Positions 1 through 64,000 of a DNA stretch of 64,000 nt are shown here, one piece after another. The notes under the pieces were generated by a model that did no database searches, had not been told where the DNA came from, and saw nothing but the letters and a program-made list of their open reading frames with translations. The DNA is from Elusimicrobiota bacterium (lineage in GTDB: Bacteria > Elusimicrobiota > Elusimicrobia > UBA1565), in assembly GCA_043819795.1 (NCBI GenBank), contig JBDREN010000049.1:2379-66378 (forward strand), given 5' to 3'. How positions within the stretch are numbered: position 1 is the first letter of the stretch; every line of letters begins with the position of its first letter. The position numbers were made by a program, and so were the translations under genes.

Positions 1-720
1 CTGCGTTTCGAGGATAAGACCGTATTCGAGCGCGGGCCGGGCTACGCGGTCATGAGGATCGTCCATTACGTCATCATCGTCGCTTCGTCGATGGTGGCGC
101 TGCAGACGATCGGGTTCAGGCTCACCAGCGTGGCCGTCGTCGGTGGCTTCCTGGGGGTAGGCTTGGGTTTCGGCCTGAAGAACGTCACGGAAAATTTCAT
201 ATCCGGCATCATCCTGCTGCTGGAGCAGCCCATCCGCGTCGGCGACAAGGTGAGCGTCCAGGACCTCATCGGGACGGTCAAGAGGATCGGCATCCGCTCC
301 ACGGTCATCGACACCTTCGACAACATCACGCTGATCCTGCCGAACTCGGTCCTGGTCCAGGAGCAGGTCATCAACTGGTCGCACAGCGACCCGAAAATAC
401 GCATCCATGTGCCCTTCGGCGTCGCCTACGGCAGCGACATCCCCCGCCTGCGCGCCGCGGCGATCAAGACGGCCCTGGATGCGCCCCGGGTGCTCAAGAG
501 CCCGTCGCCGGAGCTGCGCTTCCTCGGGTTCGGCGATTCCTCCCTCGACTTCGACCTGCTCGTCTGGATCGACGAGCCCCTAAACCAGTTCGTGGTCAAG
601 AGCGACATCTACTACGCGCTGGAGAGGGCTTTGCGCGAAAGCGGGATCGAGATCCCGTTCCCCCAGCGCGACGTGCACATCAAGACCGCGCGCGGCCTTC
701 AAGGAGCGAAGATCGGCTGA
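1..720 (+). CDS. Mechanosensitive ion channel (MscS family), 5' end upstream of window
   Basis: Frame 1 is open from nt 1 to TGA 718-720. Product shows the MscS pore-helix/beta-domain pattern GGFLGVGLGFGLKNVTENFISGIILLLEQPIRVGDKV..GTVKRIGIRSTVIDTFDN..ILPNS..INWS. Confidence 0.85.
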   Translation: MRFEDKTVFERGPGYAVMRIVHYVIIVASSMVALQTIGFRLTSVAVVGGFLGVGLGFGLKNVTENFISGIILLLEQPIRVGDKVSVQDLIGTVKRIGIRSTVIDTFDNITLILPNSVLVQEQVINWSHSDPKIRIHVPFGVAYGSDIPRLRAAAIKTALDAPRVLKSPSPELRFLGFGDSSLDFDLLVWIDEPLNQFVVKSDIYYALERALRESGIEIPFPQRDVHIKTARGLQGAKIG

Positions 721-806
721 GGTGTGCGCTTCTCAAAATCCACGAGCTGTCCCGGGAGTTTGCTAGACTATTTTGAAGGCCAGGCCGGGCGGTTCAGGGG
801 GGGGAC

Positions 807-2240
807 ATGAGAGTCGCAGAGAAGACGAAGTCCGCGCAGGAGGTCTGGGCCAAAGGGTACGGCGTCATCAAGCACGCGCCCGAGACCCAGAGGCGCGTGC
901 GCGCCATGGCCAAGCACTTCAAGGCCACGGGAGACGGGACGCCTCTCTTCGAGATTCTGGCGGCGGCCGACCGGCTCGCGAGCGCGGCCATGTGGCTCAC
1001 GGTGCACGACACCTACGCCAGGAACGTGTACTTGGACGGGCGCAAGCTCGGCCGCGAGGACTTCAAGAAGAGCCCCGAGGGGCACACCGGAGGCTCCCTC
1101 AACATCTGCCCGGCCTACGCGGGCTATCTCGCCGCGAACGCGATCACCGGCCATACCCGGGGCTGGCTCATGGAGCAGGGGCACACGGTCTCGGCGATCG
1201 ACTCCGTGAACCTGCTCGTCGGCAACCTGACGCCGGCCCATGCGGAGCGTTACGACCTGACCAACGAGGGCCTGAGCCGTTTCGTGCGGGACTTCTACTC
1301 CTACCGGCTCAACGACAAGGGCGAGCAGGATTCCCCGCGGGGCAGCCACGTGAACGCCCACACGGCGGGGGGCATCGCCGAAGGCGGGTATCTCGGCTTC
1401 GCCGGCCTGCAGTACGCGCACCTGCCCCTGGCGGGCGAGAGGCTGGTGGCGTTCCTGAGCGACGGCGCCTTCGAGGAGCAGCGCGGCCCGGACTGGGCCC
1501 CGCGATGGTGGCGGCACGCGGACTGCGGCTTGGTCGCGCCCATCATGATCTGCAACGGCAGGCGCATCGACCAGCGCACCACCATGAGCATGTCCGGCGG
1601 CTCGGCCTGGTTCCGCAGGCATCTGGAGCTCAACAACTTCGATCCCATCGTGATCGACGGAAGGGACCCGGCGGCCTTCGCCTGGGCGATCTGGGAGACG
1701 GAGAGAAGGCTCGAGTCCGCTCCCCGGAAATATCCCGTGAGGCTTCCCTACGCGATCGCGGAGACCGTCAAGGGATACGGCTTCCCCGGGCAGGGGACGA
1801 ACGCGGCCCACGGCCTGCCTATAGGCGGCAAGGCGGACGACGAGATGATCCGCGTATTCAATGACGGCGCCGGGAAGCTGCACGTGCCCGCGCAAGAGCT
1901 CAAGGAGGCGGCGGCGAGGTTCCAGCGGCACAAGGACCGGCCCAAGGAGCGGGACCACGCCATGGCGGCGCGGGACGTGAAACTCAAGAGGACGGTCGAG
2001 CCCCCCTGGCTGCGAGTGGACGAGAAGCACATTCCCATGACGATGATCGACTACATGTTCGTCGAGACCTGCCTGGCGAACAAGCACCTCCGGCCCCGCG
2101 TGGGCAACCCGGACGAGCTCCGCTCCAACCGGATGGAGCGCACCTTGGATATCCTCAAGCACCGGGTGACGCTTCCGGAGCGGGGAATGGCGGAGGCGCT
2201 CGACGGGAAGCTGTCTCCGCACGAGGTGATCCTCCGATGA
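807..2240 (+). CDS. Phosphoketolase-like protein, short form (N-terminal TPP-binding part only; divergent motifs, possibly a truncated gene)
   Basis: 477-aa ORF with XFP N-terminal-like blocks (PEGHTGGSLN, SHVNAHTAGGIAEGGYLGF, FLSDGAFEE, VGNPDELRSNRM). It ends where the middle domain of ~800-aa phosphoketolases would start. Its stop overlaps the next start (ATGA 2237-2240). Confidence 0.7.
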   Translation: MRVAEKTKSAQEVWAKGYGVIKHAPETQRRVRAMAKHFKATGDGTPLFEILAAADRLASAAMWLTVHDTYARNVYLDGRKLGREDFKKSPEGHTGGSLNICPAYAGYLAANAITGHTRGWLMEQGHTVSAIDSVNLLVGNLTPAHAERYDLTNEGLSRFVRDFYSYRLNDKGEQDSPRGSHVNAHTAGGIAEGGYLGFAGLQYAHLPLAGERLVAFLSDGAFEEQRGPDWAPRWWRHADCGLVAPIMICNGRRIDQRTTMSMSGGSAWFRRHLELNNFDPIVIDGRDPAAFAWAIWETERRLESAPRKYPVRLPYAIAETVKGYGFPGQGTNAAHGLPIGGKADDEMIRVFNDGAGKLHVPAQELKEAAARFQRHKDRPKERDHAMAARDVKLKRTVEPPWLRVDEKHIPMTMIDYMFVETCLANKHLRPRVGNPDELRSNRMERTLDILKHRVTLPERGMAEALDGKLSPHEVILR

Positions 2241-2815
2241 GCGGCCCGGCATCCGTCGCGAGAAGACTGCTCTTTGTGGGGCTGTTGGCCGCGGTCCTGG
2301 GGCCGCTCGCCGGCTCCGCCCGCGCCGCGGTCTCCCGGGGCATGCACGTGGGCGGCTTCGCCAACGGGGCGAACTGGGGCGTGGGACGCCTCGGCCGCAT
2401 AACGGACACGGGGATCAACTTCGCGCTGCTCTACAGGTATCACATCACCGGAGCGCTCTCCGCGGGAATGGAGGTGCGCCGCATCGACTACGGGGCCACC
2501 GCGGCCTCGGGCACCGAGTCCGACGTGGAGCTGGATTCCTACGCTCTGATCGGCAGGTGGGATGTCCTGCCCAAGTCCGATCTCCGGCCGCATCTGGTCT
2601 GCGGCGTGTCCAGCAACAGGTTCAAGCGGAAGGTCGTCCTCGGCCGCTCCACCTCCGAGTCGTCCTCGTATAAGCCCGGCGGAAGCGTCGCGATCGGCCT
2701 GGACAGGGACTTCGGGAAGGGCTGGACCGTGGGCGGGCAGTTCCGCTACCTGCACGTGGGCTCGGACATCAACGCCCTCGGGCTCCGCCTGGTGATCTCC
2801 TTCAGGTTCGCGTAG
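2237..2815 (+). CDS. Outer-membrane beta-barrel protein (small OmpA/OmpW-like type)
   Basis: Signal peptide RRLLFVGLLAAVLGPLAGSARA, alternating amphipathic strands, aromatic C-terminus LVISFRFA. Confidence 0.65.
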   Translation: MSGPASVARRLLFVGLLAAVLGPLAGSARAAVSRGMHVGGFANGANWGVGRLGRITDTGINFALLYRYHITGALSAGMEVRRIDYGATAASGTESDVELDSYALIGRWDVLPKSDLRPHLVCGVSSNRFKRKVVLGRSTSESSSYKPGGSVAIGLDRDFGKGWTVGGQFRYLHVGSDINALGLRLVISFRFA

Positions 2816-2877
2816 AGAACCGGCCCACTCGCACGCCGTCCGACCGCGCCGACTGGGGAGAATCCGTCAAAACGCCG

Positions 2878-3351
2878 CTAATCCTGGCCGTGGAGGGAAG
2901 ACGACTTGTCGTCGTGCACGCCGCGGCGTAGCGTCTGAAAGAGCCGCTCGAAGTGATGGACGCTGACAAGGACCGTGACCGAAACAAGCGCCATCGCCAG
3001 GGCCAGGCCGAATTCCCGGAACCCGATGGCGCAGCCGATGGCGGCCAGGAGCCACACCACCGCCGCCGAGGTGATCCCCGTGACGAGACCTTGCCTGTGC
3101 ATCATGAGTCCGGCGCCCAGGAACCCGACGCCGGTGGCCACCTGGCCCAGCACCCGTGTCGGGTCCCCCTGACCCATATGGCGCATGCCTATGTCAATGT
3201 AGGTGAGGGTGCCGAGGCAGATGAGGATGCTGGTCCGGATGCCGATCGGCTTGCCGCGCAGCTGCCTCTCGATGCCGATGATCACGCCGCAGGCTATGGC
3301 GGCCAGGATCTGAAGCCAGAAGATGCGATCCGCGAGAACATGTGCGCCCAT
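2878..3351 (-). CDS. MgtC/SapB family membrane protein
   Basis: Internal ATG at 3351 gives MGAHVLADRIFWLQILAAIACGVIIGIERQLRGKPIGIRTSILICLG.., the typical MgtC N-terminal domain. The longer 231-aa ORF only adds an Arg/Gly-rich extension. Confidence 0.8.
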   Translation of the reverse strand: MGAHVLADRIFWLQILAAIACGVIIGIERQLRGKPIGIRTSILICLGTLTYIDIGMRHMGQGDPTRVLGQVATGVGFLGAGLMMHRQGLVTGITSAAVVWLLAAIGCAIGFREFGLALAMALVSVTVLVSVHHFERLFQTLRRGVHDDKSSSLHGQD

Positions 3352-3555
3352 CCCGGGAGTATAACTTACCCATGAACGGCCTGCAAATCGCCGAATCGCC
3401 CCACGCTCCCTTCCTCTCCCCTCACGGAGAGAATTTCGTGCACATCCGCGGCGTTTCGCCGGGCGCGCGCATCTCAGTCCGGGCCAGCTCTCCATCCCGG
3501 CAGCGTAAAAACGGGACGCCGGTGGGGAGAATATGGTTAAATTGATGCCGCTCTC

Positions 3556-5052
3556 ATGCCCGCCGATCCTCAAACGTGGGAATCCCGGAGCCCGTTGCGG
3601 AACTTTCTATTGGAAAGCGTCACGGGGCAGGTCCTGATTTCCCTGACAAGCGGGACCTTCGTGACCGCCTTCGCCGTCAAGCTCGGAGCGTCCAACGCGC
3701 AGGTCGGGATCCTGGCATCCATCGCCGCCCTGTCCCAGCTCGTGCAAATCCCCTCGATCTATCTGATCAACCGCTTGCGGGATCGCAAGATCATCGCCAT
3801 GGCCGGCTTCCTTCTCTCCAAGCTTTCCTGGCTGTTGATCGTCCTGCCCATCTTGTGGGGGGCCCGGTCCGTCCCCATGGGGCGTCTGACCGTCGCCGTG
3901 GCCTTGAGCTCCACCTTCGCGGCGGCGGCGCTCTGCAGCTGGAATTCCTGGCTTCGCGACGTGATCGGGCGCAGCCGCATGGGCGCGTTCTTCGCCAAGC
4001 GGCTGGCCTACAGCAAGGCCGTGGGCATCATCACCGGCCTGTCGGCCGGATTCTTCGTGACGGCTTGGGGGAGCTACTCCCGGGAGACGGTGCTCGCCAG
4101 CTATGCCATCCTCTTCTTGGGCGGCATCCTGTTCGGACTGATGAGCGTGTATTTCGTCTGGACCTCCCCCGAGCCGCCTCAAATCCCGATCGACGTCGGA
4201 TTCCTTTCCTCGATCCTGGAGCCGTTCCGCGACAGGAATTACCGGATGCTCATCATCTTCCTCGCGATGTGGAGCTTTTCGGTCAACCTGGCCGCCCCGT
4301 TCTTCACTGTGTACATGCTCAGGCGGCTGCACTTCACCGTGGCCTTCGTGATGTCCATGTCCGTCTTGAGCAACGTCATGAACCTCATATTCTTCCGGTT
4401 CTGGGGCGCTTTCGCCGACCAGTTCTCCAACAAAGGCGTCCTCGCCGTTTGCGCGCCGCTTTGCATCGTCAGCACCTTGTCTTGGGCTTTCACGACCTTG
4501 CCCGAGCCGCACTTCCTGACCTTGCCGATGGTGATCGCGATACATATAGTGGTGGGCGCGGCCACCGCCGGTGTCATACTGGCGTCGAGCAATATCGGCA
4601 TGAAATTGTCCCCGAAGGGGAAGTCGGCGTCGTTTCTGGCCGCGAGCTCCATCGTAAGCTCCTTGGCGGCCGGCATCGCCCCGGTCATCGGAGGGATGTC
4701 GGCGGACTACTTCGCCAGCCGGGAGCTGTCCCTCCTGCTGACATGGAAGAGTCCGGCGTTGGACCTCGGCTTGCGGGCGATCAGCTTCAGGCACTGGGAC
4801 TTCTTCTTCGCCATCGCGTTCGCGCTCGGACTCTATGCATTGCGGCGCTTGTCCTTGGTCCGGGAGGAGGGGGAGGTGCAGCAGAGGGTCGCCCTCCGGG
4901 AATTCCTCCGGCGCCTGCGCGCGAGAATGCTGGCGTTGACCACGGTCCGCGGGATGCGGCAGTTCATCCTCATGCCCGTGGAATTCCTCCGGGACTTCAC
5001 CGAGGAGGACGATATCCTGCCGCACGCGGAGTCCCGGGAAATCCCACGATGA
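3556..5052 (+). CDS. MFS transporter
   Basis: 498 aa with about 12 hydrophobic segments and an MFS-type basic loop (INRLRDRKIIAMAG). The alternative frame 3576..5075 is Arg/Pro-rich and was rejected. Confidence 0.8.
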   Translation: MPADPQTWESRSPLRNFLLESVTGQVLISLTSGTFVTAFAVKLGASNAQVGILASIAALSQLVQIPSIYLINRLRDRKIIAMAGFLLSKLSWLLIVLPILWGARSVPMGRLTVAVALSSTFAAAALCSWNSWLRDVIGRSRMGAFFAKRLAYSKAVGIITGLSAGFFVTAWGSYSRETVLASYAILFLGGILFGLMSVYFVWTSPEPPQIPIDVGFLSSILEPFRDRNYRMLIIFLAMWSFSVNLAAPFFTVYMLRRLHFTVAFVMSMSVLSNVMNLIFFRFWGAFADQFSNKGVLAVCAPLCIVSTLSWAFTTLPEPHFLTLPMVIAIHIVVGAATAGVILASSNIGMKLSPKGKSASFLAASSIVSSLAAGIAPVIGGMSADYFASRELSLLLTWKSPALDLGLRAISFRHWDFFFAIAFALGLYALRRLSLVREEGEVQQRVALREFLRRLRARMLALTTVRGMRQFILMPVEFLRDFTEEDDILPHAESREIPR

Positions 5053-5071
5053 ACGAAGAGGCGGTATCCTT

Positions 5072-7951
5072 ATGAAGCACACTGCTTGGCTGTCGATCGG
5101 CGCGATGATCCTGTTCGCGGGAGCCGGGTCCGCGGCCCCGTTTCGCCCCCTCGAGCCCAAGGAGGCCGCCGCGCTGATATCGAAGATCCAGGCCAATCCG
5201 CGCGGGCCGTACGAGCGCGTGATGTGGCACTGCCGGGACGGCTCGGTGCTGCCTCCCGCGCCCTATGCCTGCTCCGAGCGCGGCGGCGGCCGGCAATACG
5301 GCGTCCCGAACGCGGACGCGGGGAAGCTGGCTGCGGCCGGGATATACGTCGGCACGGTCTTGGCGTCATTGTCGCCCGAGGATCTGACCGCCGACGGCTA
5401 TTACCGCGCGCGGGCCATTATCGTGGAGAAATTCCTCGAGATCGCGCTGGACGGGTGGGCCTTGCGTTCGGCGAAGTCGTATCGGGGCTTCAGGCAGGCC
5501 GAAGACGAGGAGAAAGCGGCCGAAACCCTTCTGGCGGTATTGGCCCGCGAGGACGGCTGGGCCCTGCGCCATCGCTACCTCGCCGTCCGGCTCGCGCGGT
5601 CCATGCCGGGCGGAGCGGACGCGAGCCTGGCCGATGAGATCCGCGCCCTCGCCGCCAAGATAGCGGACAAGGACCCCGCGTTCCAGGGCATGCGCTCCAA
5701 GATCCACTCCATCATGGAGCCCGGAGACGCCAGCGCGGTGCTGAGCTATTCGGAAACGGCGCCGGCGGCCGCGCCGGCGGCGAGGGAGCTGGCGGAGAAA
5801 ATCCGGGCCTATTACGACCCGCGCCAGTTGCGCGACCGCCTCCGGAGGATCAGACGCTTCTTGCCGGACCGGGGGATCGCAGGCCTGATCGACGAGTTGG
5901 TTTCCGCGGAAGCCGATGTCTTCGAGCGGATACGGATCGTCGAGGAATTGCTGACCCTGGCGGACCGAGCGCTCGGCCAGGCCGCGTCCCGCACCGACGG
6001 GACCCGGCTCCACCTGATCCAACTCATGAGCGCCTTGGAGGATGTCCTGGCCTCGACGACCGCGCAGCTAAGAGGCGCGAGCATGTTCAGGCTTCAGGCG
6101 GTGGAGACCGCGCAGAGGCTGTCGCGGTGCGCCCGGGCGCTCGGGCTTCTCTCGCCGCGCGAGCTGGAGGCCGCCCGGCCGGTCATAGGGCGCATGCGGA
6201 CCGGAGGGGGAGCGGATTACGTCGCCGGGCATCGCCAGCTGATTCGGACCGCCGAATGGGCTCGTGCCCTGGTGCTGTCGGAGCTGGGCATCCCCATCGG
6301 CCGGTACGTCCTGGCCGAAGGCCGGGCGGCGCAGGTCGTGGACGAGCTGCTTCGCAGCGGGGTGATGCTGCCGCTGGCGGCGATCATCGACCGCATCGGC
6401 GCCGACCTGTACTCCCTGCGGGGAGGGAACCATCGCGTCTACGGCGTGAAGGGGGCCGCCGTGCGGGGCGAGAACCCGGGCCTGGCGATCGGGCCGCTTC
6501 GCGTCCGAGAGCATTCCCAATCGCCCAAAGGACTCAAGCGCAACGAGGTGGCGCTCCTATATGAGCTCCCTTCGGAGCTGCCTCCGGTCGCGGGGATCAT
6601 CACCGTGGGCGCGTCCGGCAGCCTATCGCATGTCGCCCTGCTGGTGCGGAATCTGGGGATTCCCTTGGTTTCCGTGGACGGGCGGACCGCCGACGCGATC
6701 AAGGCCTGGGAAGGGCGGGAGGTGGCCGTGGGCGTGAGCGCGGGCGGCCGCGTGGTCTTGGGAGAGCTTATCGCGTTCGGGGAGGAAGACCGGCGGCTGT
6801 TGGGGCGATCGTCGGCCAAGGACCAGCCTTTCCTGAGGATCCCGCGCGAGTCGCTCAACCTCCGCTTCGCGGAGGCCCTCGCGCTGGGCGAGGTGTCGGA
6901 AAAGGATTCCGGGGCGAGGGTCGGGCCCAAGGCCGCGGAGCTGGCCAGGCTCAAGCGTCTGTTCCCGGATCGCGTGAGCGACGCGGCGGTGCTGCCCTTC
7001 GGGCTGTTCGTCGAGCATGTCGACCGGCCGGGGCCGGACGGGGCTCCGTCCCCCCTGGCGAGGCTGCGGTGGGCCTATGCCCAGGCGGCCACAAAAGGCG
7101 CCGAGGAGCGGGAGCGGTTCATGCTGGAAGAGCTCGCCAGGTTCCGCAAGCGGATACTGGAGCTCCCCTTTGCGGATGGGTTCGAGCGGAAGATCGACGA
7201 GGCGCTCGCGCGCGTCGGCCGGCCGGGCGCATTCGGGGTCTTCGTCCGCAGCGACACCAACGTGGAGGACCTCAAGGAGTTCACCGGCGCCGGCCTGAAC
7301 CTGACGGTACCCAACGTCGTAGCGCGCGATTCGGTCTTCTCCGCGATCCGTTCGGTCTGGGCGTCCCCCTATTCCGAACGCTCCTACGCCTGGCGGCAGC
7401 GCATACTCCTCGATCCGGAGCATGTCTATCCGTCGGTCATTCTCCACAAGACCGTTCCCTCCGAAATATCGGGGGTCCTGGTCACGATGGACATGGAGAC
7501 GGGGGATCCGGGCCAGGTCACGGTGAGCGCGAGCGAGGGCGTGGCCGCGGTGGTGGACAGCGGCCTTCCGGAGACGATCGTCGTGCCCAGACAGGGAGGC
7601 GCCCCTCGGTGGCTCTCCTCGTCCCGGACCGCGACCAGGAAGGCGGTCCCCCCGTTGCCGAAAGAGGGGCTCGAGGTGCTCCCCGCCTCCGGCGGCGAGC
7701 CTCTGCTGGGACCGGCAAGGATCAAGGACATCCTCCATGTCGTTTCGCGTCTGGAGACGATCGAACGGGCCGACCCGGCCGTCCCCTGGGATGTGGAGTT
7801 CGGGTTCCTGGGGGATCGGATGTTCCTCATGCAGCTGCGGCCGCTCAAGGTGTCCCGCTCGGCCGTCCGCCAGCCCTATCTGCGGAAGCTCGATCGGGAG
7901 GTCTCGTCGAGGATCGGCGAGGTCGACATGAGCCGGCCGTTGGCAAGGTGA
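5072..7951 (+). CDS. Exported PEP-utilising / PPDK_N (ATP-grasp dikinase-like) protein with permuted domain order
   Basis: N-terminal signal-like MKHTAWLSIGAMILFAGAGSAAP. Swivel phosphohistidine signature GASGSLSHVALLVRNLGIPLV (His codon 6629-6631). Downstream PPDK_N-like blocks VGPKAAELARL, FVRSDTNVEDLKEFTGAGLNLTVPNV, VWASPYSERSYAWR, SGVLVTMD, PWDVEFGF..LMQLRPL. Confidence 0.8.
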   Translation: MKHTAWLSIGAMILFAGAGSAAPFRPLEPKEAAALISKIQANPRGPYERVMWHCRDGSVLPPAPYACSERGGGRQYGVPNADAGKLAAAGIYVGTVLASLSPEDLTADGYYRARAIIVEKFLEIALDGWALRSAKSYRGFRQAEDEEKAAETLLAVLAREDGWALRHRYLAVRLARSMPGGADASLADEIRALAAKIADKDPAFQGMRSKIHSIMEPGDASAVLSYSETAPAAAPAARELAEKIRAYYDPRQLRDRLRRIRRFLPDRGIAGLIDELVSAEADVFERIRIVEELLTLADRALGQAASRTDGTRLHLIQLMSALEDVLASTTAQLRGASMFRLQAVETAQRLSRCARALGLLSPRELEAARPVIGRMRTGGGADYVAGHRQLIRTAEWARALVLSELGIPIGRYVLAEGRAAQVVDELLRSGVMLPLAAIIDRIGADLYSLRGGNHRVYGVKGAAVRGENPGLAIGPLRVREHSQSPKGLKRNEVALLYELPSELPPVAGIITVGASGSLSHVALLVRNLGIPLVSVDGRTADAIKAWEGREVAVGVSAGGRVVLGELIAFGEEDRRLLGRSSAKDQPFLRIPRESLNLRFAEALALGEVSEKDSGARVGPKAAELARLKRLFPDRVSDAAVLPFGLFVEHVDRPGPDGAPSPLARLRWAYAQAATKGAEERERFMLEELARFRKRILELPFADGFERKIDEALARVGRPGAFGVFVRSDTNVEDLKEFTGAGLNLTVPNVVARDSVFSAIRSVWASPYSERSYAWRQRILLDPEHVYPSVILHKTVPSEISGVLVTMDMETGDPGQVTVSASEGVAAVVDSGLPETIVVPRQGGAPRWLSSSRTATRKAVPPLPKEGLEVLPASGGEPLLGPARIKDILHVVSRLETIERADPAVPWDVEFGFLGDRMFLMQLRPLKVSRSAVRQPYLRKLDREVSSRIGEVDMSRPLAR

Positions 7952-7958
7952 ACGGGCG

Positions 7959-9269
7959 ATGAGAGCAAGGGCGCCGAGACTTTTGACGCGGCTGGGGCTG
8001 GCTCTGGGCATGGCCTGCCTACGGCAGGGCGCGGCGGCGTACCCGACGGATTCCGGGGAGCGGACCGGCATCCGCCGGTTGTCCTGGCAGGCGCAGGTCG
8101 ACCGGGGCGAGACGCGGGGAGTCAAGAACCCGCCTGGAGGGCGCTGGGGGGAGGATCGGATACGCCTGCGGCTGCTGAGCTCGGGCGCGCGATTCCGGCT
8201 GTCCGAGGACAGCCCCAAGGACCCGGTCCTTCAGAAGGGCCTGACGGACATACTCAAACGCGGGGGTTGGGAGTCGTACGGGGCGGCGATCGTGGACATC
8301 TCCGACCCGGAAGCCCCGAGATACGCGGCCGTCAACGAGCTCAAGCGCCAGATACCGGGCAGCACGGCCAAGGTGCTGGCGGCCGCGGGCATGCTGGAGG
8401 CGCTGCGGTCCCTTTATCCCGACGACATAGCCGCCCGGGAGAGGGCTTTGCGGACGATTCGGGTTCCGGCGGACTCCTGGGCCATGCCCAACTCTCATGA
8501 TGTCCCGATCCTGACGGCCGAGGGGATGTCGATGCGCCCCATCCGCCCCGGCGACGTCTTCTCACTGTGGGAGTGGCTGGACCACGCACTCTCCCCGAGC
8601 TCCAACGCCGCGGGGACCATGGTGTGGCGCGAGGCGGCGCTGCTGCGCTTGTTGGGGCGGGAATATCCCCCGGCGGCTTGGGACGGAAAGCTCTTCGCAC
8701 GGTGGAGCAGGCAGGATTTCACCAAGGCCGCGTTCGATGCGGTCGACGCTCCGCAGGCCGGGGCCGGGCTCGATACGGACCTGTTGCGGATACGTACATT
8801 CTTCACGGCGGGCGCTTCCCGCCACATCCTTTCGTCGAGCAGCGTCGGGACTCCCTTGGGCCTGGCGCAATGGCTGCTCAGCATGGAGCAGGGCAGGATC
8901 GTGGACCCTTGGTCCAGCCTCGAGCTCAAGCGCCTCCTCTACGTCACGCGCAGGCGCATCCGGTCCGCCGCGGCCCCGGAGCTGGCGGAATGCGCCGTAT
9001 ACTTCAAGAGCGGAAGTCTCTACAAGTGCAGACCCGAGGAGGGCTTCGTCTGCAAGAAGTATATGGGCAACGATCAGAACCTGCTCAACTCGCTGGCCTT
9101 GGTCGAAGTCCCGTCCGCGGAGCCCGATGAGGGCGGTCGACACCGCATTTCAGGGGCGTATATCGTGGCCGTGACGTCGAACGTGCTCAAGCGGAACTCG
9201 GCCGACGATCACGCGCGCCTCGCGGGCGCCATCCATCGCTTGCTGACGGGCCGGCAAAAAAAGAAATGA
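7959..9269 (+). CDS. Exported serine hydrolase, class-A beta-lactamase/PBP-like fold
   Basis: Signal-like N-terminus. SxxK (PGSTAKVLAAAGMLEAL), SxN (SPSSNAAG) and KxG (YFKSGSLY) motifs in the expected order. Confidence 0.7.
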   Translation: MRARAPRLLTRLGLALGMACLRQGAAAYPTDSGERTGIRRLSWQAQVDRGETRGVKNPPGGRWGEDRIRLRLLSSGARFRLSEDSPKDPVLQKGLTDILKRGGWESYGAAIVDISDPEAPRYAAVNELKRQIPGSTAKVLAAAGMLEALRSLYPDDIAARERALRTIRVPADSWAMPNSHDVPILTAEGMSMRPIRPGDVFSLWEWLDHALSPSSNAAGTMVWREAALLRLLGREYPPAAWDGKLFARWSRQDFTKAAFDAVDAPQAGAGLDTDLLRIRTFFTAGASRHILSSSSVGTPLGLAQWLLSMEQGRIVDPWSSLELKRLLYVTRRRIRSAAAPELAECAVYFKSGSLYKCRPEEGFVCKKYMGNDQNLLNSLALVEVPSAEPDEGGRHRISGAYIVAVTSNVLKRNSADDHARLAGAIHRLLTGRQKKK

Positions 9270-10267
9270 CCAAAAATGGCGCCGTGCTCGCCGTGTCCGC
9301 CTTTCTGCTGAGCGTCTTCCCGCATGCCTCGCCGGCGGGAGAGGAAGCCCCGCCGCCCGTCGAGCTGGACTCCAACGGCAATCCCATCGGAGAGGCGGCC
9401 CTCAACTGCAGGGCGAACTATCCTCTTTTGCGCAAGAACGCGGACCTCATGGCCGCGCTCGCGGCGGCGCTGGAGAAGGCCGGATACAGCGAGGCGATAC
9501 GGAAAAGGAAGATGGCGGTTTCCATCGTCGATCTGACGGCCAAGAACCGCGTCTATTACGCGGGCATCAACGGCAACCACATGATGTACGCCGCCAGCCT
9601 CCCGAAGATAGCCGCGCTTCTGGCGTACGTCGAGGCGGTCAAGGACGGCCGGCTGCCCTGGAATGACGATGTCCGGAGGCGGCTCTCGCGCATGATCAAC
9701 GCATCGAGCAACAAGGACGCCACGTGGGCCATCGAGCAGGTGGGCCTCGATTACATCGAAAAGGTCCTGCGCAAGCAGGGCCGGTGTTTCTACGGCGACC
9801 GGTATGGAGGGCAATGGCTGGGCAAGCCGTACCGGAAGGAAAGCAAGGCGAAGAGGGACCCTTTGCGGGGATTGTCTCACGGCGCCACGACCCGCCAGAC
9901 CGCGAGATGGTTCGTTCTGCTGGACAAGGGTTTGCTCGCGGATCCGGTGGGGAGCAGGCGGATGATGGGGGTGATGAGTCCCCCGCAAAAGCGCCACAAA
10001 TTCGTCAAAGGGCTGAAGCCTCTCGGGGACGTCCGTATTCTGGCCAGAAAAAGCGGGACTTGGCGGACCTACCACTCCGACAGCATCCTGGTGGAGCATG
10101 AGAGCGGCGTCCGCTATGTGGCCGTCGGGATGCTGGACCACCCAAGGGGCGGGAGAATCCTCGTCGATCTGATAAGGATCGTCGACCGGCTGATGGTGGG
10201 AGGGAAACACCGCGTTCCTCGGGCGGAGCCCGGCGGGGGCGCCGGATCGCCCGAGATCCCGCGGTGA
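9266..10267 (+). CDS. Exported class-A beta-lactamase-like serine hydrolase (paralogue of preceding gene)
   Basis: ATGA overlap with the upstream gene (9266-9269). Signal peptide AVLAVSAFLLSVFPHASPA. SxxK (AASLPKIAALL), SxN (NASSNKDAT), KxG (ARKSGTW). Confidence 0.75.
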   Translation: MTKNGAVLAVSAFLLSVFPHASPAGEEAPPPVELDSNGNPIGEAALNCRANYPLLRKNADLMAALAAALEKAGYSEAIRKRKMAVSIVDLTAKNRVYYAGINGNHMMYAASLPKIAALLAYVEAVKDGRLPWNDDVRRRLSRMINASSNKDATWAIEQVGLDYIEKVLRKQGRCFYGDRYGGQWLGKPYRKESKAKRDPLRGLSHGATTRQTARWFVLLDKGLLADPVGSRRMMGVMSPPQKRHKFVKGLKPLGDVRILARKSGTWRTYHSDSILVEHESGVRYVAVGMLDHPRGGRILVDLIRIVDRLMVGGKHRVPRAEPGGGAGSPEIPR

Positions 10268-10334
10268 GGGTCCGTCCCCGTCCGGACCGGTAGCTTTTCA
10301 GCTCGACCGGCGACGATCCTTCATCGGAGCTCGG

Positions 10335-10622
10335 TCAGTCGGTCCATTCCCGCGACCGAAGGGCCCGGACCTCGTCCTCGAGCTCGGACACCCGGTCTCT
10401 GAGGGTCAGCATCAAGTGGGCTATCCCGACGTCGACGCCGAGGGCGCGGCAGACGCGCTCTATGCGCCGCAGGCGCGGGAGGGCCCGCCGGTCCAGCTCG
10501 ACCCCCTCATCGGTCTCGCGGACCTCGATGACGGACTCTTCGATGGACCGCTGCAGGAAATCCGGCTCGATGAGCAGCGTCTCCGAAAGTCTGAGGATCT
10601 GCGACCGCCTAACCCGCCGCAT
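10335..10622 (-). CDS. cbpM: Chaperone-modulator CbpM-like (MerR-type HTH-like small protein)
   Basis: 95 aa, directly downstream of and overlapping (14 nt) the CbpA-like J-protein gene. C-terminal pattern LPRLRRIERVCRALGVDVGIAHLMLTLRDRVSELEDEV is typical of CbpM. Confidence 0.65.
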   Translation of the reverse strand: MRRVRRSQILRLSETLLIEPDFLQRSIEESVIEVRETDEGVELDRRALPRLRRIERVCRALGVDVGIAHLMLTLRDRVSELEDEVRALRSREWTD

Positions 10623-11595
10623 TCTGGTGCTCCTTCTTCAGCTCCCCCATCAGAGCCTCCGCCTTGTGCGACAGCTCGGACGGGATGTCGACCTCGATGC
10701 GGGCGTAGAGGTCACCGCGGCCCCGCCGCCCGCCGCCGAGTCCCTTGCCCGGGATGCGAAGCCGCGTACCGGCTCTGGTCCCTTTGGGAACGCGGATGCG
10801 CACCCGGCCGAGAGGAGTGGGGACCAGGACCTCCGCTCCGAGCGCGGCGTCCCACGGCATCACCCGGACGGCGGTCTCGATGTCGGAGCCGCTCACCTTG
10901 AACCTCGGATCGGGCTTGAGCCGGACGGTCAAATAAAGATCGCCCGGAGGCTGGCCGTCCCCCGACTTGTTGCCCTGGCCTTTGAGCCTGATCCTGCTGC
11001 CGTCGCGCAGGTCGGAAGGAAGGCGCGAGCGTATCTCCCGAGCGCTTCGCGTCTCTCCCGCGCCCCCGCAGGCCGGGCAGAACGCCTTCCCGGCGTGCCC
11101 CGCGCCCAGGCATTTCGGGCACACTCCCGTGACGGACATTGAAAAAGAGCGCTCTCCTCCCCGGACAGCCTCTTCCAGGGAAAGCTCGATGACCGCCTCG
11201 ATGTCCAGCGAGGCGGGCGGCGCGCTCCATCGCCCCCCAGCGTGGCCGCCGCCGAAGAAGCTTCGGAAGAAGTCGCTGAATATCTCGTCTCCCGAAGCGC
11301 CCGTCTCGAACCTGAAGGAGTCCCGGGCTCTCTCCTGGGCCGGCGGCGGGCGGAAGGCCTGCCCGTCCTTCCAGTGCTCGCCGAGCTGATCGTACTTCGC
11401 CCGGTTCTCGGCGCTGCCCAGGACCTCGTACGCCTCGTTGATCACCTGGAACGCCTTGGTGTGCTCGGCCTTGTCCTTGTCGGGATGAAGGTCGGGATGA
11501 TGCTCCCGGGCAAGACGCCGGTAAGCCTGCTTGATCTCGTCGGAGCTCGCGCCGCGCGGCACGCCCAGGATCTTGTAGTAGTCCTTGTATTTCAC
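10609..11595 (-). CDS. cbpA: DnaJ-class co-chaperone (CbpA-like J-domain protein with a half zinc-finger)
   Basis: J-domain KDYYKILGVPRGASSDEIKQAYRRLAREHHPDLHPD. Two CxxCxGxG repeats (CPKCLGAG, CPACGGAG) and C-terminal DnaJ_C-like beta domains. Start is uncertain: GTG 11595 gives M-KYKDYY, with alternatives TTG 11616 and GTG 11625. Confidence 0.8.
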   Translation of the reverse strand: MKYKDYYKILGVPRGASSDEIKQAYRRLAREHHPDLHPDKDKAEHTKAFQVINEAYEVLGSAENRAKYDQLGEHWKDGQAFRPPPAQERARDSFRFETGASGDEIFSDFFRSFFGGGHAGGRWSAPPASLDIEAVIELSLEEAVRGGERSFSMSVTGVCPKCLGAGHAGKAFCPACGGAGETRSAREIRSRLPSDLRDGSRIRLKGQGNKSGDGQPPGDLYLTVRLKPDPRFKVSGSDIETAVRVMPWDAALGAEVLVPTPLGRVRIRVPKGTRAGTRLRIPGKGLGGGRRGRGDLYARIEVDIPSELSHKAEALMGELKKEHQNAAG

Positions 11596-11743
11596 CAGTA
11601 CCTGCGATGGTATCAAAACCTGCACGACTCCGCCACCAGAAGGACATGCTCCTGGGCGCGGCTCTCCAAGCGAAATGCTAGAGTATCCGCGTCCCCGCGG
11701 ATACCCGCGTCGGATCGGATCGAAAAGTCTTAAGGAGGCGGCG

Positions 11744-12586
11744 ATGGAAATAACCTTCTGGGGATGTCGCGGATCGATCGCGTCTCCGGGGCAGGACACT
11801 CTTCGCTATGGGGGCAACAGCACCTGCCTGGAGATCCGTCCCCGCGAGGGCGGGGTCATCATCCTGGATGCGGGTTCCGGGATGCGTCATCTCGGCAAGA
11901 AGTTGGCGAAGGACGCGGGGATCAACGAGCTCTATCTGTTGCTGACGCACTCGCATTGGGACCATCTGTCGGGCTTCCCGTTCTTCGCGCCCGCCTACAT
12001 GGAGCGGTTCAAGATCAACGTCTATGGGGGGCCCAAGGCTCGGGAATCCCTTAAGCGCTATCTATCGCACCAGATGAGCGCGCCGTACTTCCCCATCGAA
12101 TTCCGCCACTTGAAGGCGACGTTCAACTTCGGCGACGAGTGCCCCCGCATGGAGGAAATAGGCCTCGTGGAGTTCAGCGCGATCCCTCTCAACCATCCCA
12201 ACGGCGGTTATGGATTCAAGCTTTCGAAGCTCGGCAAGAGCCTCGTCTTTCTCACGGACAACGAGCTCGATGGCCGGCATCCCGGCGGGCTCGGATGGAA
12301 GGACTACCTGGACTTCTGCCGCGGGACCGATTTGCTGATCCACGACGCCCAATACACGGACCAGGAGTACGAGAAGACCAGGGGGTGGGGCCACTCCTCA
12401 TATTCCAGCGCCACGCGCTTCGCCATCGAGTCCGGGGCGAGGAGATTCTGCATTTTCCATCACGATCCCGACAGGACCGACGACGACCTTGACCGCCAGG
12501 TGGAATACTGCGCTCGCCTAATACGGGAGGCAGGCGCATCCGTAGAGTGTTTCGCCGCCAGGGAGGGGATGTCGATCCGTCTCTAG
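11744..12586 (+). CDS. MBL-fold metallo-hydrolase
   Basis: ATG 11744 preceded by AAGGAGG (11732-11738). THSHWDHLSGFPFF (HxHxDH) motif with upstream ILDAGSG. Confidence 0.8.
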   Translation: MEITFWGCRGSIASPGQDTLRYGGNSTCLEIRPREGGVIILDAGSGMRHLGKKLAKDAGINELYLLLTHSHWDHLSGFPFFAPAYMERFKINVYGGPKARESLKRYLSHQMSAPYFPIEFRHLKATFNFGDECPRMEEIGLVEFSAIPLNHPNGGYGFKLSKLGKSLVFLTDNELDGRHPGGLGWKDYLDFCRGTDLLIHDAQYTDQEYEKTRGWGHSSYSSATRFAIESGARRFCIFHHDPDRTDDDLDRQVEYCARLIREAGASVECFAAREGMSIRL

Positions 12587-12709
12587 GACGGATCTTCCGC
12601 CTCGGCGTCGCCGCGCTCGGGCTCCGCCCGGCGGTCGGCTCGCGCCCTTCGTGGCCGAGAGCGGGCGGAAAGGCTTCCCATGCGGCGACGGCCCGGCCAG
12701 GAAGCCCGC

Positions 12710-13045
12710 CTACCTGGACCCGGGCCTCTCCGTCACTTCCCGGTCTTCGGGAAAATTCGAGTTGAAGGAATACGACTTGACCGTCCCATCCGCGCTGAAT
12801 CGGACGTAGAGATCCCGGGTGTCGCGGGCTCCGAGCAGCCGCAGTCTATAGTGGACCCAAGTCGCCGTGGCGTCCCCGTCATCGAGGCCTCTGCGGTATG
12901 GTCCGCCGAGCTCGCGCAGGAGATCCTGCTCCGTGGTCTTCCCCGTCCGGATCTCCGGGACGCGGGAAACATCGAAGGGCCGCCCGATGGTCACGCATCC
13001 GACGGACATGAATGGAATCGCCAGCAATATCAAGAGCGCGCGCAT
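12710..13045 (-). CDS. Lipoprotein with SmpA/OmlA (BamE-like) domain
   Basis: Internal ATG 13045 with GGGAGG 4 nt upstream. Lipobox MRALLILLAIPFMSVGC, then RTGKTTEQDLLRELGGP..VRFSADGTVKSYSF typical of BamE-like proteins. Confidence 0.6.
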   Translation of the reverse strand: MRALLILLAIPFMSVGCVTIGRPFDVSRVPEIRTGKTTEQDLLRELGGPYRRGLDDGDATATWVHYRLRLLGARDTRDLYVRFSADGTVKSYSFNSNFPEDREVTERPGSR

Positions 13046-13441
13046 ACCGCCTCCCGGTCGGCTTCCCGCCGTTGTGCAGAGCCTCCCGCAGCTATCCCCG
13101 TCTGCGCCAAGATGGTACACTTTTGCGCAAGGCTCTTCCAGCTCACCGACGACGGCGCCATCGACGGCGGGAAGAGCGACGGCGTTCTCGCGGCGGAGAT
13201 CCCGATAGCGCCGGGGAGCCGGCGACGCGGGGCAAGCCTTGCGGCGCCGGGTTGACCCGCCGCAGGGGCGCGCGGCCGGCCGGAGAGACTCCATTAAAAG
13301 AAGCGGCCGGAACCGGCGGATTGTGCGCTATGCTGCGGCCCGCGGCGCCCCCCGGCCTATCGACGCGCGGGAGCGGCGCGGGCTAATAGGAGACGTGACT
13401 CCCGTGGATAGGCGACGCGGCGCCCTTCCGCCCAAAGGCGA

Positions 13442-15985
13442 ATGACTTTCCGGCGCGTCGGGCGATTGCTTCTCGTCGCTCTCGGCCTTGCCATGCTCTT
13501 GACCGCGGGAGGCATCGCCCTCCGCCTTCGCGATATGGCCGCCGAGCTCCGCCCCCGGCTGGAGAAAGCCGCATCCAAGCATCTGCGCAGGGAATTGACC
13601 ATCGGGGCCCTGGAGTGGCGCGCGTTTCCAGGGCCCGCCTTGATCGGCAGGAACGTCCTGCTGTTCGAGAAGGACGGCTCCCTTCTGGCGTCGAGCCCCG
13701 AGGTCGTCCTGGAGGCGGCCGTTGGGGAACTGTTGGGCGGGATGGTCGAGATCGAACAGATGACGATCTCTCGGCTGCAGACGCATCTGCTCCGCCGTTC
13801 GGACGGTCTCTGTCCGGTGGCCGAGATGGTGGGGGAGATCGCGCAGGGAGATGCGCCTTCCGGGGCCGACTCCGCGCTCTTCGGGGTCGGGTTCGGGATC
13901 CGCCGGATCGAGCTCACAACGGCGGACATACGCGCTTGGAAGGAAGACGCGCCGCTCGCGCGCACCAGGCTTCTGGCCGACGGCTTCGTCGTGCTCGGCG
14001 GATCGATGCCGTTCCGGCTGGCCGGTCGTTTGGAGCGGGCCGAATCGGGCGGCGACTTGGAGCTGGCGGGGACGTTCGTCCCCGGCCTGGCCGTCCACGC
14101 GAGATCGGAGGGGATGCCGCTGGACGCGCTCCGTGAGATCGCTCCCTCCATCGAGGGATGGACGGGAATGGCCGCGGGCGAGGCCGGCTTGCGGGACGAC
14201 GGCGCGGGGCTTCGCTGGGATGCGGCCGGCACCGTCAAGGGCCTTCGTCCGCCGGGGGAGGCCTCCCTCCCGGAGCTGACCGGCTCCTACGCGCTGTCGT
14301 CCCGTTCGACGTCCACGCTCGTGCTGGCCGCTTCGCATCCTGCGATCCGCGGATCGGCGCGGATGACGTGGGGGGACCCGGCTCGTCCGGGAGTGCGTGT
14401 GGATGTCGACGCGGACCACGTCGACGTCGGGGCGATCCGGGAGATGCTGCTTCGGCCGGCGGGCGAGGCCGGCGTCCCGAGCGACGCGTCGTTCAGGCCC
14501 CCTCCATGGAGACTGTCCGCGCGGATCGGCGGTCTCAGATGGGGCGAGGAGGTCTTGAGACATGCCGTCTTCGAGGGGGCGGGCGCTTCCGACGGCTCGC
14601 TGAAGGCGGGGCCGATCAGCGCCGAGGGATTCGGAGGGCGGTTGCGGGCGGAGATATCGGTCCAGCCGTCCTCCGGACCGGCCGCGGGCTGGAGCGCGCG
14701 CCATGCGCGGCTGGAATGGAGAGCGCGGGACATGCGGCTCGAGCGGGTCCTCCGCGCGCGCGGGTGGCCGCTGAGGGCTTCAGGCACGGTCTCCGGAAGG
14801 GGACGATGGGAGGGGCCGCTGGGGGGACTGCCCGATCTCCATGGCTCGGGACGGGCCGAGCTGATTCTGCGAGAGATCTTTTCCGCGGATATAAGCAGCA
14901 CCACCCCCTTGCTGCCTGAGGTGCGGGGCAAGATCGCGTGGGAGCCGCGGGAGCCCTGGAGCATCGAGCTGAATGCGGGCGACGACTGGTCGGTCCGGGC
15001 CCATGCGCACCCGCCCCCCCTGCGTCGTCTCTCGGCCGAGATCGAGGGGAAGACGCTGGACTTCGAACGCCTCTCCGGATGGACCGCGCTTGTGCGCGAG
15101 GCCGAGGCGCCGGACCCCGGCCGCCCCGCCGATGACGGGTGGGCCATAGACGCTCAGGTGAAGTTCCAGCAGGCCCGATTTCGCGAGGTCCAGCTCGAGG
15201 AGCTGGCCTTGGTGCTGGAGAAGAGGCCGGAGGGACCTGTCCGCATCTCGGGCTTGCGCGCCCGGGGTATGGGAGGCGTTCTGGAGGCCGATCTGGAGCT
15301 ATCCCTCCCCGCGCGGGGAGACCCGCCTGGGCCCGCGTTCTACGGCATCCGATGGAGCACCGATGGAATGGACGTGGAGAGACTCCTGCGCTCTTTCGGC
15401 GCGAAATACATGATATCGGGCGTCGGACGGACCAGCGGCCGCCTGAGAGGGCCCTTGGATCGGCTGAAATGGGGGCATGCAACGGGGACTATCGACATCG
15501 AGGTCGGGGATGGGAACGTCTGGCAGGCTCCCGCCCTCGTCAAAGCCCTATCGACGCTGAGCGTCACATCGGCCTTGCGCAGAATAGGACGAAAGGCCGA
15601 TGTCGGCTTCCCTTTCCGCACTGGGCGGGCTCAGATCGAGCTGGGCGGCGGCAAAGCGGTCATCCGCGCTCCTGCGCACCTTGAGAACCCCAGCCTCAAG
15701 ATCGCCTTCATCGGAACCTACGACCTGGCTGAAGAGACGATAGACGGACGCTTTGTGATCTATTTCCTCACGGTCGTGGACGAGGTCCTGCGCGTAGTCC
15801 CCGGCGTACGCAGACTGCTGTTCAACAAGCGCATGGGGCTGGTGCCCATCTGGGTCGAGGTGAAGGGTCCCCGCCAGGACCCGAAAGTCACGATCCTCCC
15901 GGCAAGGTCGATCTCCGATGCTCTCTGGCAGCCGGTGAGCAGCGTCTTCCACCTCCCGCTGGACCTCATCAAGAAAGCCGAATAG
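13442..15985 (+). CDS. AsmA family protein (outer-membrane/lipid-transport associated)
   Basis: 847 aa with an N-terminal signal-anchor RLLLVALGLAMLLTAGGIAL, a long repetitive beta-rich body, and a C-terminal AsmA-type block (IDGRFVIYFLTVVDEVL..VKGPRQDPKVTILP). Confidence 0.7.
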   Translation: MTFRRVGRLLLVALGLAMLLTAGGIALRLRDMAAELRPRLEKAASKHLRRELTIGALEWRAFPGPALIGRNVLLFEKDGSLLASSPEVVLEAAVGELLGGMVEIEQMTISRLQTHLLRRSDGLCPVAEMVGEIAQGDAPSGADSALFGVGFGIRRIELTTADIRAWKEDAPLARTRLLADGFVVLGGSMPFRLAGRLERAESGGDLELAGTFVPGLAVHARSEGMPLDALREIAPSIEGWTGMAAGEAGLRDDGAGLRWDAAGTVKGLRPPGEASLPELTGSYALSSRSTSTLVLAASHPAIRGSARMTWGDPARPGVRVDVDADHVDVGAIREMLLRPAGEAGVPSDASFRPPPWRLSARIGGLRWGEEVLRHAVFEGAGASDGSLKAGPISAEGFGGRLRAEISVQPSSGPAAGWSARHARLEWRARDMRLERVLRARGWPLRASGTVSGRGRWEGPLGGLPDLHGSGRAELILREIFSADISSTTPLLPEVRGKIAWEPREPWSIELNAGDDWSVRAHAHPPPLRRLSAEIEGKTLDFERLSGWTALVREAEAPDPGRPADDGWAIDAQVKFQQARFREVQLEELALVLEKRPEGPVRISGLRARGMGGVLEADLELSLPARGDPPGPAFYGIRWSTDGMDVERLLRSFGAKYMISGVGRTSGRLRGPLDRLKWGHATGTIDIEVGDGNVWQAPALVKALSTLSVTSALRRIGRKADVGFPFRTGRAQIELGGGKAVIRAPAHLENPSLKIAFIGTYDLAEETIDGRFVIYFLTVVDEVLRVVPGVRRLLFNKRMGLVPIWVEVKGPRQDPKVTILPARSISDALWQPVSSVFHLPLDLIKKAE

Positions 15986-16280
15986 AATCGGATCGCCGGG
16001 GATCGTGTCGCCTGCGCGCTCCCCGCGGTCCGCGCCGCCGCGCAGTGGTCAAGACAGGACCCGTTCCCGGCTCGTTGGAATTCCCGCTGCGCGGCAGACC
16101 CATGGGATTTCCGGGCGCGTCAATCGCCCCGGAACCGCCAATGGAAAGCGCGGCACCGCGGGACGATGAGACAGGTGCGGCTTGATACGATGACGCAGGA
16201 GATGCCGGCTCCCGCGCTTCGCAAGGGGTTTTTCAGCACCCTGCTGGCGGGCCGGAGAATTCGGGCGCCGGCCGTGCGGC

Positions 16281-17759
16281 TCAGAGATAGGGGGAGAGCA
16301 GCCGGACGGCGGCGTCCCTGAGCCTCGCGGCGCGATTGCGCAGCATAAGATCCGCGAGTTTGAGCTCCCTCGCGGAGCGGCGTTTGCGGGCCGCGATCCG
16401 CTCCAGCGCGGCGGCCAGGCCCGGGCTGTAGCATTCCAGGTTGAATTCGAAGTTCAGAGCCAGGCTCCTGGGGTCCCAGTTCCCCGATCCGAGAAGGGCC
16501 CAGGACGAATCAACGAGCATCAGCTTGCTGTGGTCGAACGGAGGCGGCGAAAGCCATATCCTGCACCCGCGGGCGAGCAGCTCCGGCAGCAGGGGGTAGG
16601 AGGCCCACTGGACCAGCCGCAGGTTGGAGCGCTCCGGCAGGAGGATGTCCACGCGTACGCCGGCCATGGCCGCCACGCACAGCGCCGTGACCAGCGCCTC
16701 GTCCGGGAGGAAATAGGGCGTCACGACGATCACCGAGCGCCCGGCGCACTCGATCGCGCCCAAGAGCGTCCAGCGCAGCTTGTCGAAATCCTCGTCGGGG
16801 CCGTCGGCGATGCCGCGGGCGAGGACTCCCCCGGCCTCGGCGAGCGGCGGGAACCAGGCCTCTTCCGAAAGACGCTCGCCCGTGCAGAAGAACCAGTCCT
16901 CCGCGAAGACCTCCTGCAGGTCGGCCACCACCGGCCCCTCGACCCGGAAGTGCAGGTCTCGGATCCGCGGGGGCTCCGCGTCCCGCCCTTGGTAGGACTG
17001 GCCGATGTTCAGGCCGCCCGTGAAGCCGGTCCGTCCGTCGGCGACCAGGATCTTCCTGTGGCTGCGCAGGTTCACGTAGGGCATGCCCCACGGGATCATC
17101 GTGGGCATGAAATGCGCGACCCGCACGCCGGCGCGGCGGAGCGAGGACGTGATGGGAGGGACCGAGTAGCGCGCGCCCACGTCGTCTATCAGGACGCGGA
17201 CCTGGACCCCGCGCCGCACGGCGCGGCCGAGGGCCTCCCGGAACGTCGCCCCGACCGCGTCGTTGGAGAAGATATAGGAAGCCAGCGATACGGACCGTTC
17301 GGCCTCGTCGACGGCGCGCAACATCGCCGGGTAGGCCTGCGAGCCGTCTTGAAGCGGGAGTATCCGGTTTCCCGCGAGCAGCGGCCTTCGCGTCACATTG
17401 TCCATCACCCTCGCCAACGGAAGAAGGTGGCGCCGATCGGGCCCCAGGACGGCTCGCAGCGCTTCCGTCCCGGCGGCCTCGCGGCGGCGCGCGAACCGGA
17501 GCTTGCTCGCCCCCTTGCGCAGGCGCACGGCCTTCCTGCGGATCCGGTTGATGCCGAGCAGCATATAGACGCCGGCTCCGATCACCGGGGCGAGCCAGAT
17601 GAGGCCGATCCATCCCGTCGCCGCCCTGGAGTCCCGTTTGTTGACGAGGACGTGGACGGACGCCGCCACGGTGATCGCGAGGGTGAGGGCCCCGGCGATG
17701 TGGGGCTGAAACTGCCGGATCGTCTCGAGAATCGTCGCCGCGATGAGACCTGAGTTCAT
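16281..17759 (-). CDS. cls: Cardiolipin synthase (PLD superfamily)
   Basis: Two N-terminal TM helices and two HKD motifs (HRKILVADGRTGFTGGLNIG and HSKLMLVDSSWALLGSGNWDPRS). Confidence 0.9.
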   Translation of the reverse strand: MNSGLIAATILETIRQFQPHIAGALTLAITVAASVHVLVNKRDSRAATGWIGLIWLAPVIGAGVYMLLGINRIRRKAVRLRKGASKLRFARRREAAGTEALRAVLGPDRRHLLPLARVMDNVTRRPLLAGNRILPLQDGSQAYPAMLRAVDEAERSVSLASYIFSNDAVGATFREALGRAVRRGVQVRVLIDDVGARYSVPPITSSLRRAGVRVAHFMPTMIPWGMPYVNLRSHRKILVADGRTGFTGGLNIGQSYQGRDAEPPRIRDLHFRVEGPVVADLQEVFAEDWFFCTGERLSEEAWFPPLAEAGGVLARGIADGPDEDFDKLRWTLLGAIECAGRSVIVVTPYFLPDEALVTALCVAAMAGVRVDILLPERSNLRLVQWASYPLLPELLARGCRIWLSPPPFDHSKLMLVDSSWALLGSGNWDPRSLALNFEFNLECYSPGLAAALERIAARKRRSARELKLADLMLRNRAARLRDAAVRLLSPYL

Positions 17760-17888
17760 CCGGATGGCGAAGGCTGCGGGCTCATGGTCTTCTCCAGGAA
17801 AAGTATATCTCTTTTCATCGAGGCGGCCGCACGCATGGCCGGGCCCGGGAACTTCCGCCCGGCGGCCGCGTAGTGAAGGACGGGGAGG

Positions 17889-18827
17889 GTGGCAGCCAGT
17901 CCATCGTCATCGATGAGCCTTTCTTTGGGCCGCATCACGGCCGGCCTTCGCGTCCGCGATCGCTCTCACGACGCGCTGCGCCGGCGCGTGCTCCGGCTTT
18001 CATCCCCGTTCAGTATCCGGCGTCAGTTGCGCCGCCTGGCCCAAGCGCGCGCGGATCCCGGCAAGACCGTCCGGTTCGCGGTCCTGGGAGACTGCGAGCC
18101 GGGGCGGTTCCGGGTCACGCGGGCCCTGTTCGGCTCGCCGGGGGCCTTTCAGCGGCTGATGGCCGCGATCGCCGAGAGGGAGCCGGAGTTCCTCCTACAG
18201 CTCGGCGACATGGTCAGCCGGGGCACCCTGCGCAACTATGAGCGCCTTTTCGAGACCCTCGCGGAGCTCGATCCGGCCTTCCCGTTCCTCCCCGTGCCCG
18301 GGAACCACGAACGGAGGTCTCCGCATCTGCGGTCGGATTCGCGGCTGTTCCGCGCCTGCTTCGGGAAGAGCAACTACGCGTTCGACCACGGTCCGGCGCG
18401 CTTCGTGGCGGTCGATACCAGCGACCGGCGGCTGACGCGATTGCAGCTGTCCTGGCTGGACCGCGTTCTGCGCACCCCCCTTCGAAAGCTCGTCTTCACC
18501 CACTTCCCGCCGCGTCCCCTGAGGGAATGGACTTCCGTGCTCCGCGTCCCGATGGCGGCCGGCTTCCGCAAGGGGGCGGAGGCGTTCGTCAGGCTCGCGT
18601 CCGCTCATCGGGTGGACCGGGTGTACGTCGGCCACATCCACGCGCTGGCCTCGACGCGCCACGGGGGCGTGGGATACGTCCTCTCCGGCGCCGGGGGTTC
18701 CCCGCTCTATCCCTGGCCGGTGGGCGAGAGAAGGCATCACTTTCTGATCGTACGAGCCGGTCCGCGCGGGATCCGGGAGGAGGTCCGCTACCTCGACGGA
18801 AGCTCGAAGCCGCTGGTCCCGTCCTGA
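17889..18827 (+). CDS. Metallophosphoesterase (calcineurin-like)
   Basis: VRFAVLGDCEPG, LQLGDMVSRG, VPGNHE and VGHIHAL motifs. Start is uncertain (GTG 17889 or ATG 17913). Confidence 0.75.
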   Translation: MAASPSSSMSLSLGRITAGLRVRDRSHDALRRRVLRLSSPFSIRRQLRRLAQARADPGKTVRFAVLGDCEPGRFRVTRALFGSPGAFQRLMAAIAEREPEFLLQLGDMVSRGTLRNYERLFETLAELDPAFPFLPVPGNHERRSPHLRSDSRLFRACFGKSNYAFDHGPARFVAVDTSDRRLTRLQLSWLDRVLRTPLRKLVFTHFPPRPLREWTSVLRVPMAAGFRKGAEAFVRLASAHRVDRVYVGHIHALASTRHGGVGYVLSGAGGSPLYPWPVGERRHHFLIVRAGPRGIREEVRYLDGSSKPLVPS

Positions 18828-18830
18828 GCG

Positions 18831-19823
18831 TCACTTCCATCTGGCGCGCCAGCCCCGGGCGTCTATATGGACGAAGGGCGGGTGGCCGGGGTTTCTACGG
18901 TAGCGCGCCAGGCCGCCCGTCAGGCGGCTCAAGACCGGCTTCCCGAACAGCTCGTCGACCAGGCGGTGAAGGACGTCCGCGTCCCTCCAGTCGGACCTGC
19001 CGTCTCCGTTGAGATCGTCCATGTCGCCGTCTTTCGGCGACTGGTCGACGAAGATGTCCGCGCCCCCGCCCCAGAGATGCCTGCTGTGCTTGACCCGGCC
19101 GATCGCGCGGTTGTGGTGGGGGGTGCGGTAGCCGCTCATGATGTGGAAGGTGTCGGCCCGGTGCCCCTTTTTGTTGAGGGCTTCGAGCAGGAGCTCGAGC
19201 TTGAGCAATAGACGCTCCCGCAGCACGAGGTACTTGGGGAAACCGGACTTCTGCTTGCAGAGGAACTGTCCGAGCGAGAAGTGCGGCGAGACGGGGCGCG
19301 CCATGTTCTCGGCGGTCACCTCCACGAAGCCCGCGGGGGGCTTGTAGATGGGAAGGCCCCGGAAAGGCTTGGCCGGATACTCCCCGATGCGGTATCCGTT
19401 CAGGACTCCTTTGCTGACGCGTGAGTAAGGGACCATCACGAAGGCGTTCAGGAGGATGTCGTCCCCGGACTTCACGCGCGACACGCGGAGCGCGAAGGAG
19501 CCGTGCGTCGATGGGGCCTTCCAGACCCACTTCCGCGGCTCTTTGCGGACCACGTCCCCGGCCTCCGCCCACAGCGTGAACTCCTGCGCGTCCTCCCCGT
19601 CCAGCGCCTCGACGTCCAGACTCTCTCCCGGCAGCACGAATACCGCGAAGACCCGGTATGGGACCGGCTCGCCTTTGACCCTGACCACGAACCCGGCCCG
19701 GCCCGGATCGAAGGGGGGATCGGAGCCGGCCGAGATCGGCGCAGGACGAGACAGGGATGCGAGGACGCATACGACAGGCAGAAGCGGAAGCAGCCGCGAG
19801 CTTCGGCCGAGGCGGATGCTCAT
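18831..19823 (-). CDS. Peptidase M15A / DUF882 (MepK/YcbK-like cell-wall peptidase), exported
   Basis: Signal peptide. C-terminal M15-type block HIMSGYRTPHHNRAIGRVKHSRHLWGGGADIF...FVHIDARG. The 4-nt overlap (19820-19823) with the upstream L,D-transpeptidase gene indicates one operon. Confidence 0.8.
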   Translation of the reverse strand: MSIRLGRSSRLLPLLPVVCVLASLSRPAPISAGSDPPFDPGRAGFVVRVKGEPVPYRVFAVFVLPGESLDVEALDGEDAQEFTLWAEAGDVVRKEPRKWVWKAPSTHGSFALRVSRVKSGDDILLNAFVMVPYSRVSKGVLNGYRIGEYPAKPFRGLPIYKPPAGFVEVTAENMARPVSPHFSLGQFLCKQKSGFPKYLVLRERLLLKLELLLEALNKKGHRADTFHIMSGYRTPHHNRAIGRVKHSRHLWGGGADIFVDQSPKDGDMDDLNGDGRSDWRDADVLHRLVDELFGKPVLSRLTGGLARYRRNPGHPPFVHIDARGWRARWK

Positions 19824-21556
19824 GGCTCAGGCGGCGTCGAGAGTAGAGCCAGCGCGACGGCTTCGTCCCGTTCGTAGACGTCGCGCCGGAAGTGGACCGC
19901 GCCATCGCCTTCGGCCCACGCGGTCCAGTAGAGGAGATGGACCGGTATGGGCCGTGGAAGCCGCACCGTCCGCTCCTCGCCGGCCTCGATGGCGGCAAGG
20001 ATGCTCTCGCGGCTCCACGCGGGATCGTCCTCGAGCGCCCGCACGGCGAGCTCCAGGGGTCTCTCCACGCGGATGCAGCCCGAGCTGAACGTGCGCGTCC
20101 CTTCGGCGAACAGGCGTCTATCCGGCGTGTCGTGCAGGTAGACGCTGAACTCGTTCGGGAGCATGAATTTGATGCGGCCGAGGGCGTTGAGCGGGCCGGG
20201 CTCCTGCACGAGGCGGTACGGGAAGTCCTCCTCATTGAGGGAGGCCCAGCCGACGGAGTCCGGGTCCACCTCCACCGTCTCGCCCCCGCGGCTTTCATAG
20301 ACCCGCATCCGTTGGCGCTTCAGATAGCGAGGATCCCTTTGGATCTCCGGGAGCTTGTCCGCCACCGCGATGCTGCGCGGGACGTTCCATGAGGGGTTGA
20401 GCACCAGGTACGTCATCCTGTCGCTGAACATGGGAGTGCGCCGGTAGGCGCGGCCGATGATGACGCTCATCCTCAGCGCCTCACGGCCGTCTTCCTGCAT
20501 GCGCAGGCTGAAATCCGGGACATTGACCAGGATGTGCCGGTCCCCGAAGTCCTGCGGCATCCATCGCCACCGCTCCATGTTCACGACGATCTGCTGCGCC
20601 CGGCGCGCCGGGGATACGTTGATCTCCGCGATCGTCCGGGCGCCCGCCACCCCGTCCGCGTCGAGCCCGTGGCGCGCTTGGAAGCGGCGGACCGCCCGTT
20701 CCAGCTCTTCGTCATACAGTTCCGGCGCGGCCGTGCCGGTCCGCTCGATGTCGCCCAAGACCGCCAGCCTGCGGCGCAGCAGAGCGACCGCCGCCCGGCG
20801 GGCGCCGGGGCGCAGGACGGGCGCGGAGGGGATGGCCGTCCACTTGGTCCGCGAGCCCAGACTCCGGTAATGCGCCAGAGCCTCGCGCAGCTTCCAGTAT
20901 CCCGGATCCCTCGGCAGAAGGCCTCTAAGGGCGGCGGAGACCTCCCCCGACGCGAGCGCGTCCTCGAGCACCCTCTCGACGTCGCCTTCCCGCCCGTGGA
21001 CATGCCACTCGGCGTCCAGGGACTGCGGGTTCAGCCGGCCGGACAGGAGGTGCGACGCGTAGACCAGAAAGGCGTCCGTCATGAGGATGTCCGCTTCGGC
21101 CGCCATGTCCCGTGCCCGAGGGGATGCCGGGAGATTTTCGGGCGGCAAAGCCTCGATGGCGCTCAGGTGGTAGTCCTCGGGACGCAGCCCTTCCCGATCC
21201 GCATCGCGCAGGGCCGCGAGCAGCCGGCGTCCGCCCGCATTGAGGCCTCCCTCGGCGACCCACGCCGGCAGGAAGCCTCGCCGCTCATAGAAGGCGGGCA
21301 GGGCAAGCCTGGCGTGCACGCGCTCGTGCCGGGAGGATATCCTCGCGGGCAGGCCCGCGGTCTCGATACGGCGCCTTATCCCCTCGGCGACGCGCTGCTC
21401 CCGATCCGCCTGGGCGGCGGCCGGGACGCGGATCGCGCAGAGCGCGCCGAGGCACAGGCCGGCGAGGATGGCGCGGCGGCGCCCCATCTTCGAGGAGATC
21501 CCGGGGCAGGGAAGACGCCGCCGCCCGTCGGCGGGGTCACTGCGCGCGGCGGGCAT
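19820..21556 (-). CDS. L,D-transpeptidase, YcbB/LdtD-like (PG-binding + YkuD domains)
   Basis: PG_binding_1-like LERAVRRFQARHGLDADGVAGARTIAEINV. YkuD catalytic block VYLHDTPDRRLFAEGTRTFSSGCIRVERP. An alternative start at 21487 gives the signal peptide MGRRRAILAGLCLGALCAIRVPAAAQA. Confidence 0.85.
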   Translation of the reverse strand: MPAARSDPADGRRRLPCPGISSKMGRRRAILAGLCLGALCAIRVPAAAQADREQRVAEGIRRRIETAGLPARISSRHERVHARLALPAFYERRGFLPAWVAEGGLNAGGRRLLAALRDADREGLRPEDYHLSAIEALPPENLPASPRARDMAAEADILMTDAFLVYASHLLSGRLNPQSLDAEWHVHGREGDVERVLEDALASGEVSAALRGLLPRDPGYWKLREALAHYRSLGSRTKWTAIPSAPVLRPGARRAAVALLRRRLAVLGDIERTGTAAPELYDEELERAVRRFQARHGLDADGVAGARTIAEINVSPARRAQQIVVNMERWRWMPQDFGDRHILVNVPDFSLRMQEDGREALRMSVIIGRAYRRTPMFSDRMTYLVLNPSWNVPRSIAVADKLPEIQRDPRYLKRQRMRVYESRGGETVEVDPDSVGWASLNEEDFPYRLVQEPGPLNALGRIKFMLPNEFSVYLHDTPDRRLFAEGTRTFSSGCIRVERPLELAVRALEDDPAWSRESILAAIEAGEERTVRLPRPIPVHLLYWTAWAEGDGAVHFRRDVYERDEAVALALLSTPPEP

Positions 21557-21593
21557 GGCTCCTTTTGGGCCTCCGGATCACGCCGCCGGCGGC

Positions 21594-21977
21594 TCAGGAG
21601 GCGGATCGGGGCTTGAGCAAAAACTCGATCCGTGTCGTCAGATCGGCCGGGGAGAACGGCTTGGTGATCCAGGAGTCGCACCCGGCTGAGAGCCCTTTGA
21701 TGTATTCCTCGTCGTCGTGGAGCGCGGTCAAAAACAGGATGGGGATGTCCCGGCTCGACGCCCTGGCCCGGAGCTGCCGGCAGACGGATATGCCGTCCGG
21801 CCCCGGCATCATGACGTCGAGGATGATGAGGTCGGGCTCGAAATCCGAGACCGCCTCGTCGATGTCGTCCGCCATGTCGAGCGTGCTGACATCGTAGCGT
21901 CTTCCCAGGCATTCCTGGAGCATCGCGCGGACGCCGGGGTCGTCGTCCACGGCAAGTATTCTCTGTTTTGTCGCCAC
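21594..21977 (-). CDS. Single-domain response regulator (receiver only)
   Basis: GTG start with GAGGAGG 10 nt upstream. ILAVDDDP...DLIILDVMMPGPDG...ITKPF receiver motifs and no output domain. Confidence 0.85.
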   Translation of the reverse strand: MATKQRILAVDDDPGVRAMLQECLGRRYDVSTLDMADDIDEAVSDFEPDLIILDVMMPGPDGISVCRQLRARASSRDIPILFLTALHDDEEYIKGLSAGCDSWITKPFSPADLTTRIEFLLKPRSAS

Positions 21978-22144
21978 CGGGTGAGGACCTCCTCTCTGGA
22001 TATGTATACTACGGGGAGCTCAGAAGAAAGTTCCCGAAGGCGGGGCCCGAAAGCGACCAGGAGAGGGGCCCGTCGGGAAAGCGATGCCGGGAGGGGCCCA
22101 TGCCGGATAGGCGCTCCGCCCGTCTTGGAGAGGGAGATTAAGAC

Positions 22145-22687
22145 ATGGAAGCCGTAAACGCTTTGTTCGCCGGGCCGTGGGGACCCCTCATCATCTTCGC
22201 GCTCCGCATCTGCGACGTGTCGATCGCGACCATCCGGATGCTATTGATGATGCGGAGCGCGAAAATGATCGTGCCGATCCTCGCGTTCTTCGAGATCCTC
22301 ATCTGGATATTCGCGATAGGCAGCGCCATCAAGAACCTCAACAGCCCCTGGCATATCCTGGGCTACGCCGGAGGCTTCGCCACAGGGACCGTCGTGGGGA
22401 TGTGGATCGAGGAGAAGCTCGCCTACGGCTATGCCACGGCCCGCTTCATCTCGAAGAAATCCGGAGCCGAGCTGGGCGCGATCCTCAGGGAGAGGGGGTT
22501 CGGCGTCACCGAGCTCTCGGGCCGGGGCCGCGAGGGCGAGGTGGCCGTCTTCGTCAGCGTTGTCCGGCGCAAAGAGCTTGAGGACCTCGTAGCGGCGGCT
22601 CAGCAGGCGGACCCGGACATCTTCGTGACGGTCGAGGAAACGCGGTCGATCGCCCGGGGATGGCTGTTTCCCAGGAGACGGAAGTAA
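22145..22687 (+). CDS. UPF0316/DUF2179 family membrane protein
   Basis: Three N-terminal TM helices (LIIFALRICDVSIATIRMLLMMR..) followed by a soluble DUF2179-like domain (GFGVTELSGRGREGEVAVFVSVVRRKE). Confidence 0.7.
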   Translation: MEAVNALFAGPWGPLIIFALRICDVSIATIRMLLMMRSAKMIVPILAFFEILIWIFAIGSAIKNLNSPWHILGYAGGFATGTVVGMWIEEKLAYGYATARFISKKSGAELGAILRERGFGVTELSGRGREGEVAVFVSVVRRKELEDLVAAAQQADPDIFVTVEETRSIARGWLFPRRRK

Positions 22688-22893
22688 CGCGTGAAGGCGG
22701 TGAGGAAAGGGCGAATGCCTCTCAGGCTCGGGAACTATCTTGCCGGCGCTCCGTAATGTAAGGGACGACATATGAGGGCCGTTGCCGTGGCGAGAACAGC
22801 GGGGATACTGTCCGCGGGGGAGCGCTCCGATATGGGTGCGGCTCTCCCGCTGAGCCTCGCCGGGCGCTACGGGCGCGGCTGGTCCGGGACAAG

Positions 22894-24000
22894 ATGACGG
22901 ACCCCGGCCAGCCGGCGCAGGGCGACCCCGCCGCCTTCAACCCCCTCGACGGGGCCGAGGGGGATCCTTCCGTCTTCTGGGAGGAGGTCGCCGGACTCCG
23001 GAGAGTGGCCGCGGATCGCGCCGAGCCGCTGGAGCGCCGCCTCGAAGCCTTCGAGGACATTATGGAGTCCGAGGTCGGGGACACGTCGTTCTTGCGCGCC
23101 CGCAAGCTGGAGAGCGAGTTCTCCCTGCGCCAGATCTACCTCAAGTTCGAGGGGGGCAACCCCACCGGCACGCAGAAGGACCGCATCGCTTTCTCCCAGG
23201 TGCTCGACGCCATGCGCCGGGGCTTCGACGCCATCACCCTCGCCACCTGCGGGAACTACGGCGTCGCGGCCGCCCTCGCCGCCTCCATGTGCCGGCTGCG
23301 CTGCATCGTGTACGTCCCGGAGACCTACCGCCCGAGCCGGCTGGGCGAGATCCAGGATCTCGGCGCGGAGGTCGTGCGCGCCGGCGGGGACTACGAGGCG
23401 GCGGTGGCCCTTTCCAGCGAGCGCGCCGCCAAGGAGGAGCTCTACGACGCCAATCCAGGAGGCCAGAACACCCTGCTCCAGCTGCGGGCCTACGGGGAGA
23501 TCTCCTATGAGATCTACGACGAGCTGCGCGACGCTCCCGCCGCCGTGGCCGTGCCCGTGTCCAACGGCACCACCCTCGCCGGGATCTACAAGGGCTTCCT
23601 GAGCCTTTACCGCCGGGGCAAGACCTCCCGGATGCCCAGGCTCGTGGCCGGCTCGGCTTTCAACAAGAATCCCATCGTCCTGGCCTTCCGGAGGGGCAGG
23701 CCCGTCTGCGAGGACCTTCCTCCCCATGTGGTCCGGGAGTCCCGGGTCAACGAGCCGCTGATCAACTGGCATTCCAGCGACGGCGACCACGCGCTGGAAG
23801 CCCTCAGGAAGAGCCATGGCTGGGCGCACAACGCCACGGACCGGATGATGACCGACTTCTGCCGCCTGCTCCGCGAGAAGGAGGGCTACCACGTGCTGCC
23901 CGCCTCCACCGCGGGCCTCATCGCCCTGCTGGAGAGGAACAAAAGCGAGCGGCTCCCGAGCGACCGCTACGTGGCCGTCCTGACGGGTAAGAAGGCATGA
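22894..24000 (+). CDS. PLP-dependent enzyme, threonine-synthase-like (fold type II, PALP)
   Basis: LKFEGGNPTGTQKDRIAF (PLP-lysine motif), ATCGNYG, and the VSNGTTLAG glycine-rich phosphate loop. Confidence 0.75.
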   Translation: MTDPGQPAQGDPAAFNPLDGAEGDPSVFWEEVAGLRRVAADRAEPLERRLEAFEDIMESEVGDTSFLRARKLESEFSLRQIYLKFEGGNPTGTQKDRIAFSQVLDAMRRGFDAITLATCGNYGVAAALAASMCRLRCIVYVPETYRPSRLGEIQDLGAEVVRAGGDYEAAVALSSERAAKEELYDANPGGQNTLLQLRAYGEISYEIYDELRDAPAAVAVPVSNGTTLAGIYKGFLSLYRRGKTSRMPRLVAGSAFNKNPIVLAFRRGRPVCEDLPPHVVRESRVNEPLINWHSSDGDHALEALRKSHGWAHNATDRMMTDFCRLLREKEGYHVLPASTAGLIALLERNKSERLPSDRYVAVLTGKKA

Positions 24001-25091
24001 CCGGGTTTCCCGAGGGCCGCGCGGTCGTCTACTGCCAGGGAGCCTTCGCCACCCCCAACGGGAAGACGGCGCACGGGCTGGTCCGCTTCACGCGGCGCTA
24101 CGAGGTCCTCTCCGTCGTGGACGGTTCCTGCGCGGGGCGGGACGCCGGCGTGGTGCTGGACGGCAGGCATCGGGGCATCCCCGTCCTGGCGACCCTGGAG
24201 GAGGCCCTGAAGCACGGCAAAGACGCCGGCCGGCCGGCCACCCACCTGGTGGTCGGGCTCGCGCCCGACGGAGGCCGCCTGCCCCCTTCCGCCAAAGATG
24301 ACATGGCGGCGGCCATCCGGGCCGGGCTGCACGTGGACAGCGGGCTGCACGACTTCCTGAGCGAGGACCCGCTGCTGAGCCGGCTGGCCGCGGAGCGGGG
24401 GGTGCGGATCCGCGACGTGCGCAAGCCCCCGTCGCGCAACGAGCTGAGCTCCTTCAGCGGCCGCATCCGCCAAGTCCGCGCCCCGCGGCTCGCGGTGCTC
24501 GGCACGGACTCGGCGCTCGGCAAACGCACGACAGCCGTGCTCCTGACGGAGGCCCTCCGGGGGCTCGGCTGCAACGCGGAGTTCATCGGGACGGGGCAGA
24601 CGTCGTGGCTGCAGGGGGCGCGCCACTGCATCGTGCTGGATTCCATCATCAACGATTTCGTCGCGGGGGAGATCGAGCGCGTCGTCTGCCTCGCGGACGA
24701 GCGCGAGAACCCCGACGTGATCGTCATCGAGGGCCAGGGCAGCCTGCTCAACCCCGCCTATCCGGGGGGCTTCGAGATACTGGCCGCCGCGCGTCCGGAG
24801 CTGATCGTCCTGCAGCACGCCCCGGCCAGGACGCACTACGACGGCTTCCCGGACTGTCCGATGGACCCGCTCGACCGGCAGATCCAGGCGGTCGAGCTCA
24901 TCGGCAGGAGGCCGCCGGCGGCGATCACGCTCAACCACGAGGGATTGGACGAAGGCCGGATCCCGGCCGTCTGCGAGGATATCTCCCGGAGGACCGGCCT
25001 CCCCGTGTTCGACGTCCTGCTCCAGGGCGCGCAGCCGCTCGCCCGGAGGATCCTCTCCGAAGCCAAGTCGCTATGCCGGCCGTCCGCATGA
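23997..25091 (+). CDS. DUF1611 domain protein (DgcN-like)
   Basis: ATGA overlap with the upstream gene. N-terminal AVVYCQGAFATPNGKTAHGLVR, P-loop-like VLGTDSALGKRTTAVLL, IVIEGQGSLLNPAYPG. Confidence 0.75.
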   Translation: MTGFPEGRAVVYCQGAFATPNGKTAHGLVRFTRRYEVLSVVDGSCAGRDAGVVLDGRHRGIPVLATLEEALKHGKDAGRPATHLVVGLAPDGGRLPPSAKDDMAAAIRAGLHVDSGLHDFLSEDPLLSRLAAERGVRIRDVRKPPSRNELSSFSGRIRQVRAPRLAVLGTDSALGKRTTAVLLTEALRGLGCNAEFIGTGQTSWLQGARHCIVLDSIINDFVAGEIERVVCLADERENPDVIVIEGQGSLLNPAYPGGFEILAAARPELIVLQHAPARTHYDGFPDCPMDPLDRQIQAVELIGRRPPAAITLNHEGLDEGRIPAVCEDISRRTGLPVFDVLLQGAQPLARRILSEAKSLCRPSA

Positions 25092-25110
25092 CGGGGCAGG
25101 AGGTTTTAAG

Positions 25111-27492
25111 ATGACTTCTAGGGACGCGGCCGGCGACGCCCCTAAGCCGCGCCGCAGGGCCGGCGCCGAGCCTTCGAGCCATCTCGCCGCCCTGCTCTGT
25201 CTCGACGAGCTCCGGGTGGGCCCCCCCAGGCTCGAGCCCCGGAGACTGACGGTGCCCTATGCCGCGACCCGCGACGGCCGCGCCGAGAGCCTGGAGCTCG
25301 TCTACAAGTACGACGAGGACGTCTTCGACCCCGAGGACGAAGGCCACCGCAACCTGGCTTCCATGATCGGCGCCCAGGTGGCGCTGAACTACGGCCTGTT
25401 CTGCCGGGGCATCCGCTTCGACGGGACCTACTCGGAGGCGGACCGCCGGTTCATCGTGGAGATGGCCGAGAACACGGCGCGGGAGATCCTGGTAAAGAAG
25501 CTGCTCCAGCCGAACCCGTTCCTCGTGCCGGACTTCGCCCCGCTGCGGCCGGGGAAGCTCGATACGTACTCCCAGGCCCGAATCCGGTTCTCCTCCCCCG
25601 TGACGGGGGACCGTCAGGTGCCCTGGCAATCCTGGGAGACGAGCCACGAGCGGCTCGCGGTGCTCTCCAGCGGCGGCAAGGACAGCCTCCTGAGCTTCGG
25701 CCTGCTCCAGGAGCTCGGCCGGGAGACGCATCCCATCTTCATCAACGAGTCCGGCCGGCACTGGTTCACCGCGTTCAACGCCTTCAAGCGGTTCAAGGAG
25801 GATGTGCCCCTCACGGCCAAGGTCTGGACCAACGCGGACCAGATGTTCTCCTGGATGCTGCGGCGGCTGCCGTTCATCCGCCGGGACTTCTCCGAGGTGC
25901 GCTCCGACGACTACCCGATCCGTCTGTGGACGGTGGCCGTATTCCTGTTCGGCGCCCTTCCGCTCTTGCGCCGGCGCGGCATCGGCCGCCTCGTCATCGG
26001 CGACGAGTACGACACGACGCGCCGCAGGCGGCATCTCGGCATCCGGCACTACGACGGCCTTTTCGACCAGAGCCGCTACTTCGACAATTATGTGTCGCGC
26101 TACTTCCTGGGCAAGGGCTGGGCCGTGAGCCAGTTCTCCCTGCTGCGCCCCTTGTCCGAGCTTCTGGTCCAGAAGACGCTGGTCGAGCGCTATCCCGATC
26201 TCCAGAGGCTGCAGGTCTCCTGCCACGCCGCCCACATGCGGGAGGGGGCGGCGCGGCCCTGCGGCGGCTGCGAGAAGTGCCGCCGCGTGGTCGGGATGCT
26301 CCTGGCCGCGGACGCGGACCCCTCGCGCTGCGGCTACACCCCGGCGCAGGTCGAAAGCTGTCTCTCCCAGATGGGCAGCAAGGGCGTGCATCAGGAGGAA
26401 GCCTGCTGGCGGCACGTGCTGTTCCTGCTGCGATCCAAGGGGCTCCTCCGCCGGGAAGGGCCCCTGATCGCGCGGGCGGAGGAGAAGCCCGAGGCGCTCA
26501 GCCTGCGCTTCGACGGCGAACGCGCGCCCCTGGACGCCGTCCCCGTGGACCTGCGCCGCCCCCTCTACCGCATCCTCCTGGGCCACGCCGCGGGCGCGAT
26601 GAGGCGGGTGGAGCGGCGCTGGGCGCCCTTCGACCTGCTGGCCGACCGCGGTCTCGCGAAGACCTACCCCTTCGAGTTCGAGACCAAGCGTCAGCCGGGG
26701 GAAGGCGCTCCCCGCAGCTATCTTTACGGCGAGCTGACCTGGCCCGAGATGACGGAGAGGCTGCGGAAGGTCGACCTCGCCCTCCTCCCCGTGGGCGCGA
26801 TCGAGCAGCACGGGCCGCACCTGCCGCTCGACACCGACGCATTCGACGCCGCCTACCTGGCGAGCCGGGTCGCCGAGGCGTGCGGCAAGCCCCAGCCCCT
26901 GGTCCTTCCGGGCATCCCATACGGCGTCTCGTATCACCACGACGAATTCAAGGGCACCGTGAGCATCCGGAACGGCACGCTCTCCGGCCTCGTCTACGAC
27001 GTCGGCATGAGCCTGGCCCGCAACGGCATCCGGAAGCTCGTCATCATCAACGGCCACGGCGGGAACAGCCCGGCGCTCAACTACGCCGCGCAGATGATCA
27101 ACCGCGACGCCCGCATCTTCGTCTGCGTCGATACCGGCGAGACCAGCGACGTGGACATCAACGAGCTGATCGAGACGCCCAACGACGTGCACGCCGGCGA
27201 GATCGAGACCAGCACGGCCCTGGCGGTCCGGCCGGAGCTGGTCCGGATGCGCCTGGCCAAGCGCTCCGTCCCGAGGTTCTCCAGCCGCTATCTCGACTTC
27301 AGCTCGAAGCGCAGCATCTCCTGGCACGCCCACACCAAAAGGATCTCCGAGAGCGGCGTGATGGGCGACCCCACGCGCGCGAGCCGGGAGAAGGGCCGGC
27401 GTATCTGGGAGATCATGGTCGCCCACCTGGTCAACCTGGTGGAGGAGCTGAAATCCTTGAGCCTCGAAGAGATATGCCAGCGCCGCTACTGA
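25111..27492 (+). CDS. Fusion protein: PP-loop ATP pyrophosphatase-like domain + creatininase-family amidohydrolase domain
   Basis: SGGKDS PP-loop at 25669-25686 (LAVLSSGGKDSLLSFG) and a CGGCEKC motif in the N-terminal half. The C-terminal ~250 aa carry creatininase blocks LPVGAIEQHGPHLPLDTD, INGHGGN, HAGEIETS. Confidence 0.75.
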   Translation: MTSRDAAGDAPKPRRRAGAEPSSHLAALLCLDELRVGPPRLEPRRLTVPYAATRDGRAESLELVYKYDEDVFDPEDEGHRNLASMIGAQVALNYGLFCRGIRFDGTYSEADRRFIVEMAENTAREILVKKLLQPNPFLVPDFAPLRPGKLDTYSQARIRFSSPVTGDRQVPWQSWETSHERLAVLSSGGKDSLLSFGLLQELGRETHPIFINESGRHWFTAFNAFKRFKEDVPLTAKVWTNADQMFSWMLRRLPFIRRDFSEVRSDDYPIRLWTVAVFLFGALPLLRRRGIGRLVIGDEYDTTRRRRHLGIRHYDGLFDQSRYFDNYVSRYFLGKGWAVSQFSLLRPLSELLVQKTLVERYPDLQRLQVSCHAAHMREGAARPCGGCEKCRRVVGMLLAADADPSRCGYTPAQVESCLSQMGSKGVHQEEACWRHVLFLLRSKGLLRREGPLIARAEEKPEALSLRFDGERAPLDAVPVDLRRPLYRILLGHAAGAMRRVERRWAPFDLLADRGLAKTYPFEFETKRQPGEGAPRSYLYGELTWPEMTERLRKVDLALLPVGAIEQHGPHLPLDTDAFDAAYLASRVAEACGKPQPLVLPGIPYGVSYHHDEFKGTVSIRNGTLSGLVYDVGMSLARNGIRKLVIINGHGGNSPALNYAAQMINRDARIFVCVDTGETSDVDINELIETPNDVHAGEIETSTALAVRPELVRMRLAKRSVPRFSSRYLDFSSKRSISWHAHTKRISESGVMGDPTRASREKGRRIWEIMVAHLVNLVEELKSLSLEEICQRRY

Positions 27493-27508
27493 GCCGGCCG
27501 GGGCCGCG

Positions 27509-28579
27509 ATGAGGATCGCCCGCTGCGAGGCCTGGCTCGTGGAGATGCCCCTGTCCGAGCCCTACGAGATCGCCTATGAGAAGGTCGACAAGGCTCGAAA
27601 CGTGTTCCTGCGCGTCGAGACCACCCGGGGGACCTCGGGCTTCGGCTGCGCGGCGCCGGACCCGAACATCACCGGCGAGACCGTCGAGCAGGCGCTGGCC
27701 GCTCTGCGGGACGCGGCCCCGCCCGTCCTGAAAGGGCTCGATCCCCTGCGCCCGGTCATGGTCATGGAGCGGTTCAAGGTGTCTCTTCAGGCCTTCCCCT
27801 CCGCTCGCGCTGCGATCGACATGGCGCTCCACGACATCTTGGGAAAGGAAGCGGGGCTCCCCCTGTGGAAGCTCCTGGGCGGGTTCCGTTCATCCTTCCG
27901 GACCACCGTCACGCTGGGGATCATGGGCGTCCGCGAGTCCGTCGATAGGTCCCTGGAGATGGCGGCCCGCGGCTTCAAGGCGCTGAAGATCAAGGGGGGG
28001 CTGGACGCGGAGCAGGACGTCGAGCGGCTGGTCCGTATCCGGGAAGCGGTGGGGCCCAGGATCGAGCTGCGATTCGACGCCAACCAGGGCTATACGGCCG
28101 AGCAGACGGCGCGGTTCCTCCGCCGGACGCGCCCGGTCAAGCTGGAGCTCATCGAGCAGCCCACGCCGAGCAAGGACCTCGACCAGCTGGAGCGCGCGAC
28201 CCGGATGGCCTCGATCCCCGTGATGGCCGACGAGAGCCTCATCAACCTCCGGGACGCCTTCCGCCTCGTCCGCAGGGGCATCGCGGACATGGTGAACATC
28301 AAGCTGATGAAGTGCGGCGGCATCACGGAGGCTCTCAACATCAACTCGGTGGCCAAGGCCGGGGGCTACGAGGCGATGGTCGGCTGCATGGACGAGTCGG
28401 CCCTTGCGATCGCGGCCGGCCTGGCTTTCGCCCTGTGCCGGCCGAACGTCGCCTATGCGGACCTGGACGGACACCTGGGCCTGGCGGGCGATCCGTTCGA
28501 GGGGTCGGTCGTGCTGAAGGAAGGAGTGCTCTATCCCACCGGGGCTCCGGGCCTGGGCTGCAAGGCGCCGCGGTCATGA
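27509..28579 (+). CDS. Enolase-superfamily dipeptide epimerase / N-acyl-amino-acid racemase-like enzyme
   Basis: MR/MLE-type pattern: ALKIKGG, RFDANQGYT, ELIEQP, MADESL, NIKLMKCGGI, GCMDES (catalytic Lys pair and Asp/Glu/Asp metal ligands). Confidence 0.85.
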   Translation: MRIARCEAWLVEMPLSEPYEIAYEKVDKARNVFLRVETTRGTSGFGCAAPDPNITGETVEQALAALRDAAPPVLKGLDPLRPVMVMERFKVSLQAFPSARAAIDMALHDILGKEAGLPLWKLLGGFRSSFRTTVTLGIMGVRESVDRSLEMAARGFKALKIKGGLDAEQDVERLVRIREAVGPRIELRFDANQGYTAEQTARFLRRTRPVKLELIEQPTPSKDLDQLERATRMASIPVMADESLINLRDAFRLVRRGIADMVNIKLMKCGGITEALNINSVAKAGGYEAMVGCMDESALAIAAGLAFALCRPNVAYADLDGHLGLAGDPFEGSVVLKEGVLYPTGAPGLGCKAPRS

Positions 28580-28616
28580 AGAAACACGACACCTCCTCCT
28601 GCCCGCGCCGCGCGGC

Positions 28617-28814
28617 CTAATCCTTTCGATCCAGATCCTCTTCGGCCACGTCCTTCTCCTGCGCCCCCTCGTCCTCCTCGGCGGCATATTCGTCCGCCGT
28701 CTGCTCCTCCTCCTGCGGCGTGTCGTCGTACGCTTCCTCCGCCGGGCCGCGCGCGCAGCCCCAGGAGGCGGACATCAAGACCCACATCGCGAACAACACT
28801 CCAAGCTTCCTCAT
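28617..28814 (-). CDS. Small exported protein / possible lipoprotein with highly acidic C-terminal tail
   Basis: ATG 28814 preceded by GGAGGAGGAG. MRKLGVLFAMWVLMSASWGC then a Glu/Asp-rich tail (EEAYDDTPQEEEQTADEYAAEEDEGAQEKDVAEEDLD). Confidence 0.5.
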   Translation of the reverse strand: MRKLGVLFAMWVLMSASWGCARGPAEEAYDDTPQEEEQTADEYAAEEDEGAQEKDVAEEDLDRKD

Positions 28815-28833
28815 CCTCGATTCTCCTCCTCCT

Positions 28834-29202
28834 TCAGAGGGGGGCTCTGGCGCCGTGCTTGCGGCGCGGCGCGGGCCGGCCGCCCTTCTTGTTTCTCGCC
28901 GGCCCGGCATCCGAGACGGTCCCGACGCGGAAATACCTCGACTTAGTCCTGCATGATCGGCCGTCTCCGCCTCCGGCCATCCGGGCCGCCAGCTTGTGCC
29001 TTCCGGGCCGCCCCGCCATCCAGTCGAACCACCAGTAGCCCACGGAAGGCCGGCAGTCCTGCCACGGCCCGTCATCGATAGATACCTCCACCGGCTTCCC
29101 GCCGGGGGAGTCGATGCGGACGGTGTAGTCGCCCGGGGCCACCATCTCGTTGAACCTCGGATAATCCACGCGGATCGTCCCGCGCGCCGCTACCTCTTCC
29201 AT
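28834..29202 (-). CDS. Hypothetical protein, beta-sandwich-like core with basic C-terminal tail
   Basis: ATG 29202 sits 6 nt after GAGGAGG. Non-GC-artefact composition (GDYTVRIDSPGGKPVEVSIDDGPWQDCRPSVGYWWFDW). Lys/Arg-rich tail NKKGGRPAPRRKHGARAPL. Confidence 0.5.
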   Translation of the reverse strand: MEEVAARGTIRVDYPRFNEMVAPGDYTVRIDSPGGKPVEVSIDDGPWQDCRPSVGYWWFDWMAGRPGRHKLAARMAGGGDGRSCRTKSRYFRVGTVSDAGPARNKKGGRPAPRRKHGARAPL

Positions 29203-29286
29203 CGGCATCCTCCTCGCCTCCTTATGCGGCCTTGCGCGACGGCTTCCGCCGTCCCTGAAATCACGTCGCGGTCCGGCTCCCCTGAT

Positions 29287-29979
29287 TCACAGCGTCCTCT
29301 CCGGAGGTCCCTCTTTGCCCTCCTCTTGGGGCGGAGGCTCTCGGTCCTGGCCGCCGCGCGGCTGGCGTTTCTTGACGGGGACGGGCGGACGGTCCCGCGG
29401 GCGGTCATCGGGAGCCGGTTGCGCGGAAGACGGCGCCGCGGGCTTTAAGGGGATCCTTTGGTGGTCCGCCCCGTAGCCGAATCGTTCCTCGCCGTCCACG
29501 CTGAAGAGCGCCTTGTCGGCCACGCGCCATGCCCCGTCCGTCCGGGCCAACGTGAAGTCCACCACCGCGCGGACGGGACGGTCGTCCAGCTCCAGGTCGC
29601 TGGGCTCCATGAACTCCGCGCGGAGGATGTACTTGTCCGCGCTTACCCGGCGCATCCCCGCGGGATCGATCCTCTTGAACTCCAGGAAGTACGTCTGATC
29701 GAAGGCGCCATCGTCGACGGGGAATAGTCCGCTGCCCTCGTCGACGGCATTCCGGATATGGGCGAGAAGTTCTTTGCGCAGGCTTCGCCGCAATTCCGAG
29801 TCCTCCGCGTTCGGCATCGGCGCGGGCTCTTTGACCGGGCTCCGTCCGGCGCCGCCGTCCGGCGCGGGCGCCGGACTCCGGGCGTCACCGTCGCGGGCTC
29901 GGGCATCGCCGCCGGGGAGCGCCTGCTGCCCCGCCACGGCGGCCGCGAGCACGGCGATCACGACGAGGCGATTCTTCAT
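29287..29979 (-). CDS. Secreted hypothetical protein
   Basis: MKNRLVVIAVLAAAVAG signal peptide (ATG 29979), a central globular region (FLEFKRIDPAGMRRVSADKYILRAEF..VVDFTLARTDGAWRV) and Pro-rich termini. Confidence 0.5.
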   Translation of the reverse strand: MKNRLVVIAVLAAAVAGQQALPGGDARARDGDARSPAPAPDGGAGRSPVKEPAPMPNAEDSELRRSLRKELLAHIRNAVDEGSGLFPVDDGAFDQTYFLEFKRIDPAGMRRVSADKYILRAEFMEPSDLELDDRPVRAVVDFTLARTDGAWRVADKALFSVDGEERFGYGADHQRIPLKPAAPSSAQPAPDDRPRDRPPVPVKKRQPRGGQDREPPPQEEGKEGPPERTL

Positions 29980-30046
29980 TGCGCGCCGCTGTTTCCCGAT
30001 GTGCATATTTACACTACGCGGTTGACGGCGGGAAGTTCCGGAGCGG

Positions 30047-30083
30047 CCTGCCGGTCAGCCTGCCGGTCAGGCCTGCCGGTCAG
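30047..30083. repeat. Three tandem copies of the 12-mer CCTGCCGGTCAG
   Basis: Copies at 30047-30058, 30059-30070 and 30072-30083 (one extra G at 30071), read directly. Intergenic, just upstream of a sigma-70-like promoter. Confidence 0.8.
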
Positions 30084-30099
30084 GGCGCAGGGCACAGGG

Positions 30100-30128
30100 T
30101 TGCCAAGCCGCTCCCGCAAGGTTAGAAT
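30100..30128 (+). promoter_or_regulatory. Putative sigma-70 promoter for the DUF502 gene
   Basis: TTGCCA (30100-30105), 17-nt spacer, TAGAAT (30123-30128), 68 nt upstream of ATG 30196. Confidence 0.45.
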
Positions 30129-30195
30129 CCGGGGGACGGCGAACGGGGTCTATGGCGAGCCCTGAGCCCGCGCCTTCCGGCGCAGGAGGAATACG

Positions 30196-30825
30196 ATGTT
30201 CATGAAGTTCAAGAAAGCCCTCTATAAAAATTTCATGGCCGGACTGCTGGTGGTCGTGCCGATCGGCGCGACCTGGATGATCCTGCGGTTCGTGGCGCGC
30301 AGGCTGGACGCCGTGCTGCCCCTGCCCGTCCCGGGCCTGGGCGTGGTGGTCGTCCTGGTCGTGATCGTGCTCGTCGGCGCGCTCGGCAGGCTGTTCGCCG
30401 TGCGCAGGGCGATCGACCTTGGCAACCGCTTCCTGGCCAGCGTGCCGCTGGTCAATAAGATATACGAGCCCTTGCGGCAGATCCTGCACTTTCTGCTGGC
30501 CAAGAAGCCCCATGCCTTCGGGCAGCCGGCCCTCATCGAGTTCCCGCGCAGGGGCATGCGCAGCCTGTGCTTCGTGACCGGGGCCGCTTCCGGGTCCGTC
30601 CGGGAAGCCATGGGCGAGGACTCCGTGCACGTGTTCTGTCCGACCTCGCCCAATCCCACCTCGGGCTTTCTCCTCGTCGTCCCCCGTAGGGACGTGGTCC
30701 TTCTGAGGATGGGCGTGGAGGAGGCGCTGCGCCTGATCCTCTCCGGGGGCATGGTCGGCGCCCAAGCCGCGCAGCCCAGGGCTCAAGCCGCAGGCGAGGA
30801 GCGCTCGCACGAGAAGCCCGATTGA
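30196..30825 (+). CDS. DUF502 domain membrane protein
   Basis: Two N-terminal TM helices (GLLVVVPIGATWMILRFV..) and the conserved C-terminal block TSPNPTSGFLLVVPR. Confidence 0.75.
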   Translation: MFMKFKKALYKNFMAGLLVVVPIGATWMILRFVARRLDAVLPLPVPGLGVVVVLVVIVLVGALGRLFAVRRAIDLGNRFLASVPLVNKIYEPLRQILHFLLAKKPHAFGQPALIEFPRRGMRSLCFVTGAASGSVREAMGEDSVHVFCPTSPNPTSGFLLVVPRRDVVLLRMGVEEALRLILSGGMVGAQAAQPRAQAAGEERSHEKPD

Positions 30826-30941
30826 CGGGCCCGTGGTTGGGCCGGCTCGTCCGTTGTCCGCCCGTCGGGAACTTCTTCACCGAGGCTCCGTAGTGCAGGC
30901 AGGACGCCTTCGGAGCGGGATGATTATCAGGGAGGATCCAT

Positions 30942-32255
30942 ATGCCCACGCGCACGTTGGCCGTTGCCGCCGTCCGGCAGCTGATCGAAGCCGATCCTAG
31001 ACGGGCCGCGTTCTTCCTAGAGGGCCTCGACATCAATGATGCGGGAGCCATGCTGGCCGCCTTGCCGCCGTCCTCCGCGCGCCGCCTCTTCAAGCACCTC
31101 CAGCCCGCCTTCGCGGGCAGGATGCTGAGCGCCTTGCGGCCGGACAGTGTCGCCGCGGTCCTGGAGAGTGTCGAGCCCGAAGCCGCGGTCGATGCCTTCC
31201 GCTCCATGGAGAACGGGGTCCGTCAGACGGTGCTGGGCGCTCTTTCCGAGCAGAGGAAGATCGCGCTTCAGGAGCTGTTGGCCTATCCGGAAGGGAGCGC
31301 GGGCAGGCTCATGAGCACCGACGTCGTGTCCTTCATCCAGGGGACCAAGGTGCGCGAAGTCATCCAGAGGCTGCGCGCGGCCGTCAGGAAGGGCTCGTCG
31401 CCGACGTACGCCTACGTCGTCGATGAGGACCGGAAGCTCAAGGGGGTCCTGGTGATGCGGGACCTGCTCTTCGCGGATTCGGGCGCGCCGATCGAGAGCG
31501 TGATGAGCCCGGGGGTCAAGGCCGTATCCGGCTTCACGGACCGCGAGGATTTGGTCCAGCTGGCCAAGGAGAGACGCTACCTCTCGGTGCCGGTGGTGGA
31601 CGCGGACGGACGGATCCTCGGCTCGGTGCGCATGGCCGAGCTCCTGGAGTCCAGCCAGGAGGAGGCCGGCGAGGACATCCAGCTCATGTTCGGCGGGAGC
31701 GCGGACGAGAGGCCGTTCTCTCCGGTCTCGTTCAAGCTGGCGCGAAGGCTGCCGTGGCTCCATGTGAACCTCGTTACGGCCTTCATGGCCGGGGCGGTGG
31801 TGGCCCTCTTCGAGGGACTGATCAGCCAGCTGGCCGTGCTCGCGGTGTTCCTGCCGATCATCGCGGGGCAGGGGGGCAACGCCGGGACCCAGACGCTGTC
31901 CGTGGTCCTGCGCGGCCTCATCATGCGGGAGATCCGGCCCCGGGACGCTTGGCGCGCGATCGTCAGGGAGTCGGGGGTGGGCGCGATCACCGGCCTGGTC
32001 ACGGGCGTGGTGACCGCAGGCGTGGCGTGGCTGTGGAAGGGGAACCTGTTTCTGGGGCTCGTCGTGGGGCTCGCCATGATCGTGAACCTGGTCGCGGCGG
32101 GGGCCGCGGGCGCGGTCATACCGCTGGCCATGAAGAGGCTCGGCTTCGACCCGGCCCAATCCTCGGGCATCATCCTTACCACGGTGACGGACGTCGTCGG
32201 TTTCTTCGCCTTCCTGGGCTTCGCGTTCCTGTTCCGGAGCCGGCTCATCGGATGA
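30942..32255 (+). CDS. mgtE: Magnesium transporter MgtE
   Basis: N-domain, tandem CBS region (PVVDADGRILGSVRMAELL) and TM domain with IAGQGGNAGTQTLSVVLRGL. Confidence 0.9.
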   Translation: MPTRTLAVAAVRQLIEADPRRAAFFLEGLDINDAGAMLAALPPSSARRLFKHLQPAFAGRMLSALRPDSVAAVLESVEPEAAVDAFRSMENGVRQTVLGALSEQRKIALQELLAYPEGSAGRLMSTDVVSFIQGTKVREVIQRLRAAVRKGSSPTYAYVVDEDRKLKGVLVMRDLLFADSGAPIESVMSPGVKAVSGFTDREDLVQLAKERRYLSVPVVDADGRILGSVRMAELLESSQEEAGEDIQLMFGGSADERPFSPVSFKLARRLPWLHVNLVTAFMAGAVVALFEGLISQLAVLAVFLPIIAGQGGNAGTQTLSVVLRGLIMREIRPRDAWRAIVRESGVGAITGLVTGVVTAGVAWLWKGNLFLGLVVGLAMIVNLVAAGAAGAVIPLAMKRLGFDPAQSSGIILTTVTDVVGFFAFLGFAFLFRSRLIG

Positions 32256-32268
32256 GCGCGCGCCGCGA

Positions 32269-35200
32269 TCACCGGAAGGCGAAGTTGAGCAGGATGTCGA
32301 TGACGTACGTGCCGTCGCTCGAGTCGCGGCCCTCCAGGCTCCAGCGGGGCGAGAGCGTGTAACGCGCCTCGACGCGCCTCTGCCCCGCGGGTCCCAGCGT
32401 CTGGCCGTAGGTCACGAAGAGCCGCTTCGTGAGATACTTCCCGGCGGTCACGTCCGCTTCCCGCGCCCCCCTGGCACGCACCTGGAAGGTGTCGATCTTG
32501 GCCTTGCGGATGACGTGCCGATGGAGGCTCCGGGAGACGTACTCGGTGAACAGCCGGGCCGCTTCCTCCCGCTTCTTCTTGGAGTCGCTCTCCGATCCCA
32601 GATCGTAGACGGGCTTTCCCAGGGTGAGCATGGAGATGATGTCGCGCTGCTCCATGGGGGGCTCCGAGCTCAGAGACACGACGGGCCGGCTGGCCGTGCC
32701 GCTCAGGTCAAGGAAGACCTTGGCCCGCGTGCCCTGGTCCACGTAGACGGCTCGGACGTCGATGGTGGGATCCGGGGGAGCCGCGCCCGAGAACTCGGCG
32801 CGCCCTTCCCGGATATCGAACGGCCGGCCGTAGATGACGTAGCGGCCCTGCAGGGTCCGCACCGCGCCCAGGATCCGGGCGGGCTCGCTTTGCTCTTTCT
32901 TCACGAGGAGCTCGCCTTTGGTCTCTATGTCGCTCGCGCCCTGCCGGAACCAGGCGTTCCTGTCGAAGCGCACGCGCAGGTCGAGCTGCAGCGGGGACAT
33001 CTCCGCCCGCGCGGAAGCCTTCAACTCCCGGGCCCCGCGCGCGGGGGCGCGCGGGGAGGCCGGAGCCTCGGGCTTCTTGGGGGGCGGCATGAATTCGGCC
33101 TCGGAGAGCGCGATCGTCCCTCCCACCCGGAGGGCTTTCCAGGCTCCTTTCAGGCCGACGTCGAGGTCCGCCTCTCCCGAGAGGCCGGCCTCGGAGCGGA
33201 AAGGAAGGTTCCGCGCCGAGACGAGTAGATCAGGCCCGTCCAGCCCGGCCTCGCCGGACAGCGTCAGGGTCCCGCGCGGCTCCTCTATCTTCCGTTCGAA
33301 TATCCCGGAGAGCCTTCGGGCGACGCGCCGCAGCAGGCCGGCCAGCGGCGGCTCCTGTCCCAGAGGGACCGCCGATCCCCGCAACGACAGGGCCGGTCGT
33401 CCTTCTCCAACGGCGCTTAGGGTCACGCCGGTCAGCGTTATCCCGGCCGCGGGGATGCGGACGGCTTCCGCGCGCAGAGCCGCCTCGCCGTCGCAGAACG
33501 GCGCGCCGGCGCGCCGGCCGACGCGCATCCGCCCCGAGAGCCGGCTTGACTCCGGAACGATCGCGTCGGACCAAGCGGCCAGGGGAGCGGGATCGAACCC
33601 GTCCGCTTCCAGGTCCACGAGGAAGTCGGGGGTCTCGCCCCCGCCGAAAGCCAGCGGCGCCGTGCCGCGGAGGGTCAGCGTTCCCCCTCCGGATTCCCAG
33701 AGCAGAGTCTCGACGCGCAGGGTCTTCCCGTCGGAGGAGAGCCTGCCAGAAATGTCGCCCAGCGGCCGTCTCCGCCAATGCCCGTCTCGGAGCCGGAAGG
33801 CCGCCTTCCCCGACGGCGCGGACAGCGCGCCTTTCAGCTCGATCGCGGCGTCCACCTCTCCGTCCAATGGGACCGTGCGGACGCCTATGTGCCGCAGAAA
33901 GGCGGGGTCGAAGCCGGACGCGGTCATCCGGAGGCGCTCGAAGATGGTCCCCCTCGCGGCCGCGTCGACCGCGAGCCGCGCCTTCCCATCCGAGACCGCG
34001 AGGCTCGAGACCGACCAGGCGCCGGACCCGATCTCGGTCTTGAACGGCGTCGAGCTGCGGTATACCCGCCCCGCGTATGCTTGAAGCTCTTTCCAACGCA
34101 CGGTCCAGACGCCGCCGGCGAGCGCGCCGCTCCCTCTCGCCGCCAAAGTACCGCCGGAGACCGCCGCCTCCCAATCGGTCGTGTGCGAGGAGGTCGAGCC
34201 TGAGAGGGATACCCGCGCCTCATCCAGGGAGACCGCCCCGGCGCGCAGTCCCGCCGCGACCACCCGCACGTCCATGACGGCCGGCCGCAAGCCGCGGCCC
34301 GCGGCGGTGAATGCCGCGCTGGAGAGGCGGATGGTTTCGTGGTCCAGGCCTTCCATCCGGCCTTCGGCCCGCCATCGCAAGGCCGGCCACGTTCCGGAGA
34401 CCGATCCCGCGGCCCGCATCCCCGCCGCCCAGGTCCCGGCCAGGCGTCGGATCGCGGCCGCGTCCGCCTCCAGCGTCCAGGTCGCCCGAACGACGCCGGA
34501 CTCGAAGGAGCCTAGGGAGGAGGCGGAGGCTCCCGCCGTGGAGAGCTCCACGCGCCAGTCCGTTCTTCCCTCCGCCGTATGTCCCTTCGCCTGGAGGCGG
34601 AGGCCTCCCTCCTCTTGCAGATCGAACAGGCCCGCGGATATTCCTCCCGGACCGGGACCGCCGCCCTTTGCCTGGAGGTCGCCGGAGACGGGCGCGATCC
34701 GGAAAGGCAGGGCGATCATCAAGTCGGCCGGGTCCAGCCGGGCCAGGTTCCCCTGGAAATGCCAGGCGTTCTCCTTGTCCGAGCGGGCGGCGACAGAGAG
34801 CGACGGTTTCCGTCGCTTCTTGATCTCGGCGTTGGCCTTCCAGCCTTCCGCATCGCGGGTCCACCGGAAGGACCCCTCGATGTCGCGGTCCCAGCGCAGG
34901 GTCGTGTTCACGGAGAGAGGGGCAAAACCGACCGTGCCTGTGGCATTCATCTCCCGCCCCGCCATGCGCCACGTGGCTGATTCGAGGTGAACGCGCTCTT
35001 CGTCCACGCGCAGGCGGGCGTCCAGACGTTCGATCCGGCCGGGCAGGATCGCGGAAGGGGGCTCCCATATGATGGCCCCCTCCTGGATGCTGGCTCGGAG
35101 GAGGGATATGATCCAGGCCGGCTTCTTGCGCGCGGAAGAATCCGGCAGGGATGTTTCCCCGGGCGGTTTGAGCCGCAGGGTCGGCCGGGTCAGCGCCAGC

Positions 35201-35493
35201 GATGTCACGATCACGCGCTTGCGCAACAAAGACTTCGCGTCTACCTTCATGGCCAAGCGGGGAACCGCGAGGACGCCTGCGGGCCAGCTCAGCTCGACGT
35301 CGTGGAGCACGAGGCCTTCGGCGGGGCTTCCCGATACGCCGCCGACTTCCACGCGCACGCCCGTCCGGGCCTCGAGCCAGGAGGCCGCTTTTTCGACGAA
35401 CGGTCCCGGAATCCTGAGCGCCGCGGTCGCCGGCCCGGCGACGGCCGCCATCGCCGCCGCGAGGAGCGCAAAGTGAAGGGGCTTGCGGCCCAT
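32269..35493 (-). CDS. tamB: Translocation and assembly module subunit TamB-like (DUF490)
   Basis: ATG 35493 shares its A with the tamA stop (TGATG). Signal-anchor MGRKPLHFALLAAAMAAVAGPATA and C-terminal DUF490-type block LFVTYGQTLGPAGQRRVEARYTLSPRWSLEGRDSSDGTYVIDILLNFAF. The upstream part of the 1314-aa ORF overlaps tamA and is not coding. Confidence 0.8.
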   Translation of the reverse strand: MGRKPLHFALLAAAMAAVAGPATAALRIPGPFVEKAASWLEARTGVRVEVGGVSGSPAEGLVLHDVELSWPAGVLAVPRLAMKVDAKSLLRKRVIVTSLALTRPTLRLKPPGETSLPDSSARKKPAWIISLLRASIQEGAIIWEPPSAILPGRIERLDARLRVDEERVHLESATWRMAGREMNATGTVGFAPLSVNTTLRWDRDIEGSFRWTRDAEGWKANAEIKKRRKPSLSVAARSDKENAWHFQGNLARLDPADLMIALPFRIAPVSGDLQAKGGGPGPGGISAGLFDLQEEGGLRLQAKGHTAEGRTDWRVELSTAGASASSLGSFESGVVRATWTLEADAAAIRRLAGTWAAGMRAAGSVSGTWPALRWRAEGRMEGLDHETIRLSSAAFTAAGRGLRPAVMDVRVVAAGLRAGAVSLDEARVSLSGSTSSHTTDWEAAVSGGTLAARGSGALAGGVWTVRWKELQAYAGRVYRSSTPFKTEIGSGAWSVSSLAVSDGKARLAVDAAARGTIFERLRMTASGFDPAFLRHIGVRTVPLDGEVDAAIELKGALSAPSGKAAFRLRDGHWRRRPLGDISGRLSSDGKTLRVETLLWESGGGTLTLRGTAPLAFGGGETPDFLVDLEADGFDPAPLAAWSDAIVPESSRLSGRMRVGRRAGAPFCDGEAALRAEAVRIPAAGITLTGVTLSAVGEGRPALSLRGSAVPLGQEPPLAGLLRRVARRLSGIFERKIEEPRGTLTLSGEAGLDGPDLLVSARNLPFRSEAGLSGEADLDVGLKGAWKALRVGGTIALSEAEFMPPPKKPEAPASPRAPARGARELKASARAEMSPLQLDLRVRFDRNAWFRQGASDIETKGELLVKKEQSEPARILGAVRTLQGRYVIYGRPFDIREGRAEFSGAAPPDPTIDVRAVYVDQGTRAKVFLDLSGTASRPVVSLSSEPPMEQRDIISMLTLGKPVYDLGSESDSKKKREEAARLFTEYVSRSLHRHVIRKAKIDTFQVRARGAREADVTAGKYLTKRLFVTYGQTLGPAGQRRVEARYTLSPRWSLEGRDSSDGTYVIDILLNFAFR

Positions 35494-37022
35494 CAGAAGG
35501 CCTCCCCCAGGCTGAAGTGGACGCGCCAGTCCGAGCCGTCGGCGGGCTGCCGGCTGAGCTTGTAGCCCGCGTCCAGCCGCAGCGGGCCGACCGGCGTCCT
35601 CAGGCGCAGCCCGAAGCCCGTCCCGTAGCGCCACTGGCCCGGGACCGCGAGGTCCTCGTGCGCGGCTACTTGGCCGCCGTCCACGAACACCGCCCCCCAG
35701 AACCGCCATGCGAGGGGGAAGCGCAGCTCCGCGTTGGCGCCCGTCATCACGTTCCCGCCCAGGGGCGCGCCCAGGCTGTCCACGGGCCCCACGCCGCGCT
35801 CGCGGTAGCCGCGGACCGTGTTCGCGCCCCCCATGAAGAAGCGCTCGTAGACCGGGACCTCCGACGCGCGTCCGAACTGACGTACGACTCCGGCGCGAGC
35901 CGAGAAGGCGGCGGTGAGCCTCTTCCATGGCGTCCAGTAACGGGACGCTTCCAGGCTCGCCCGGTTGAGGTGGACGTCGCCGCCCAGCACGCCGCCGGAG
36001 CGCTCGATGCGTCCCTGCAGGAGAGCCCCCTTGGTCGGGAAGAAGGGATCGTCGGTCGTGTCCCGGTTGGCGAGCAGGGCGACGGAGCTGGCCAGGTCGT
36101 GACGCCGCGCGGACGCGGCGGTTTCCGGGTTCAGGTTGAAGAGCGCCGAGCGCTGGAGCTTGTACAGGAAGGTCCCCCGGAGCCGGTAAGGCAGCGCCCG
36201 GCCCAGGCTGCACTGCCCCCCGGCCCTTTCGATGTCGTAGCCGCGGCGGTCTTCCCTGCGCCAGGAGGCCTGAAGGCGGTTCTCGATATCGGTTCCGAGG
36301 AGGTGGCGGTTGACGAACTCGCCGCGGTACTCCAGCCAGATGCGGGAGTAGAGGGCGCCGAACTCGGTCCGGTAGGCGCGTCCCAGGAAGTTGCCGTGCG
36401 TGAGCCGGGCCGAGAAGCGCTCCTGCTCTTCGGACCCGTAACCGACGCCGGTGTTGACCGACTTCATCGGCTTCTCTTGAAGCCCGATGAGGACCTCCGC
36501 CGTTTTCGCCGCCGTCGTGGAGGCGCGGATGCTCAGGTCCTCGAAGAAGCCGAGGCCGTAGAGACGGCTCTGGGCCGTGAAGAGGAGCGGCCTCTCGTAC
36601 GGGTCGCCCGGGCGGTAGGGCAGTTCCCTGCGGACATGCTTCTCCTTGACGGCGCTGAGCCCTTCGATGCGTGTCTCCCCGAAGCGGTAGAGGGGGCCTT
36701 CCGTCGACCGGAGCGTCAGCTCGAACGCTCCCTCCCGCCGGACCACCCGGCTCTCCACCGAGGCCTCCAGGTATCCGCTGTTCTGCAGAAGAGAGAGGAG
36801 GCTCTCGGTCGCGAAGTCCACCTTGGCGGGTTCGTAGGGATCGCCCGCGTGGACCGCGACCGCCGCGTCCACTCTGGACCGCGGGAGCGAAGGCGCGCCT
36901 TCGATCAGGACCGACGAGAAGGTGGTGGTGGATGCGGGAGCGGCGTCGGCGCCGGCCCAGGAAGGACTCCGTGCCGAGAGAGCGCCGATGACGGCCGCGG
37001 CTAGGAAGAGAGAGCGCGTCAT
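35493..37022 (-). CDS. tamA: Omp85-family outer-membrane protein, TamA-like
   Basis: ATG 37022 gives the signal peptide MTRSLFLAAAVIGALSARSPSWA. POTRA-like repeats, an Omp85 barrel and the C-terminal WRVHFSLGEAF. Confidence 0.8.
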   Translation of the reverse strand: MTRSLFLAAAVIGALSARSPSWAGADAAPASTTTFSSVLIEGAPSLPRSRVDAAVAVHAGDPYEPAKVDFATESLLSLLQNSGYLEASVESRVVRREGAFELTLRSTEGPLYRFGETRIEGLSAVKEKHVRRELPYRPGDPYERPLLFTAQSRLYGLGFFEDLSIRASTTAAKTAEVLIGLQEKPMKSVNTGVGYGSEEQERFSARLTHGNFLGRAYRTEFGALYSRIWLEYRGEFVNRHLLGTDIENRLQASWRREDRRGYDIERAGGQCSLGRALPYRLRGTFLYKLQRSALFNLNPETAASARRHDLASSVALLANRDTTDDPFFPTKGALLQGRIERSGGVLGGDVHLNRASLEASRYWTPWKRLTAAFSARAGVVRQFGRASEVPVYERFFMGGANTVRGYRERGVGPVDSLGAPLGGNVMTGANAELRFPLAWRFWGAVFVDGGQVAAHEDLAVPGQWRYGTGFGLRLRTPVGPLRLDAGYKLSRQPADGSDWRVHFSLGEAF

Positions 37023-37075
37023 GAAGGGCAACCCTTTGGATCCTCCGCTCGGGCCGTGGGCCGAGATCGCGCGCT

Positions 37076-38254
37076 TCAGGACCTTTCGGCCCCGGCGCCG
37101 AATGCGTGCATCTTGTCCACGACCGCGGGGATCTCCTCCGCCGACACGTTTCCCAGGGCTAACCGGACGCAGCGCTCTTGTCCGGGACCGAAGAAGGTCC
37201 CCGGCAGCATGATGATGTTCTCTTTCCGGAGGAAGCCGCGGCAGATCTCGTCGGCCGAGGCGCACATGTCGGACTCCAGGTAGACGAAGAAGGCGCCGGC
37301 GGCGCGCAGGCGGAAGCGCGATGGCCGGCTCGCGAAAGCGTCTTGGAAGGCCTTCAGCCGGGCGCGCATCATCTCGATCTTCCCCTCGAGCCAGGCCCTG
37401 GAGGCGCGCAAGCCCCCGAGCGCCGCGGCCTGGCCTATGCTCGGGGCGCAGATGACGTTGGTGTCGTGGACCTTCATGAACTCGCGGAGGAACCGCGTGG
37501 AGGCCGCTACGAAGCCCACGCGCAAGCCCGTCAGGCTGAAGGTCTTGGAGTAGGAATGGACGGCGACCGCGTGCTCCTCGAAGCCCTCGATGTTCAGTAC
37601 CGAGGCGGGCCGAGGATAGGCGTCGTGGAAGTAGTTGTAGACCTCGTCGGAGATGAGGACGACCCCGCGCTCGCGGCACAGCGCGAAGAGGGCGTCGACC
37701 TCCTCCTGAGCGCTGGACCTCCCGGTGGGGTTGCAGGGATTGACCAGGACGACGGCCCGGGTTCTGGGGCCCAGGGCCCTCTCGATCTCAGCCAAGGGCA
37801 GGGGGAAGCCGGCCGCGGGGTCCCGCACGATCTCCACCGGCTTGAGGCCGCGGATGACCGCCGCCATGTAGTAGTTGAAATAGTAAGGCGCCAGGAATAC
37901 GATCTCGTCGCCCGCCTCGGCCAGGGTGTTCAGGACGGAGAAGAACGCGTTATTGGCTCCGGCCGTGAGGCAGATGCTCTCCGCCGCGGGGGGGCGGGCG
38001 TAGAGCCTTCCTAGCTCCTGGGCGATGGCCTCTCTGAGCTCTCGCGTGCCCTCGTCCGCGGTGTAGTGCGAGTAGTCGTCCGTGTTCAGGAACCTCTTGA
38101 GAGCGAGGCGGATCTCTTCGGGAGGGGGGTAGTCGGGTACGGCCTGGCTCAGGTCGTAGACCTTCTTGGCCGGGTCCGTCGTCTTCTCGGCCAGGTCCTT
38201 GAAGTCGCAGATGGGAGGATAGTATAGGTCTCGGATGGCTTTGGGCAGGTCCAT
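37076..38254 (-). CDS. Pyridoxal-phosphate-dependent aminotransferase (class I/II)
   Basis: ATG 38254 (MDLPKAIRDLYYP..). VLVNPCNPTG and SYSKTFSLTGLRVGF (PLP lysine). Confidence 0.85.
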   Translation of the reverse strand: MDLPKAIRDLYYPPICDFKDLAEKTTDPAKKVYDLSQAVPDYPPPEEIRLALKRFLNTDDYSHYTADEGTRELREAIAQELGRLYARPPAAESICLTAGANNAFFSVLNTLAEAGDEIVFLAPYYFNYYMAAVIRGLKPVEIVRDPAAGFPLPLAEIERALGPRTRAVVLVNPCNPTGRSSAQEEVDALFALCRERGVVLISDEVYNYFHDAYPRPASVLNIEGFEEHAVAVHSYSKTFSLTGLRVGFVAASTRFLREFMKVHDTNVICAPSIGQAAALGGLRASRAWLEGKIEMMRARLKAFQDAFASRPSRFRLRAAGAFFVYLESDMCASADEICRGFLRKENIIMLPGTFFGPGQERCVRLALGNVSAEEIPAVVDKMHAFGAGAERS

Positions 38255-38351
38255 AGCTGATGGCCAGTATATTAAAAAAACGCGGCCATAGCTCAGCTTC
38301 TCGTCGCACGGTTTTGTATTATGCTGGACCGACGCATCGCAGTCCGGAGGC

Positions 38352-39686
38352 GTGCCCATGACCGCAGCGATCAGCCGTTTTTTCGAGCTCGAGGAGCGGA
38401 ACACGAACGTCCGCACGGAGCTGGCCGCGGGGCTGACCACGTTCATGACCATGGCCTATATCATCTTCGTCCAGCCCCAGGTCTTGGGAGCGGCCGGGAT
38501 GGACAAGGGGGCGGTCCTGGTGGCCACGTGCCTCTCCAGCGCCTTGGCGTGCTTTCTGATGGGCATCCTGGCCAACTATCCCATCGCCCAGGCCCCGCTG
38601 ATGGGCGAGAACTTCTTCTTCGCCTACACGGTGATCCTGGGTATGGGGATACCCTGGGAGAAGGCCCTGGGGCTGGTATTCCTGTCGGGCGTGCTTTTCT
38701 TGGCCCTGACGCTGACCCAGGTGCGCGAGATGATCGTGAACTCCGTGCCGGAGGGGCTCAAGTACGGGATCGCGGTGGGGATAGGCTTCTTCGTCACGCT
38801 GATCGGCTTGAAAGAGGCCGGAGTGGTGGTGTTCACCGAGGCCGCCCCGAAGCTGGGGCCCGTCACGAGCCTTCCCGTGGCCCTCTCCTTGGCGGGCTTC
38901 ACGCTGATGGCCGTCTTGACGGCCCGGCGGGTGAAGGGCGCCGTGCTCATCGGGATCCTGGCCACTGGAGTCGCGGCCTGGGCCTGCGGCCTGGTCGTCT
39001 ACGAGGGGCTCGTCAGCGCGCCTCCCTCGCTGTCCCCGACGTTCCTGAAGTTCGATCTCGCGGGGCTGTGGCGCTGGGAGTACCTCTCCCTGATCATCGT
39101 ATTCCTCTACATGACCCTCTTCGATACCGTGGGCACCCTCCTCGGCGTGAGCATTCAGGCGGACCTCCTCAAGGACGGCAAGCTCCCCCGGGCCTCCCGG
39201 GCGCTCATGGCGGACGCCGTGGCCACCACCGTGGGCGCGTGTCTGGGGACCTCCACGGTCTCGAGCTACATCGAGAGCAGCACGGGGGTAAGGGTGGGAG
39301 GCAGGACGGGGCTCACCGCCGTGACGGTCGGAGGCTTGTTCCTGGCGGCGCTCTTCGCGTTCCCGCTGGTGCGCATGATCAGCGGGGGCGTTGAGATCGC
39401 GGGCGGCCACATGATCCATCCCATCACGGCCCCGGCGTTGATCCTCGTCGGAGCCTTCATGGTGGAGGGCCTGCGGCGCATCGACTGGAAGGACTTCACC
39501 GAGTCCATGCCCGCCTTCCTGACGATCGTATGCATCCCCTTCACGTTCAGCATCGCCGAGGGCATCGCGATCGGGTTCATCTCCTATCCGATCCTCAAGG
39601 CCGCCGCCGGCCGGCCGCGGGACGCCAGCCCCCTGGTCTGGGTCATGGCGACGTTGTTCGTGCTGCGCTACGTCTTTCTTGATTAG
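38352..39686 (+). CDS. NCS2 family purine (adenine/guanine/hypoxanthine) permease, AzgA/PurP-like
   Basis: RFFELEERNTNVRTELAAGLTTFMTMAYIIFVQPQVL, YIESSTGVRVGGRTGLTA, and about 12-13 TM segments. Confidence 0.85.
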   Translation: MPMTAAISRFFELEERNTNVRTELAAGLTTFMTMAYIIFVQPQVLGAAGMDKGAVLVATCLSSALACFLMGILANYPIAQAPLMGENFFFAYTVILGMGIPWEKALGLVFLSGVLFLALTLTQVREMIVNSVPEGLKYGIAVGIGFFVTLIGLKEAGVVVFTEAAPKLGPVTSLPVALSLAGFTLMAVLTARRVKGAVLIGILATGVAAWACGLVVYEGLVSAPPSLSPTFLKFDLAGLWRWEYLSLIIVFLYMTLFDTVGTLLGVSIQADLLKDGKLPRASRALMADAVATTVGACLGTSTVSSYIESSTGVRVGGRTGLTAVTVGGLFLAALFAFPLVRMISGGVEIAGGHMIHPITAPALILVGAFMVEGLRRIDWKDFTESMPAFLTIVCIPFTFSIAEGIAIGFISYPILKAAAGRPRDASPLVWVMATLFVLRYVFLD

Positions 39687-40126
39687 GCGGGGCGGATGTA
39701 CTTCGCGGGGACTTCGCCGGTGAGCCAGGTCCCGCTCGCGTTGAAGAATCGGTAGCGGTCCTTGAACATCCCCCCGGAGTCCACCCTCAGCACCGCCGGT
39801 GTGCCGCGCCTGCGTCCGACACTGCGGGCGGTCTTCGTATCCGGTGAGAGATGCACGTACTGCCTGCGCATGGGCTTGATGCCGTGCGCCAGGATCGAGG
39901 CCACGCTGGACTGCGCGGTTCCATGGAAGAGCGTCGAAGGAGGGCGCGCGGGCTCGTATTGGAGGTCCACCGGCGCCGAGTGGCCGTAGTTGGCCCTGAT
40001 ATGCCTGCCGTCCATCGACAGGGAGAGCCTAGGCTTATCCCCGTCGACGACCACTCCCTCGACGTCCCGCCCGGTGAGAGGGAAATCGTGGCGCTTACAG
40101 GCATCGAGCAAGGCCTTGAGTTCCAC
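39683..40126 (-). CDS. kptA: RNA 2'-phosphotransferase KptA/Tpt1
   Basis: LFHGT..GIKPMRRQYVHLS..A..VG.RRG. Homology continues upstream of the GTG at 40126 (SKYLSRHLRHHPERLGLRLAPGGWV, to about 40225), where no ATG/GTG/TTG exists. See findings. Confidence 0.8.
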   Translation of the reverse strand: MELKALLDACKRHDFPLTGRDVEGVVVDGDKPRLSLSMDGRHIRANYGHSAPVDLQYEPARPPSTLFHGTAQSSVASILAHGIKPMRRQYVHLSPDTKTARSVGRRRGTPAVLRVDSGGMFKDRYRFFNASGTWLTGEVPAKYIRPA

Positions 40127-40461
40127 CCAGCCGCCCGGAGCCAGACGGAGCCCCAGGCGCTCCGGGTGATGCCTCAGGTGCCTGCTCAGGTACTTGCTTA
40201 TCTTGACGAGGCGTGAGCTGCGCAGAGACTACCTCTTCTTGTGTCCGCAGTCCGACCGGCCGGCCTCGCCGTCGCATTCGTTGTCCGAGCCGTCGCAGGC
40301 TTCGGCGGACGGCGCCACGGGAAATTGTACATTGTCCGGAGCGCGGGGCTCAAGGCCGCCGGGAGGGGCCGCCGGGAGGGGCGCTCAAGGTGGCGGGTGG
40401 TTTGCGGGCCCGGCATTTTCTGGTATAGTTTCAAGTATACACCCCGTTTCTGGAGGCGGAT

Positions 40462-41577
40462 ATGGCTGACATCAGGCTGATAAGACTCGCGAAGATACTT
40501 GTCGAATATTCGCTTGGGATCAAGAAGGGCGATTATCTGGCGATCCAGGGCGCGGTCGTGGCGCAGCCCCTCATGAAAGAGGTGACGCGCCTTGCCGCGC
40601 GCAAGGGCGCCATGGTCGACGTCTACACCAATCTGCCCGAGATCAAGAGGGTCTTCCTGGAGAACGCCGGTCCCGACCAGCTGAAGCGGACGCCGCTTCT
40701 GATGAAGACGTTCCTCGGGGACTACGACAAGAACCTGACGCTCTTCGGCGAGACGAACACCCGGGAGCTCAACAGCCTCCCGCCCCAGAAGCTGAAGGCG
40801 TCCATGCAGGGGGTCAAGAAGATCCGCGAGAAGTTCTTCAAGCGGATGGGGGAGAACAAGGTCAGCTGGTGCGGCAGCATATTCCCCACCAACCCGCTCG
40901 CCCAGGAGGCGGGGATGGCGCTCGAGGAGTACGAGGATTTCGTCTATGGCGCGTGCTTCTGCGATAAGCCGGATCCCGTGGCCCTCTGGAAGAAGATGTC
41001 CCGGAAGCAGGAGAAGGTGGCGGCTTTCCTCAACAGGGCCAAAGAGATCCATATCATGGCCCCGGGCACCGATCTCAGGGCGAGCGTCAAAGGGCGCAGG
41101 TGGGTGAACTGCGACGGCAAAGTAAACCTGCCCGACGGAGAGGTCTTCACCGGCCCGGTCGAGACGAGCATCAACGGGCATATCCGGTTCTCTTTCCCGG
41201 GGATCTATATGTCCAAAGAGGTCGACGACATCTACCTGGAGTTCAAGGACGGCAAGGTGGTCAAGGCCCGGGCCGCGAAGGGAGAGGGACTGCTGCACCA
41301 GCTTCTGAAGACCGACGCGGGCGCGCCGTTCGTGGGCGAGCTGGCCGTCGGGACGAACCACGGGATCCAGACCTTCACGCGCAACATGCTCTTCGACGAA
41401 AAGATCGGGGGCACGGTCCACCTCGCCATCGGCGCCGGGTTCCCCGAGACCGGCTCGAAGAACAGGTCCTCGCTCCACTGGGACATGCTCTGCGACATGC
41501 GCAAGGGCGGGAGGCTCTCCGTCGACGGCAAGCTCGCCTACAAGAACGGCAAGTTCGTCGACAATCGTTTGAACTGA
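40462..41577 (+). CDS. Aminopeptidase, M29 family (aminopeptidase T/PepS-like)
   Basis: LAKILVEYSLGIKKGD.., GTDLRASVKGRRWVNCDGKVNLPDGEVFTGP, ELAVGTN, GGTVHLAIGAGF, HWDM. Confidence 0.85.
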   Translation: MADIRLIRLAKILVEYSLGIKKGDYLAIQGAVVAQPLMKEVTRLAARKGAMVDVYTNLPEIKRVFLENAGPDQLKRTPLLMKTFLGDYDKNLTLFGETNTRELNSLPPQKLKASMQGVKKIREKFFKRMGENKVSWCGSIFPTNPLAQEAGMALEEYEDFVYGACFCDKPDPVALWKKMSRKQEKVAAFLNRAKEIHIMAPGTDLRASVKGRRWVNCDGKVNLPDGEVFTGPVETSINGHIRFSFPGIYMSKEVDDIYLEFKDGKVVKARAAKGEGLLHQLLKTDAGAPFVGELAVGTNHGIQTFTRNMLFDEKIGGTVHLAIGAGFPETGSKNRSSLHWDMLCDMRKGGRLSVDGKLAYKNGKFVDNRLN

Positions 41578-41705
41578 GGCGCGGAGGAATACCGCCGTCC
41601 GCCGTCCGTTCGTCGGCGGGGCGCTCTGCTCGGCATCTCCACCTTCCGGAAATCCCGGCGGCGTTCTCGCGACTTTAATGCCAAAATAGAACGTCATCCG
41701 CACGG

Positions 41706-44700
41706 TTGGCGGCGGCGCTTGATGACAAGCGGGGACGTAACTTCTTACACTACATCAAGGACATGAGAGCGGGAAGAGCGGGCAGCGAAAAGGCCAGGCT
41801 CGCGGCCGCGGCCGAGTCGGGGCTGCTCGATACGCCGCCGGAGGAGCGTTTCGACCGCATCACGCGGATCGCCCGGCGGCATTTCGGGACCTCGGTGGCC
41901 TACATCTCCCTGGTGGACGCCGACCGCGAGTGGTTCAAGTCCCGGCAGGGACTGCGCCTGCGGTCCGTCCCGCGGGAAGTCTCGTTCGGCGCGCGGGTCG
42001 TCCGGAAGAGCGGGGTATTCTCTCTCGTGGACGCCCGCAAGGACCCGAAGTTCTCCGAGCATCCCCTGGTGGCCGGAGGGCCGCGCGTCCGGTTCGTGGC
42101 GGCATGCCCGCTTTCCACATCGGACGGAAGCCGGGTCGGCGCTCTGGCGATCGCGGACCGGAAGCCCAGACGGCTGGGGAAAGGGGATCTCGGCGCGCTG
42201 CGCGACCTGGCCCGGATCGCCGAGGCGGAGCTGCGCGCTTCCGGGGCTCATGATCCGGCCGCCGGGACGCTCCGGCGGGTCCGGGACCTGCAGGACTTCG
42301 TGGACAACGTGCCCGAGCTCATCCAAAGCGTCGCTCCCGACGGGAGTTTCCGGTACGTGAACCGGGCCTGGCGCCGGGCCCTGGGCTACGACGAGGATGA
42401 TGTCGCGCGGCTCAACCTCTTCGACATCATCGCCCCGGAGAGTTTCGCGCATTGCCAGGACGTCTTTAAAAGGGTGATGTCCGGGGAGTACGTCCAAGAC
42501 ATGGAGGCGGTGTTCCTCGCCAAGGGCGGGGGCAAGGTATTCCTTTCCGGGAGCGCGAACTGCCACATGGAAAGCGGCAAGCCCACGCACACCCGGGCCA
42601 TTTTCAGAGACGTCACGGAGCAGAAGCGCGCGGAGGCCGAGTTGCGGAAGCGGACGTATGAGCTCGGCGAACGGGTCAAGGAGCTGAACTGCCTCTACGG
42701 GATCTCGGCTCTGTCCGAGAGGGCGGATATCTCGTTGGAGGAGTTCCTCCAGGAGACCGCGGAGCTCATCCTCCGTTCGTGGCAGTATCCGGAGGTCACC
42801 TGCGCGCGCATCACTTTGGAGGGCCGGGAGTTCAGGACGAGGAACTTCCGCGAGAGTCCCTGGAAACAAACCGCGGACCTCCAGGCGCGCGGCGCGCGGT
42901 TCGGCTCCGTCGAGGTGTATTACCTCGAGAAACGGCCGCGGCGCTACGAAGGCCCCTTTCTCAAGGAGGAGCGGAGGCTGCTCAACGCTATCGCGGAGCG
43001 GTTGGGGAAGATCGCGCAGCGCCGGCGAGTGGAGGACGCTCTCAGGAAGGGCGAGGCCGGTTACAGGACGCTCGTGGACAACCTGCCGCAGAAGGTTTTC
43101 CTGAAGGACGAAAATTCCGTCTACCTGTCCTGCAATGAGAGGTACGCGCGCGACCTGAAGATCCGTCCCGAGGAGATCCTGGGAAGGACGGACTACGAGT
43201 TCTTCCCCCGGGAGCTCGCCGAGAAATACAGGACCGACGACAAGAGGATCATGGAGTCGGGCAGGATCGAGGATCTGGAGGAGGAGTACATAGAGGACGG
43301 CCGGCGGGCGATCATCCAGACCGTAAAGACGCCGATCAAGGACGACTCGGGCGTCGTCGTCGGGGTGCTGGGCATCTTCTGGGACATCACGGAGCGCAAG
43401 CGGGCGGAGCAGAAGCTGCGCCAGCTGTCGCTCGCCGTCGAGCACAGCCCGAACATCGTGATGATCACCGATCCCGAGGGCAAGATCGAATACGTCAATC
43501 CGGCGTTCTCCTCGGTGGCCGGATACGCGCCCGAGGACGTGCTCGGGCGGGGCGCGGGGGAGCTGGGCGAGCAGTCCGCCGAGGAGCAGGGGCGGATGTG
43601 GGCCGCCATCAGGTCCGGCACGGTATGGCGGGGAGAGTTCCCGAACAAGACCAAGTCCGGCGGGTCCTACTGGGAGCTGGCCTCGATCGCTCCGATCAAG
43701 GACGAGGACGGGAATATCACTCATTTCGTCAAGGTCGCGCAGGACATCACCGAGCGCAAGCGCATGGAGGCCGAGCTGGCCAAGGCCCGGGACCAGGCCC
43801 TGGCGGCGGCCAAGGCCAAGGCCCAGTTCCTGGCCAAGATGAGCCACGAGCTTCGCACGCCCCTCAACGCCATCATCGGCATGAGCGACCTGCTCTTGGA
43901 TACCCCGCTCAAGCACCAGCAGCGGGAATACGCGTCCACGGTCCACGATTCCGGCGAGGTGCTGCTGTCCTTGATCAACGACGTCCTGGACTTCTCCAAG
44001 CTCGAGGTCGGGAAGCTCCAGCTGGAAAGCGTCGAGTTCGACCTTCGCTTGCTCTTAGAGGAGGCGGCCCAGCTCTGCTCGTTCCAGGCCCACGCGAAGG
44101 GGCTGGAGGTGCTGCTCGCCATGCCCGACGACGTGCCGAGCGCCCTGCGCGGGGATTCGGGCCGGCTGCGCCAGATCCTGATGAATTTCCTGGGCAACGC
44201 CGTGAAGTTCACGGAGAAGGGCCAGGTGGTCCTGCTCGCGTCCAAGGAAGAGGAGGACGAGCGGCGCGCGATGCTGCGGCTGGCGGTGGCGGATACGGGC
44301 CTCGGGATCGAGCCCGAGACGCAGGCCCGCCTGTTCGAGGCCTTCACCCAGGCGGACGCCTCGACCACCAGGAGGTTCGGCGGGACGGGTCTCGGGCTGG
44401 CCATCTCGCGGCAGATCATCGAGCGGATGGGAGGAGAGTTCGGGGTCGAGAGTTCTCCGGGCATCGGCTCGACCTTCTGGTGCCGGGTTCCTTTCGAGAA
44501 GGCGCCGGGCGAGGGCTCCGCCGAGGCCGCGCGCAAGCCGGATTTCTCGGGCGCGCGGGTGCTCGTGGTCGACGACAACGCGGCCAACCGCGAGATCATG
44601 CGCGAGCGGCTCTCGGGCTGGGGGATGCGGCCGGATGTGGCCGCGGGAGCCCCCGAGGCGCTGGACAGGCTGCGGCGGGAGGCGGCGGGACCGGACCCGC

Positions 44701-45680
44701 ACCGTCTCCTGCTCACGGACATGCGGATGCCGGAGACGGACGGCGCGGACCTGGCGCGGGAGGTGCGCCGGGACCCGGCCTTGGCGGACGTTCCGATCGT
44801 GGTGATGACCTCGCTGGGGCAGTCGCTTCCCGCGGACCAGGCGCGCGAGGCCGGGATCGTGGGCTGGCTCTACAAGCCGGTCCGGTCGGCGGAGCTTCTC
44901 GCCTGTCTCGCCTTGGTCCTGGGCAAGGGCGGGCGGGAGCCCGCGGGGCCGGCGCCCGCACCTCCTCGATGGCGCGCGCGACGCAGACAGCGTCTTCGCG
45001 TGCTTCTCGTCGAGGATAACCCCGTGAACCGGAAAGTAGCCCTGATCCAGCTCGACAGGCTGGGGTACCAGGCCGACGCGGCGGCCAACGGCCTGGAGGC
45101 GCTCCGCGCGTTCGAGAAGGGCTCCTATGACCTGGTGCTCATGGACTGCGAGATGCCGGAGATGGACGGCTATCAGGCGACCGCGGAGATCCGCCGCCGC
45201 GAGGGGGCCCAGGATCGCGTCCCCATCATCGCCATGACGGCGCACGCGCTGAAAGGGGACCGCGAGAAGTGTCTGGCGGCCGGGATGGACGACTACGTCT
45301 CCAAGCCGGTCCGGTTCAAGGACCTGTCGGCGGCGCTGGCGCGCTGGGAGGATCCGCTGGACCGTTCCGTCGTGGACGATCTGCGCGAGGTCGCCGGCGA
45401 TGTGAGCGAGGTGGCCGGCGTCTTCCTGGAGGACGCCCCGAAGCGGATCGCGGCGATGCGCGGAGCCGTCTCGGCGGGCGATTCCCATAAGCTCGCTTTC
45501 GAGAGCCACCAGCTCAAGGGCGCGAGCGGCAGCATTGGCGCGAGGCGTCTGCGCCGGCTCTGCGCCCGGATCGAGGCGATCGCCAAGTCGGGCGCCGTCT
45601 CCGAGGTCGAGGGGCTCCTCAGCGGGCTGGAGGACGAGTTCCAGGAGGTTCAGGCGGGGCTCGAGAGGAATACTAGATAG
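41706..45680 (+). CDS. Soluble hybrid sensor histidine kinase (GAF, PAS repeats, HisKA, HATPase_c, 2x REC, HPt)
   Basis: No TM segment. GAF-like N-terminus and PAS repeats (FRDVTEQKRAE, FWDITERKRAE, VAQDITERKRME boundaries). H-box MSHELRTPLNAIIGMSDLL, G-boxes DTGLGI / GGTGLGLAI, receivers VLVVDDN..LLLTDMRMPETDG and VLLVEDNPVN..LVLMDCEMPEMDG, HPt ESHQLKGASGSIGA. TTG start at 41706 (alternative ATG 41763). Confidence 0.9.
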   Translation: MAAALDDKRGRNFLHYIKDMRAGRAGSEKARLAAAAESGLLDTPPEERFDRITRIARRHFGTSVAYISLVDADREWFKSRQGLRLRSVPREVSFGARVVRKSGVFSLVDARKDPKFSEHPLVAGGPRVRFVAACPLSTSDGSRVGALAIADRKPRRLGKGDLGALRDLARIAEAELRASGAHDPAAGTLRRVRDLQDFVDNVPELIQSVAPDGSFRYVNRAWRRALGYDEDDVARLNLFDIIAPESFAHCQDVFKRVMSGEYVQDMEAVFLAKGGGKVFLSGSANCHMESGKPTHTRAIFRDVTEQKRAEAELRKRTYELGERVKELNCLYGISALSERADISLEEFLQETAELILRSWQYPEVTCARITLEGREFRTRNFRESPWKQTADLQARGARFGSVEVYYLEKRPRRYEGPFLKEERRLLNAIAERLGKIAQRRRVEDALRKGEAGYRTLVDNLPQKVFLKDENSVYLSCNERYARDLKIRPEEILGRTDYEFFPRELAEKYRTDDKRIMESGRIEDLEEEYIEDGRRAIIQTVKTPIKDDSGVVVGVLGIFWDITERKRAEQKLRQLSLAVEHSPNIVMITDPEGKIEYVNPAFSSVAGYAPEDVLGRGAGELGEQSAEEQGRMWAAIRSGTVWRGEFPNKTKSGGSYWELASIAPIKDEDGNITHFVKVAQDITERKRMEAELAKARDQALAAAKAKAQFLAKMSHELRTPLNAIIGMSDLLLDTPLKHQQREYASTVHDSGEVLLSLINDVLDFSKLEVGKLQLESVEFDLRLLLEEAAQLCSFQAHAKGLEVLLAMPDDVPSALRGDSGRLRQILMNFLGNAVKFTEKGQVVLLASKEEEDERRAMLRLAVADTGLGIEPETQARLFEAFTQADASTTRRFGGTGLGLAISRQIIERMGGEFGVESSPGIGSTFWCRVPFEKAPGEGSAEAARKPDFSGARVLVVDDNAANREIMRERLSGWGMRPDVAAGAPEALDRLRREAAGPDPHRLLLTDMRMPETDGADLAREVRRDPALADVPIVVMTSLGQSLPADQAREAGIVGWLYKPVRSAELLACLALVLGKGGREPAGPAPAPPRWRARRRQRLRVLLVEDNPVNRKVALIQLDRLGYQADAAANGLEALRAFEKGSYDLVLMDCEMPEMDGYQATAEIRRREGAQDRVPIIAMTAHALKGDREKCLAAGMDDYVSKPVRFKDLSAALARWEDPLDRSVVDDLREVAGDVSEVAGVFLEDAPKRIAAMRGAVSAGDSHKLAFESHQLKGASGSIGARRLRRLCARIEAIAKSGAVSEVEGLLSGLEDEFQEVQAGLERNTR

Positions 45681-45712
45681 TATAAGGCGCAGTTTCCGGA
45701 GGAGGCCGCCAT

Positions 45713-47005
45713 ATGACATCCGAAACCCGTGGGTACGCGATCGTCTTGAGCGCGCTCCTGCTTCTGGCCGGGGGAGCCGGGGCCGGTCATGCGGCGCCGG
45801 ACAAGCTGGGGAAGGTCAACGTCCTGGGCGTCTGGAAAGGCGAGGAGCTGCGCAGCTTCCGGGCCGTGGTGAAGCCGTGGGAAAAGGAGACGGGCGGCAA
45901 GATGCGTTTCGAGGGCAGCCGGGACCTGTCGGCCGTCTTGACGGCTCGGGCGGCGAAGGGCGACGCGCCCGACGTCGCCATCCTGCCCAATCCCGGCCTC
46001 ATGGTCCAGCTGGCGAAGACGAAGAAGCTCGTCCCCCTCGACGGGATGCTGGATATGACGCATTTCGAGGCGGAGTACGCGCGGACCTGGATCGAGCTGG
46101 GATCGGTGGAGGGCAGCCTCTACGGCGTCTTCTACAAGGCCGCCAACAAGAGCACGCTTTGGTACAGCCCCCAGCAGTTCTCCGACCACCAGTGGCCGAT
46201 CCCGCGGACCTGGAAGAGCCTCCTGGCGGTGTCGGAAAGGATCCACGAGGAGGGCAAGACCCCCTGGGCCCTGGGCCTGGAAAGCGGGGATGCGAGCGGC
46301 TGGCCGGCCACCGACTGGATCGGCGAGATCCTGCTCAAGGAGTACGGCCCGGAGAAATACGACGCGTGGGTCGCGCATGAGATCCCCTGGACCGACGAAG
46401 CCGTGCGCTCGGCGTGGGAGAATTTCGGGCGGATCGCGCACGGCGAGGGATACGTGGCGGGAGGCGCTTCCGGGATATTGACCACCGGCTTCCGGGAAGC
46501 GGCGTACCGGGTCTTCCGGAAGCCACCGAAGGCGTATCTCTACTTCCTCGGGAGCTTTACCAAGAAATTCATCACCGAGCGGTTCTCCGGCCTGATGCCG
46601 GCGAAGGACTATTCCTTCATCCCGTTCCCGGCCTTGAACCCCGCATACAGCGGGGCCGTGACCGGCGGGGCGGACGTGGTCGTCGTGTTCAAGGACAACG
46701 CGACCACGCGCTCGTTCATCAACTATCTCGCCTCGGCCGAGGCTCAGGAGATCTGGGTCGAGCGCGGGGGCTTCACGGCCGTCAACCGGAAGGTCAGGCT
46801 CCACAGCTATCCCGACTGGGTCTCCGCGCGGATCGCCTTGCAGCTGTCGAACGCCAAGGTCTTCCGCTTCGACGCCGACGACCAGATGCCGGCCGAGGTC
46901 CAGAAGGCCTTCTGGAAGGGAGCGCTCGACTACGTCCGTGATCAGGCGAGCCTGGACCGCGTCCTCGAAGACATCGAAGCCGTCGCCCGGAAGGCCTACC
47001 GGTAG
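45713..47005 (+). CDS. ABC transporter extracellular solute-binding protein (family 1, sugar-type), orphan
   Basis: Signal peptide YAIVLSALLLLAGGAGAGHA and family-1 SBP pattern (VNVLGVWKGEE..DVAILPNPGLM..YKAANKSTLWY). No permease or ATPase genes follow. Confidence 0.85.
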   Translation: MTSETRGYAIVLSALLLLAGGAGAGHAAPDKLGKVNVLGVWKGEELRSFRAVVKPWEKETGGKMRFEGSRDLSAVLTARAAKGDAPDVAILPNPGLMVQLAKTKKLVPLDGMLDMTHFEAEYARTWIELGSVEGSLYGVFYKAANKSTLWYSPQQFSDHQWPIPRTWKSLLAVSERIHEEGKTPWALGLESGDASGWPATDWIGEILLKEYGPEKYDAWVAHEIPWTDEAVRSAWENFGRIAHGEGYVAGGASGILTTGFREAAYRVFRKPPKAYLYFLGSFTKKFITERFSGLMPAKDYSFIPFPALNPAYSGAVTGGADVVVVFKDNATTRSFINYLASAEAQEIWVERGGFTAVNRKVRLHSYPDWVSARIALQLSNAKVFRFDADDQMPAEVQKAFWKGALDYVRDQASLDRVLEDIEAVARKAYR

Positions 47006-47177
47006 CGTTGAAGCGGCCCGCTCGTAATGGGAAGGCCGTTCCCAAGCGAATCCGCGAGAGAGTGAGCGTCCTGGCCGGGTCGCCGCGTCTGTGTCTCCCC
47101 GGAAGGAACGAATGAATGCGTAGGCCGCGGGGCGAGCTTGCGGCGCTGGAAAGAATCCGCCGGTGTTGAACGCCGGT

Positions 47178-47220
47178 CCGCACGGCTGGGGATAGATCGG
47201 GAAAGTCCCCAGCCGTGCGG
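47178..47220. other. Perfect 15-bp stem hairpin (CCGCACGGCTGGGGA / TCCCCAGCCGTGCGG, 13-nt loop)
   Basis: Arms at 47178-47192 and 47206-47220 are exact reverse complements, followed by TGCTTTG. Possible weak terminator of the SBP transcript or a structured RNA element. Confidence 0.6.
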
Positions 47221-47470
47221 TGCTTTGAGGCCTGCCCGAGTATCCTAGCCCGAATTCCCCGTCTGGATCGCTGGATTCGACGCAAGATGCCGGGACTTTT
47301 CTGTGCGAAATGTCTCGACCGCACGGTTTCCTGACAGGGAGTGGAAGCGGCATTTCCTCGTGGTGACGCTTGGTCATGCCGCAGCGGGTACGCTCTCCAA
47401 ATTCCGCGTTGAACTGGCCTCGGCCTCTTGCATCTCGGTCCCACGCGCCCAACTGGGGAATCCGGGCCAG

Positions 47471-47771
47471 GTGTAGTGAACCATAAATCCCTTGACATTC
47501 GGGCGATCGATTTCGGCCTCCGGCTAGGCGCGGGGAGCGCGCATGCCCGCAGGTATGTAAGCGACGAGCAACGACGCCGGAAGCCAAAAGCGCCCGCCCC
47601 CTCCTCCTTGACGCGGACAGCGGCGAAATTCTATGGAAAGGGGAGGCCCGATCCCGGCCGATTCCCACGTTGCTCCTCGGTTGCATAGCTTAAGCCATGC
47701 GCCCTCATCGCGCCTCGAAATCGACTCGGGCTCGGGCCTCCAAATGACAAGGGATTTATGATTCACTACAC
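47471..47771. mobile_element. MITE-like non-autonomous element (~300 bp) bounded by 29-bp terminal inverted repeats
   Basis: GTGTAGTGAACCATAAATCCCTTGACATT (47471-47499) versus the reverse complement of 47743-47771 (GTGTAGTGAATCATAAATCCCTTGTCATT) matches at 27/29. Imperfect complementarity continues inward (CGATCGATTTCGG / CGAAATCGACTCG). No ORF inside. Confidence 0.45.
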
Positions 47772-47941
47772 TAGCGATGGCCACTTACTGATTCGGATGG
47801 GGCAAATCCTTTCTATAGCGCAGTATTGTTAAATATGAAACATGTGGCGCTGCTAAACGTTGCAAAAGAGAAACTAGAAGCAGTTTGGAGGCATTCTGAA
47901 CTGGTCAAAAAGAACGAAAAAAACGCAACTATTGGTGGCTA

Positions 47942-47970
47942 TTGCAAAATGGAACGATATCTGCTATAAT
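47942..47970 (+). promoter_or_regulatory. Promoter of the PAS/AAA+ regulator gene (sigma-70 TTGCAA-17-TATAAT, overlapping a sigma-54-like GG-N10-GC element)
   Basis: TTGCAA 47942-47947, 17-nt spacer, TATAAT 47965-47970 with TG at 47962-47963. Also TGGAACGATATCTGCT (47950-47965). RBS GGGAG lies 7 nt before ATG 48011. Confidence 0.5.
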
Positions 47971-48010
47971 AGAACCATAGCATACGTTTCCAGCCGCCGG
48001 GAGTTGATAT

Positions 48011-49369
48011 ATGCAGTTTGAAGGCCAAGGTCGTTTTTTCGAGACCATCCTCCGTTGTGTCGCTGACGGCGTGTTCACGGTGGACCGCGACTGGCGTATC
48101 ACCTCCTTCAATAAGGCGGCCGAGCGCATCACGGGCATGAGCGCCCGGCAGGCCATGGGCAAGAGATGCTCCGAAGTCTTTCACGCGGACCTCTGCGGTG
48201 ACGGCTGCGCCATCAGGCGGGCTCTCGAGACCAAACGCGAGGTCATCGAGCAGCCGGCCAATATCCGCGACCAGCGCGGCAGGGCGATCCCGATAAGCAT
48301 CAGCGCGGCCGTGCTTCGGGGGGAGGACGGGACCGTCCTCGGCGGGGTCGAGACGTTCCGCGACCTGTCGGCCATCGAGCAGCTCAGGCGCGAGATCCGG
48401 AGCCAGTACACCTTCGAGGAGATCGTCGGCAAGAGCGAGGCTTTCCAGAAGGTGTTCTCCATCCTGCCGGACGTCGCCGCCAGCGAGAGCACGGTCCTCA
48501 TCGAAGGCCCGAGCGGCTCCGGCAAACAGCTCCTGGCGCGGACCATACACAACCTGAGCCCCCGCCGGGATCGGCCTTACGTCGTGGCGAACTGCGGGAT
48601 GATGCCGTCCGGCCGCTGCGCGTCCGAGCTTTTCGGCCACGTGCGAGGCGCCTTCAAGGACGCCAAGGGGGACCGGCTCGGCCGCATCGCGCAGGCCGAA
48701 GGGGGGACCATCTTCCTGGACGAGATCGGCGACCTGTCGATGGAGAGCCAGGTCAGGCTCCTCAAGGTCCTTCGGGACGGAGAATACGAGCCGCTGGGCG
48801 GCGTCAGTCCCCGGCGCGCCGATGTGCGCGTGGTCGCTGCCACGAGCAAGAGCCTGCCGGATCTGGTCGGGCGGGGGCTTTTCCGCGACGATCTCTACTT
48901 CCGCCTGGCGGTGGTGCGGCTGAGCATACCGCCCCTGTCCGAGCGGCGCGAGGACATCCCCTGCCTGGTCGAGCACTTCGTCCAGCGCTTCAACGCCAAG
49001 CGCGGCAAGAGCATCCAGGGGGTGACGCCCGCGGCCATGGAGCTTCTCATGCGCCATGGTTTTCCCGGGAACGTGCGCGAGCTGGAGAACCTGATCGAAT
49101 GCGGCTTCGCTCTATGCCACGGCGGATGGATGGACGTCGGCCATCTGCCCGAGGATCTGAGGCCGTCGCGGCGGCCGGGCGCCGCCGGGCGCCGCCTCGA
49201 GGGCGCGTCCCTGCTCCGGCACATCGAGGCGGACGCGGTCCGCGCCTCCTTGGGGCGGAACGCGGGCCATCTCGGCCGCACGGCCGAGGAGCTGGGCATC
49301 AGCCGGACCACGTTGTGGCGCAAGATGAACAAGTACGCCATCGAAGCGGACGAGTTCCGGGCCGGTTGA
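48011..49369 (+). CDS. PAS-domain AAA+ enhancer-binding-protein-type transcriptional regulator (NtrC family, no receiver domain; GAFTGA replaced by GAFKDA)
   Basis: N-terminal PAS (ILRCVADGVFTVDRDWRITSFNKAAERITG), Walker A GPSGSGKQ, ELFGHVRGAFKDA, GGTIFLDEIGDL, RVVAAT, FRDDLYFRL, GNVRELEN, C-terminal Fis-type HTH GISRTTLWRKMNKY. Confidence 0.9.
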   Translation: MQFEGQGRFFETILRCVADGVFTVDRDWRITSFNKAAERITGMSARQAMGKRCSEVFHADLCGDGCAIRRALETKREVIEQPANIRDQRGRAIPISISAAVLRGEDGTVLGGVETFRDLSAIEQLRREIRSQYTFEEIVGKSEAFQKVFSILPDVAASESTVLIEGPSGSGKQLLARTIHNLSPRRDRPYVVANCGMMPSGRCASELFGHVRGAFKDAKGDRLGRIAQAEGGTIFLDEIGDLSMESQVRLLKVLRDGEYEPLGGVSPRRADVRVVAATSKSLPDLVGRGLFRDDLYFRLAVVRLSIPPLSERREDIPCLVEHFVQRFNAKRGKSIQGVTPAAMELLMRHGFPGNVRELENLIECGFALCHGGWMDVGHLPEDLRPSRRPGAAGRRLEGASLLRHIEADAVRASLGRNAGHLGRTAEELGISRTTLWRKMNKYAIEADEFRAG

Positions 49370-49388
49370 CCCGGGGGGAGAGAACGCG

Positions 49389-50762
49389 GTGAGCACCCAA
49401 AGGAAATACAGCTACTTCGTCGAGCCCAAGGCGCTCGAGGTCGCGGAGCGTCCGCGAAAATTCCTCATGGCATTCGCGGCCGTGCTGAAGAACGCCAGCT
49501 ACGGGCTGGCGCTCGATACGTACGCGCGCCTGAGCACCAAATGCGGGCGTTGCGTGGCCTCCTGTCAGCTCTATCAGACCACGCGCGAGGAGCGGGACAT
49601 CCCCTGCCATCGCTCCGAGCTCCTGCTGCGGGTGTACCGGCGGTACTTCACGCATTCGGGCCGCCTCAAGGCCAAGATATTCAGCGGTTTCGAGTTGACG
49701 GACGCCTACTTGGACGAGATGGGCGAGGCCTACTACCGCTGCACCGCCTGCCGGCGGTGCAAGGCCACCTGCCCCATGGGCATCGACCACGCCCTGGTCA
49801 CTCATCTGGCCCGGTGGCTGCTCTCGGAGATCGACGTCATCCCCAAGGCGCTGTTGGTGGCGACGCGCGAGCAGCTCGAGGGCGTCGGCAATACCTCGGC
49901 CATCCCGGTCCCCGCGCTCAAGGACACCTGCGAGTTTCTGGAGGAGGAGCTCAAGGAGATCACCGGCGTGGACATCAAGTTCCCCATGGATGTCGAGGGC
50001 GCCGAGTACGTCTTCTTCCCGGCGGTCTCGGACTATCTGCTCGAGGCGGACACCCTCATGGGCAACGCGGCCGTCATGCACGTCACCGGCGGGTCGTGGA
50101 CCATCGGCACGGGCAACTACGACGGCATCAACTACGGCCTGTTCTACAGCGATCGCATGATGGAGCGGATCGTCAACAACGTCGTCAAGGAGGTCCGCCG
50201 CCTCAAGGGGAGGAAGGTCCTCGTCGGCGAATGCGGCCACGCCACTCGCAGCGCCTGGTACGTGCCGGCCTTCGGCGGCCCGGACGCGCCGCCGGTGGTC
50301 AATTGCTTGCAGTACGCCCACCGGATGCTCGAGGCCGGGAAGCTCCCCCTGAAGAAAGAGCTTATCAAGGAGCGGGTCACCTATCACGATCCGTGCAATA
50401 TCGCCAGGAGCGGGCGGATCACCGAGGAGCCTCGGGAGCTCCTTAAGGCTATCTGCGGGGACTTCGTGGAGATGACGCCGAACCGCGCGGAGAACTACTG
50501 CTGCGGCGGAGGCGGCGGCACGGTCTCCATCGACGAGATCCGGGCTTTCCGCACGGGTCTCATGGGAAAGCGCAAGGCGGATCAGATCCGCGCGACCGGC
50601 GCCAAATACGTCGTGTCGCCCTGCGCCAACTGCAAGAAACAGCTCCGCGAGGTCTGCGAGGACAACGGCCTCAACGAGGTCGAGGTCGTGGGCCTGCACG
50701 ACCTGCTGCTGAAGGCGATCGACTTCGGGGTCCCCGAGAAGAAAGGAGAGGACGATGGGTGA
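49389..50762 (+). CDS. HdrD/DsrK/HmcF-like iron-sulfur protein (2x 4Fe-4S + CCG domain), cytoplasmic
   Basis: CGRCVASCQLY and CTACRRCKATCPMGIDH ferredoxin motifs. CCG-domain signatures YHDPCNIARS and NYCCGGGGG. Confidence 0.85.
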   Translation: MSTQRKYSYFVEPKALEVAERPRKFLMAFAAVLKNASYGLALDTYARLSTKCGRCVASCQLYQTTREERDIPCHRSELLLRVYRRYFTHSGRLKAKIFSGFELTDAYLDEMGEAYYRCTACRRCKATCPMGIDHALVTHLARWLLSEIDVIPKALLVATREQLEGVGNTSAIPVPALKDTCEFLEEELKEITGVDIKFPMDVEGAEYVFFPAVSDYLLEADTLMGNAAVMHVTGGSWTIGTGNYDGINYGLFYSDRMMERIVNNVVKEVRRLKGRKVLVGECGHATRSAWYVPAFGGPDAPPVVNCLQYAHRMLEAGKLPLKKELIKERVTYHDPCNIARSGRITEEPRELLKAICGDFVEMTPNRAENYCCGGGGGTVSIDEIRAFRTGLMGKRKADQIRATGAKYVVSPCANCKKQLREVCEDNGLNEVEVVGLHDLLLKAIDFGVPEKKGEDDG

Positions 50763-51465
50763 GCTAGAGATCTGGACCGAGTGGGCGCGCGGGCCGCTGT
50801 TCAGGGCCGCGCTGGCGTTCATGATCCTGGGCCTTCTGCGTCACGCGGCGTTGACCATATGGGAGCTGGCGGGGATCATGTACCGCGCCGGCGACAAGGC
50901 CTTCCCGTGGAGGCGGGCATTCTCCGCCACGCTAAAATGGCTTTTCCCGGTGGGGCAGATCAAGAACCGTGTCCTCTACAGCCTGACCACGCTCGGCTTC
51001 CATGCCGCCGTCATCATCGTTCCCGTTTTTCTCGCGGGCCACGTCGCGCTCTGGGAGCGGGGCACGGGCCTGTGCTGGCCGACCATCCCCAACGGCGTGG
51101 CGGACGTGCTGACGATCATGGCCGTGCTCGCGGCGGCCTTGCTCGTGGCGGAGCGCGCGGCCGCGCGGGACTCCCGGGCGCTGAGCCGCTTCCAGGACTA
51201 CGCCTTGCCCCTGCTCGTGGCCGCGCCCTTCGCGACCGGCTTCCTGGTCATGCATCCGGCTTTAAACCCGTTCGGCCATGAAGCGACGATTCTGGTCCAC
51301 GTGTTGAGCGCGGATATTCTGTTCATCCTCATCCCGCTGACCAAGCTGAGCCACATGATCCTGCTCCCGGGCACGCAGATCATCTCCGAGCTGTCCTGGC
51401 ATTTCCCGCCGGACGCCGGCAGGAAAGTGGGCGTCGATCTCGGGAAGGAGAAGCAACCCATATGA
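50755..51465 (+). CDS. NarI/DsrM/HmcE-like membrane cytochrome b subunit
   Basis: 8-nt overlap with the upstream gene. About 5 TM helices with conserved His (LLRHAAL, GFHAAVIIVP, GHVALWE, HVLSADILF, KLSHMILLP). Confidence 0.7.
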   Translation: MGELEIWTEWARGPLFRAALAFMILGLLRHAALTIWELAGIMYRAGDKAFPWRRAFSATLKWLFPVGQIKNRVLYSLTTLGFHAAVIIVPVFLAGHVALWERGTGLCWPTIPNGVADVLTIMAVLAAALLVAERAAARDSRALSRFQDYALPLLVAAPFATGFLVMHPALNPFGHEATILVHVLSADILFILIPLTKLSHMILLPGTQIISELSWHFPPDAGRKVGVDLGKEKQPI

Positions 51466-52595
51466 AGAAGCCCGTCGCCATCCTTACGGACACGACGCTC
51501 TGCACCGGCTGCGAGGAATGCGTCGCGGCGTGCAAGAAGGAGAACGGCCTGGGCGAGGATCGCCGGTGGCGCTGGCAAAGCTCCGTGAGCGAGCTTTCCG
51601 CGTCGCGCTTCACCGCAATCATCCGTCGGCCCGGCAACCGCTACGTCCGCCAGCAGTGCCGGCACTGCGTGGACCCGGCGTGCGTGAGCGCCTGCATCGT
51701 GGGCGCGCTGCGGAAGACGGAAGAAGGCGCGGTGGTCTACGACCAGGATAAGTGCATCGGCTGCCGTTACTGCATGCTGGCCTGCCCCTACGGGATCCCG
51801 CGCTACGATTGGGAGAAGCCGATCCCGTACATCAGGAAGTGCACGCTCTGCTATGACAGGCTTGAGGAGGGAAAGGCCCCCGCCTGCGTGGAGGCCTGCC
51901 CCGAGAAGGCGACGATATTCGGCTCCCGCTCCGATATGCTGGCCGAGGCCCATCGGCGCCTGAAACGGCATCCCGGGAAGTACGTCCAGAAGGTCTACGG
52001 GGAACGCGAGGTGGGGGGGACGTCGGTCCTCTACATCTCGGACATACCCCTTGATTTCCTCGGCTGGCAGACCGATCCCGGCGAGCGGCCGCTGCCGGAC
52101 CTCACGTGGGCCGCCCAAAGGAAGATCCCGGCCGCGGCTCTGGGGGTGTTCGGGCTCATGGGCGGCACCTACTGGGTCATCGGCCGGAGGATGCAGGCCG
52201 CGGCGCGGGCGGGCCTGAAAGACGCGCCCCGGGAAGGGGACGCCCCGTCCGTGGGGCACGGGCATCCGGAGCAGGGAGGGGCCCTCTCCGGCCTGAAGAC
52301 GGCCCTGTGGATGCCTCTCGGCGTGGTGGCGGCCGTGACCATCGTGCGTTTCGCGCGGAATCTGGACGCGGCCGCGAGCCTCGGGGACGGAGCCCTCTGG
52401 ACCCTGTGGCTCGCCCTCGGCGTGGCGGGAGGCACCGGTCTCGGGGCGGGGATCCATTGGCTCGCCGCCCGCCGCAAGAAGGCGCCGGAGGAGGACGCGG
52501 AGCCCGAGGAAGGAACTCCCACCCCGCCCGTCCAGGCGTCGAAGACTTCCGTTCCCAAGCAGATCGCGGGCGACGGCGGCCCGAAGGAGCGATAG
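51462..52595 (+). CDS. Four-cluster 4Fe-4S ferredoxin subunit (HybA/HmcB/DsrO/NrfC-like) with C-terminal TM helices and no signal peptide
   Basis: ATGA overlap. CTGCEECVAAC, CRHCVDPACVSAC, CIGCRYCMLACP, CTLCYDR..CVEACP. The first Cys is residue 14 (MKKPVAILTDTTLC). Three hydrophobic segments lie after residue ~215. Confidence 0.85.
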   Translation: MKKPVAILTDTTLCTGCEECVAACKKENGLGEDRRWRWQSSVSELSASRFTAIIRRPGNRYVRQQCRHCVDPACVSACIVGALRKTEEGAVVYDQDKCIGCRYCMLACPYGIPRYDWEKPIPYIRKCTLCYDRLEEGKAPACVEACPEKATIFGSRSDMLAEAHRRLKRHPGKYVQKVYGEREVGGTSVLYISDIPLDFLGWQTDPGERPLPDLTWAAQRKIPAAALGVFGLMGGTYWVIGRRMQAAARAGLKDAPREGDAPSVGHGHPEQGGALSGLKTALWMPLGVVAAVTIVRFARNLDAAASLGDGALWTLWLALGVAGGTGLGAGIHWLAARRKKAPEEDAEPEEGTPTPPVQASKTSVPKQIAGDGGPKER

Positions 52596-52599
52596 GGCG

Positions 52600-54561
52600 A
52601 TGATGCCTCTGAGAAGAATCAAGAGCCTGCTCTGGTTCGTCCTGGGCGCGGGCATGGTGACCATCGCCGCGCGGCTGCTCACCGGGCTCGGCGCGGTCAC
52701 CAACCTGTCCCACAACGTTTCCTGGGGCCTGTGGAACGCGGTCAAGATCAGCATCGTGCCCCTCTCGGCCGGAGGGTTCGTTTTGGCTGCGATCGTCTAC
52801 GTCTTCCATATGGAGAGGTTCCGTCCCGTGCTCCGTTTGGCCATCCTTACGGGGTTTTTGGGCTACTCGACCTTCGCCACGATGCTCATGTTCGATATCG
52901 GGGTGCCCTACCGGATATGGCATCCCATGGTCTACTGGCAGCACCATTCCGTGCTCTTCGAAGTGGCGTGGTGCGTGATGCTGTATCTGACCGTGCTGGC
53001 CCTCGAGTTCTTGCCCAACGTGCTGGAGCATCCTCTGCTGAAGCACCCCCTGCTCCAGAAGGGATACAAGCTCCTGAAGAGCGCGACCGTACCCCTGGTG
53101 ACCGCGGGGATCGTGCTGTCCACGCTGCACCAGTCGTCGTTGGGCTCGCTGTTTTTGATCGTCCCCCACCGTCTCGATCCCTTATGGTACAGCCCGCTGA
53201 TACACGCGCTCTTCCTGGTCTCCGCCGTCGGGATGGGGCTTCTGGTGATCGCCGTGGAGGCGGTCCTGATCGAGCGTCTCTACGGCGTCAAGGCGCCGCT
53301 GGACGTCCTCGCCCCTTTGGCCCGCGCGGGCGCGGTGGTGATGGCCCTCTTCTTGGCCGTCAGGCTGGCCGACCAGGTCGCTCGCGGGGTGCTCCCGGGT
53401 GCTCTGAGCACATCTCCGATGGCGGCGGCATTCGTCCTTGAGACTCTGATCGCCTCGATCGTGCCGCTGCTGCTTCTGCGCAGGAGCGTCCGCGAGAGCC
53501 GCGGGGGCCTGTTCGCCTGCTCTCTTTCCGCGGTGCTGGGAGTCGTCTGGTACAGGTCGAACGTCGCCTTGCTGGCCATCGACTGGGGCGAGGCGGCCTA
53601 TTTCCCGGCGTGGACCGAGTTCGCCCTGTGCTTCGGCATACTGGCCGGGTCGGGCTTGGTGTTCTTCTTGCTGCTGGAGAACCTGGACATTTATTACGGG
53701 CCGGCCGCATCCGGCCGTGACCGCGAGCCGCAGGTGCCGGGGTTGGCGTTCGAGGCTTGGCTGGCGGACGCGAGGATCACCGCGGCCAGGCGCTATTCCC
53801 TGTTCATCGTGGCGGGCGCGGCGGCGGCCGTCTTGTTTCTCCCCGAGGGCACGGTGTTCGGAGCCAGGCCCGCGGACACGCCGGCGGCGCAGGCCCGGCG
53901 GGTCCGGGGCTTGTCGGTCCGGACCGGCGGCGGACGCGTCAGCACGCTGCGCCTCGGCGAGAGGCCGGTCCCCGCTAAGGGCCGAGTGAAGCGCCTGCCG
54001 CTTTACCTGATTGACGGCGACCGCGATGAGGACGCGGTCCTCTTCGATCACGCGGGCCATGTCAAGCGGGCGGGCGGCGAGAAGCGCTGCGGGGTGTGCC
54101 ATCACCTGAACATGCCGCTCGACGAGAACACCTCCTGCCATGAATGTCATCGCGACATGTACGAGCCCGCCTCCGTGTTCAGCCACGCATCGCATGTGCG
54201 CGAACTCGGGGGGAACGCGGGCTGCGTCAAGTGCCATGAGGATCCTCTCGTGGTGAAGGACCGCCGGACGGCCGTCGCTTGCGGGGAATGCCACTCCGAT
54301 TCGGCGGCAAAGGGCTCCTTCGTCGAGGCGCCGGGGCCGAGGTGGGGGGCCGCGCCGGGCTACGCGGACGCGATGCACGGCCTCTGCGAGAGTTGTCATA
54401 AGAAGAAGGCGAAAGAAGAGCCGGGCCGTTATCCCGCGGCGCTGGGGCGTTGCGCCGCCTGCCACGATACGGACCGCCCCATGGATATCCGTCGGATGGC
54501 GCCGCGAAGTGATAGAATGCGGGCCATGCGCGCCGAGGAACGCGGGCTCTCGGGCGGCTGA
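52600..54561 (+). CDS. NrfD/DsrP/HmcC-like quinone-interacting membrane subunit fused to a C-terminal hexahaem cytochrome c domain
   Basis: NrfD hallmark GLGAVTNLSHNVSWGLWNAVKISIV plus multiple TM helices, then an extra TM (RRYSLFIVAGAAAAVLFL). Six CxxCH motifs lie between 54088 and 54465 (CGVCH, CHECH, CVKCH, CGECH, CESCH, CAACH). Confidence 0.85.
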   Translation: MMPLRRIKSLLWFVLGAGMVTIAARLLTGLGAVTNLSHNVSWGLWNAVKISIVPLSAGGFVLAAIVYVFHMERFRPVLRLAILTGFLGYSTFATMLMFDIGVPYRIWHPMVYWQHHSVLFEVAWCVMLYLTVLALEFLPNVLEHPLLKHPLLQKGYKLLKSATVPLVTAGIVLSTLHQSSLGSLFLIVPHRLDPLWYSPLIHALFLVSAVGMGLLVIAVEAVLIERLYGVKAPLDVLAPLARAGAVVMALFLAVRLADQVARGVLPGALSTSPMAAAFVLETLIASIVPLLLLRRSVRESRGGLFACSLSAVLGVVWYRSNVALLAIDWGEAAYFPAWTEFALCFGILAGSGLVFFLLLENLDIYYGPAASGRDREPQVPGLAFEAWLADARITAARRYSLFIVAGAAAAVLFLPEGTVFGARPADTPAAQARRVRGLSVRTGGGRVSTLRLGERPVPAKGRVKRLPLYLIDGDRDEDAVLFDHAGHVKRAGGEKRCGVCHHLNMPLDENTSCHECHRDMYEPASVFSHASHVRELGGNAGCVKCHEDPLVVKDRRTAVACGECHSDSAAKGSFVEAPGPRWGAAPGYADAMHGLCESCHKKKAKEEPGRYPAALGRCAACHDTDRPMDIRRMAPRSDRMRAMRAEERGLSGG

Positions 54562-54565
54562 AACC

Positions 54566-55681
54566 ATGGCCCCCAAAGAGATAGAAAGCTGGCTTCGATC
54601 GAGCCTCTTTAACGAGGTCCCGGTGAGCATCTGCGTGATCGACCGGGGTTTCCGGATCATCGAGGCGAACCGGAGGTTCAGGGAGGAATACGGCCCCTGG
54701 AAGGACCGGGCGTGCCACGAGGTCTGCAAGGGTCTGGAGGAGCCCTGCGAGCGTTGCGGCGCGGTCAAGACCTTCTCGGACGGGCGCGTGCGCAACCGGG
54801 AGGAGACGGGAGCGGGCGGGAAGCACTACCTGGTGCACATGGTCCCCATCACCACCGACGGCGGGGATATCTCCTACGTCATCGAGACGTTCACGGATAT
54901 CACGCAGGTGAAGCAGCTGGAGGGCGAGAAGCGCGAAGCCGAGCGTCTGGCCGCCGTCGGCGAGACCGTGGCCGGCATCGCCCACGGCATGAAGAACGTG
55001 CTTACCGGGCTCGAAGGCGGCGTCTATGCCGTCAATACGGGCATCCAGCATGGCGACGACGAGAGGATCACCGAAGGCTGGGCCATGCTCGAGGAGAATA
55101 TCGCGCGCATCTCGGAGTTTGTCAAGGAGTTCCTGGCTTTCTCCAAGGGGCGCATCGCGCGGGTGGCCTTCGTGGACCCCAACGCCCCGGCGCGGGCGGT
55201 CTTTGAGCTCTTCCGGGAGAAGGCCGCGCAGGCGGGCATCGAGCTGAAGGCGGACCTGCAAGAGGGGATTCCTCCCGCGCCCCTGGACGAGCAGGGGATC
55301 CACGCCTGCCTGGCCAACCTCGTATCGAACGCCCTGGACGCCTGCTCCATGGGCGAGCAGCGGCGCGCGTGCGTGGTGACGATTCGCTCCCGGGAGCGCA
55401 GCGGGACGCTAGTGTACGAGGTTGCGGACAACGGCCGCGGGATGGACTACGAGATCAGTAGGAAAGTGTTTTCGAGGTTCTTCAGCACGAAGGGCTCGGA
55501 CCGGGGCACGGGTCTGGGGCTGCTCACCACTAAGAAGACCATCCACCAGCACGGCGGCCGGGTCTCGTTCAGCTCCGAGGAGAGCAGGGGCTCGGTGTTC
55601 CGCATCGAGCTTCCCCGGGAAAGACTGCCCAAGCCGGGCGGGAAGCCCGCCCAACGACAGGCCGCGGAAGGAGACGCCTGA
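54566..55681 (+). CDS. Cytoplasmic PAS sensor histidine kinase
   Basis: ATG 54566 (MAPKEIESWL..). PAS with a four-Cys cluster, H-box LAAVGETVAGIAHGMKNVL, N/G boxes LVSNALDA, DNGRGM, GTGLGL. Confidence 0.85.
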   Translation: MAPKEIESWLRSSLFNEVPVSICVIDRGFRIIEANRRFREEYGPWKDRACHEVCKGLEEPCERCGAVKTFSDGRVRNREETGAGGKHYLVHMVPITTDGGDISYVIETFTDITQVKQLEGEKREAERLAAVGETVAGIAHGMKNVLTGLEGGVYAVNTGIQHGDDERITEGWAMLEENIARISEFVKEFLAFSKGRIARVAFVDPNAPARAVFELFREKAAQAGIELKADLQEGIPPAPLDEQGIHACLANLVSNALDACSMGEQRRACVVTIRSRERSGTLVYEVADNGRGMDYEISRKVFSRFFSTKGSDRGTGLGLLTTKKTIHQHGGRVSFSSEESRGSVFRIELPRERLPKPGGKPAQRQAAEGDA

Positions 55682-56229
55682 TGGACAAAGAGAACGCCAA
55701 AGGACGCGCCGAGGATAAGACCGTACTCGTGGTCGATGACGAGCCGAACGTGCGCCGCCACCTGGCCCACATCCTAGAGGACGCCGGCTTCAAGGTCCTT
55801 ACGGCCTCCGATGGGGATGAGGCCCTGAAGACCATCCGGGAGCGGCGCCCGGACATCATCTCGCTCGACCTGGTCATGCCGCGCAAGAGCGGGCGCCGGC
55901 TGCTCTACGAGCTGAAGAAGGATAAGGAGCTCTCCCGCATCCCGGTGGTCATCGTCACCGCGCACGCCCAGGACGAGCTGGGCCAGAGCGACATGGAAGC
56001 CATCAGGGAGAGCATGATCATATCGGGCCCGGGCTTCTATCTGGAGAAGCCGGTTAGGCCCATGGACTACGTGCGCTGCATCCAGGAAGCCCTGGGCATC
56101 GAAGTGGCGGATCAAGCCGCGGACAAAGTCAGCCTCAAGGACGAGCTGAAGCGGCAGATGCAGGGGGCGGAGCCGCACGCGCTGCGCCGCGCCCTCGAGG
56201 CGTTGAGAAAGAAAGGCCCGCCGCGCTAG
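55681..56229 (+). CDS. Response regulator, receiver domain with short C-terminal extension (no recognised output domain)
   Basis: TGATG overlap with the kinase gene. VLVVDDEPNVR..DIISLDLVMPRKSG..VVIVTAH..LEKP. Confidence 0.85.
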   Translation: MDKENAKGRAEDKTVLVVDDEPNVRRHLAHILEDAGFKVLTASDGDEALKTIRERRPDIISLDLVMPRKSGRRLLYELKKDKELSRIPVVIVTAHAQDELGQSDMEAIRESMIISGPGFYLEKPVRPMDYVRCIQEALGIEVADQAADKVSLKDELKRQMQGAEPHALRRALEALRKKGPPR

Positions 56230-56248
56230 AGGGCCGAGGAGACCTGCG

Positions 56249-56602
56249 ATGGCGAAGAAGATCCTGATCGTCGAAGACGAGCCGCACGTCGTGAAGTATC
56301 TCGAGATGTTCCTCCACGACGCGGGCTTCCAGACGGTATCCGCGAGCGACGGTCAGACGGGTCTGGAGCTGGCCAAGCGCGAGAAGCCGGACCTGGTGAT
56401 CCTGGACCTTATGATGCCGAAGAAGACGGGGACGGACTTCTACCGGAAGCTCTCCAGGGACAAGGAGCTCGGCGATACCCCCGTCATCGTGGTCAGCGGT
56501 CTGGCCGGCCGAGATCTCGTCGTCAGGAAGCCTGCGGCGGTGTTCGACAAGCCCCCGGACCGCGAGGGGCTCATCGCCGCCATCAAGAAAGCCCTCCCGT
56601 AG
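56249..56602 (+). CDS. Single-domain response regulator (receiver only)
   Basis: KILIVEDEPHV..DLVILDLMMPKKTG..VIVVSG..FDKP. Confidence 0.85.
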   Translation: MAKKILIVEDEPHVVKYLEMFLHDAGFQTVSASDGQTGLELAKREKPDLVILDLMMPKKTGTDFYRKLSRDKELGDTPVIVVSGLAGRDLVVRKPAAVFDKPPDREGLIAAIKKALP

Positions 56603-56651
56603 AGCCCCGGCTTCTGGAGCTTGCCCGGAGCAGGTATCCGGGCGACCGCCC

Positions 56652-56676
56652 CGGCAGGAACGTTGCGTGCTATAAT
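56652..56676 (+). promoter_or_regulatory. Promoter of the hydrogenase operon: sigma-54-like -24/-12 (GG-N10-GC) overlapping an extended -10 TGCTATAAT
   Basis: CGGCAGGAACGTTGCG (56652-56667) and AGGAACGTTGCGTGCT (56656-56671) both fit GG-N10-GC. TGCTATAAT at 56668-56676. 33 nt upstream of ATG 56709. Confidence 0.45.
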
Positions 56677-56708
56677 CCTGTGAGAACGCGGCGCCGGGGG
56701 GAAGTCCG

Positions 56709-57752
56709 ATGCTGTACAAGGTGATCACGAAGGCCGAGTTTCGGAAGTTCGTCGACGGCCTGATCCAGGACAACCAGACTATAGGCCCCAAGCGGGTCGC
56801 CACGGACGCGAAAGGCAAGCCCGTCTACCAGTTTGTCGAGGTCCGCTCCTTCGACGAGTTGGACCTCGACTACACGATCACCTACTCCTCGGTGAAGAAT
56901 TTCTTCCACCCCTTCCGCGAGGAGCTGTCTCGTTTCAAGCTGAAAGATGACGATTGGGAGCAGGAGATCGAATACCGCGTCAATCCGAGGGTCATCATCG
57001 GCGTGCGGCCGTGCGACATCAACGCCTTGGCGATCCTGGACAAGGTGTTCTTGAGCGGGAGATTCCCCTCGCCGTACTACATCGCCCGGCGCCGGAACAC
57101 CTTCCTGATCGGAATGGACCATCTGCCCCTGGATGACTGCTTCTGCGAGTCCCTGAACCGGCACGCCCCGCGCGAGGGGTTCAACCTCTACTGCTCGGAC
57201 ATCGGGGACAGATACTATCTCTCGATCCTTTCCTCAAAGGCCTTCAGCTTCCTCAAGAACGTGAGGACGAGCGAGCCCTCCAAGGCGGACAACAAAAGAT
57301 ACATCGAGAGAAGAAAGCTCATCAAACGGAGCTTCAAGACCAAGGTGGAGGTCTCGGGCCTGCCGAGCTTCCTGGACATCGAGTTCAAGTCCCCGATATG
57401 GGATAAATGGGGGGACAAGTGCCTGAACTGCGGGACATGCGCCATGGTCTGCCCCACGTGCTACTGCTACGGGGTGGAGCAGTCCGTGGACGTGGACCTG
57501 AAGACCGCCCGCAAGGAGCGCATGCTGTACTCCTGCAACGTCGTGGATTTCGCGGAGGTGGCCGGAGGGCACAACTTCAGGCCGAAGAAGGCGGACAGGC
57601 TGAAGTACCGGTTCTATCACCATTACAGGGGTTTCGAGGAGAACGCCGACGAGCAGATCTGCGTTGGCTGCAACCGGTGCGGCAGGGCCTGCCTGGCGGG
57701 GATCAACCCGAAGGACGTGATCAACGACTTGAGGCTGGAGACCGGAGAATGA
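56709..57752 (+). CDS. [NiFe] hydrogenase group 3b-type beta subunit (AsrA/HydB-like Fe-S protein)
   Basis: [37 protein letters not shown]. First gene of the beta-gamma-delta-alpha order known from sulfhydrogenases. Confidence 0.8.
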
Positions 57753-58663
57753 AGGCGGGATTCAAAATACCCAGGCAGGACATCAATCTCGAGCCGTTCA
57801 TGACGGCGCCTCCCCAGTTCAACCGCAAGACCATCGTCATGCGCACGGACAAGGTCTACAAGTGCGAGCTCATCAACATCGTCGAGCTGACCTCCATGGA
57901 GAAGCTCTTCCATCTCAAGATCATCGACCCCCGCGAGAGGAAGCTGTTCTCCTTCCGGCCGGGACAGTTCGTGATGGTCCAGGTGCCCGGCTCCGGGGAG
58001 GTCCCGGTCTCCATATCGAGCTCGAGCAACAACCGGGAGTTCCTGGAGCTGTGCGTCCGCAGGGCGGGGCGCACCACCGGCATGCTGCACCGGGCCCGGA
58101 TCGGCGCGAAGGTGGGGATCCGCGGGCCCTTCGGCTCGTCTTTCCCCATGGAGGAGATGGCTGGCCACAACGTCCTGCTGATCGCCGGAGGGCTCGGCCT
58201 GGCCCCCCTGCGCGCCCCCATCTGCTGGGTCAACGAGCGCCGGGACCAGTACGGCGACGTCCACATCCTCTACGGCGCCAAAGAGCCTTCCCAGATGCTC
58301 TTCACGTACGAATTCAAGGAATGGGAACGGGTGAACCACATCAATCTGCTGACCATCGTCGAGAAGGCGGACAAGGCCTGGAAGGGCGGGACGGGCCTCA
58401 TCACCGAGCTCTTCAGGGATTTCTCCATCAAGCCGCTCGACACCTACGCGATCGTGTGCGGGCCGCCCGTCATGTTCAAGTTCGTGTGCGGGCATCTGGA
58501 CTCCATCGGGGTTCCCATGAACCGCATGTTCGTCTCCCTGGAGCGGCGGATGCACTGCGGCATGGGCAAGTGCTGCCGGTGCATGGTGGGCTCGACGTTC
58601 ACCTGCGTGGAAGGCCCCGTGTTCGACTACTGGAGCGTCATGAATTTGAAGGAGGCGATTTGA
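57749..58663 (+). CDS. [NiFe] hydrogenase group 3b-type gamma subunit (FAD/NAD(P)-binding, 2Fe-2S; AsrB/HydG-like)
   Basis: ATGA overlap (57749-57752). [36 protein letters not shown]-terminal [10 protein letters not shown] cluster. Confidence 0.85.
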
Positions 58664-59415
58664 GATACCTCGGCATCGAGCTCAAGAAGCCCAGGATCGC
58701 CGTCTTCGACTTCACCTGCTGCGAGGGCTGCGAGCTGCAGCTGGCGAACAAGGAGGAGACCCTGGTCGATTTCCTCTCCCTTGTCGAGGTCGTGAACTTC
58801 CGGGAGGTGTCCTCGGACAAGAGCGAGGACTACGAGATCGCCTTCGTGGAGGGGGCGGTCTCGAGGGAGGATGAGGTCGCTCGCCTGAAGAAGATCAGGG
58901 TGAACGCGAAGGTCCTCGTGGCTTTCGGCGCCTGCGCCTGCTTCGGCGGCGTGAACCAGATCAAGAACAAGTTCCCGCTCAAGTCGGTCGTCCGAGAGGT
59001 GTACGGCAGGCACCGCGTGGCCACGTCCAAGGTGCGGAAGATCAGCGAAGTGGTCAAAGTGGATCTCGAGATCCCGGGCTGTCCGGTCTCCAAGAAAGAG
59101 GTGGAAAGGATCGTCGTCGCTCTGGTCACGGGCGCGGGCATCAGCCTGCCGAAGTACCCCGTCTGCCTCGAGTGCAAGGCGAAGTGCAACGTCTGCGTCC
59201 TGGACCTCGGGCAGATCTGCCTGGGTCCGATCACGCGCGCGGGCTGCGATTCGCCCTGCCCATCCGGGGGGACCGCGTGCCTGGGCTGCAGGGGGCCGGC
59301 GCCCGAGGCCAATTACGAGTCGTTCCTGCGGATATTGAAAGACCGGGGCTTCAAGGCCCCGGAGATCAAGGAGAGGCTCGAGTTCTACGGCGCCTTCAAC
59401 GGGGTCATGAGATGA
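58660..59415 (+). CDS. [NiFe] hydrogenase small (delta) subunit, group 3 type
   Basis: TTG 58660 overlaps the gamma stop, with GAAGGAGG upstream. [28 protein letters not shown], and distal cluster cysteines [12 protein letters not shown]. Confidence 0.85.
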
Positions 59416-60686
59416 AGCGCGCCAGGGAGATCACCGTACGCCATGTGACCCGGGTCGAGGGCCACGGCGACATCCATATCAAGGTGAAAGACGGCCGGCT
59501 CGTGGATGCGCGGTGGGCCGTGGTGGAGACCCCGCGTTTCTTCGAGGCCATGCTCAAGGGCATGTCCCATGATCTGGCGCCCATACTGACGGCCAGGATC
59601 TGCGGCATCTGCTCCATAGGCCACTGCCTGGCGAGCCTGAGGGCGGTGGAGAGGGCCATGGACGTCAAGGTCCCGGAGACCGCGCGGCTGTTGCGCCTGC
59701 TCGCCAAGCACGGCGAGACCCTTCAGAGCCACGCGCTCCACGTGTTCTTCCTGTCCGCGCCCGATCTCTTCAAGGTGGGGAGCGTCATCCCCCTGATCAA
59801 GTCCCATCCCGAGGTCGTCGGCATCGCGGCCAGGCTCAAGAAGCTGGGAAACGACGCTTGCGACCTGATCGCGGGGCGGACCACGCACCCGGTGAGCCTG
59901 GTGGTGGGCGGGCTCAGCAGGCTGCCCACGGACAAGCAGATCGAGGAGCTGAGGGGCGCGTTCCTTGCGAGGCTGCCGGACATGCGCGCGGCCGTCGACC
60001 TCTTCAAGACGCTTCCCATGCCGGACTTCCAGCGGGAGACGGAGTTCGTGTCATTGAAGGGCCAGGGGGACTATCCCTGGATCGGGGGGGATCTCGTGTC
60101 GTCCGACGGCGTCCGCAGGCCGGAGGACGGCTACCTGGCCATGACGAACGAATACAAAGTGGAGTTCAGCACCTCGAAGTTCGCCAAGCTGAGTAGGGAG
60201 TCCTTCGCGGTCGGCGCCCTGGCGAGGTTCAACAACAATCACAAGCATCTGCGGCCGGAGGCGAAGGGAGCCGCCAAGGCGCTGGGCTTGAGTCCCCTGA
60301 GCCACAACCCTTTCATGAACAACGTGGCCCAGCTCGTGGAATGCTATCACGTGATGCTGGAGTCCATCGAGTTGCTGGACGGGCTTCTGGGCCGCCGGGG
60401 AAAGACCGCGTCCCGTCCTTATAAAGTGAAGGCCGGCCGGGGCGTCGCCGCCGTGGAGGTGCCCCGGGGCATCCTCTACCACGAATACGAGCTCGACAAG
60501 AAGGGCAAGGTCGTCAGGGCGAACTGCGTCATCCCCACCACGCAGAACCACGCCAACATCCACCACGATCTCCGGGCGCTCGCCGCGCGGCTGGTGCGGG
60601 AAGGCAAAAGCGACGGGGAGATCACTTTGCTGAGCGAGATGCTGGTCCGGTCCTACGACCCCTGCATCTCCTGCTCCGTCCACTAG
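59412..60686 (+). CDS. [NiFe] hydrogenase large (alpha) subunit, group 3b type, ending at the C-terminal His
   Basis: ATGA overlap. VTRVEGHG, L1 motif [11 protein letters not shown]-terminal DPCISCSVH followed directly by TAG (60684-60686). Confidence 0.9.
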
Positions 60687-61591
60687 AGCAGATCTTTCGC
60701 CTCGGGGAAGCTCGTCTGGGTGCCGGACGAGCGCACGCTGAGGGCGGCCACGCGGTTGGCCCGCCGTACCGCTTCGGGCAGCGCCGTGCCGGAGGCCAGG
60801 AAGAAGGCCAGGCTGCCCACGAACGCGTCCCCGGCTCCGGTCGTGTCGACGGCCTTCACGGGCTCGACGGGCACGTGCTCGGCGCCGCCGCCGGCGACTA
60901 GCAGGCTGCCCCGCTCTCCCAGGGTCAGGATCACCGTCCCCGCTCCGCGCTCCACGAGGACGCGCGCCGCGGCCTCGGCCTCCTTTGGGGTCCCCACCGG
61001 CATGCCGGTCAGGAGCTCGGTCTCGCTCTCGTTGGGGCAGAAGACGTCGCTCAGCCGGTAGAGCTCCTCCGGCAGGTCCGGACGGGCCGGCGCCGGATTG
61101 AAGATGGTCCTTACTCCTTCCTGGCGGGCGATGCGCAGGGCGGCCAAGGAGACCTCCAGGGGGATCTCCAGCTGGCAGACCAGTATCCGGGCGGCGGCGA
61201 TCGACCGGCGCCCGGCCTCGATCTCACCCTCGGTCAGCAGATCGTTGGCTCCGGTCACGATGATGATGGAGTTGCGCCCTTCCGGGTCCACGGCGATCGG
61301 GGCCACTCCCGAGAACGCCCGGTCGGTGAGATGCACATGCCGGGTGTCCACTCCCAGGGACTCGAAGTTCTTCAAGGTGTCCTTGCCGAAGACGTCGTCT
61401 CCCAGCTTGGCCACCATGGCGACGTCGCCTCCCAGTTTGGCGGCCATGACCGCCTGGTTGGCGCCCTTGCCCCCGAATCCCATGTGGAAGCGGGTCCCAT
61501 GCAGAGTCTCGCCCACGCGGGGCAGCCTCGGCACGTAACTGATCAGATCGAGATTGCATGCCCCCACGACGCAGATCTTCGGTCTATCCAT
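60683..61591 (-). CDS. rbsK: Ribokinase
   Basis: GGKGANQAV, NESE, DTTGAGDAFVGSL. GGAGGA lies 6 nt before ATG 61591. Confidence 0.9.
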   Translation of the reverse strand: MDRPKICVVGACNLDLISYVPRLPRVGETLHGTRFHMGFGGKGANQAVMAAKLGGDVAMVAKLGDDVFGKDTLKNFESLGVDTRHVHLTDRAFSGVAPIAVDPEGRNSIIIVTGANDLLTEGEIEAGRRSIAAARILVCQLEIPLEVSLAALRIARQEGVRTIFNPAPARPDLPEELYRLSDVFCPNESETELLTGMPVGTPKEAEAAARVLVERGAGTVILTLGERGSLLVAGGGAEHVPVEPVKAVDTTGAGDAFVGSLAFFLASGTALPEAVRRANRVAALSVRSSGTQTSFPEAKDLL

Positions 61592-61637
61592 GTGGCTTCC
61601 TCCTGAGCGTGCGGCCGGCCAGCTCGTAGATGGTATG

Positions 61638-61681
61638 AAAAAAAGCGGGCGGCGGACCCGGGCCCGAGTCCCGCCGGAAGC
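61638..61681 (-). terminator. Terminator-like GC hairpin + U7 in the 5' leader of rbsK (minus strand)
   Basis: Minus-strand RNA reads CUUCCGGCGGGACUCGGGCCCGGGUCCGCCGCCCGC-UUUUUUU. The A7 run on the plus strand is 61638-61644. It lies 47 nt upstream of the rbsK start codon. Confidence 0.4.
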
Positions 61682-61706
61682 ATCCTACATGTGTTCGGTC
61701 AGGTTA

Positions 61707-61735
61707 TTGATTTGGGAGTACAGTTAAGCTATACT
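61707..61735 (+). promoter_or_regulatory. Putative sigma-70 promoter of the MerR-family gene
   Basis: TTGATT (61707-61712), 17-nt spacer, TATACT (61730-61735) in an AT-rich island. The palindrome CTATATAG overlaps the -10 region. Confidence 0.4.
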
Positions 61736-61756
61736 ATATAGAGTAGCTTTGTAATA

Positions 61757-62272
61757 ATGGTAGACCCTGCAAAGGCTTTTACCGAACCTGTGATTGCGAT
61801 CGGGACGCTGGCTGAGAAGAGCGGCCTTTCCGTATCCGCGATCCGGAAGTACGAGGCGGAGGGCCTGCTCATTCCCTTTCGGACGCCTTCCGGCCATCGC
61901 CTGTTTTCTCACGAGGACATGGACCGGGTGAAGATCATCCGCCACATGATCCAGGAGCTGGGCCTGAACATCGAGGGCATCAGGAGGCTGCAGGCGCTGC
62001 TTCCGTGCTGGGAGCTGGTCCGGTGCTCGGAGGATAAGCGAAGCGAGTGCCCGGCCTACAAAGACAACTCCAAGCCGTGCTGGATGGTCCGGGGAGGGGA
62101 CTGCAGCGCGCGCGGGAACGAATGCCGCAGCTGCGCGGTGTACCGGTTCGGCTCGCAGTGCACCGAGGACATCAAGCGCGTGGTGCACAACCGGGCGGCT
62201 CCGGAGGAGCTGAGCGAGGAAGTGCGGAAGGCTTTGAACAGGCTGGAACAACCTGAGAAGGGGGATAGATGA
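61757..62272 (+). CDS. MerR family transcriptional regulator with C-terminal cysteine-rich (2x PCW) domain
   Basis: MerR HTH IGTLAEKSGLSVSAIRKYEAEGLL..RTPSGHRLFS, then LLPCWELVRCSEDKRSECPAYKDNSKPCWMVRGGDCSARGNECRSCAVYRFGSQC. Confidence 0.85.
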   Translation: MVDPAKAFTEPVIAIGTLAEKSGLSVSAIRKYEAEGLLIPFRTPSGHRLFSHEDMDRVKIIRHMIQELGLNIEGIRRLQALLPCWELVRCSEDKRSECPAYKDNSKPCWMVRGGDCSARGNECRSCAVYRFGSQCTEDIKRVVHNRAAPEELSEEVRKALNRLEQPEKGDR

Positions 62273-63156
62273 TAGTCATACTCACCTATGTCGCGTTGAT
62301 CGTGTTCGGGGCGGGATTCCTTTATAGAGGCTTAAGCATCGCGATGATGCCGGTGCATCTGCGATGGGAGCTCGCGCCCGTGCCGCACGAAAAAGGAAGA
62401 GCCCATTACGGGGGGTCTTACCTGGAGGAGTTCGAGTGGTGGACCAAGCCCAGGGAGAAGTCGCTTGTGGGCGAAGCCTTCTACATGTTCCAGGAGATCG
62501 TCTTCCTCAAGGGAGTCTGGGAGCACAACCGCTCTTTGTGGGTGTTCTCCTTCCCGTTCCATTTCGGTTTGTACCTGCTCGTCGGCATGGGGGGGTGCCT
62601 CATCCTGGCGTCTTTCGGCGTCCCATTCTTCGGCCCGGCGGCTTTGGCCCTCGGAGGAGCGGGCTACGTGCTGGGCAGCGTCGGGACCTTGGGGCTCCTT
62701 GCCAGGCGCGCCTTCGACCCCAAGCTCAAGCCCTTCACCAGCATGGCGTCGTATTTCAACCTCCTGTTCCTGGCGGCGGTGTTCGTGACCGGCTGCGTCG
62801 CGTTGTTCTCGGGGGGCTTTCTGGCGGACATGACCTCCTACCTCAAGGCCGTCGCCTTCGCCGAGGCGGGGCCGGCGCTGGGCGCCGCGATCTCGACGCA
62901 CATCGCCGTGGGGATGCTCTTCCTCGTCTACCTGCCGTTCACCTACATGATGCATTTCGTGGCCAAGTACTTCACCTACCACGAAGTGCGGTGGAACGGC
63001 GAGCCCATGTCGGGCAATGACGCCATGCAGGAAGAGGTCAAGAAGCTGCTCGGGCAGACCGTGACGTGGTCCGCTCCACACATCGGCGCCGACGGCAAGA
63101 AGAACTGGGTCGATATCGCCACCGCGGGGACAGCCAAGGAGAAAAAAGATGCCTAA
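62269..63156 (+). CDS. DsrM/HmeC/NarI-like membrane cytochrome b subunit
   Basis: ATGA overlap with the MerR gene. MPVHLRWELAPVPHEKG, FQEIVFLKGVWEHNRSLWVFSFPFHFGLYLL, YMMHFVAKYFTYH. Confidence 0.75.
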   Translation: MIVILTYVALIVFGAGFLYRGLSIAMMPVHLRWELAPVPHEKGRAHYGGSYLEEFEWWTKPREKSLVGEAFYMFQEIVFLKGVWEHNRSLWVFSFPFHFGLYLLVGMGGCLILASFGVPFFGPAALALGGAGYVLGSVGTLGLLARRAFDPKLKPFTSMASYFNLLFLAAVFVTGCVALFSGGFLADMTSYLKAVAFAEAGPALGAAISTHIAVGMLFLVYLPFTYMMHFVAKYFTYHEVRWNGEPMSGNDAMQEEVKKLLGQTVTWSAPHIGADGKKNWVDIATAGTAKEKKDA

Positions 63157-64000
63157 GCCCCTGAGAGTCGAGGATTTCGGGAAGAACGAAGGGCAGCAGC
63201 TGACCAGCGTCGACATGAGCGACCTGGTCCCCCTGCCGCCCCCTTACGACAAGATCGAGGAGCAGCCGGTATGGAAGGAGATCAAGCCGGAGGCGAAGGA
63301 GAAGATGGCCTGCAACCTCGACGGGGTGGTCGCCTGCAGCCTGCCCAAGCCCAAGGACGCCGCCGAGGAGCAGGAGATCGTCGACAAGTTCGTCTCGGGC
63401 CTTAGGAAAATCCTGACGAAAGAGAACAATTGGACCTTCCTCCAGCCGCTTATGCTGTCTTTGGAGTACTGCGCCAAGTGCCAGACCTGCAACGACGCCT
63501 GCCCGGTCTACGAATTCAGCGGCAAGAACGACCTCTACCGGCCCACTTACCGTTCCGAGGTGTGGCGGCGCCTGGTCAACAAGTACGTCAAGTCCGGCCC
63601 CAAGTGGCTGGCGAAGTTCAAGCACGGGGATATCGACCTTAACTGGACGACGGTCTCGAGGCTCTACGAGCTTGCCTACCGCTGCACCTTGTGCCGCCGC
63701 TGCGCGCAGGCCTGCCCCATGGGAGTCGACAACGGGCTCATCACCCACGAGCTGCGCAAGATCTTCAGCCAGGAGCTGGGCTGGGCCCCGAAGGAGCTCC
63801 ATGAGAAGGGCACCGTGCTGCAGCTCGATGTCGGCTCCTCGACGGGCATGAGCCCCCTGGTGGTCAAGGACAACATCGAGTTCGTGGACGAGGACTTCTC
63901 CGAGGAGTCCGGCCTGGACGCCAAGACTCCGTGGGACAAGGAGGGCGCGGAGGTCCTGCTCATCCATAACGCGGGCGAGATCATGACCTGGCCGGAGAAC
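63149..64000 (+). CDS. DsrK/HdrD/HmeD-like iron-sulfur protein, 3' end beyond window
   Basis: Not in the ORF track because no stop is reached. I translated it by hand: ATG 63149 after AAGGAG, open to nt 64000. EYCAKCQTCNDACPVY and YRCTLCRRCAQACPMGVDN. Confidence 0.8.
   Translation, partial: MPKPLRVEDFGKNEGQQLTSVDMSDLVPLPPPYDKIEEQPVWKEIKPEAKEKMACNLDGVVACSLPKPKDAAEEQEIVDKFVSGLRKILTKENNWTFLQPLMLSLEYCAKCQTCNDACPVYEFSGKNDLYRPTYRSEVWRRLVNKYVKSGPKWLAKFKHGDIDLNWTTVSRLYELAYRCTLCRRCAQACPMGVDNGLITHELRKIFSQELGWAPKELHEKGTVLQLDVGSSTGMSPLVVKDNIEFVDEDFSEESGLDAKTPWDKEGAEVLLIHNAGEIMTWPEN

Follow-up and report, generated by a model that had tools for sequence, protein, structure and literature searches.

A gene cluster from an Elusimicrobiota bacterium encodes a large dikinase-like protein whose best reading is that of a periplasmic enzyme supplied with nucleotide by a dedicated inner-membrane transporter, and the comparative sequence evidence leans towards this interpretation. 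The periplasm is treated as ATP-free in textbooks, and envelope processes are explained by ATP-independent chemistry or by membrane-coupled energy. The locus ties this puzzle to a second one, the NTT/TLC transporters of free-living bacteria, which have no assigned role: a predicted exported enzyme with a conserved active site needing a nucleoside triphosphate is genetically coupled, in several phyla, to transporters of this family. The linkage between these transporters and the dikinase module appears to be a new finding. On this basis, ATP may be fed into the periplasm on purpose in some bacteria.

The window, which designates the whole 64-kb stretch of DNA analyzed here, carries the unit and its predicted domains as follows.

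3556..5052, + strand: MFS_1-type transporter gene, first gene of the operon (Pfam MFS_1, E 5.5e-17)
5072..7951, + strand: gene for the predicted exported His-swivel dikinase-like protein (959 aa, ATG start)
5072..5137, + strand: Sec-type signal-peptide-like leader, dikinase residues 1-22 (from the sequence, the family-wide leader and AF2 pLDDT)
5141..6457, + strand: novel putative acceptor domain (N-domain), dikinase residues 24-462
6458..6811, + strand: phosphohistidine swivel (PEP-utilizers mobile) domain, with the H520 codon at 6629-6631
6884..7891, + strand: PPDK_N ATP-grasp nucleotide-binding domain, residues ~605-940, with K620, R726, E909, Q921 and R923
7959..9269, + strand: long PBP-A/class-A-beta-lactamase-fold serine enzyme, 436 aa (from hhalign to the short paralogue and motifs)
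9266..10267, + strand: short PBP-A/class-A-beta-lactamase-fold serine enzyme, 333 aa (from Pfam Beta-lactamase2, the PBP-A match and motifs)
10269..10288, + strand: terminator-like hairpin directly 3' of the last gene of the unit (consensus scan only)

The dikinase reading frame agrees in position, strand, start and length with the initial annotation. It starts 19 nt past the MFS stop codon (5052), with a Shine-Dalgarno-like GAAGAGG motif upstream, and a gap of 7 nt separates its end from the gene of the long beta-lactamase-fold partner (long BL); these two distances replace the 20 and 8 nt given earlier. The genes of the long and short BL partners overlap by ATGA. The unit is flanked by a divergent MgtC gene upstream and a convergent DnaJ-family gene downstream. 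Its interpretation as an operon is upheld by the gene order, which is kept across related loci, and the window contains markers of a diderm envelope, namely an OMP beta-barrel and AsmA.

From its N-terminus, the protein consists of the leader, an all-helical domain of ~440 aa, a swivel domain carrying H520 and a PPDK_N ATP-grasp. The succession of a swivel signature and a PPDK_N/ATP-grasp region, recognized earlier by eye, was recovered by Pfam, by NCBIfam and by alignment of a family profile with PEP synthase (PEPS). Pfam locates the swivel at residues 503-534 with an E-value of 1e-3, under the gathering cut-off, and PPDK_N at residues 685-934 (E 6e-25), while NCBIfam aligns dikinase residues 605-930 with residues 6-315 of RPH/PEP synthase. 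Against PEP synthase 8a8e, this profile aligns as two segments of swapped order: positions 680-944 align with PEPS 102-376 (E 1.6e-29) and positions 467-547 with PEPS 384-467 (E 4.5e-5). The swivel (~463-580) precedes the ATP-grasp (~605-940) in the dikinase, and the permutation proposed relative to PEPS, PPDK and RPH is real on the evidence of these matches. The order is odd when measured against these three enzymes; it is not unprecedented, however, since plant glucan,water dikinase (GWD) also has its histidine before the ATP-grasp.

The mobile phosphohistidine domain has its catalytic (S/T)-H, H520 being located in the motif GSLSHVALLVRNLGIP. Conservation was assessed in an alignment of ~125 members at most 50% identical to one another (126 rows), in which H520 is kept in 123 rows and K620, R726, E909, Q921 and R923 in 122-124. 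From the alignment of the family profile with PEP synthase, we take the latter five to be equivalent to the catalytic and Mg-binding residues of PPDK/PEPS. A pair of cysteines, C54 and C67 (codons at 5231 and 5270), is likewise retained in 123 of the 126 rows, so that the Cys pair, the swivel histidine and the ATP-grasp catalytic residues are each conserved at about 98% in the family. Pfam and NCBIfam detected no PEP/pyruvate TIM barrel (PEP-utilizers_C), and the protein stops after the ATP-grasp.

The region upstream of the swivel, described as unassignable in the initial annotation, resisted profile and fold searches alike: neither Pfam nor NCBIfam matches residues ~24-462, and the fold libraries gave no informative match. 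This N-domain comprises a small beta unit holding C54 and C67 followed by about 20 helices, with R138, Q142, E144, R191, R208, H212, D219, R340, W396, R428 and D445 being near-invariant. Taken together, the sequence features make it somewhat probable that the dikinase is a catalytically competent three-domain histidine-swivel enzyme, belonging to a large uncharacterized family and Sec-exported in diderms.

This family counts 750 cluster representatives and occurs in at least 590 species genomes, all host lineages named in the record titles being diderm. Most hosts are free-living autotrophs or heterotrophs, and they cover chemolithoautotrophs as well as soil phyla; the distribution is chromosomal and very broad, with stable synteny. 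Large as it is, the family has remained uncharacterized. Literature searches returned nothing on an exported dikinase or on a link between NTTs and dikinases. A role as an anti-phage defence system was considered and dismissed, PADLOC giving no match. Cultured hosts of the family include Guyparkeria, Mariprofundus ferrooxydans PV-1 and a Halieaceae isolate.

Export of the dikinase is strongly supported by comparative evidence. The leader MKHTAWLSIGAMILFAGAGSAAP displays a K-containing n-region, a hydrophobic core of ~15 aa and possible cleavage sites with small residues at -3/-1 (AGA|G, AGS|A and GSA|A), and AF2 pLDDT is below 50 for residues 1-21. Among 118 full-length members clustered at 50% identity, 109 begin with a leader of 30 aa or more that contains a hydrophobic 12-mer, a heuristic criterion. 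K or R is found in the n-region of 83 of these 109 leaders, and classic AXA sites end many of them. About a quarter are devoid of K/R in the n-region; these are atypical and may reflect miscalled starts. One seemingly leaderless homologue, P0012, regains its leader from an upstream GTG start. The cleavable Sec-like signal suspected at the outset is therefore a property of the orthologues at large, and it is accompanied by the conserved Cys pair, by operon partners that both look exported, the long BL having a conserved Cys pair of its own, and by diderm hosts. Tat export of a folded or pre-charged protein was rejected, as even loosely Tat-like motifs occur in just 4 of 113 leaders; with Sec as the route instead of Tat, export in a folded or charged state is precluded.

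Enzymes of the ATP-grasp type ordinarily depend on the ATP of the cytoplasm, and a charged n-region is missing from some homologue leaders. The protein might on these grounds be cytoplasmic, or have catalytic domains facing the cytoplasm, its hydrophobic N-terminus being a mis-called start or an N-out anchor. We regard this as highly improbable. In the window protein, the Met conserved at alignment position 39 is replaced by Ile and hence is not the start; the leader is family-wide, with short h-regions and AXA sites, and the K/R residues before the hydrophobic core indicate an N-in, C-out orientation by the positive-inside rule. The invariant Cys pair and the apparent export of both partners point the same way, and linkage to a nucleotide transporter would be pointless for a cytoplasmic enzyme.

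The two genes downstream had been described as exported and of beta-lactamase fold; both the fold and the signal-peptide-like N-termini were recovered. In 65 of 72 loci the dikinase gene is directly followed by the long BL gene, and 41 of 61 loci contain a second BL gene. Beyond its signal peptide, the long BL has a mature N-terminus beginning at a conserved YP(T/L)DG motif and carries S135-TA-K138, S214-S-N216, K350-S-G352 and the C357/C365 pair, its motifs being 98-100% conserved in the 65 loci. The short BL also has a signal peptide, together with S111-LP-K114, S147-S-N149 and K262-S-G264 (95-100% conserved in 41 loci). It matches Pfam Beta-lactamase2 (PF13354) with 50 bits for a cut-off of 22, and its profile matches PBP-A Tll2115, the nearest solved relative, at 2e-8. 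The long BL is recognized only via the short one, with an hhalign probability of 99.9% which identifies the two as paralogues. An apparent dikinase-BL fusion in locus L080 was set aside as a Rosetta-stone case: its BL has its own start and signal peptide, and a frame or assembly artefact is the probable cause.

These partners bear on what the dikinase may phosphorylate. RPH phosphorylates rifampin, and phenolic phosphate synthetase and HpeI phosphorylate phenols. By analogy, the dikinase could inactivate drugs or xenobiotics in the periplasm by phosphorylating a hydroxyl-bearing small molecule, with the BLs cleaving a lactam, ester or amide and the MFS protein moving the compound or its product. 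This explanation concerns the substrate and not the architecture, and accepts an exported, nucleotide-using protein; we find it distinctly unlikely. Fold searches detected no similarity between the N-domain and the helical substrate-binding domain of RPH, neither BL partner reaches any NCBIfam beta-lactamase or AMR model and the nearest solved structure is the DD-peptidase-like PBP-A. Moreover, the broad chromosomal spread and the stable synteny look like housekeeping and not like accessory resistance, and a role in resistance would not readily explain a link to NTTs.

Glucan,water dikinase phosphorylates insoluble starch, which can then be attacked by hydrolases. A corresponding scheme, which is a substrate-level version of the periplasmic dikinase reading, would have the enzyme phosphorylate peptidoglycan or another envelope polymer and the PBP-A-like partners, which are of DD-peptidase type, then process the peptide part. 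The domain order equals that of GWD, the partners keep the SxxK/SxN/KSG motifs of penicillin-recognizing enzymes, the many invariant basic residues of the N-domain suit an anionic ligand and the family is limited to diderm lineages. On the other hand, Pfam and NCBIfam found no CBM, LysM, SPOR or PG-binding domain in the dikinase, wall-synthesis genes are not recurrent among the module neighbours, and to our knowledge no phosphorylated peptidoglycan of such a kind is known in diderms. On this analysis, polymer remodelling is an unlikely specification of the substrate.

The initial annotation remarked that an exported ATP-grasp phosphotransferase has no obvious phosphodonor. A candidate answer comes from relatives of the locus, the window itself having no NTT. 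The fourth recurrent neighbour family, seen in 38 loci, is an NTT/TLC homologue: 19 of 20 members score above the Pfam TLC gathering threshold (best E 7e-18), the NTT profile matches the solved ADP,ATP carriers 9j3n (8e-30) and 9j3j (3e-23), and the signature motifs are kept. The NTT adjoins the module in 36 of 84 unique related loci; two or more independent arrangements occur, and the clade nearest to the window (L004, L008, L010 and L015) is among the loci concerned. The association also holds in the reverse direction, since 31 of 37 independent metagenome contigs seeded on the NTT, with at least 1.5 kb upstream of it, carry a dikinase or BL gene. In this reverse search, the NTT gene of L137, L140, L120, L122 and L123 immediately precedes the dikinase gene in the same orientation, in the very slot occupied by the MFS gene in the window. 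Long forms of the transporter have the composition TLC+HEAT(+cNMP_binding). The other large neighbour clusters consist of shadow ORFs overlapping the genes of the dikinase or the NTT, or of the cNMP-binding segment of long NTTs.

No TLC-like ORF was found in the 64-kb window. A reading of the window MFS protein as a disguised NTT is not supported: in Pfam it matches MFS_1 only and no TLC, even at E-values up to 10, and hhalign gives it a probability of 0.5% against the NTT profile. Searches of NCBIfam and the PDB returned no relatives of it. Its family, a broad one that extends to archaea, also adjoins the module in L006 and L003. Two observations sit uneasily with a dedicated nucleotide supply: this generic MFS_1 protein has no detectable relationship to NTTs, and an adjacent NTT is missing in roughly half of the related loci (Bryobacterales, Mariprofundus and some Myxococcota). 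A third is stoichiometric: the products of a dikinase are AMP and Pi, while the counter-substrate of ATP in classical NTTs is ADP (+Pi).

The same facts could be accommodated if the dikinase were exported and did not consume the ATP of its own cell, drawing instead on environmental ATP or acting after release in vesicles or inside another cell, working in the reverse or phosphatase direction, or accompanying an NTT that imports, for instance in the salvage of AMP or extracellular ATP. All characterized NTTs are importers (PMC5381601), and extracellular and periplasmic ATP has been measured in Escherichia coli without any translocase (PMC7432876). Nevertheless, the coupling between NTT and module is tight in both search directions and takes several arrangements, which speaks for a dedicated partnership; the fusion forms regulated by cNMP point to a controlled flow of a costly metabolite, secretion-system genes do not recur nearby and the hosts are mostly free-living. 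We judge this alternative decidedly improbable.

In the periplasmic dikinase reading, gene linkage suggests that an inner-membrane transporter would supply the periplasm with a nucleoside triphosphate, most likely ATP. This transporter would be an NTT/TLC protein in many relatives, often a cNMP-regulated NTT-HEAT-cNBD, and the MFS_1 protein in the window. Export by the NTT is assumed from the expected gradient. By homology and conservation, the ATP-grasp would then bind the nucleotide and H520 would take the beta-phosphate, the gamma-phosphate going to water or Pi as in PEPS, PPDK, RPH and GWD. The swivel would carry the phosphate to the novel helical N-domain, where a cluster of invariant Arg, His, Asp and Glu residues may bind an envelope or periplasmic acceptor, probably anionic. 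Conservation of the operon suggests that the two PBP-A-like acyl-serine enzymes share a substrate or pathway with the dikinase, possibly as a heterodimer. How ATP enters the periplasm is stated to be unknown, and once there it would face competing phosphatases and nucleotidases (PMC7432876).

We tentatively extend this scheme to a periplasmic ATP economy in many free-living diderms, a possible rather than an established generalization, in which an NTT, or the MFS protein in the Elusimicrobiota window, would feed a dikinase phosphorylating an envelope component together with two PBP-A-like enzymes. Should this hold, no earlier system of ATP-driven phosphorylation would be known from the bacterial periplasm, and the enigmatic NTTs of free-living bacteria would gain a function. 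Confirmation would also bring a new envelope modification, phosphorylation by a dikinase, a new acceptor domain fold, a function for a remote branch of the penicillin-binding/beta-lactamase superfamily and a testable route for regulated ATP export.

Several known systems share parts of this arrangement. PEP synthase and PPDK have in common with the dikinase the PPDK_N ATP-grasp, the PEP-utilizers swivel, the S-H motif and the ATP-grasp residues; the dikinase differs by its swapped order, its export and the lack of the PEP-utilizers_C TIM barrel. LmRPH (5hv1/5hv6), BsPPS and HpeI (9goj) are cytoplasmic and ordered as ATP-grasp, acceptor and swivel, and the acceptor domain of LmRPH has no structural similarity to the N-domain. 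The BL partners share the Beta-lactamase2 fold and the SxxK, SxN and K(S/T)G motifs with PBP-A (Tll2115, 2j7v) and class A beta-lactamases, from which they are set apart as a very remote, paralogous pair strictly linked to the dikinase gene, the long partner having in addition an extra N-terminal region and its Cys pair.

The linked transporter of the relatives belongs, by its Pfam TLC match, its similarity to solved carriers and its signature motifs, to the NTT/TLC family (TC 2.A.12), in contrast to the transporter of the window itself. Its long forms fall among the NTT-HEAT(-cNBD) fusions of free-living bacteria, whose NTTs were found to be widespread in a 2017 survey but were uncharacterized, with no role assigned (PMC5381601). 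Characterized NTTs import host ATP in obligate intracellular bacteria and plastids, whereas the module hosts are free-living and the direction of export is inferred. A precedent for an ATP-dependent enzyme sent to the periplasm is Lig E (PMC10799422), which is, like the dikinase, a signal-peptide-bearing diderm enzyme whose chemistry needs ATP outside the cytoplasm; the two are unrelated in fold and reaction, and no dedicated nucleotide transporter is reported with Lig E.

The closest parallel is offered by GWD and PWD. StGWD1 is composed of two CBM45, a helical central domain, a His domain and an ATP-binding domain (PMC13553574), and comparison by description reveals the same order of helical acceptor, phosphohistidine and C-terminal PPDK-type ATP-binding domains as in the dikinase. 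Pfam detected no CBM45 or CBM20 starch-binding module in the dikinase, whose N-terminus is formed by the signal peptide and the Cys-pair beta unit, and the N-domain matched no GWD central domain in fold libraries of uncertain GWD content. Neither GWD/PWD nor the dikinase has the PEP/pyruvate TIM barrel, and both presumably perform the same chemistry, in which ATP, acceptor and H2O yield AMP, phospho-acceptor and Pi via His~P. GWD is a plant and algal plastidial enzyme of about 1400 aa with N-terminal CBM45 starch-binding modules, whereas the dikinase described here is bacterial, Sec-exported and equipped with a small disulfide-type beta unit, and has PBP-A-like enzymes and a transporter as partners.

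From its sequences, the family to which the open reading frame (ORF) at 5072-7951 belongs is predicted to be a new form of a known kind of enzyme, the dikinases, in which both the acceptor fold and the place in the cell are new. The evidence is computational throughout. The gene lies in a four-gene unit bounded upstream by a divergent MgtC gene and downstream by a hairpin and a convergent DnaJ-family gene:

3556-5052, + strand, MFS gene, stop 19 nt before the dikinase start
5072-7951, + strand, dikinase, 959 aa, 7 nt before the next gene
7959-9269, + strand, long beta-lactamase-fold (BL) gene, 436 aa, ATGA overlap with the short BL gene
9266-10267, + strand, short BL gene, 333 aa
10269-10288, terminator-like hairpin downstream of the short BL gene

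The initial annotation, which had described an operon of the dikinase with an MFS gene and two exported BL-fold genes, was essentially right overall: this layout is present and its gaps are short, although they measure 19 and 7 nt where 20 and 8 had been claimed. The longest ORFs of the MgtC gene (2878-3573, - strand) and the MFS gene share 18 nt where their 5' ends meet. Since the NCBI call for the MFS protein is 480 aa rather than the 498 aa of the longest ORF, the true starts of both genes probably lie further in, with a very short shared promoter region. A 477-aa ORF (807-2240, + strand), overlapped by an antisense ORF of nearly equal length (768-2252), gives weak partial matches to phosphoketolase XFP_N (E 1e-10) and XFP (4e-4) and may be a thiamine-diphosphate enzyme that has diverged or been truncated.

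In the dikinase, Pfam places a PEP-utilizers swivel at residues 503-534, below threshold, and a strong PPDK_N ATP-grasp match at 685-934, and in NCBIfam residues ~605-930 align with the N-terminal ~315 residues of PEP synthases (PEPS) and rifampin phosphotransferases (RPH). The PEP/pyruvate TIM barrel is absent from the protein in both databases. Against PEP synthase 8a8e, a profile of 24 homologues aligns as two segments whose order is swapped (ATP-grasp, 1.6e-29; swivel, 4.5e-5), so that the earlier reading of a swivel placed before PPDK_N, inverted relative to PEPS and RPH, is borne out by all these comparisons. In a word-indexed search the full-length relatives numbered only 24, each a MAG protein titled 'PEP/pyruvate-binding domain-containing protein'. 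When a profile of just the N-domain (the helical candidate acceptor domain, residues 24-462) was searched exhaustively, 750 cluster representatives were recovered at E <= 1e-3, 321 of them with E <= 1e-30; the length is 950-1000 aa in nearly all of them, with the N-domain running from residues ~20-60 to ~480. At least 590 species-representative genomes encode the dikinase, in Elusimicrobiota, Myxococcota, Bdellovibrionota, Acidobacteriota, Gemmatimonadota, Gamma-, Beta- and Zetaproteobacteria, Nitrospirota and Spirochaetota, and cultured hosts include Mariprofundus ferrooxydans PV-1, M. erugo, two Guyparkeria strains and a Halieaceae isolate.

Conservation was assessed in ~125 members of at most 50% mutual identity (126 aligned rows). 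The swivel histidine H520 is kept in 123 rows, and the ATP-grasp residues K620, R726, E909, Q921 and R923, like R138, Q142, R191, H212 and W396 of the N-domain, in 122-124 rows each. Such conservation marks an enzyme kept intact by strong purifying selection rather than a domain in decay. Modelled alone (pLDDT 89.9, pTM 0.88), the N-domain is predicted to consist of a small beta unit and about 20 helices; it is a new fold and the putative acceptor domain. In some family members, P0017 (L004 8001-11084) and P0020 (L002 8001-11039), a low-complexity linker of 30-60 residues rich in Ala, Gly, Pro and Ser runs from the signal peptide to the N-domain.

The signal-peptide-like N-terminus noted initially recurs throughout the family. 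A leader was scored where 30 or more residues include a hydrophobic 12-mer (mean Kyte-Doolittle value of at least 1.6). Of the 118 full-length members that have the N-domain motif, 109 possess one; 83 of those 109 have K/R in the n-region, and canonical AXA sites end many leaders of the family. Five leaderless exceptions begin at a conserved internal Met and, from their sequences, are likely start miscalls; in homologue P0012 the leader is restored from an upstream GTG. Because this Met is replaced by Ile in the window dikinase, translation cannot begin there and needs the annotated start, leader included. Of the 126 rows, 123 retain the pair C54/C67 of the small beta unit, and total Cys content is low. 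Both BL partners have signal-peptide-like N-termini, the long one with its own conserved Cys pair, and the window holds diderm markers, namely an OMP beta-barrel and an AsmA-like protein. As predicted from N-termini, the export signal is family-wide. Tat-like leaders are rare (4/113 homologues) and the remainder appear Sec-type, so the protein would cross unfolded, with no nucleotide or phosphohistidine carried along. The loosely Tat-like twin-arginine leaders are those of P0037, P0094, P0118 and P0153 (e.g. TRRGFG, SRRPLK).

Co-occurrence with BL-fold genes extends across genomes: a BL-fold gene starts at or overlaps the dikinase stop codon in 65 of the 72 loci with enough downstream sequence, and a second BL gene adjoins the first in 41 of 61. 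The two are paralogues (hhalign probability 99.9%, E 7e-34). The short BL passes Pfam Beta-lactamase2, and the nearest solved relative of its profile is PBP-A Tll2115 (2e-8), a DD-peptidase whose fold is that of class A beta-lactamases; neither partner reached any NCBIfam beta-lactamase model. The SxxK, SxN and KSG motifs are 95-100% conserved in both families; in the window proteins they lie at the following residues:

long BL, S135/K138, S214/N216, K350-G352
short BL, S111/K114, S147/N149, K262-G264

In the long BL (7959-9269 in the window, and homologues; 65 loci), a near-invariant YP(L/T)DG..TGIRRL directly follows the predicted cleavage site, and an N-terminal extension of ~100 aa is missing from the short paralogue and PBP-A. 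At one related locus (L080 6821-11101, + strand), a 1427-aa stop-to-stop frame spans dikinase and long BL. A fusion was rejected, since the BL part starts from a Met of its own, with a signal peptide (MMRPGIPILLAGLLAASQPALS followed by YPLDG), and the preceding stretch is unlike a dikinase C-terminus; a frameshift or an artefact of assembly in a long-read MAG probably accounts for the frame.

The route of ATP from cytosol to periplasm has been reviewed as unclear, Gram-negatives not being known to encode ATP/ADP translocase homologues (PMC7432876), and Lig E is a precedent for periplasm-targeted ATP-dependent enzymes (PMC10799422). All-against-all clustering of neighbourhood ORFs yielded a fourth recurrent family, at 38 loci. 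Nineteen of 20 members pass the gathering score of Pfam TLC (ATP/ADP transporter; best E 7e-18), the family profile matches solved ADP,ATP carriers (9j3n, 8e-30; 9j3j, 3e-23), and TLC signature regions are kept, e.g. YSINRTSKELLYLPIEPEVKYKAKAAID, aligned with its 29-letter counterpart. Such a nucleotide translocase (NTT) gene abuts the module of dikinase and BL genes in 36 of 84 unique loci, including the window's nearest clade (L004, L008, L010, L015), usually with a gap below 200 nt; at half of the loci an adjacent transporter is absent. At least two arrangements occur, with the NTT gene either divergent directly upstream of the dikinase gene or after the second BL gene. Metagenome contigs seeded with the NTT profile served for the reverse direction: where 1.5 kb or more lies upstream, a dikinase or BL gene is present on 31 of 37. 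In L137, L140, L120, L122, L123, L135 and L136 the NTT gene is on the same strand immediately upstream of the dikinase gene, and the order in L137 is that of the window operon with NTT replacing the MFS gene:

1674-3086, NTT
3114-6134, dikinase
6130-7659, long BL

Long forms of the transporter, TLC+HEAT(+cNMP-binding), correspond to the NTT-HEAT(-cNBD) fusions that free-living bacteria were described to have widely, as uncharacterised proteins (Major et al., PMC5381601). The module-linked transporter often takes the form of a fusion of all three parts, ~930-1040 aa long (L004 13562-16630, L008 12098-15187 and L019 3890-6700, all - strand). Should this form carry nucleotide for the dikinase, cAMP or cGMP may gate the flux. 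An entire module of bacterial type, with dikinase, two BL genes and NTT, also lies in an archaeal bin (L075, contig CAXQPB010000182.1, labelled Nitrosopumilus sp. MAG); as Major et al. found no archaeal NTTs (PMC5381601), this contig is likely mis-binned.

The window's own MFS protein was rejected as an NTT: it matches Pfam MFS_1 only, and hhalign against the NTT profile gives 0.5%. The 64-kb window contains no TLC-like ORF, and no solved relative of the MFS family was found. The family is broad and includes methanogens (Methanoculleus, Methanofollis, Methanoperedens); homologues P0175-P0294, from Elusimicrobiota to methanogens, share 42-48% identity and a conserved charged C-terminal tail, and the family has no characterised relative. 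It is also module-linked in L006 (80% relative) and, reading in the same direction as the short BL gene, in L003, a distant locus with 35% dikinase identity. Because this linkage recurs while NTT homology is absent, we hypothesize, from position and not from homology, that the MFS protein is functionally equivalent to NTT.

These data establish, at the level of sequence, the domain composition and order, the conservation of catalytic residues and a conserved four-component linkage. By analogy with the chemistry of PEPS, pyruvate,phosphate dikinase, RPH and glucan,water dikinase (GWD), the ATP-grasp would bind NTP, the beta-phosphoryl would move to H520, and the swivel would turn to the N-domain and pass the phosphoryl to an acceptor, yielding AMP and Pi. 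Gene linkage suggests that the transporter would deliver nucleotide to the periplasm and that the two PBP-A-like enzymes would work on the same substrate or pathway. Many invariant Arg, Lys and His residues suggest an anionic ligand for the N-domain; the acceptor may be an envelope polymer, as in GWD, or alternatively a small molecule or antibiotic, as in RPH. We found no paper on an exported dikinase or an NTT-dikinase association in an incomplete coverage of the literature, where absence is not proof. The coupling opens to direct test a question of long standing, whether and how the periplasm gets ATP, and the role of NTT in free-living bacteria.

The domain order, initially considered unusual, is a real swap relative to PEPS and RPH but is not unique. 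Potato GWD runs from CBM45_1 and CBM45_2 through an all-helical central domain to a His domain (H992) and an ATP-binding domain (1069-1387) (PMC13553574), so that acceptor domain, swivel and ATP-grasp follow one another as in the window dikinase, whose permutation is, from domain assignments, GWD-like. This layout was described before only in plastidial starch enzymes; GWD is such an enzyme and carries CBMs, whereas the present family is bacterial, exported by prediction, and devoid of CBMs.

Follow-up and report, generated by a model that had tools for sequence, protein, structure and literature searches.

Which pathway do four tightly packed genes of an Elusimicrobiota bacterium encode? In the window, by which we mean the whole 64,000-nucleotide stretch of DNA analysed, a PLP enzyme, a DUF1611 protein, a PP-loop::creatininase fusion and an enolase-superfamily epimerase lie together under misleading annotations ("threonine synthase", "creatininase family protein", "muconate cycloisomerase"). 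Solving the pathway would yield a new metabolite, with a role that is probably physiological rather than secondary. It would also assign a function to a so far uncharacterised family of PP-loop proteins with a distant relationship to MurL, and give a lead on DUF1611 and the DUF2179 membrane proteins.

A co-conserved four-gene set

The four ORFs share one strand (+) across positions 22894-28579. Genes 1 and 2 meet in an ATGA junction (4-nt overlap), gene 3 follows after a 19-nt gap with AGGAGG 8 nt ahead of its start, and gene 4 follows after a further 16 nt. GC3 (third-codon-position GC content) is 0.91-0.93 in the four ORFs, as is typical of real genes; the window as a whole is 67% GC. Pfam and NCBIfam detect PALP in gene 1, DUF1611_N plus DUF1611 in gene 2, Creatininase in gene 3 (aa 541-777 only) and MR_MLE_N plus MR_MLE_C in gene 4. 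The original prediction had described this four-gene layout, its spacing and domain content and the fusion, and all of it held against ORFs, Pfam/NCBIfam and a structure model. The operon criteria of one strand, short or overlapping junctions and an order kept in distant genomes are satisfied; co-transcription is inferred, without transcript data. The search for promoter and terminator consensus returned nothing informative for the operon, and no riboswitch or regulator was found as a clue to its ligand.

Table 1. Features of the operon and its flanks (window positions)
Feature	Position	Strand	Protein	Basis or remark
DUF5698+DUF2179 membrane protein (UPF0316 type)	22145..22687	+		Pfam; 206 nt upstream of operon
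Gene 1, threonine-synthase-like fold-type-II PLP enzyme (PALP)	22894..24000	+	368 aa	Pfam PALP 183 bits
Predicted catalytic Lys in GTQKDR	23176..23178	+	Lys95	
Gene 2, DUF1611 protein, Rossmann-like N domain and P-loop C domain	23997..25091	+	364 aa	Pfam DUF1611 213 bits, DUF1611_N 88.5 bits
Walker-A-like GTDSALGKRTT	24501..24533	+	aa 169-179	
Gene 3, fusion of PP-loop module (aa 1-535) and creatininase-fold hydrolase	25111..27492	+	793 aa	
Fusion, N-terminal domain	25174..25635	+	aa 22-175	Weak resemblance only, RNase-H/ASKHA-like folds; no function assigned
Fusion, QueC-like PP-loop ATP pyrophosphatase domain	25636..26310	+	aa 176-400	
SSGGKDS motif	25666..25686	+	aa 186-192	
Four-Cys cluster	26221..26280	+	C371, C384, C387, C390	
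Fusion, helical/beta region of PP-loop module	26311..26715	+	aa 401-535	Also in stand-alone homologues
Fusion, creatininase-fold metal-dependent amide hydrolase domain	26731..27441	+	aa 541-777	
Gene 4, enolase-superfamily epimerase, dipeptide-epimerase type	27509..28579	+	356 aa	Pfam MR_MLE_C/N
Capping-loop position	27578..27580	+	Glu24	
DxD site	28460..28468	+	D318-x-D320	
MgtE Mg2+ transporter	30942..32255	+		Pfam MgtE, MgtE_N, CBS; 2.4 kb downstream

We compared the operon with 81 non-duplicate related loci from more than 12 phyla, of which 9 are truncated at contig ends and 72 are evaluable. The complete set in the same order is present in 63 of the 81 (63 of the 72 evaluable), with median intergenic gaps of -4, 12 and 6 nt and 49-70% protein identity to the window's proteins; 7/81 loci have PALP and the fusion only, and the epimerase is missing from 2/81. 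The arrangement far exceeds chance and the four genes are strongly co-conserved. Poor co-conservation, which would have refuted the proposal of a linked gene set, was not observed. The sequences show that the five catalytic units are all intact, translationally coupled and co-inherited.

Verified carriers of the intact operon number at least about 70 species and candidate loci up to 527, across more than 12 phyla. The carriers belong to Desulfobacterota, Ignavibacteria/Bacteroidota, Acidobacteriota, Gemmatimonadota, Planctomycetota, Latescibacterota, Zixibacteria, Calditrichota, Elusimicrobiota and others; judged from these taxa, they are mostly anaerobes. The gene set has been overlooked so far because no model organism carries it, and it is directly testable since some carriers are in culture, namely Desulfosarcina variabilis, D. 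alkanivorans PL12 and strain NaphS2.

This distribution bears on one rival explanation, drawn by analogy with D-cycloserine, that the operon encodes a specialised antibiotic or antimetabolite pathway. The D-cycloserine pathway joins PLP-dependent beta-replacement and racemisation to a ring closure driven by ATP, and includes a hydrolase that serves self-protection or maturation. The same reaction types are represented here, and in one lineage an MFS (major-facilitator-superfamily) transporter gene is divergent from the operon. However, the breadth of carriers, the level of identity and the fixed gene order are unlike patchy secondary-metabolite clusters, the operon sits among housekeeping genes of equal GC content, and we found no resistance, NRPS/PKS or regulator genes with it and no plasmid copies. 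We consider this explanation very unlikely.

Variant loci show which parts of the set persist. Desulfobacterales carry PALP-fusion-YitT without DUF1611 and the epimerase, NC10 carries PALP-DUF1611-PPL-MLE, and one archaeon has DUF1611-PPL with no PALP nearby. Each of DUF1611, the epimerase and the creatininase domain is lost or replaced in some lineages, and the PLP enzyme and PP-loop module form the most persistent pair across variants, the archaeal locus excepted; this pair is the conserved core of the system. The expectation that a DUF1611/epimerase pair forms a frame flanked and split by the other genes is refined accordingly, since the core consists of PALP and the PP-loop module and not of that pair.

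Family assignments of the catalytic units

The gene 1 protein is the sole operon member that passes any function-specific (equivalog) cut-off, that of NCBIfam PRK06381 (NF004996, 'threonine synthase'; 408.7 bits versus 266). This name appears to be untested, and the operon does not sit in a threonine-biosynthesis context. The nearest solved structures are ThrC 6CGQ and 1UIM, and the predicted catalytic Lys95 aligns with the PLP lysine of solved ThrC structures. In contrast, the TIGR00260 thrC model gives 87.8 bits versus a cut-off of 167, the remaining ThrC models lie far below cut-off, and Arg160 of T. thermophilus ThrC, the phosphate-binding criterion for O-phosphohomoserine, aligns with Gln196. 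With no other equivalog cut-off met in the operon and no description of the gene set found in the full-text literature searched, the claim that it belongs to no described pathway held.

The DUF1611 protein has PDB relatives 2OBN, 2G0T and 7XRJ, and its sole NCBIfam match is DgcN (NF041892; 162.6 bits, cut-off 480 not reached). For the gene 4 protein, the nearest PDB entries are the dipeptide epimerases 3RIT, 3JVA and 1TKK (YkfB), at 237, 235 and 213 bits. It satisfies all criteria of the dipeptide-epimerase group (KxK, second Lys, three carboxylate metal ligands, DxD), and K160, K162, K268, D190, E216, D241, D318 and D320 are each present in 59/59 orthologues. These residues align with K162/K268 and D321/D323 of YkfB, the latter forming the DxD site for the alpha-ammonium group (bioRxiv 10.1101/2022.05.01.490185).

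In L-Ala-D/L-Glu epimerase, the capping-loop Arg24 binds the Glu side-chain carboxylate, whereas the window's epimerase has Glu at this position, as do 53 of 59 orthologues (Gln in 4, Asp in 1, Gly in 1). Glu and muropeptide substrates are therefore unlikely. Assignment as an L-Ala-D/L-Glu epimerase of the YkfB/YcjG type was rejected, as Arg24 is absent and NCBIfam cut-offs are missed (NF041118, 212.4 versus 500; NF011708, 121.2 versus 343). No murein-peptide recycling genes were found recurring near the operon in related loci. The Glu24 case for a cationic substrate consists of one residue and an analogy to one enzyme.

The same two protein families as in the DgcN/DgcA system of D-glutamate catabolism share one operon here, a likeness noted in the original prediction that held in part: the families are the same, but the proteins are not orthologous. 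DgcN scores as given above and DgcA (NF042940) reaches 170.1 bits versus a cut-off of 400, leaving family-level kinship only. In contrast to DgcN/DgcA, the pair here is interleaved with the PLP enzyme and the fusion, its epimerase retains the free-amine DxD site with Glu at position 24, and the pair is dispensable in the Desulfobacterales variants.

Over 120 homologues match the fusion along its full length, at 60-65% identity. Its C-terminal domain scores 245.1 bits against the Creatininase family PF02633 (gathering 31.3), with E565, H567, D576, H649, H694 and E697 invariant; we assign these as the metal ligands. Every equivalog cut-off for creatininase-fold hydrolases (creatininase, MftE, ArfB, IolN) is missed. 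Creatininase proper (112.3 versus 235 bits) and MftE (150.9 versus 172 bits, no mycofactocin genes nearby) were both rejected. Unlike in these hydrolases, the domain here is fused to a PP-loop module, a unique arrangement that is undescribed in the literature searched.

Pfam gives no match on the N-terminal 530 aa of the fusion. The structure model, confident up to about aa 520 in the PP-loop part, superposes on QueC and other PP-loop enzymes, and the superfamily criteria (SGGxDS, Rossmann-like alpha/beta fold) are satisfied. Stand-alone PP-loop homologues of 460-520 aa align to aa 27-510. The best fold matches are QueC 3BL5 and Cap9 (type IV CBASS, 9NTO), at only 15-18% identity, and compared with these the module (510-535 aa) is enlarged by one further domain at the N terminus and an extension at the C terminus. 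The fusion was rejected as a QueC, since it has no Pfam/NCBIfam QueC match and no que genes among its neighbours; the likeness is limited to fold and Cys4 motif. No 7-deazaguanine genes or defence-system matches were found around the operon.

The QueC-like fold and the persistent PALP/PP-loop pair bear on a second rival, heteroatom transfer. In this scheme, the PP-loop enzyme would adenylate a carbonyl or carboxyl oxygen, the side chain of a donor (Cys, Ser or diaminopropionate) would add, and the PLP enzyme would beta-eliminate to leave a thioamide, thioacid or amidine, with the remaining enzymes preparing or releasing the substrate. The logic would be that of YcfA/YcfC or ArgG/ArgH; YcfA/YcfC are a precedent for 6-thioguanine. 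Fold-type-II PLP enzymes are typical beta-eliminases, and both the persistence of the pair and the mostly anaerobic carriers speak for this scheme. However, we infer that the four-Cys spacing resembles the zinc site of QueC, not an Fe-S site with three Cys, the best fold matches are amide formers, no sulfur-carrier or cysteine desulfurase genes recur near the operon, and the archaeal variant lacks a nearby PALP. This explanation is unlikely.

MurL, reportedly called an enzyme without known domains by reviewers, consumes ATP and releases AMP, which implies carboxylate adenylation (PMC5808125, PMC8788868). Its model (NF041275) has 447 positions, near the size of the stand-alone module, and matches the fusion over aa 339-394 (24.7 bits, E 7.4e-6) and a stand-alone relative at E 7.2e-10; these matches are weak but positionally consistent. 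The fusion fails as a MurL, with a cut-off of 700 bits and no MurD-like gene (murD2 partner) in any locus. It also differs from MurL in that its PP-loop module is joined to a hydrolase and occurs alongside PALP and DUF1611, in archaea as well.

A third rival would make the PP-loop module a MurL-like, ATP-driven one-way epimerase in an alternative supply of D-amino acids for the cell wall. The MurL matches, the use of ATP with release of AMP by MurL (PMC5808125) and the peptidoglycan genes upstream in the window favour it. Against it stand the low MurL score, the redundancy of a second, reversible epimerase in the operon, the presence of relatives in archaea without murein, and Glu24, which speaks against Glu. 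We regard this rival, too, as very unlikely.

Genomic neighbourhood and a proposed pathway

Membrane proteins and cation transporters recur around the operon. The DUF5698+DUF2179 family adjoins it in 9 loci besides the window, YitT+DUF2179 lies directly downstream in 14, and MgtE, CorA or CNNM is found nearby repeatedly in several phyla. With about 7 flanking ORFs considered per locus, 34/81 loci (42%) have a DUF2179 membrane protein or a Mg2+/MscS channel gene. The c-di-AMP synthase CdaA is present in 3 loci, and a SpeA/carboxyspermidine/agmatinase (polyamine) cluster lies directly upstream in 3. It is possible that the DUF5698+DUF2179 protein transports or senses the operon product. The Mg2+/osmotic association is statistical, and the 42% of loci that it covers are not all.

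These neighbours also bear on the rival of salvage, in which D-amino acids or their peptides would be catabolised by an extended Dgc-type route: DUF1611 would acylate a D-amino acid, the epimerase would convert it to the L-form, the creatininase domain would deacylate it and the PLP enzyme would deaminate it. In its favour, DgcN and DgcA are the only or main models matched by DUF1611 and the epimerase, and murein-peptide recycling is a known setting for dipeptide epimerases. Just upstream in the window, the opposite strand encodes an L,D-transpeptidase and an M15 peptidase, and an M15/beta-lactamase-domain gene lies nearby at one variant locus. However, the Dgc scores are far under their cut-offs, Glu24 speaks against Glu substrates, PALP and the fusion are kept where DUF1611 and the epimerase are absent, and an ATP-to-AMP step would be unusual for such a route. 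Moreover, genes for ABC/peptide uptake, peptidases or local repressors do not recur among the neighbour clusters; the L,D-transpeptidase is not recurrent, and M15 is matched in just one other locus (L081). We consider salvage unlikely.

Of the two options raised at the outset, D-amino-acid/muropeptide salvage and biosynthesis of a small amide, genome context favours the second, in connection with ion and osmotic homeostasis, because the recurrent neighbours are genes of DUF2179, Mg2+ transporter, MscS, c-di-AMP synthase and polyamine type, whereas those for peptide uptake and peptidases do not recur. We propose that the operon is a biosynthetic cassette for a small, amino-acid-derived, dipeptide-like amide, intracellular or exported, tied to cation/osmotic homeostasis. 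We prefer this reading to salvage, yet hold it tentatively, with the balance tipped slightly against it.

In the proposed cassette, the threonine-synthase-like enzyme would carry out beta-replacement or beta-elimination on a Ser/Thr-derived substrate, either making an unusual amino acid or serving the PP-loop enzyme as its lyase partner. DUF1611 would N-acylate an amino group, by analogy with DgcN, its sole characterised relative. The epimerase would then invert the alpha-carbon beside a free carboxylate in an intermediate with a free alpha-ammonium group (DxD site), which probably also bears a positive side chain (Glu24 in place of Arg24). The QueC/MurL-like module would adenylate a carboxylate (ATP to AMP and PPi) for ammonia or an amine to form an amide or amidine, and the fused hydrolase would cut another amide, removing an acyl handle or opening a ring. 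The DUF2179 membrane proteins are the best candidates to handle the product.

All chemical steps are deduced from the families to which the proteins belong, and no substrate or product has been identified. The fusion of an adenylating domain with an amide hydrolase is equally compatible with degradation or rearrangement. The linear five-step order may be wrong, since there are lineages that do without DUF1611, without the epimerase or without the creatininase domain.

A bolder reading, of low probability, is also possible, in which the product is a widespread, unknown small organic cation or compatible solute. A plausible candidate would be the amide of a basic amino acid or dipeptide in D configuration, resistant to peptidases. 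In many phyla, anaerobic bacteria living in sediment would use it alongside polyamines as a buffer against Mg2+ and osmotic stress, and the DUF2179 proteins (YitT, UPF0316), whose functions are unknown, would be its transporter or sensor. If true, this would provide the first function for a new MurL/QueC-related adenylating enzyme family.

At one variant locus, GNAT and HDAC-type deacetylase genes replace the creatininase domain, a substitution that fits an acylate-then-deacylate logic and speaks for the proposed cassette.

A jointly inherited operon

The sequences establish that all five catalytic units of the operon are intact and that its genes are coupled in translation and inherited jointly. 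Four forward-strand ORFs make up the operon, encoding a PLP enzyme (gene 1), a DUF1611 protein (gene 2), a 793-aa fusion of a PP-loop module (aa 1-535) with a creatininase-fold hydrolase (gene 3) and an epimerase (gene 4). Their GC3 of 0.91-0.93 fits real genes in a 67% GC window. The junctions of the original prediction, a 4-nt overlap followed by gaps of 19 and 16 nt, held on the window sequence, where the overlap reads ATGA and the 19-nt gap carries AGGAGG.

Using protein search, we found a protein 100% identical to the fusion in an Elusimicrobiota metagenome-assembled genome; exact look-up of the fusion protein sequence in the contig index gave no match. A word-indexed protein search returned more than 120 full-length homologues of the fusion at 60-65% identity, and at least 527 tblastn-confirmed relatives emerged when one genome per GTDB species was scanned. 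We fetched the best 80 of these and scored 81 non-duplicate loci by tblastn with the four window proteins. All four genes are present in the same order in 63 of the 81 loci, while 9 are truncated by a contig end with consistent content, 7 contain only the PALP (gene 1) and fusion genes, and 2 are without the epimerase. Median identity to the window proteins is 64% for PALP, 60% for DUF1611, 60% for the fusion and 59% for the epimerase, with median junctions of -4, 12 and 6 nt. From these counts, identities and short junctions it follows that the four genes are co-conserved, and the outcome that would have refuted the original prediction, a lack of co-conservation in related genomes, is clearly not met.

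Carriers among the best 80 belong to Desulfobacterota, Ignavibacteria, Bacteroidales, Rhodothermales, Gemmatimonadota, Latescibacterota, Zixibacteria, Krumholzibacteria, Calditrichota, KSB1, Acidobacteriota (Holophagae, Aminicenantes, Thermoanaerobaculia), Planctomycetota and Chitinivibrionia, and those in culture include Desulfosarcina variabilis, D. alkanivorans PL12 and strain NaphS2. A secondary-metabolite pathway fits this broad, uniform distribution poorly, and we consider it very unlikely. A mobile island was rejected, as the operon has the GC of its flanks and is accompanied by neither integrase nor tRNA. Searching a plasmid collection gave no match, PADLOC found no defence system, and a promoter/terminator scan was uninformative.

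Coordinates of the operon genes, other window genes and features of related loci
Feature	Sequence	Position	Strand	Source
Gene 1, PLP enzyme	window	22894-24000	+	ORF calling
Gene 2, DUF1611 protein	window	23997-25091	+	ORF calling
Gene 3, PP-loop::creatininase fusion	window	25111-27492	+	ORF calling
Gene 4, epimerase	window	27509-28579	+	ORF calling
DUF5698+DUF2179 membrane protein	window	22145-22687	+
MgtE	window	30942-32255
M15-family peptidase	window	18831-19823	-
YkuD L,D-transpeptidase with Scaffold and PG_binding_1 domains	window	19820-21556	-
959-aa protein with PPDK_N (pyruvate phosphate dikinase ATP-binding)	window	5072-7951	+	Pfam
847-aa AsmA/DUF748-like protein	window	13442-15985	+
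1314-aa TamB/YhdP-like protein	window	32269-36213	-
Polyamine block	related locus L050	1-4212
Polyamine block	related locus L068	3-3849
Polyamine block	related locus L076	1917-3955
First PP-loop module paralogue	related locus L084	6637-7995
Second, adjoining paralogue	related locus L084	8001-9524

Enzymes encoded by the operon

Gene 1 encodes a fold-type-II PLP enzyme (Pfam PALP) with a conserved PLP lysine, Lys95. It passes the NCBIfam model PRK06381 "threonine synthase" (408.7 bits, cut-off 266) and falls below TIGR00260 (87.8 versus 167 bits) and every other NCBIfam ThrC model. Threonine synthases are its nearest solved relatives, yet at only 95 bits, and Gln196 aligns with Arg160 of Thermus threonine synthase, which we take to be a phosphate ligand. 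A true threonine-biosynthesis operon was rejected on gene context and on the other ThrC models missed. The gene 2 product carries both DUF1611 domains (Pfam), and its sole NCBIfam match is DgcN, the D-glutamate N-acetyltransferase, which it hits with 162.6 bits where 480 are required.

The only Pfam match in the fusion is the creatininase domain (aa 541-777); residues 1-535 fall into no assigned family, and a sequence search of the PDB with the N-terminal 540 aa returned a single chance match and no solved relative. The original prediction of a PP-loop domain in this part was right, because its structural matches are PP-loop enzymes. The closest fold is of the QueC type, carboxylate-adenylating and amide-forming, and LarE, YcfA, TtuA/NcsA, TilS and the NAD and GMP synthetases follow behind the closest matches. 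Across 39 homologues there is little or no variation in the motif SSGGKDS (aa 186-192), in four cysteines (C371, C384, C387, C390) and in further motifs such as NESGRHW and GDEYD.

The NCBIfam MurL model matches aa 339-394 of the fusion (E 7.4e-6) and a stand-alone relative of the module (E 7.2e-10). At 24.7 bits against a cut-off of 700, membership of the fusion in MurL is not supported, and a distant kinship remains possible, as a lead. The MurL reaction uses ATP and yields AMP, and the protein is reported to have no known domains (PMC5808125, PMC8788868). Since the model aligns on the QueC-like Cys-rich part of the module, both in the fusion and in P0240, a MurL-like relative, and since reviews find no known domains in MurL, MurL itself could be a divergent PP-loop enzyme. 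When P0240 was used to seed a sequence search, the six matches were all hypothetical proteins and none was a MurL.

Gene 4 encodes an enolase-superfamily enzyme whose nearest solved relatives are the dipeptide epimerases 3RIT, 3JVA and YkfB (1TKK). In 59 orthologues no substitution occurs at either catalytic lysine position, at the three metal ligands or in the DxD motif (D318, D320). In YkfB, an L-Ala-D/L-Glu epimerase, the equivalent aspartates bind the substrate alpha-ammonium and Arg24 binds the Glu side-chain carboxylate (bioRxiv 10.1101/2022.05.01.490185). Position 24 of gene 4 is Glu in 53 of the 59 orthologues; unlike this conserved residue, position 20 is mostly Thr. The product falls below the NCBIfam cut-offs for DgcA, the N-acetyl-D-Glu racemase, and for L-Ala-D/L-Glu epimerase. 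We infer a dipeptide-type epimerase for which, because Glu24 stands where YkfB has its Glu-binding Arg, a substrate ending in Glu is unlikely and a positive side chain possible.

Variant loci and the putative chemistry

Searched exhaustively with HMMER, the N-terminal 535 aa yielded 438 cluster representatives, among them stand-alone modules of 460-520 aa. Several Desulfobacterales have a PALP-fusion-YitT cluster without DUF1611 and epimerase; one bin (MAG JASFFJ01, Desulfobacterales Bin_280) contains three separate copies. NC10 bacteria keep the order PALP-DUF1611-module-epimerase with the creatininase domain absent. In a Thermoplasmatota archaeon the module neighbours PALP, DUF1611 and a GNAT acetyltransferase, and in another locus, archaeal judging by adjoining genes, DUF1611 lies directly upstream of the module. 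A MurL-like cell-wall route fits poorly both with these archaeal relatives and with a second epimerase in the operon, and is very unlikely.

On one bacterial contig (L084) the module lies beside its own degenerate paralogue and a 648-aa protein that resembles a GNAT::HDAC-type deacetylase fusion, with GNAT, DUF1611 and PALP on the other strand. The first paralogue has TFGKES in place of SGGKDS and keeps the Cys-rich motif, suggesting a catalytic/non-catalytic heterodimer. Because they are retained across variant loci, we regard the PP-loop module with PALP and/or DUF1611 as the persistent core, around which an amide hydrolase of varying fold and an acetyltransferase are variably present. By inference, this variable content matches what an acylate-modify-deacylate scheme would predict.

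The chemical steps are inferred from protein family. The PLP enzyme would carry out a beta-replacement or elimination, and an N-acylation step would occur; epimerisation would take place adjacent to the free carboxylate of a free-amine, dipeptide-like molecule. A carboxylate would be adenylated, with conversion of ATP to AMP, before formation of an amide or amidine, and the fused domain would hydrolyse a second amide. For the core, the chief competing mechanism is heteroatom transfer, with the PLP enzyme as lyase partner of the adenylating enzyme; YcfA/YcfC and ArgG/ArgH are precedents for such a pairing, and we consider this alternative unlikely.

Several features link the operon to known systems: its DUF1611/enolase pair also occurs in Dgc, its epimerase has the active site of dipeptide epimerases, its adenylating fold is that of QueC/Cap9 and, more remotely, of MurL, and the hydrolase fold of the fusion is that of creatininase/MftE. 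Yet it satisfies the definition of none of these. A mycofactocin-type system and a queuosine/deazapurine pathway were rejected for the absence of mft and que genes, respectively. Full-text literature searches (gene set, DUF1611, creatininase with PP-loop, gene triplet, YitT/DUF2179) found no description of the operon. We regard it as an amino-acid tailoring operon from known superfamilies, with an uncharacterised PP-loop family at its centre.

Genomic neighbourhood

ORFs were called in all loci, about seven flanking ORFs per locus, and clustered into neighbour families. YitT+DUF2179 membrane proteins lie directly downstream in 14 loci and DUF5698+DUF2179 (UPF0316) proteins occur in 9 loci as well as in the window, so that the two families adjoin the operon in 23 of 81 loci plus the window; neither has a known function, and the association is a lead for both. 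CorA (7-8 loci), MgtE (7, including the window), CNNM/CorC (5), MscS (6) and GroEL (8) also recur. Overall, a DUF2179 membrane protein or a Mg2+/MscS gene is present in 34 of 81 loci from several phyla.

A CdaA-type c-di-AMP synthase gene (DAC+YbbR) is close to the operon in three loci, following YitT and a DUF2914 protein, two genes beyond YitT, in L007 and L009, and lying about 5.5 kb downstream on the other strand, between MgtE and CorA, in L051. Immediately upstream of the operon in three Desulfobacterota is a polyamine block of SpeA (arginine decarboxylase), a saccharopine-dehydrogenase-like carboxyspermidine dehydrogenase, an Orn/DAP-type decarboxylase and agmatinase; SpeA or agmatinase is also near the operon in two further lineages. 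Between block and operon is a small, very acidic protein of about 115 aa without Pfam match. Cation and osmotic homeostasis, in which c-di-AMP, Mg2+ transporters, MscS and polyamines all take part, is the single functional theme of the gene context. RNA offers no clue to a ligand, since neither the window nor 8 related loci gave an Rfam match to a riboswitch or any other RNA family, including upstream of the operon; at gathering score, neither strand of the 64 kb contains any family, not even a tRNA.

The reading we chose is biosynthesis of a small amino-acid or dipeptide amide that would be handled by the DUF2179 membrane proteins and tied to ion and osmotic balance, although we think it slightly more apt to be wrong than right. 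Dgc-like salvage is unlikely: it is weakened by Glu24 of the epimerase, by the ATP cost and the missed equivalog cut-offs, by variants that do without the Dgc-like DUF1611/epimerase pair, and by the absence of uptake genes, the neighbour clusters containing no recurrent ABC/peptide uptake systems, peptidases or dedicated repressors. A bolder form of the biosynthetic reading, in which the product is a new widespread solute or organic cation, is a less likely possibility and, if true, would be considerably more novel than a tailoring operon from known superfamilies.

Upstream of the operon, the window's M15 peptidase and L,D-transpeptidase genes overlap by 4 nt and resemble a peptidoglycan-remodelling pair. 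The L,D-transpeptidase does not recur beside the operon in other loci, and an M15 peptidase match does so in only one, L081. In the 959-aa protein, PPDK_N at the C-terminal end is the sole Pfam match, the first ~680 aa being without domain assignment. The TamB/YhdP-like and AsmA/DUF748-like proteins point to outer-membrane transport machinery, for lipid or protein, in the Elusimicrobiota genome.

Follow-up and report, generated by a model that had tools for sequence, protein, structure and literature searches.

The window, a stretch of 64,000 nucleotides from an Elusimicrobiota contig, contains a long reading frame in which a PP-loop ATPase-like module appears to be joined to a creatininase-like hydrolase. 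This raises the question of whether such a two-domain protein really exists and, if so, which reaction it might catalyze. The frame at 25111–27492 on the forward strand is free of stops over 793 codons' worth of protein, its ATG is preceded at a distance of 8 nt by the sequence GGAGG, and its product is identical to an NCBI entry named [quoted passage not shown]. Two other long frames overlap the gene: the antisense ORF at 24931–27426 (831 aa) was rejected because its GC-position pattern is non-coding, and a 528-aa ORF in the +2 frame also shows a non-coding pattern. The gene and the features of its product are located as follows.

25111–27492, forward strand: fusion gene, 793 aa, QueC/MurL-like PP-loop module (N-terminal) and creatininase-family hydrolase (C-terminal)
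25111–26700, forward strand: N-module (aa 1–530), composed of an N-terminal beta/alpha subdomain (about aa 25–135), the PP-loop ATPase core (about aa 178–400), and a helical/beta C-terminal subdomain (about aa 400–520)
25669–25686, forward strand: PP-loop motif SGGKDS (aa 187–192)
26218–26280, forward strand: putative zinc site, S-C371-H ... C384-G-G-C387-E-K-C390
26731–27441, forward strand: creatininase-family domain (Pfam PF02633, aa 541–777) with predicted dinuclear metal site
26803–26838, forward strand: EQHGPHLPLDTD motif (aa 565–576)
27049–27066, forward strand: NGHGGN motif (aa 647–652)
27190–27213, forward strand: HAGEIETS motif (aa 694–701)

The original prediction had allowed for the possibility that two genes had been joined artificially, by misassembly or by a frameshift. 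This explanation was excluded because the best 120 database clusters are near full length (772–836 aa, 60–65% identity, query coverage of at least 96%) and because a single fused ORF of about 790 aa is present in 83 of 86 independent loci, derived from independent assemblies and phyla. Within the fusion ORF, GC3 stays at 0.88–0.98 per 150-nt block and is unbroken across the domain junction at 26.46–26.76 kb. The AF2 model of the full-length protein is compact (pLDDT 84, pTM 0.83). Separate genes for the PP-loop and the creatininase modules do occur in a few contigs (L023, and the contig of P0124), as might be expected if the frame were an artefact or merely combined an ordinary QueC of queuosine synthesis with an ordinary creatinine amidohydrolase. 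Nevertheless, the comparative data refute this reading, which we regard as extremely improbable also in view of the properties of the two modules given below; the gene is taken to be genuine, and its product is predicted to be a bifunctional enzyme.

The suggestion that the architecture is unfamiliar holds in part. The literature search, which also covered DUF1611 together with creatininase, the creatininase family, and YitT/DUF2179, gave nothing pertinent: it yielded neither a publication on a PP-loop/creatininase fusion nor a characterized example of the architecture. The fusion is not rare, however; it is the usual form in which a very common gene occurs. At least 555 genomes at species level, from many phyla, contain a relative, and automatic annotation at JGI already gives names for both halves of such proteins.

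Both domain assignments were borne out. In the N-module, the predicted SGGKDS sequence is present; it lies behind the first beta-strand of an alpha/beta core of the Rossmann-like type, an arrangement (SGGxDS) that serves as a criterion for the PP-loop superfamily. S187, G189, and S192 are at least 90% conserved in a divergent alignment of the family (A3), and G188 and S192 are invariant in alignment A2. The CGGCEKC sequence was likewise found where it had been predicted (aa 384–390, nt 26260–26280). It forms part of a cysteine cluster, C371-x12-C384-x2-C387-x2-C390, of which C371, C384, and C387 are invariant and C390 is at least 90% conserved among bacterial and archaeal members. This pattern, which we take to be reminiscent of the C-terminal Cys4 site of QueC, suggests a putative metal site. 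The structural neighbors of the N-module are QueC, which is the top fold match, Cap9, and QatC. Assignment as a QueC was rejected all the same: the Pfam and NCBIfam models of QueC did not match the N-module even at E values up to 1, the module comprises 530 aa versus about 220 aa for the single-domain QueC, its gene neighbors code for PALP, DUF1611, and MR_MLE proteins, and no queuosine genes were found near the fusion.

The only NCBIfam family matched by the N-module is MurL (25 bits, E 5e-6), with an alignment confined to aa 339–394. The same match was obtained for 12 of 27 divergent members of the N-module family, the aligned stretch being colinear between the PP-loop and the Cys motif; the best score within the family was 38 bits and the best E value 7e-10. 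Since the cut-off of the MurL equivalog NF041275 is 700 bits and a MurD2 partner is missing, the N-module was not classified as a MurL but as a remote homologue. Searches of the PDB with the single sequence and with a profile gave marginal PP-loop matches and no MurL structure. An attempt to use the intermediate protein P0252 as a bridge to bona fide MurL retrieved six relatives, none of them named. The family has no Pfam model, solved structure, or characterized member. We assign the N-module to the QueC-like PP-loop ATPases, with MurL as a distant relative. The original prediction of an amide- or nitrile-forming domain thus loses ground, as MurL, the closest characterized sequence relative, is an ATP-dependent peptide epimerase.

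The creatininase signature (EQHGPHLPLDTD, NGHGGN, HAGEIETS) is complete, with all three motifs at the predicted places. The C-domain matches PF02633 over profile positions 2–238 of 238 (E 8.6e-73, 245 bits, gathering score 31.3), and Foldseek aligned it to Pseudomonas putida creatininase with a TM score of about 0.78 and 30% identity. According to the alignment to 1q3k and 3a6h, residues E565, H567, D576, H649, H694, and E699 correspond to E34, H36, D45, H120, H178, and E183; the metal ligands E34, H36, D45, H120, and E183 and the catalytic H178 of the P. putida enzyme are thus all matched, and they are invariant or nearly so among 39 orthologues. In the same alignment, Y121-E122 of creatininase is replaced by G650-G651, changing GHYEN to GHGGN. 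Because of this replacement, and because its scores are below the equivalog cut-offs, the domain is not considered a creatinine hydrolase (TIGR04448, 112 versus 235 bits), which likewise argues against an ordinary creatinine amidohydrolase fused to QueC. Its best equivalog score was obtained with MftE (TIGR03964), at 151 bits versus a cut-off of 172 bits; identification as MftE was rejected, since neither the operon nor 86 related loci contain a gene for a radical-SAM enzyme or for mycofactocin synthesis. The scores for IolN (86 versus 245 bits) and ArfB (NF033501, 32 versus 180 bits) are lower still, and ArfB was rejected on this ground. A RiPP-related role with an MftE-like peptide substrate was dropped because no radical-SAM enzyme turned up in the gene calls or in the clustering of recurrent ORFs. 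The C-module is predicted to be a creatininase-fold metal amidohydrolase with intact catalytic residues.

The fusion gene is the third of four genes coding for a ThrC-like PLP enzyme, a DgcN-like DUF1611 protein, the fusion, and an enolase-type epimerase of the dipeptide epimerase type. This order is kept in about 60–70 of the 86 loci, across many phyla, and nearly all fusion orthologues are located in such an operon. The neighboring genes in the window are listed below.

22145–22687, forward strand: accessory small membrane protein, 180 aa, DUF5698 and DUF2179 (Pfam)
22894–24000, forward strand: fold-type II PLP enzyme, threonine-synthase-like, 368 aa, first gene of the operon (Pfam PALP, E 9e-54)
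23997–25091, forward strand: DUF1611 protein, DgcN-like, 364 aa, with BioD-like P-loop (Pfam DUF1611_N and DUF1611)
27509–28579, forward strand: enolase-superfamily epimerase, dipeptide-epimerase type, 356 aa (Pfam MR_MLE_N and MR_MLE_C)
30942–32255, forward strand: MgtE Mg2+ transporter, loosely associated (Pfam MgtE, MgtE_N, CBS)

The PLP enzyme scored 409 bits against the NCBIfam “threonine synthase” model PRK06381 (cut-off 266 bits), and its closest solved structures are threonine synthases, with an E value of only 4e-26. Its gene accompanies the fusion gene in 71 of the 86 loci, and in the window its stop codon overlaps the start of the DUF1611 gene (ATGA). The DUF1611 protein has relatives of known structure (2obn, 2g0t, 7xrj), shows 47–49% identity to its orthologues in Thermococcus and Thermofilum, and contains the sequence GTDSALGKRT, which is conserved among orthologues. 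Among PDB entries, the epimerase is closest to 3rit, 3jva, and 1jpm/1tkk, all of them dipeptide epimerases (E 3e-69 to 9e-62). Alignment to 3rit and 3jva indicated retention of KIK, DANQ, EQP, ADES, NIKLMK, and ADLDG (DxD), and KIK, DANQ, EQP, ADES, and NIKLMKCGG are conserved in 56 operon orthologues. The protein thus has the KxK motif, the Asp/Glu/Asp triad, the second Lys, and the DxD motif of dipeptide epimerases and is predicted to be one; the DxD motif of these enzymes binds the free N-terminus (ammonium group) of the dipeptide. Identification of the DUF1611/MR_MLE pair as DgcN-DgcA was rejected, the scores of 163 bits (DgcN, cut-off 480 bits) and 170 bits (DgcA, cut-off 400 bits) both being below the equivalog cut-offs.

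In 23 of the 86 loci the operon is flanked by DUF2179-domain membrane proteins, either short ones or those of the YitT type, and CorA, CNNM, or MgtE is encoded within about 7–10 kb of it in 13 loci from different phyla. MscS genes are neighbors in seven loci, and genes for Usp and a TrkA-type channel also recur near the operon. Neither riboswitches nor other RNAs were detected in the window with Rfam, and a scan for the sigma-54 promoter consensus performed no better than with shuffled sequence. A role in defence, as for QatC or Cap9, was rejected because PADLOC gave no meaningful match: the fusion, DUF1611, and MR_MLE proteins were not matched, and the PALP protein gave a weak match to DrmMI (E 0.0035). 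The neighbors are metabolic.

The single-chain fusion is one packaging among several of a conserved operon. While the fusion operon occurs in many uncultured bacterial phyla, the unfused form is found in cultured archaea: Thermococcus and Thermofilum possess the PLP–DUF1611–PP-loop core without creatininase, and in Thermococcus an MFS gene accompanies the operon. Stand-alone N-modules comprise 460–520 aa. In P0124 the N-module is fused to DUF1611, and a variant fused to a methyltransferase exists as well; fusions of DUF1611 with the N-module and of the N-module with creatininase both unite neighbors in their operon order. In archaeal and some bacterial operons, creatininase is absent or a GNAT or methyltransferase takes its place. 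Locus L006 contains the epimerase gene without creatininase, and in five loci (L037, L072, L043, L052, L080) the PLP gene and the fusion are present, some of them together with YitT, while neither a DUF1611 nor an epimerase gene lies nearby. The host lineages are largely degraders of peptides or necromass, including the peptide-fermenting Thermococcus and Thermofilum.

The four-gene operon probably reworks an amino acid or a dipeptide. Our preferred reading, to which we assign a probability of roughly one in three, is that ATP drives the stereoinversion or modification of an N-acyl amino acid or dipeptide and that the creatininase domain hydrolyzes a cyclic or N-acyl amide. The DUF1611 protein would N-acylate, or otherwise extend, an amino acid made or consumed by the PLP enzyme, and the PP-loop module would adenylate the alpha-carboxylate, converting ATP to AMP and PPi. 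MurL-like activation would render C-alpha epimerizable, probably via a five-membered oxazolone- or hydantoin-like ring, and the fused creatininase domain would release the product by hydrolysis of the ring or the N-acyl amide. The net reaction would be a one-way, ATP-driven stereoinversion or remodelling of an amino acid residue, and the Mg-dependent enolase-type epimerase might take the free dipeptide form. As substrates, our leading guess is D/L amino acids, glutamate-like or other, that arise when peptides or cell walls are turned over. The originally proposed channelling of an amide or lactam intermediate between the domains is chemically reasonable and would be one element of the preferred reading.

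Stereoinversion is supported by the nearest characterized relatives of the three non-PLP partners, DgcN, DgcA/Ala-Glu epimerase, and MurL, which point to Glu stereoinversion; the reaction of DgcN is the N-acetylation of D-Glu. Further support comes from the conserved gene order, from the fusion of modules that are neighbors in this order, and from hosts that largely degrade peptides or necromass. Creatininase-family enzymes catalyze hydrolysis of the five-membered cyclic amide creatinine as well as removal of N-acyl or peptidyl groups (MftE, ArfB). MurL is an ATP- and Mg2+-using enzyme that produces AMP and works unidirectionally, turning a C-terminal L-Glu into D-Glu (PMC5808125, PMC8788868). 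A documented precedent for epimerization through a five-membered ring is provided by TcdA, which adenylates the carboxylate of an N-carbamoyl amino acid to form a ring that epimerizes readily and hydrolyzes to the epimer (PMC5389693). What counts against the preferred reading is that the similarity to MurL is remote and covers the catalytic core only; moreover, it is not obvious why an operon with an enolase-type epimerase should need a second, ATP-driven epimerization. The N-acylation step is weakened because the five loci mentioned above keep the PLP gene and the fusion without DUF1611 or epimerase. A stereoinversion role also leaves the recurrent Mg2+ transporter, MscS, and Usp neighbors unexplained. 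The more specific proposal that the PLP–DUF1611–PP-loop core represents an unrecognized stereoinversion or remodelling pathway, in which the MurL-like module forms an azlactone- or hydantoin-type ring and a creatininase domain recruited in bacteria opens it stereoselectively, appears rather unlikely.

The absence of creatininase from some operons, or its exchange for a GNAT or methyltransferase, also speaks against stereoinversion and would better suit a biosynthetic product that is tailored in variable ways. It is possible, though doubtful, that the operon directs an activate-couple-deprotect/tailor route to a modified dipeptide or amino acid amide, e.g., a charge-neutralized compatible solute like N-acetylglutaminylglutamine amide. 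The PP-loop module would adenylate a carboxylate and join it to an amine or ammonia, the creatininase domain would strip an N-acyl protecting group, and the enolase-type enzyme would then epimerize the C-terminal residue of the free dipeptide. Such a route would agree with the fact that QueC, Cap9, and QatC all make amides after adenylation, with the retention of the DxD motif for a free dipeptide N-terminus, with the frequency of exporter-like or membrane partners (YitT/DUF2179 proteins, MFS in Thermococcus), and with the recurrence of osmotic and ion-related neighbors. These neighborhood associations are statistical hints only, though, and no riboswitch or recognizable regulator ties the operon to osmotic stress. 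The ligase and hydrolase steps of one chain would not be consecutive if the epimerase acted between them, and L006 has the epimerase without any creatininase.

The PP-loop module might also be the synthetase of a new class of amidotransferase, amidating an adenylated carboxylate with ammonia freed from an amide donor by the creatininase-fold domain. Although the hydrolase would differ in fold, the logic would be that of GMP synthetase, glutamine-dependent NAD synthetase, and asparagine synthetase. The occurrence of the hydrolase as a fused, separate, or absent component resembles that of the glutaminase partners of PP-loop synthetases, as known for GuaA, NadE, and AsnB, the top fold match QueC uses ammonia, and the compactness of the full-length model would suit such cooperation. 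We nevertheless consider an amidotransferase quite unlikely. The known creatininase-family members open creatinine, cut peptides, remove formyl groups, or cleave C-C bonds, and none of those characterized is known to release ammonia; neither do the GNAT and methyltransferase substitutes supply it, and MurL, the only sequence relative, works without a nitrogen donor.

If the reaction of the operon were worked out, the ThrC-like PLP clade, the DUF1611 clade, the PP-loop module, and the creatininase clade would be assigned a function together. Knowledge of the reaction would probably also shed light on the mechanism of MurL, a proposed target for narrow-spectrum antibiotics (PMC8788868), and it could uncover either a new small metabolite or a new way in which necromass degraders of sediments turn over D/L-amino acids. 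Stereoinversion through a cyclic intermediate, if true, would add a new kind of chemistry to both superfamilies and would explain how MurL works.

Among known systems, MurL is the only characterized family to which the N-module could be related by sequence, and at 447 aa it is close in size to the stand-alone forms. However, no similarity was detectable in the N- and C-terminal subdomains, MurL consists of a single domain and has no creatininase, PLP, or DUF1611 partners, the fusion operon lacks MurD2, and the N-module also occurs in murein-free archaea. QueC, Cap9, and QatC share 14–18% identity with the N-module, but the latter has about 300 extra residues, located in two flanking subdomains, and its operon is without queuosine, CBASS, or Qat neighbors. 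PP-loop amidotransferases (GMP synthetase, Gln-dependent NAD synthetase, asparagine synthetase B, and AsnO of NAGGN synthesis) likewise combine a synthetase with an amide hydrolase that is optional across taxa; their hydrolases are of the GATase, nitrilase, or Ntn type, whereas that of the fusion has the creatininase fold and is C-terminal, and ammonia transfer in it is hypothetical. With the creatininase family (PF02633), the C-domain has in common the full domain length and all six metal-binding or catalytic residues, but it is joined to a 530-aa ATPase module, and unlike MftE, ArfB, and IolN it is not accompanied by mycofactocin, riboflavin/F420, or inositol genes. The DUF1611 protein and the MR_MLE epimerase recall the DgcN-DgcA pair, but the fusion operon has in addition two components foreign to the Dgc pathway, the PP-loop module and the ThrC-like PLP enzyme. 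The operon epimerase resembles the dipeptide epimerases (YkfB/YcjG, 3RIT, 3JVA) in retaining both their catalytic residues and the DxD motif.

The open reading frame at 25111-27492 (plus strand) comprises 793 codons without a stop and is preceded, 8 nt before its start, by the sequence GGAGG. The host genome has a GC content of about 68%, and the gene shows its strong third-position GC bias, with GC3 values of 0.88-0.98 in all 150-nt blocks, the block at the domain junction included. In a collection of 5.8 billion proteins, the best 120 clusters were without exception 772-836 aa long, with 60-65% identity and at least 96% query coverage, and in a combined ORF and BLAST survey 83 of 86 non-redundant loci carried the fusion as one ORF of about 790 aa. 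The continuous coding GC3 at the junction, the fused state of nearly all loci and the full-length relatives rule out an artefact joining two genes, which the original prediction had itself considered; the explanation as an artefact, or as an ordinary QueC next to an ordinary creatininase, is refuted. The five motifs on which that prediction relied were all found where it had placed them. An identical protein appears at NCBI under the name 'MAG: creatininase family protein [Elusimicrobiota bacterium]'. Two overlapping frames were rejected: an 831-aa antisense ORF over nearly the whole fusion (24931-27426, minus strand; GC of 0.92, 0.50 and 0.66 at the codon positions) is a non-coding shadow frame of a high-GC genome, and a 528-aa ORF in another plus-strand frame likewise has a non-coding position pattern.

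The architecture, initially thought to be unfamiliar, proves to be standard and widespread, and the combination is already present in automatic annotation, many of the best 120 clusters bearing the JGI label 'creatinine amidohydrolase.../7-cyano-7-deazaguanine synthase'. A profile search with the PP-loop part (aa 1-530, termed N-module) retrieved 628 representatives at 50% clustering, and when each species was represented by a single genome, at least 555 genomes proved to encode relatives. The best 80 of these are all MAGs, affiliated with Ignavibacteria, Acidobacteriota/Holophagae, Gemmatimonadota, Latescibacterota, Desulfobacterales and other 'Deltaproteobacteria', Calditrichota, Zixibacteria, Aminicenantes, Phycisphaerae, Bacteroidota, Eisenbacteria, and others.

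No model in the Pfam copy searched matches the N-module, and comparison with PDB sequences gave nothing convincing. A confident AlphaFold prediction based on 16 orthologues (pLDDT 82, pTM 0.86) places SGGKDS after the first core strand. C371, C384, C387 and C390 are invariant or nearly so in an alignment reaching down to 17-30% identity and including archaeal members. The position of SGGKDS and the near-invariant cysteines thus support, at the fold level, the predicted PP-loop and QueC-type cysteine cluster in the N-terminal half. The PP-loop core is flanked by two additional subdomains (about aa 25-135 and aa 400-520). MurL is the only characterised family detected by sequence: its NCBIfam model NF041275 is matched by the fusion with an E value of 5e-6, by a divergent relative with 7e-10 (MurL positions 130-354), and by 12 of 27 diverse family members; any other hit was seen for only one of the 27, a weak match to PRK13795. 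By this measure, MurL is a remote homologue of the N-module, which does not itself belong to the MurL family. The N-module's own family lacks a Pfam model in the copy searched, as well as any solved structure or characterised member.

The C-terminal part contains a complete creatininase domain (aa 541-777; Pfam E value 8.6e-73), confirming the second half of the predicted fusion. The full-length AlphaFold model (pLDDT 84, pTM 0.83) superimposes on Pseudomonas putida creatininase with a TM score of about 0.78 at 30% identity, and in a sequence alignment to 1q3k/3a6h every metal ligand is retained, as is the catalytic histidine, the equivalent residues (fusion, creatininase) being:
E565, E34
H567, H36
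D576, D45
H649, H120
E699, E183
H694, H178
However, the segment GH-Y121-E122-N of true creatininase reads GH-G-G-N in the fusion, and the domain reaches no NCBIfam equivalog cut-off (score/cut-off: MftE 151/172, creatininase 112/235, IolN 86/245, ArfB 32/180). The retained catalytic residues, the replacement of Y121 and E122 by glycines and the scores below cut-off show that the domain is an intact metal amidohydrolase from the creatininase family and not a creatinine hydrolase.

The window carries a row of four closely spaced plus-strand genes with the fusion gene in third place; the start of the second overlaps the stop of the first:
22894-24000, plus strand, fold-type II PLP enzyme (PALP), ThrC-like PRK06381 group
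23997-25091, plus strand, DUF1611 protein
25111-27492, plus strand, fusion
27509-28579, plus strand, enolase-superfamily epimerase (MR_MLE)
Among the 86 loci, the PLP enzyme gene was found in 71, the DUF1611 gene in 69 and the epimerase gene in 60, in constant order; missing partners mostly reflect contig ends. Dipeptide epimerases (3rit, 3jva, 1jpm) are the nearest solved relatives of the epimerase, which retains the KxK, Asp/Glu/Asp, Lys and DxD residues conserved across 56 orthologues. The sole characterised relative of the DUF1611 protein is DgcN, a D-glutamate N-acetyltransferase and partner of the enolase-type racemase DgcA; both window proteins score below the DgcN/DgcA equivalog cut-offs. 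The bacterial PLP enzyme is extended at its N-terminus by about 55 poorly conserved residues (window 22894-23060, aa 1-55), which are absent from the archaeal orthologues of 310-330 aa; in one related locus (L088, 973-1134) a 53-aa ORF overlapping the start of the PLP gene takes their place.

Several loci deviate from this arrangement. The N-module and the creatininase occupy separate ORFs in locus L023. On the contig of the N-module protein P0124 (JGI 3300042731), the PLP enzyme is followed by an 855-aa protein that unites DUF1611 with the N-module, then by a creatininase of its own (267 aa) and by the epimerase, and a further N-module protein, P0123 (L007, 506-2983), is an 825-aa fusion with a SAM-methyltransferase; each rests on one contig, where a sequencing error is possible. 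Locus L002 has a methyltransferase gene downstream of the epimerase gene, and L006 encodes DUF1611, a stand-alone N-module and the epimerase, with the creatininase absent. Every fusion seen joins modules adjacent in gene order. In five loci only the PLP enzyme and the fusion are present, four of them with a YitT/DUF2179 membrane protein. A large archaeal branch (several cultured Thermococcus species, Thermofilum pendens Hrk5 and Infirmifilum, and MAGs of Desulfurococcales, Thermoplasmata and Bathyarchaeota) combines the PLP enzyme and DUF1611 with an N-module that stands alone; downstream come either a small GNAT with MFS transporters or genes for ECF transporters, for instance:
L090-L092, 7019-12207, Thermococcus: PLP enzyme, DUF1611, PP-loop module, small GNAT, MFS transporters
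L093, 5975-9980, Thermofilum pendens CP000505: PLP enzyme, DUF1611, PP-loop module, 170-aa protein, ECF transporter genes
With full-length identities to the window proteins of 47-49% (DUF1611), 38-47% (PLP enzyme) and 31-34% (N-module), the archaeal proteins are, by sequence, clear orthologues; those of L090-L092, L093 and L088 are annotated as hypothetical only. These arrangements identify the PLP enzyme, DUF1611 and the PP-loop module as the conserved core, the creatininase and the enolase epimerase being mainly bacterial additions. A hydrolase that is fused, separate or absent is typical of glutaminase partners, and the system might be a new amidotransferase supplied with ammonia by the creatininase fold; however, NH3 release is known from no member of the creatininase family. 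We regard this reading as improbable.

The following genes lie next to or near the window operon:
18831-21556, minus strand, YkuD L,D-transpeptidase (Scaffold, PG_binding_1, YkuD) and a 330-aa protein with weak Peptidase_M15/DUF882 matches
22145-22687, plus strand, DUF5698/DUF2179 small membrane protein
30942-32255, plus strand, MgtE
DUF2179-domain membrane proteins, of the short DUF5698 type or the YitT type, lie beside the operon in 23 of 86 loci and could transport the substrate or product of the pathway; they are the sole extra gene in the minimal loci. Mg2+ transporters (MgtE in the window, CorA or CNNM elsewhere) occur within about 7-10 kb in 13/86 loci from several phyla, far more often than chance would predict (besides the window L001, L002, L003, L005, L012, L020, L037, L048, L049, L061, L065 and L086), often together with MscS channels, which are near the operon in seven loci; further recurrent neighbours are TerC, Usp, MFS and a TrkA-type channel. 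Since chance adjacency within this distance was estimated at near 1%, assuming few such genes per genome, the association of these genes with the operon looks real. These transporter and osmotic genes, the varying tailoring partners of the N-module and the amide-forming chemistry of QueC, Cap9 and QatC would suit a biosynthetic ligase and deprotection route to a tailored dipeptide or amide, conceivably a compatible solute, a reading we regard as rather unlikely.

The YkuD and M15/DUF882-like pair also precedes the operon in a different organism (L004, 1543-4247). NtrC-type sigma-54 response regulators, a family very common in the genomes concerned, lie upstream in 21 related loci, many of Desulfobacterales type (e.g., L057, 2-1390; L058, 2991-4388; L033, 918-2318); a search of the window for a riboswitch, a sigma-54 promoter and a defence-system signature found none. 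Near some operon copies (L072, 9435-12953, minus strand; L037, 2497-4802; L002, 3727-7489; L001, 1-2996) are glutamate- or peptide-related genes, namely RimK-type and D-Ala-D-Ala-ligase-type ATP-grasp enzymes, an AstE/AspA-like deacylase, MATCAP, N-formylglutamate amidohydrolase, gamma-glutamyltranspeptidase and a histone-deacetylase plus GNAT fusion. The wider window surroundings (13442-17759, 32269-35928, 41763-45680) encode envelope and signalling housekeeping functions: AsmA-like, PLD-type (cardiolipin-synthase-like) and 1219-aa TamB/YhdP-like proteins and a 1305-aa hybrid histidine kinase (GAF, PAS, HisKA, REC, Hpt).

The data establish what the two domains are, that their catalytic residues are intact, that the N-module is remotely related to MurL, and which partners are conserved and in what order. 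For the mechanism, which goes beyond this, we favour, with a probability of about 0.35, stereoinversion of an amino acid via an N-acylated or extended form. DUF1611 would N-acylate or extend an amino acid connected with the PLP enzyme, and the PP-loop module would adenylate its carboxylate; the activated or cyclised intermediate would then epimerise, and the creatininase domain would hydrolyse the ring or N-acyl amide, giving a one-way, ATP-driven conversion. Creatinine is itself a five-membered cyclic amide, and other family members (ArfB, MftE) are N-deacylases or peptidases. Carboxyl activation of N-acyl or N-carbamoyl amino acids yields five-membered rings with a labile C-alpha proton, which hydrolyse to the epimer, and TcdA provides a biological case of ring formation, adenylating t6A to the hydantoin ct6A (PMC5389693). 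Most hosts degrade peptides or necromass or are archaea that ferment peptides, which fits salvage of D/L-amino acids. Arguing against the model, the enolase epimerase in the operon would seem redundant, DUF1611 is absent from some loci, a GNAT or methyltransferase replaces the creatininase in other lineages, and the ion and osmotic neighbours are unaccounted for.

Stereoinversion is favoured by this creatininase-family chemistry, by the five-membered-ring precedent and by the relatives of the four partners: for three of them, the closest characterised one (MurL; DgcN; DgcA or Ala-Glu epimerase) takes part in inverting glutamate residues, which pass through N-acyl or peptidyl forms. Both halves of the fusion belong to known superfamilies; no description of the whole operon was found in the literature searched, and it appears to be undescribed. 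According to its discoverers, MurL, the nearest characterised relative of the N-module family, lacks recognisable domains and its mechanism is unknown (PMC5808125, PMC8788868). Experimental follow-up is worthwhile, and the occurrence of the core in cultured Thermococcus makes it easier.
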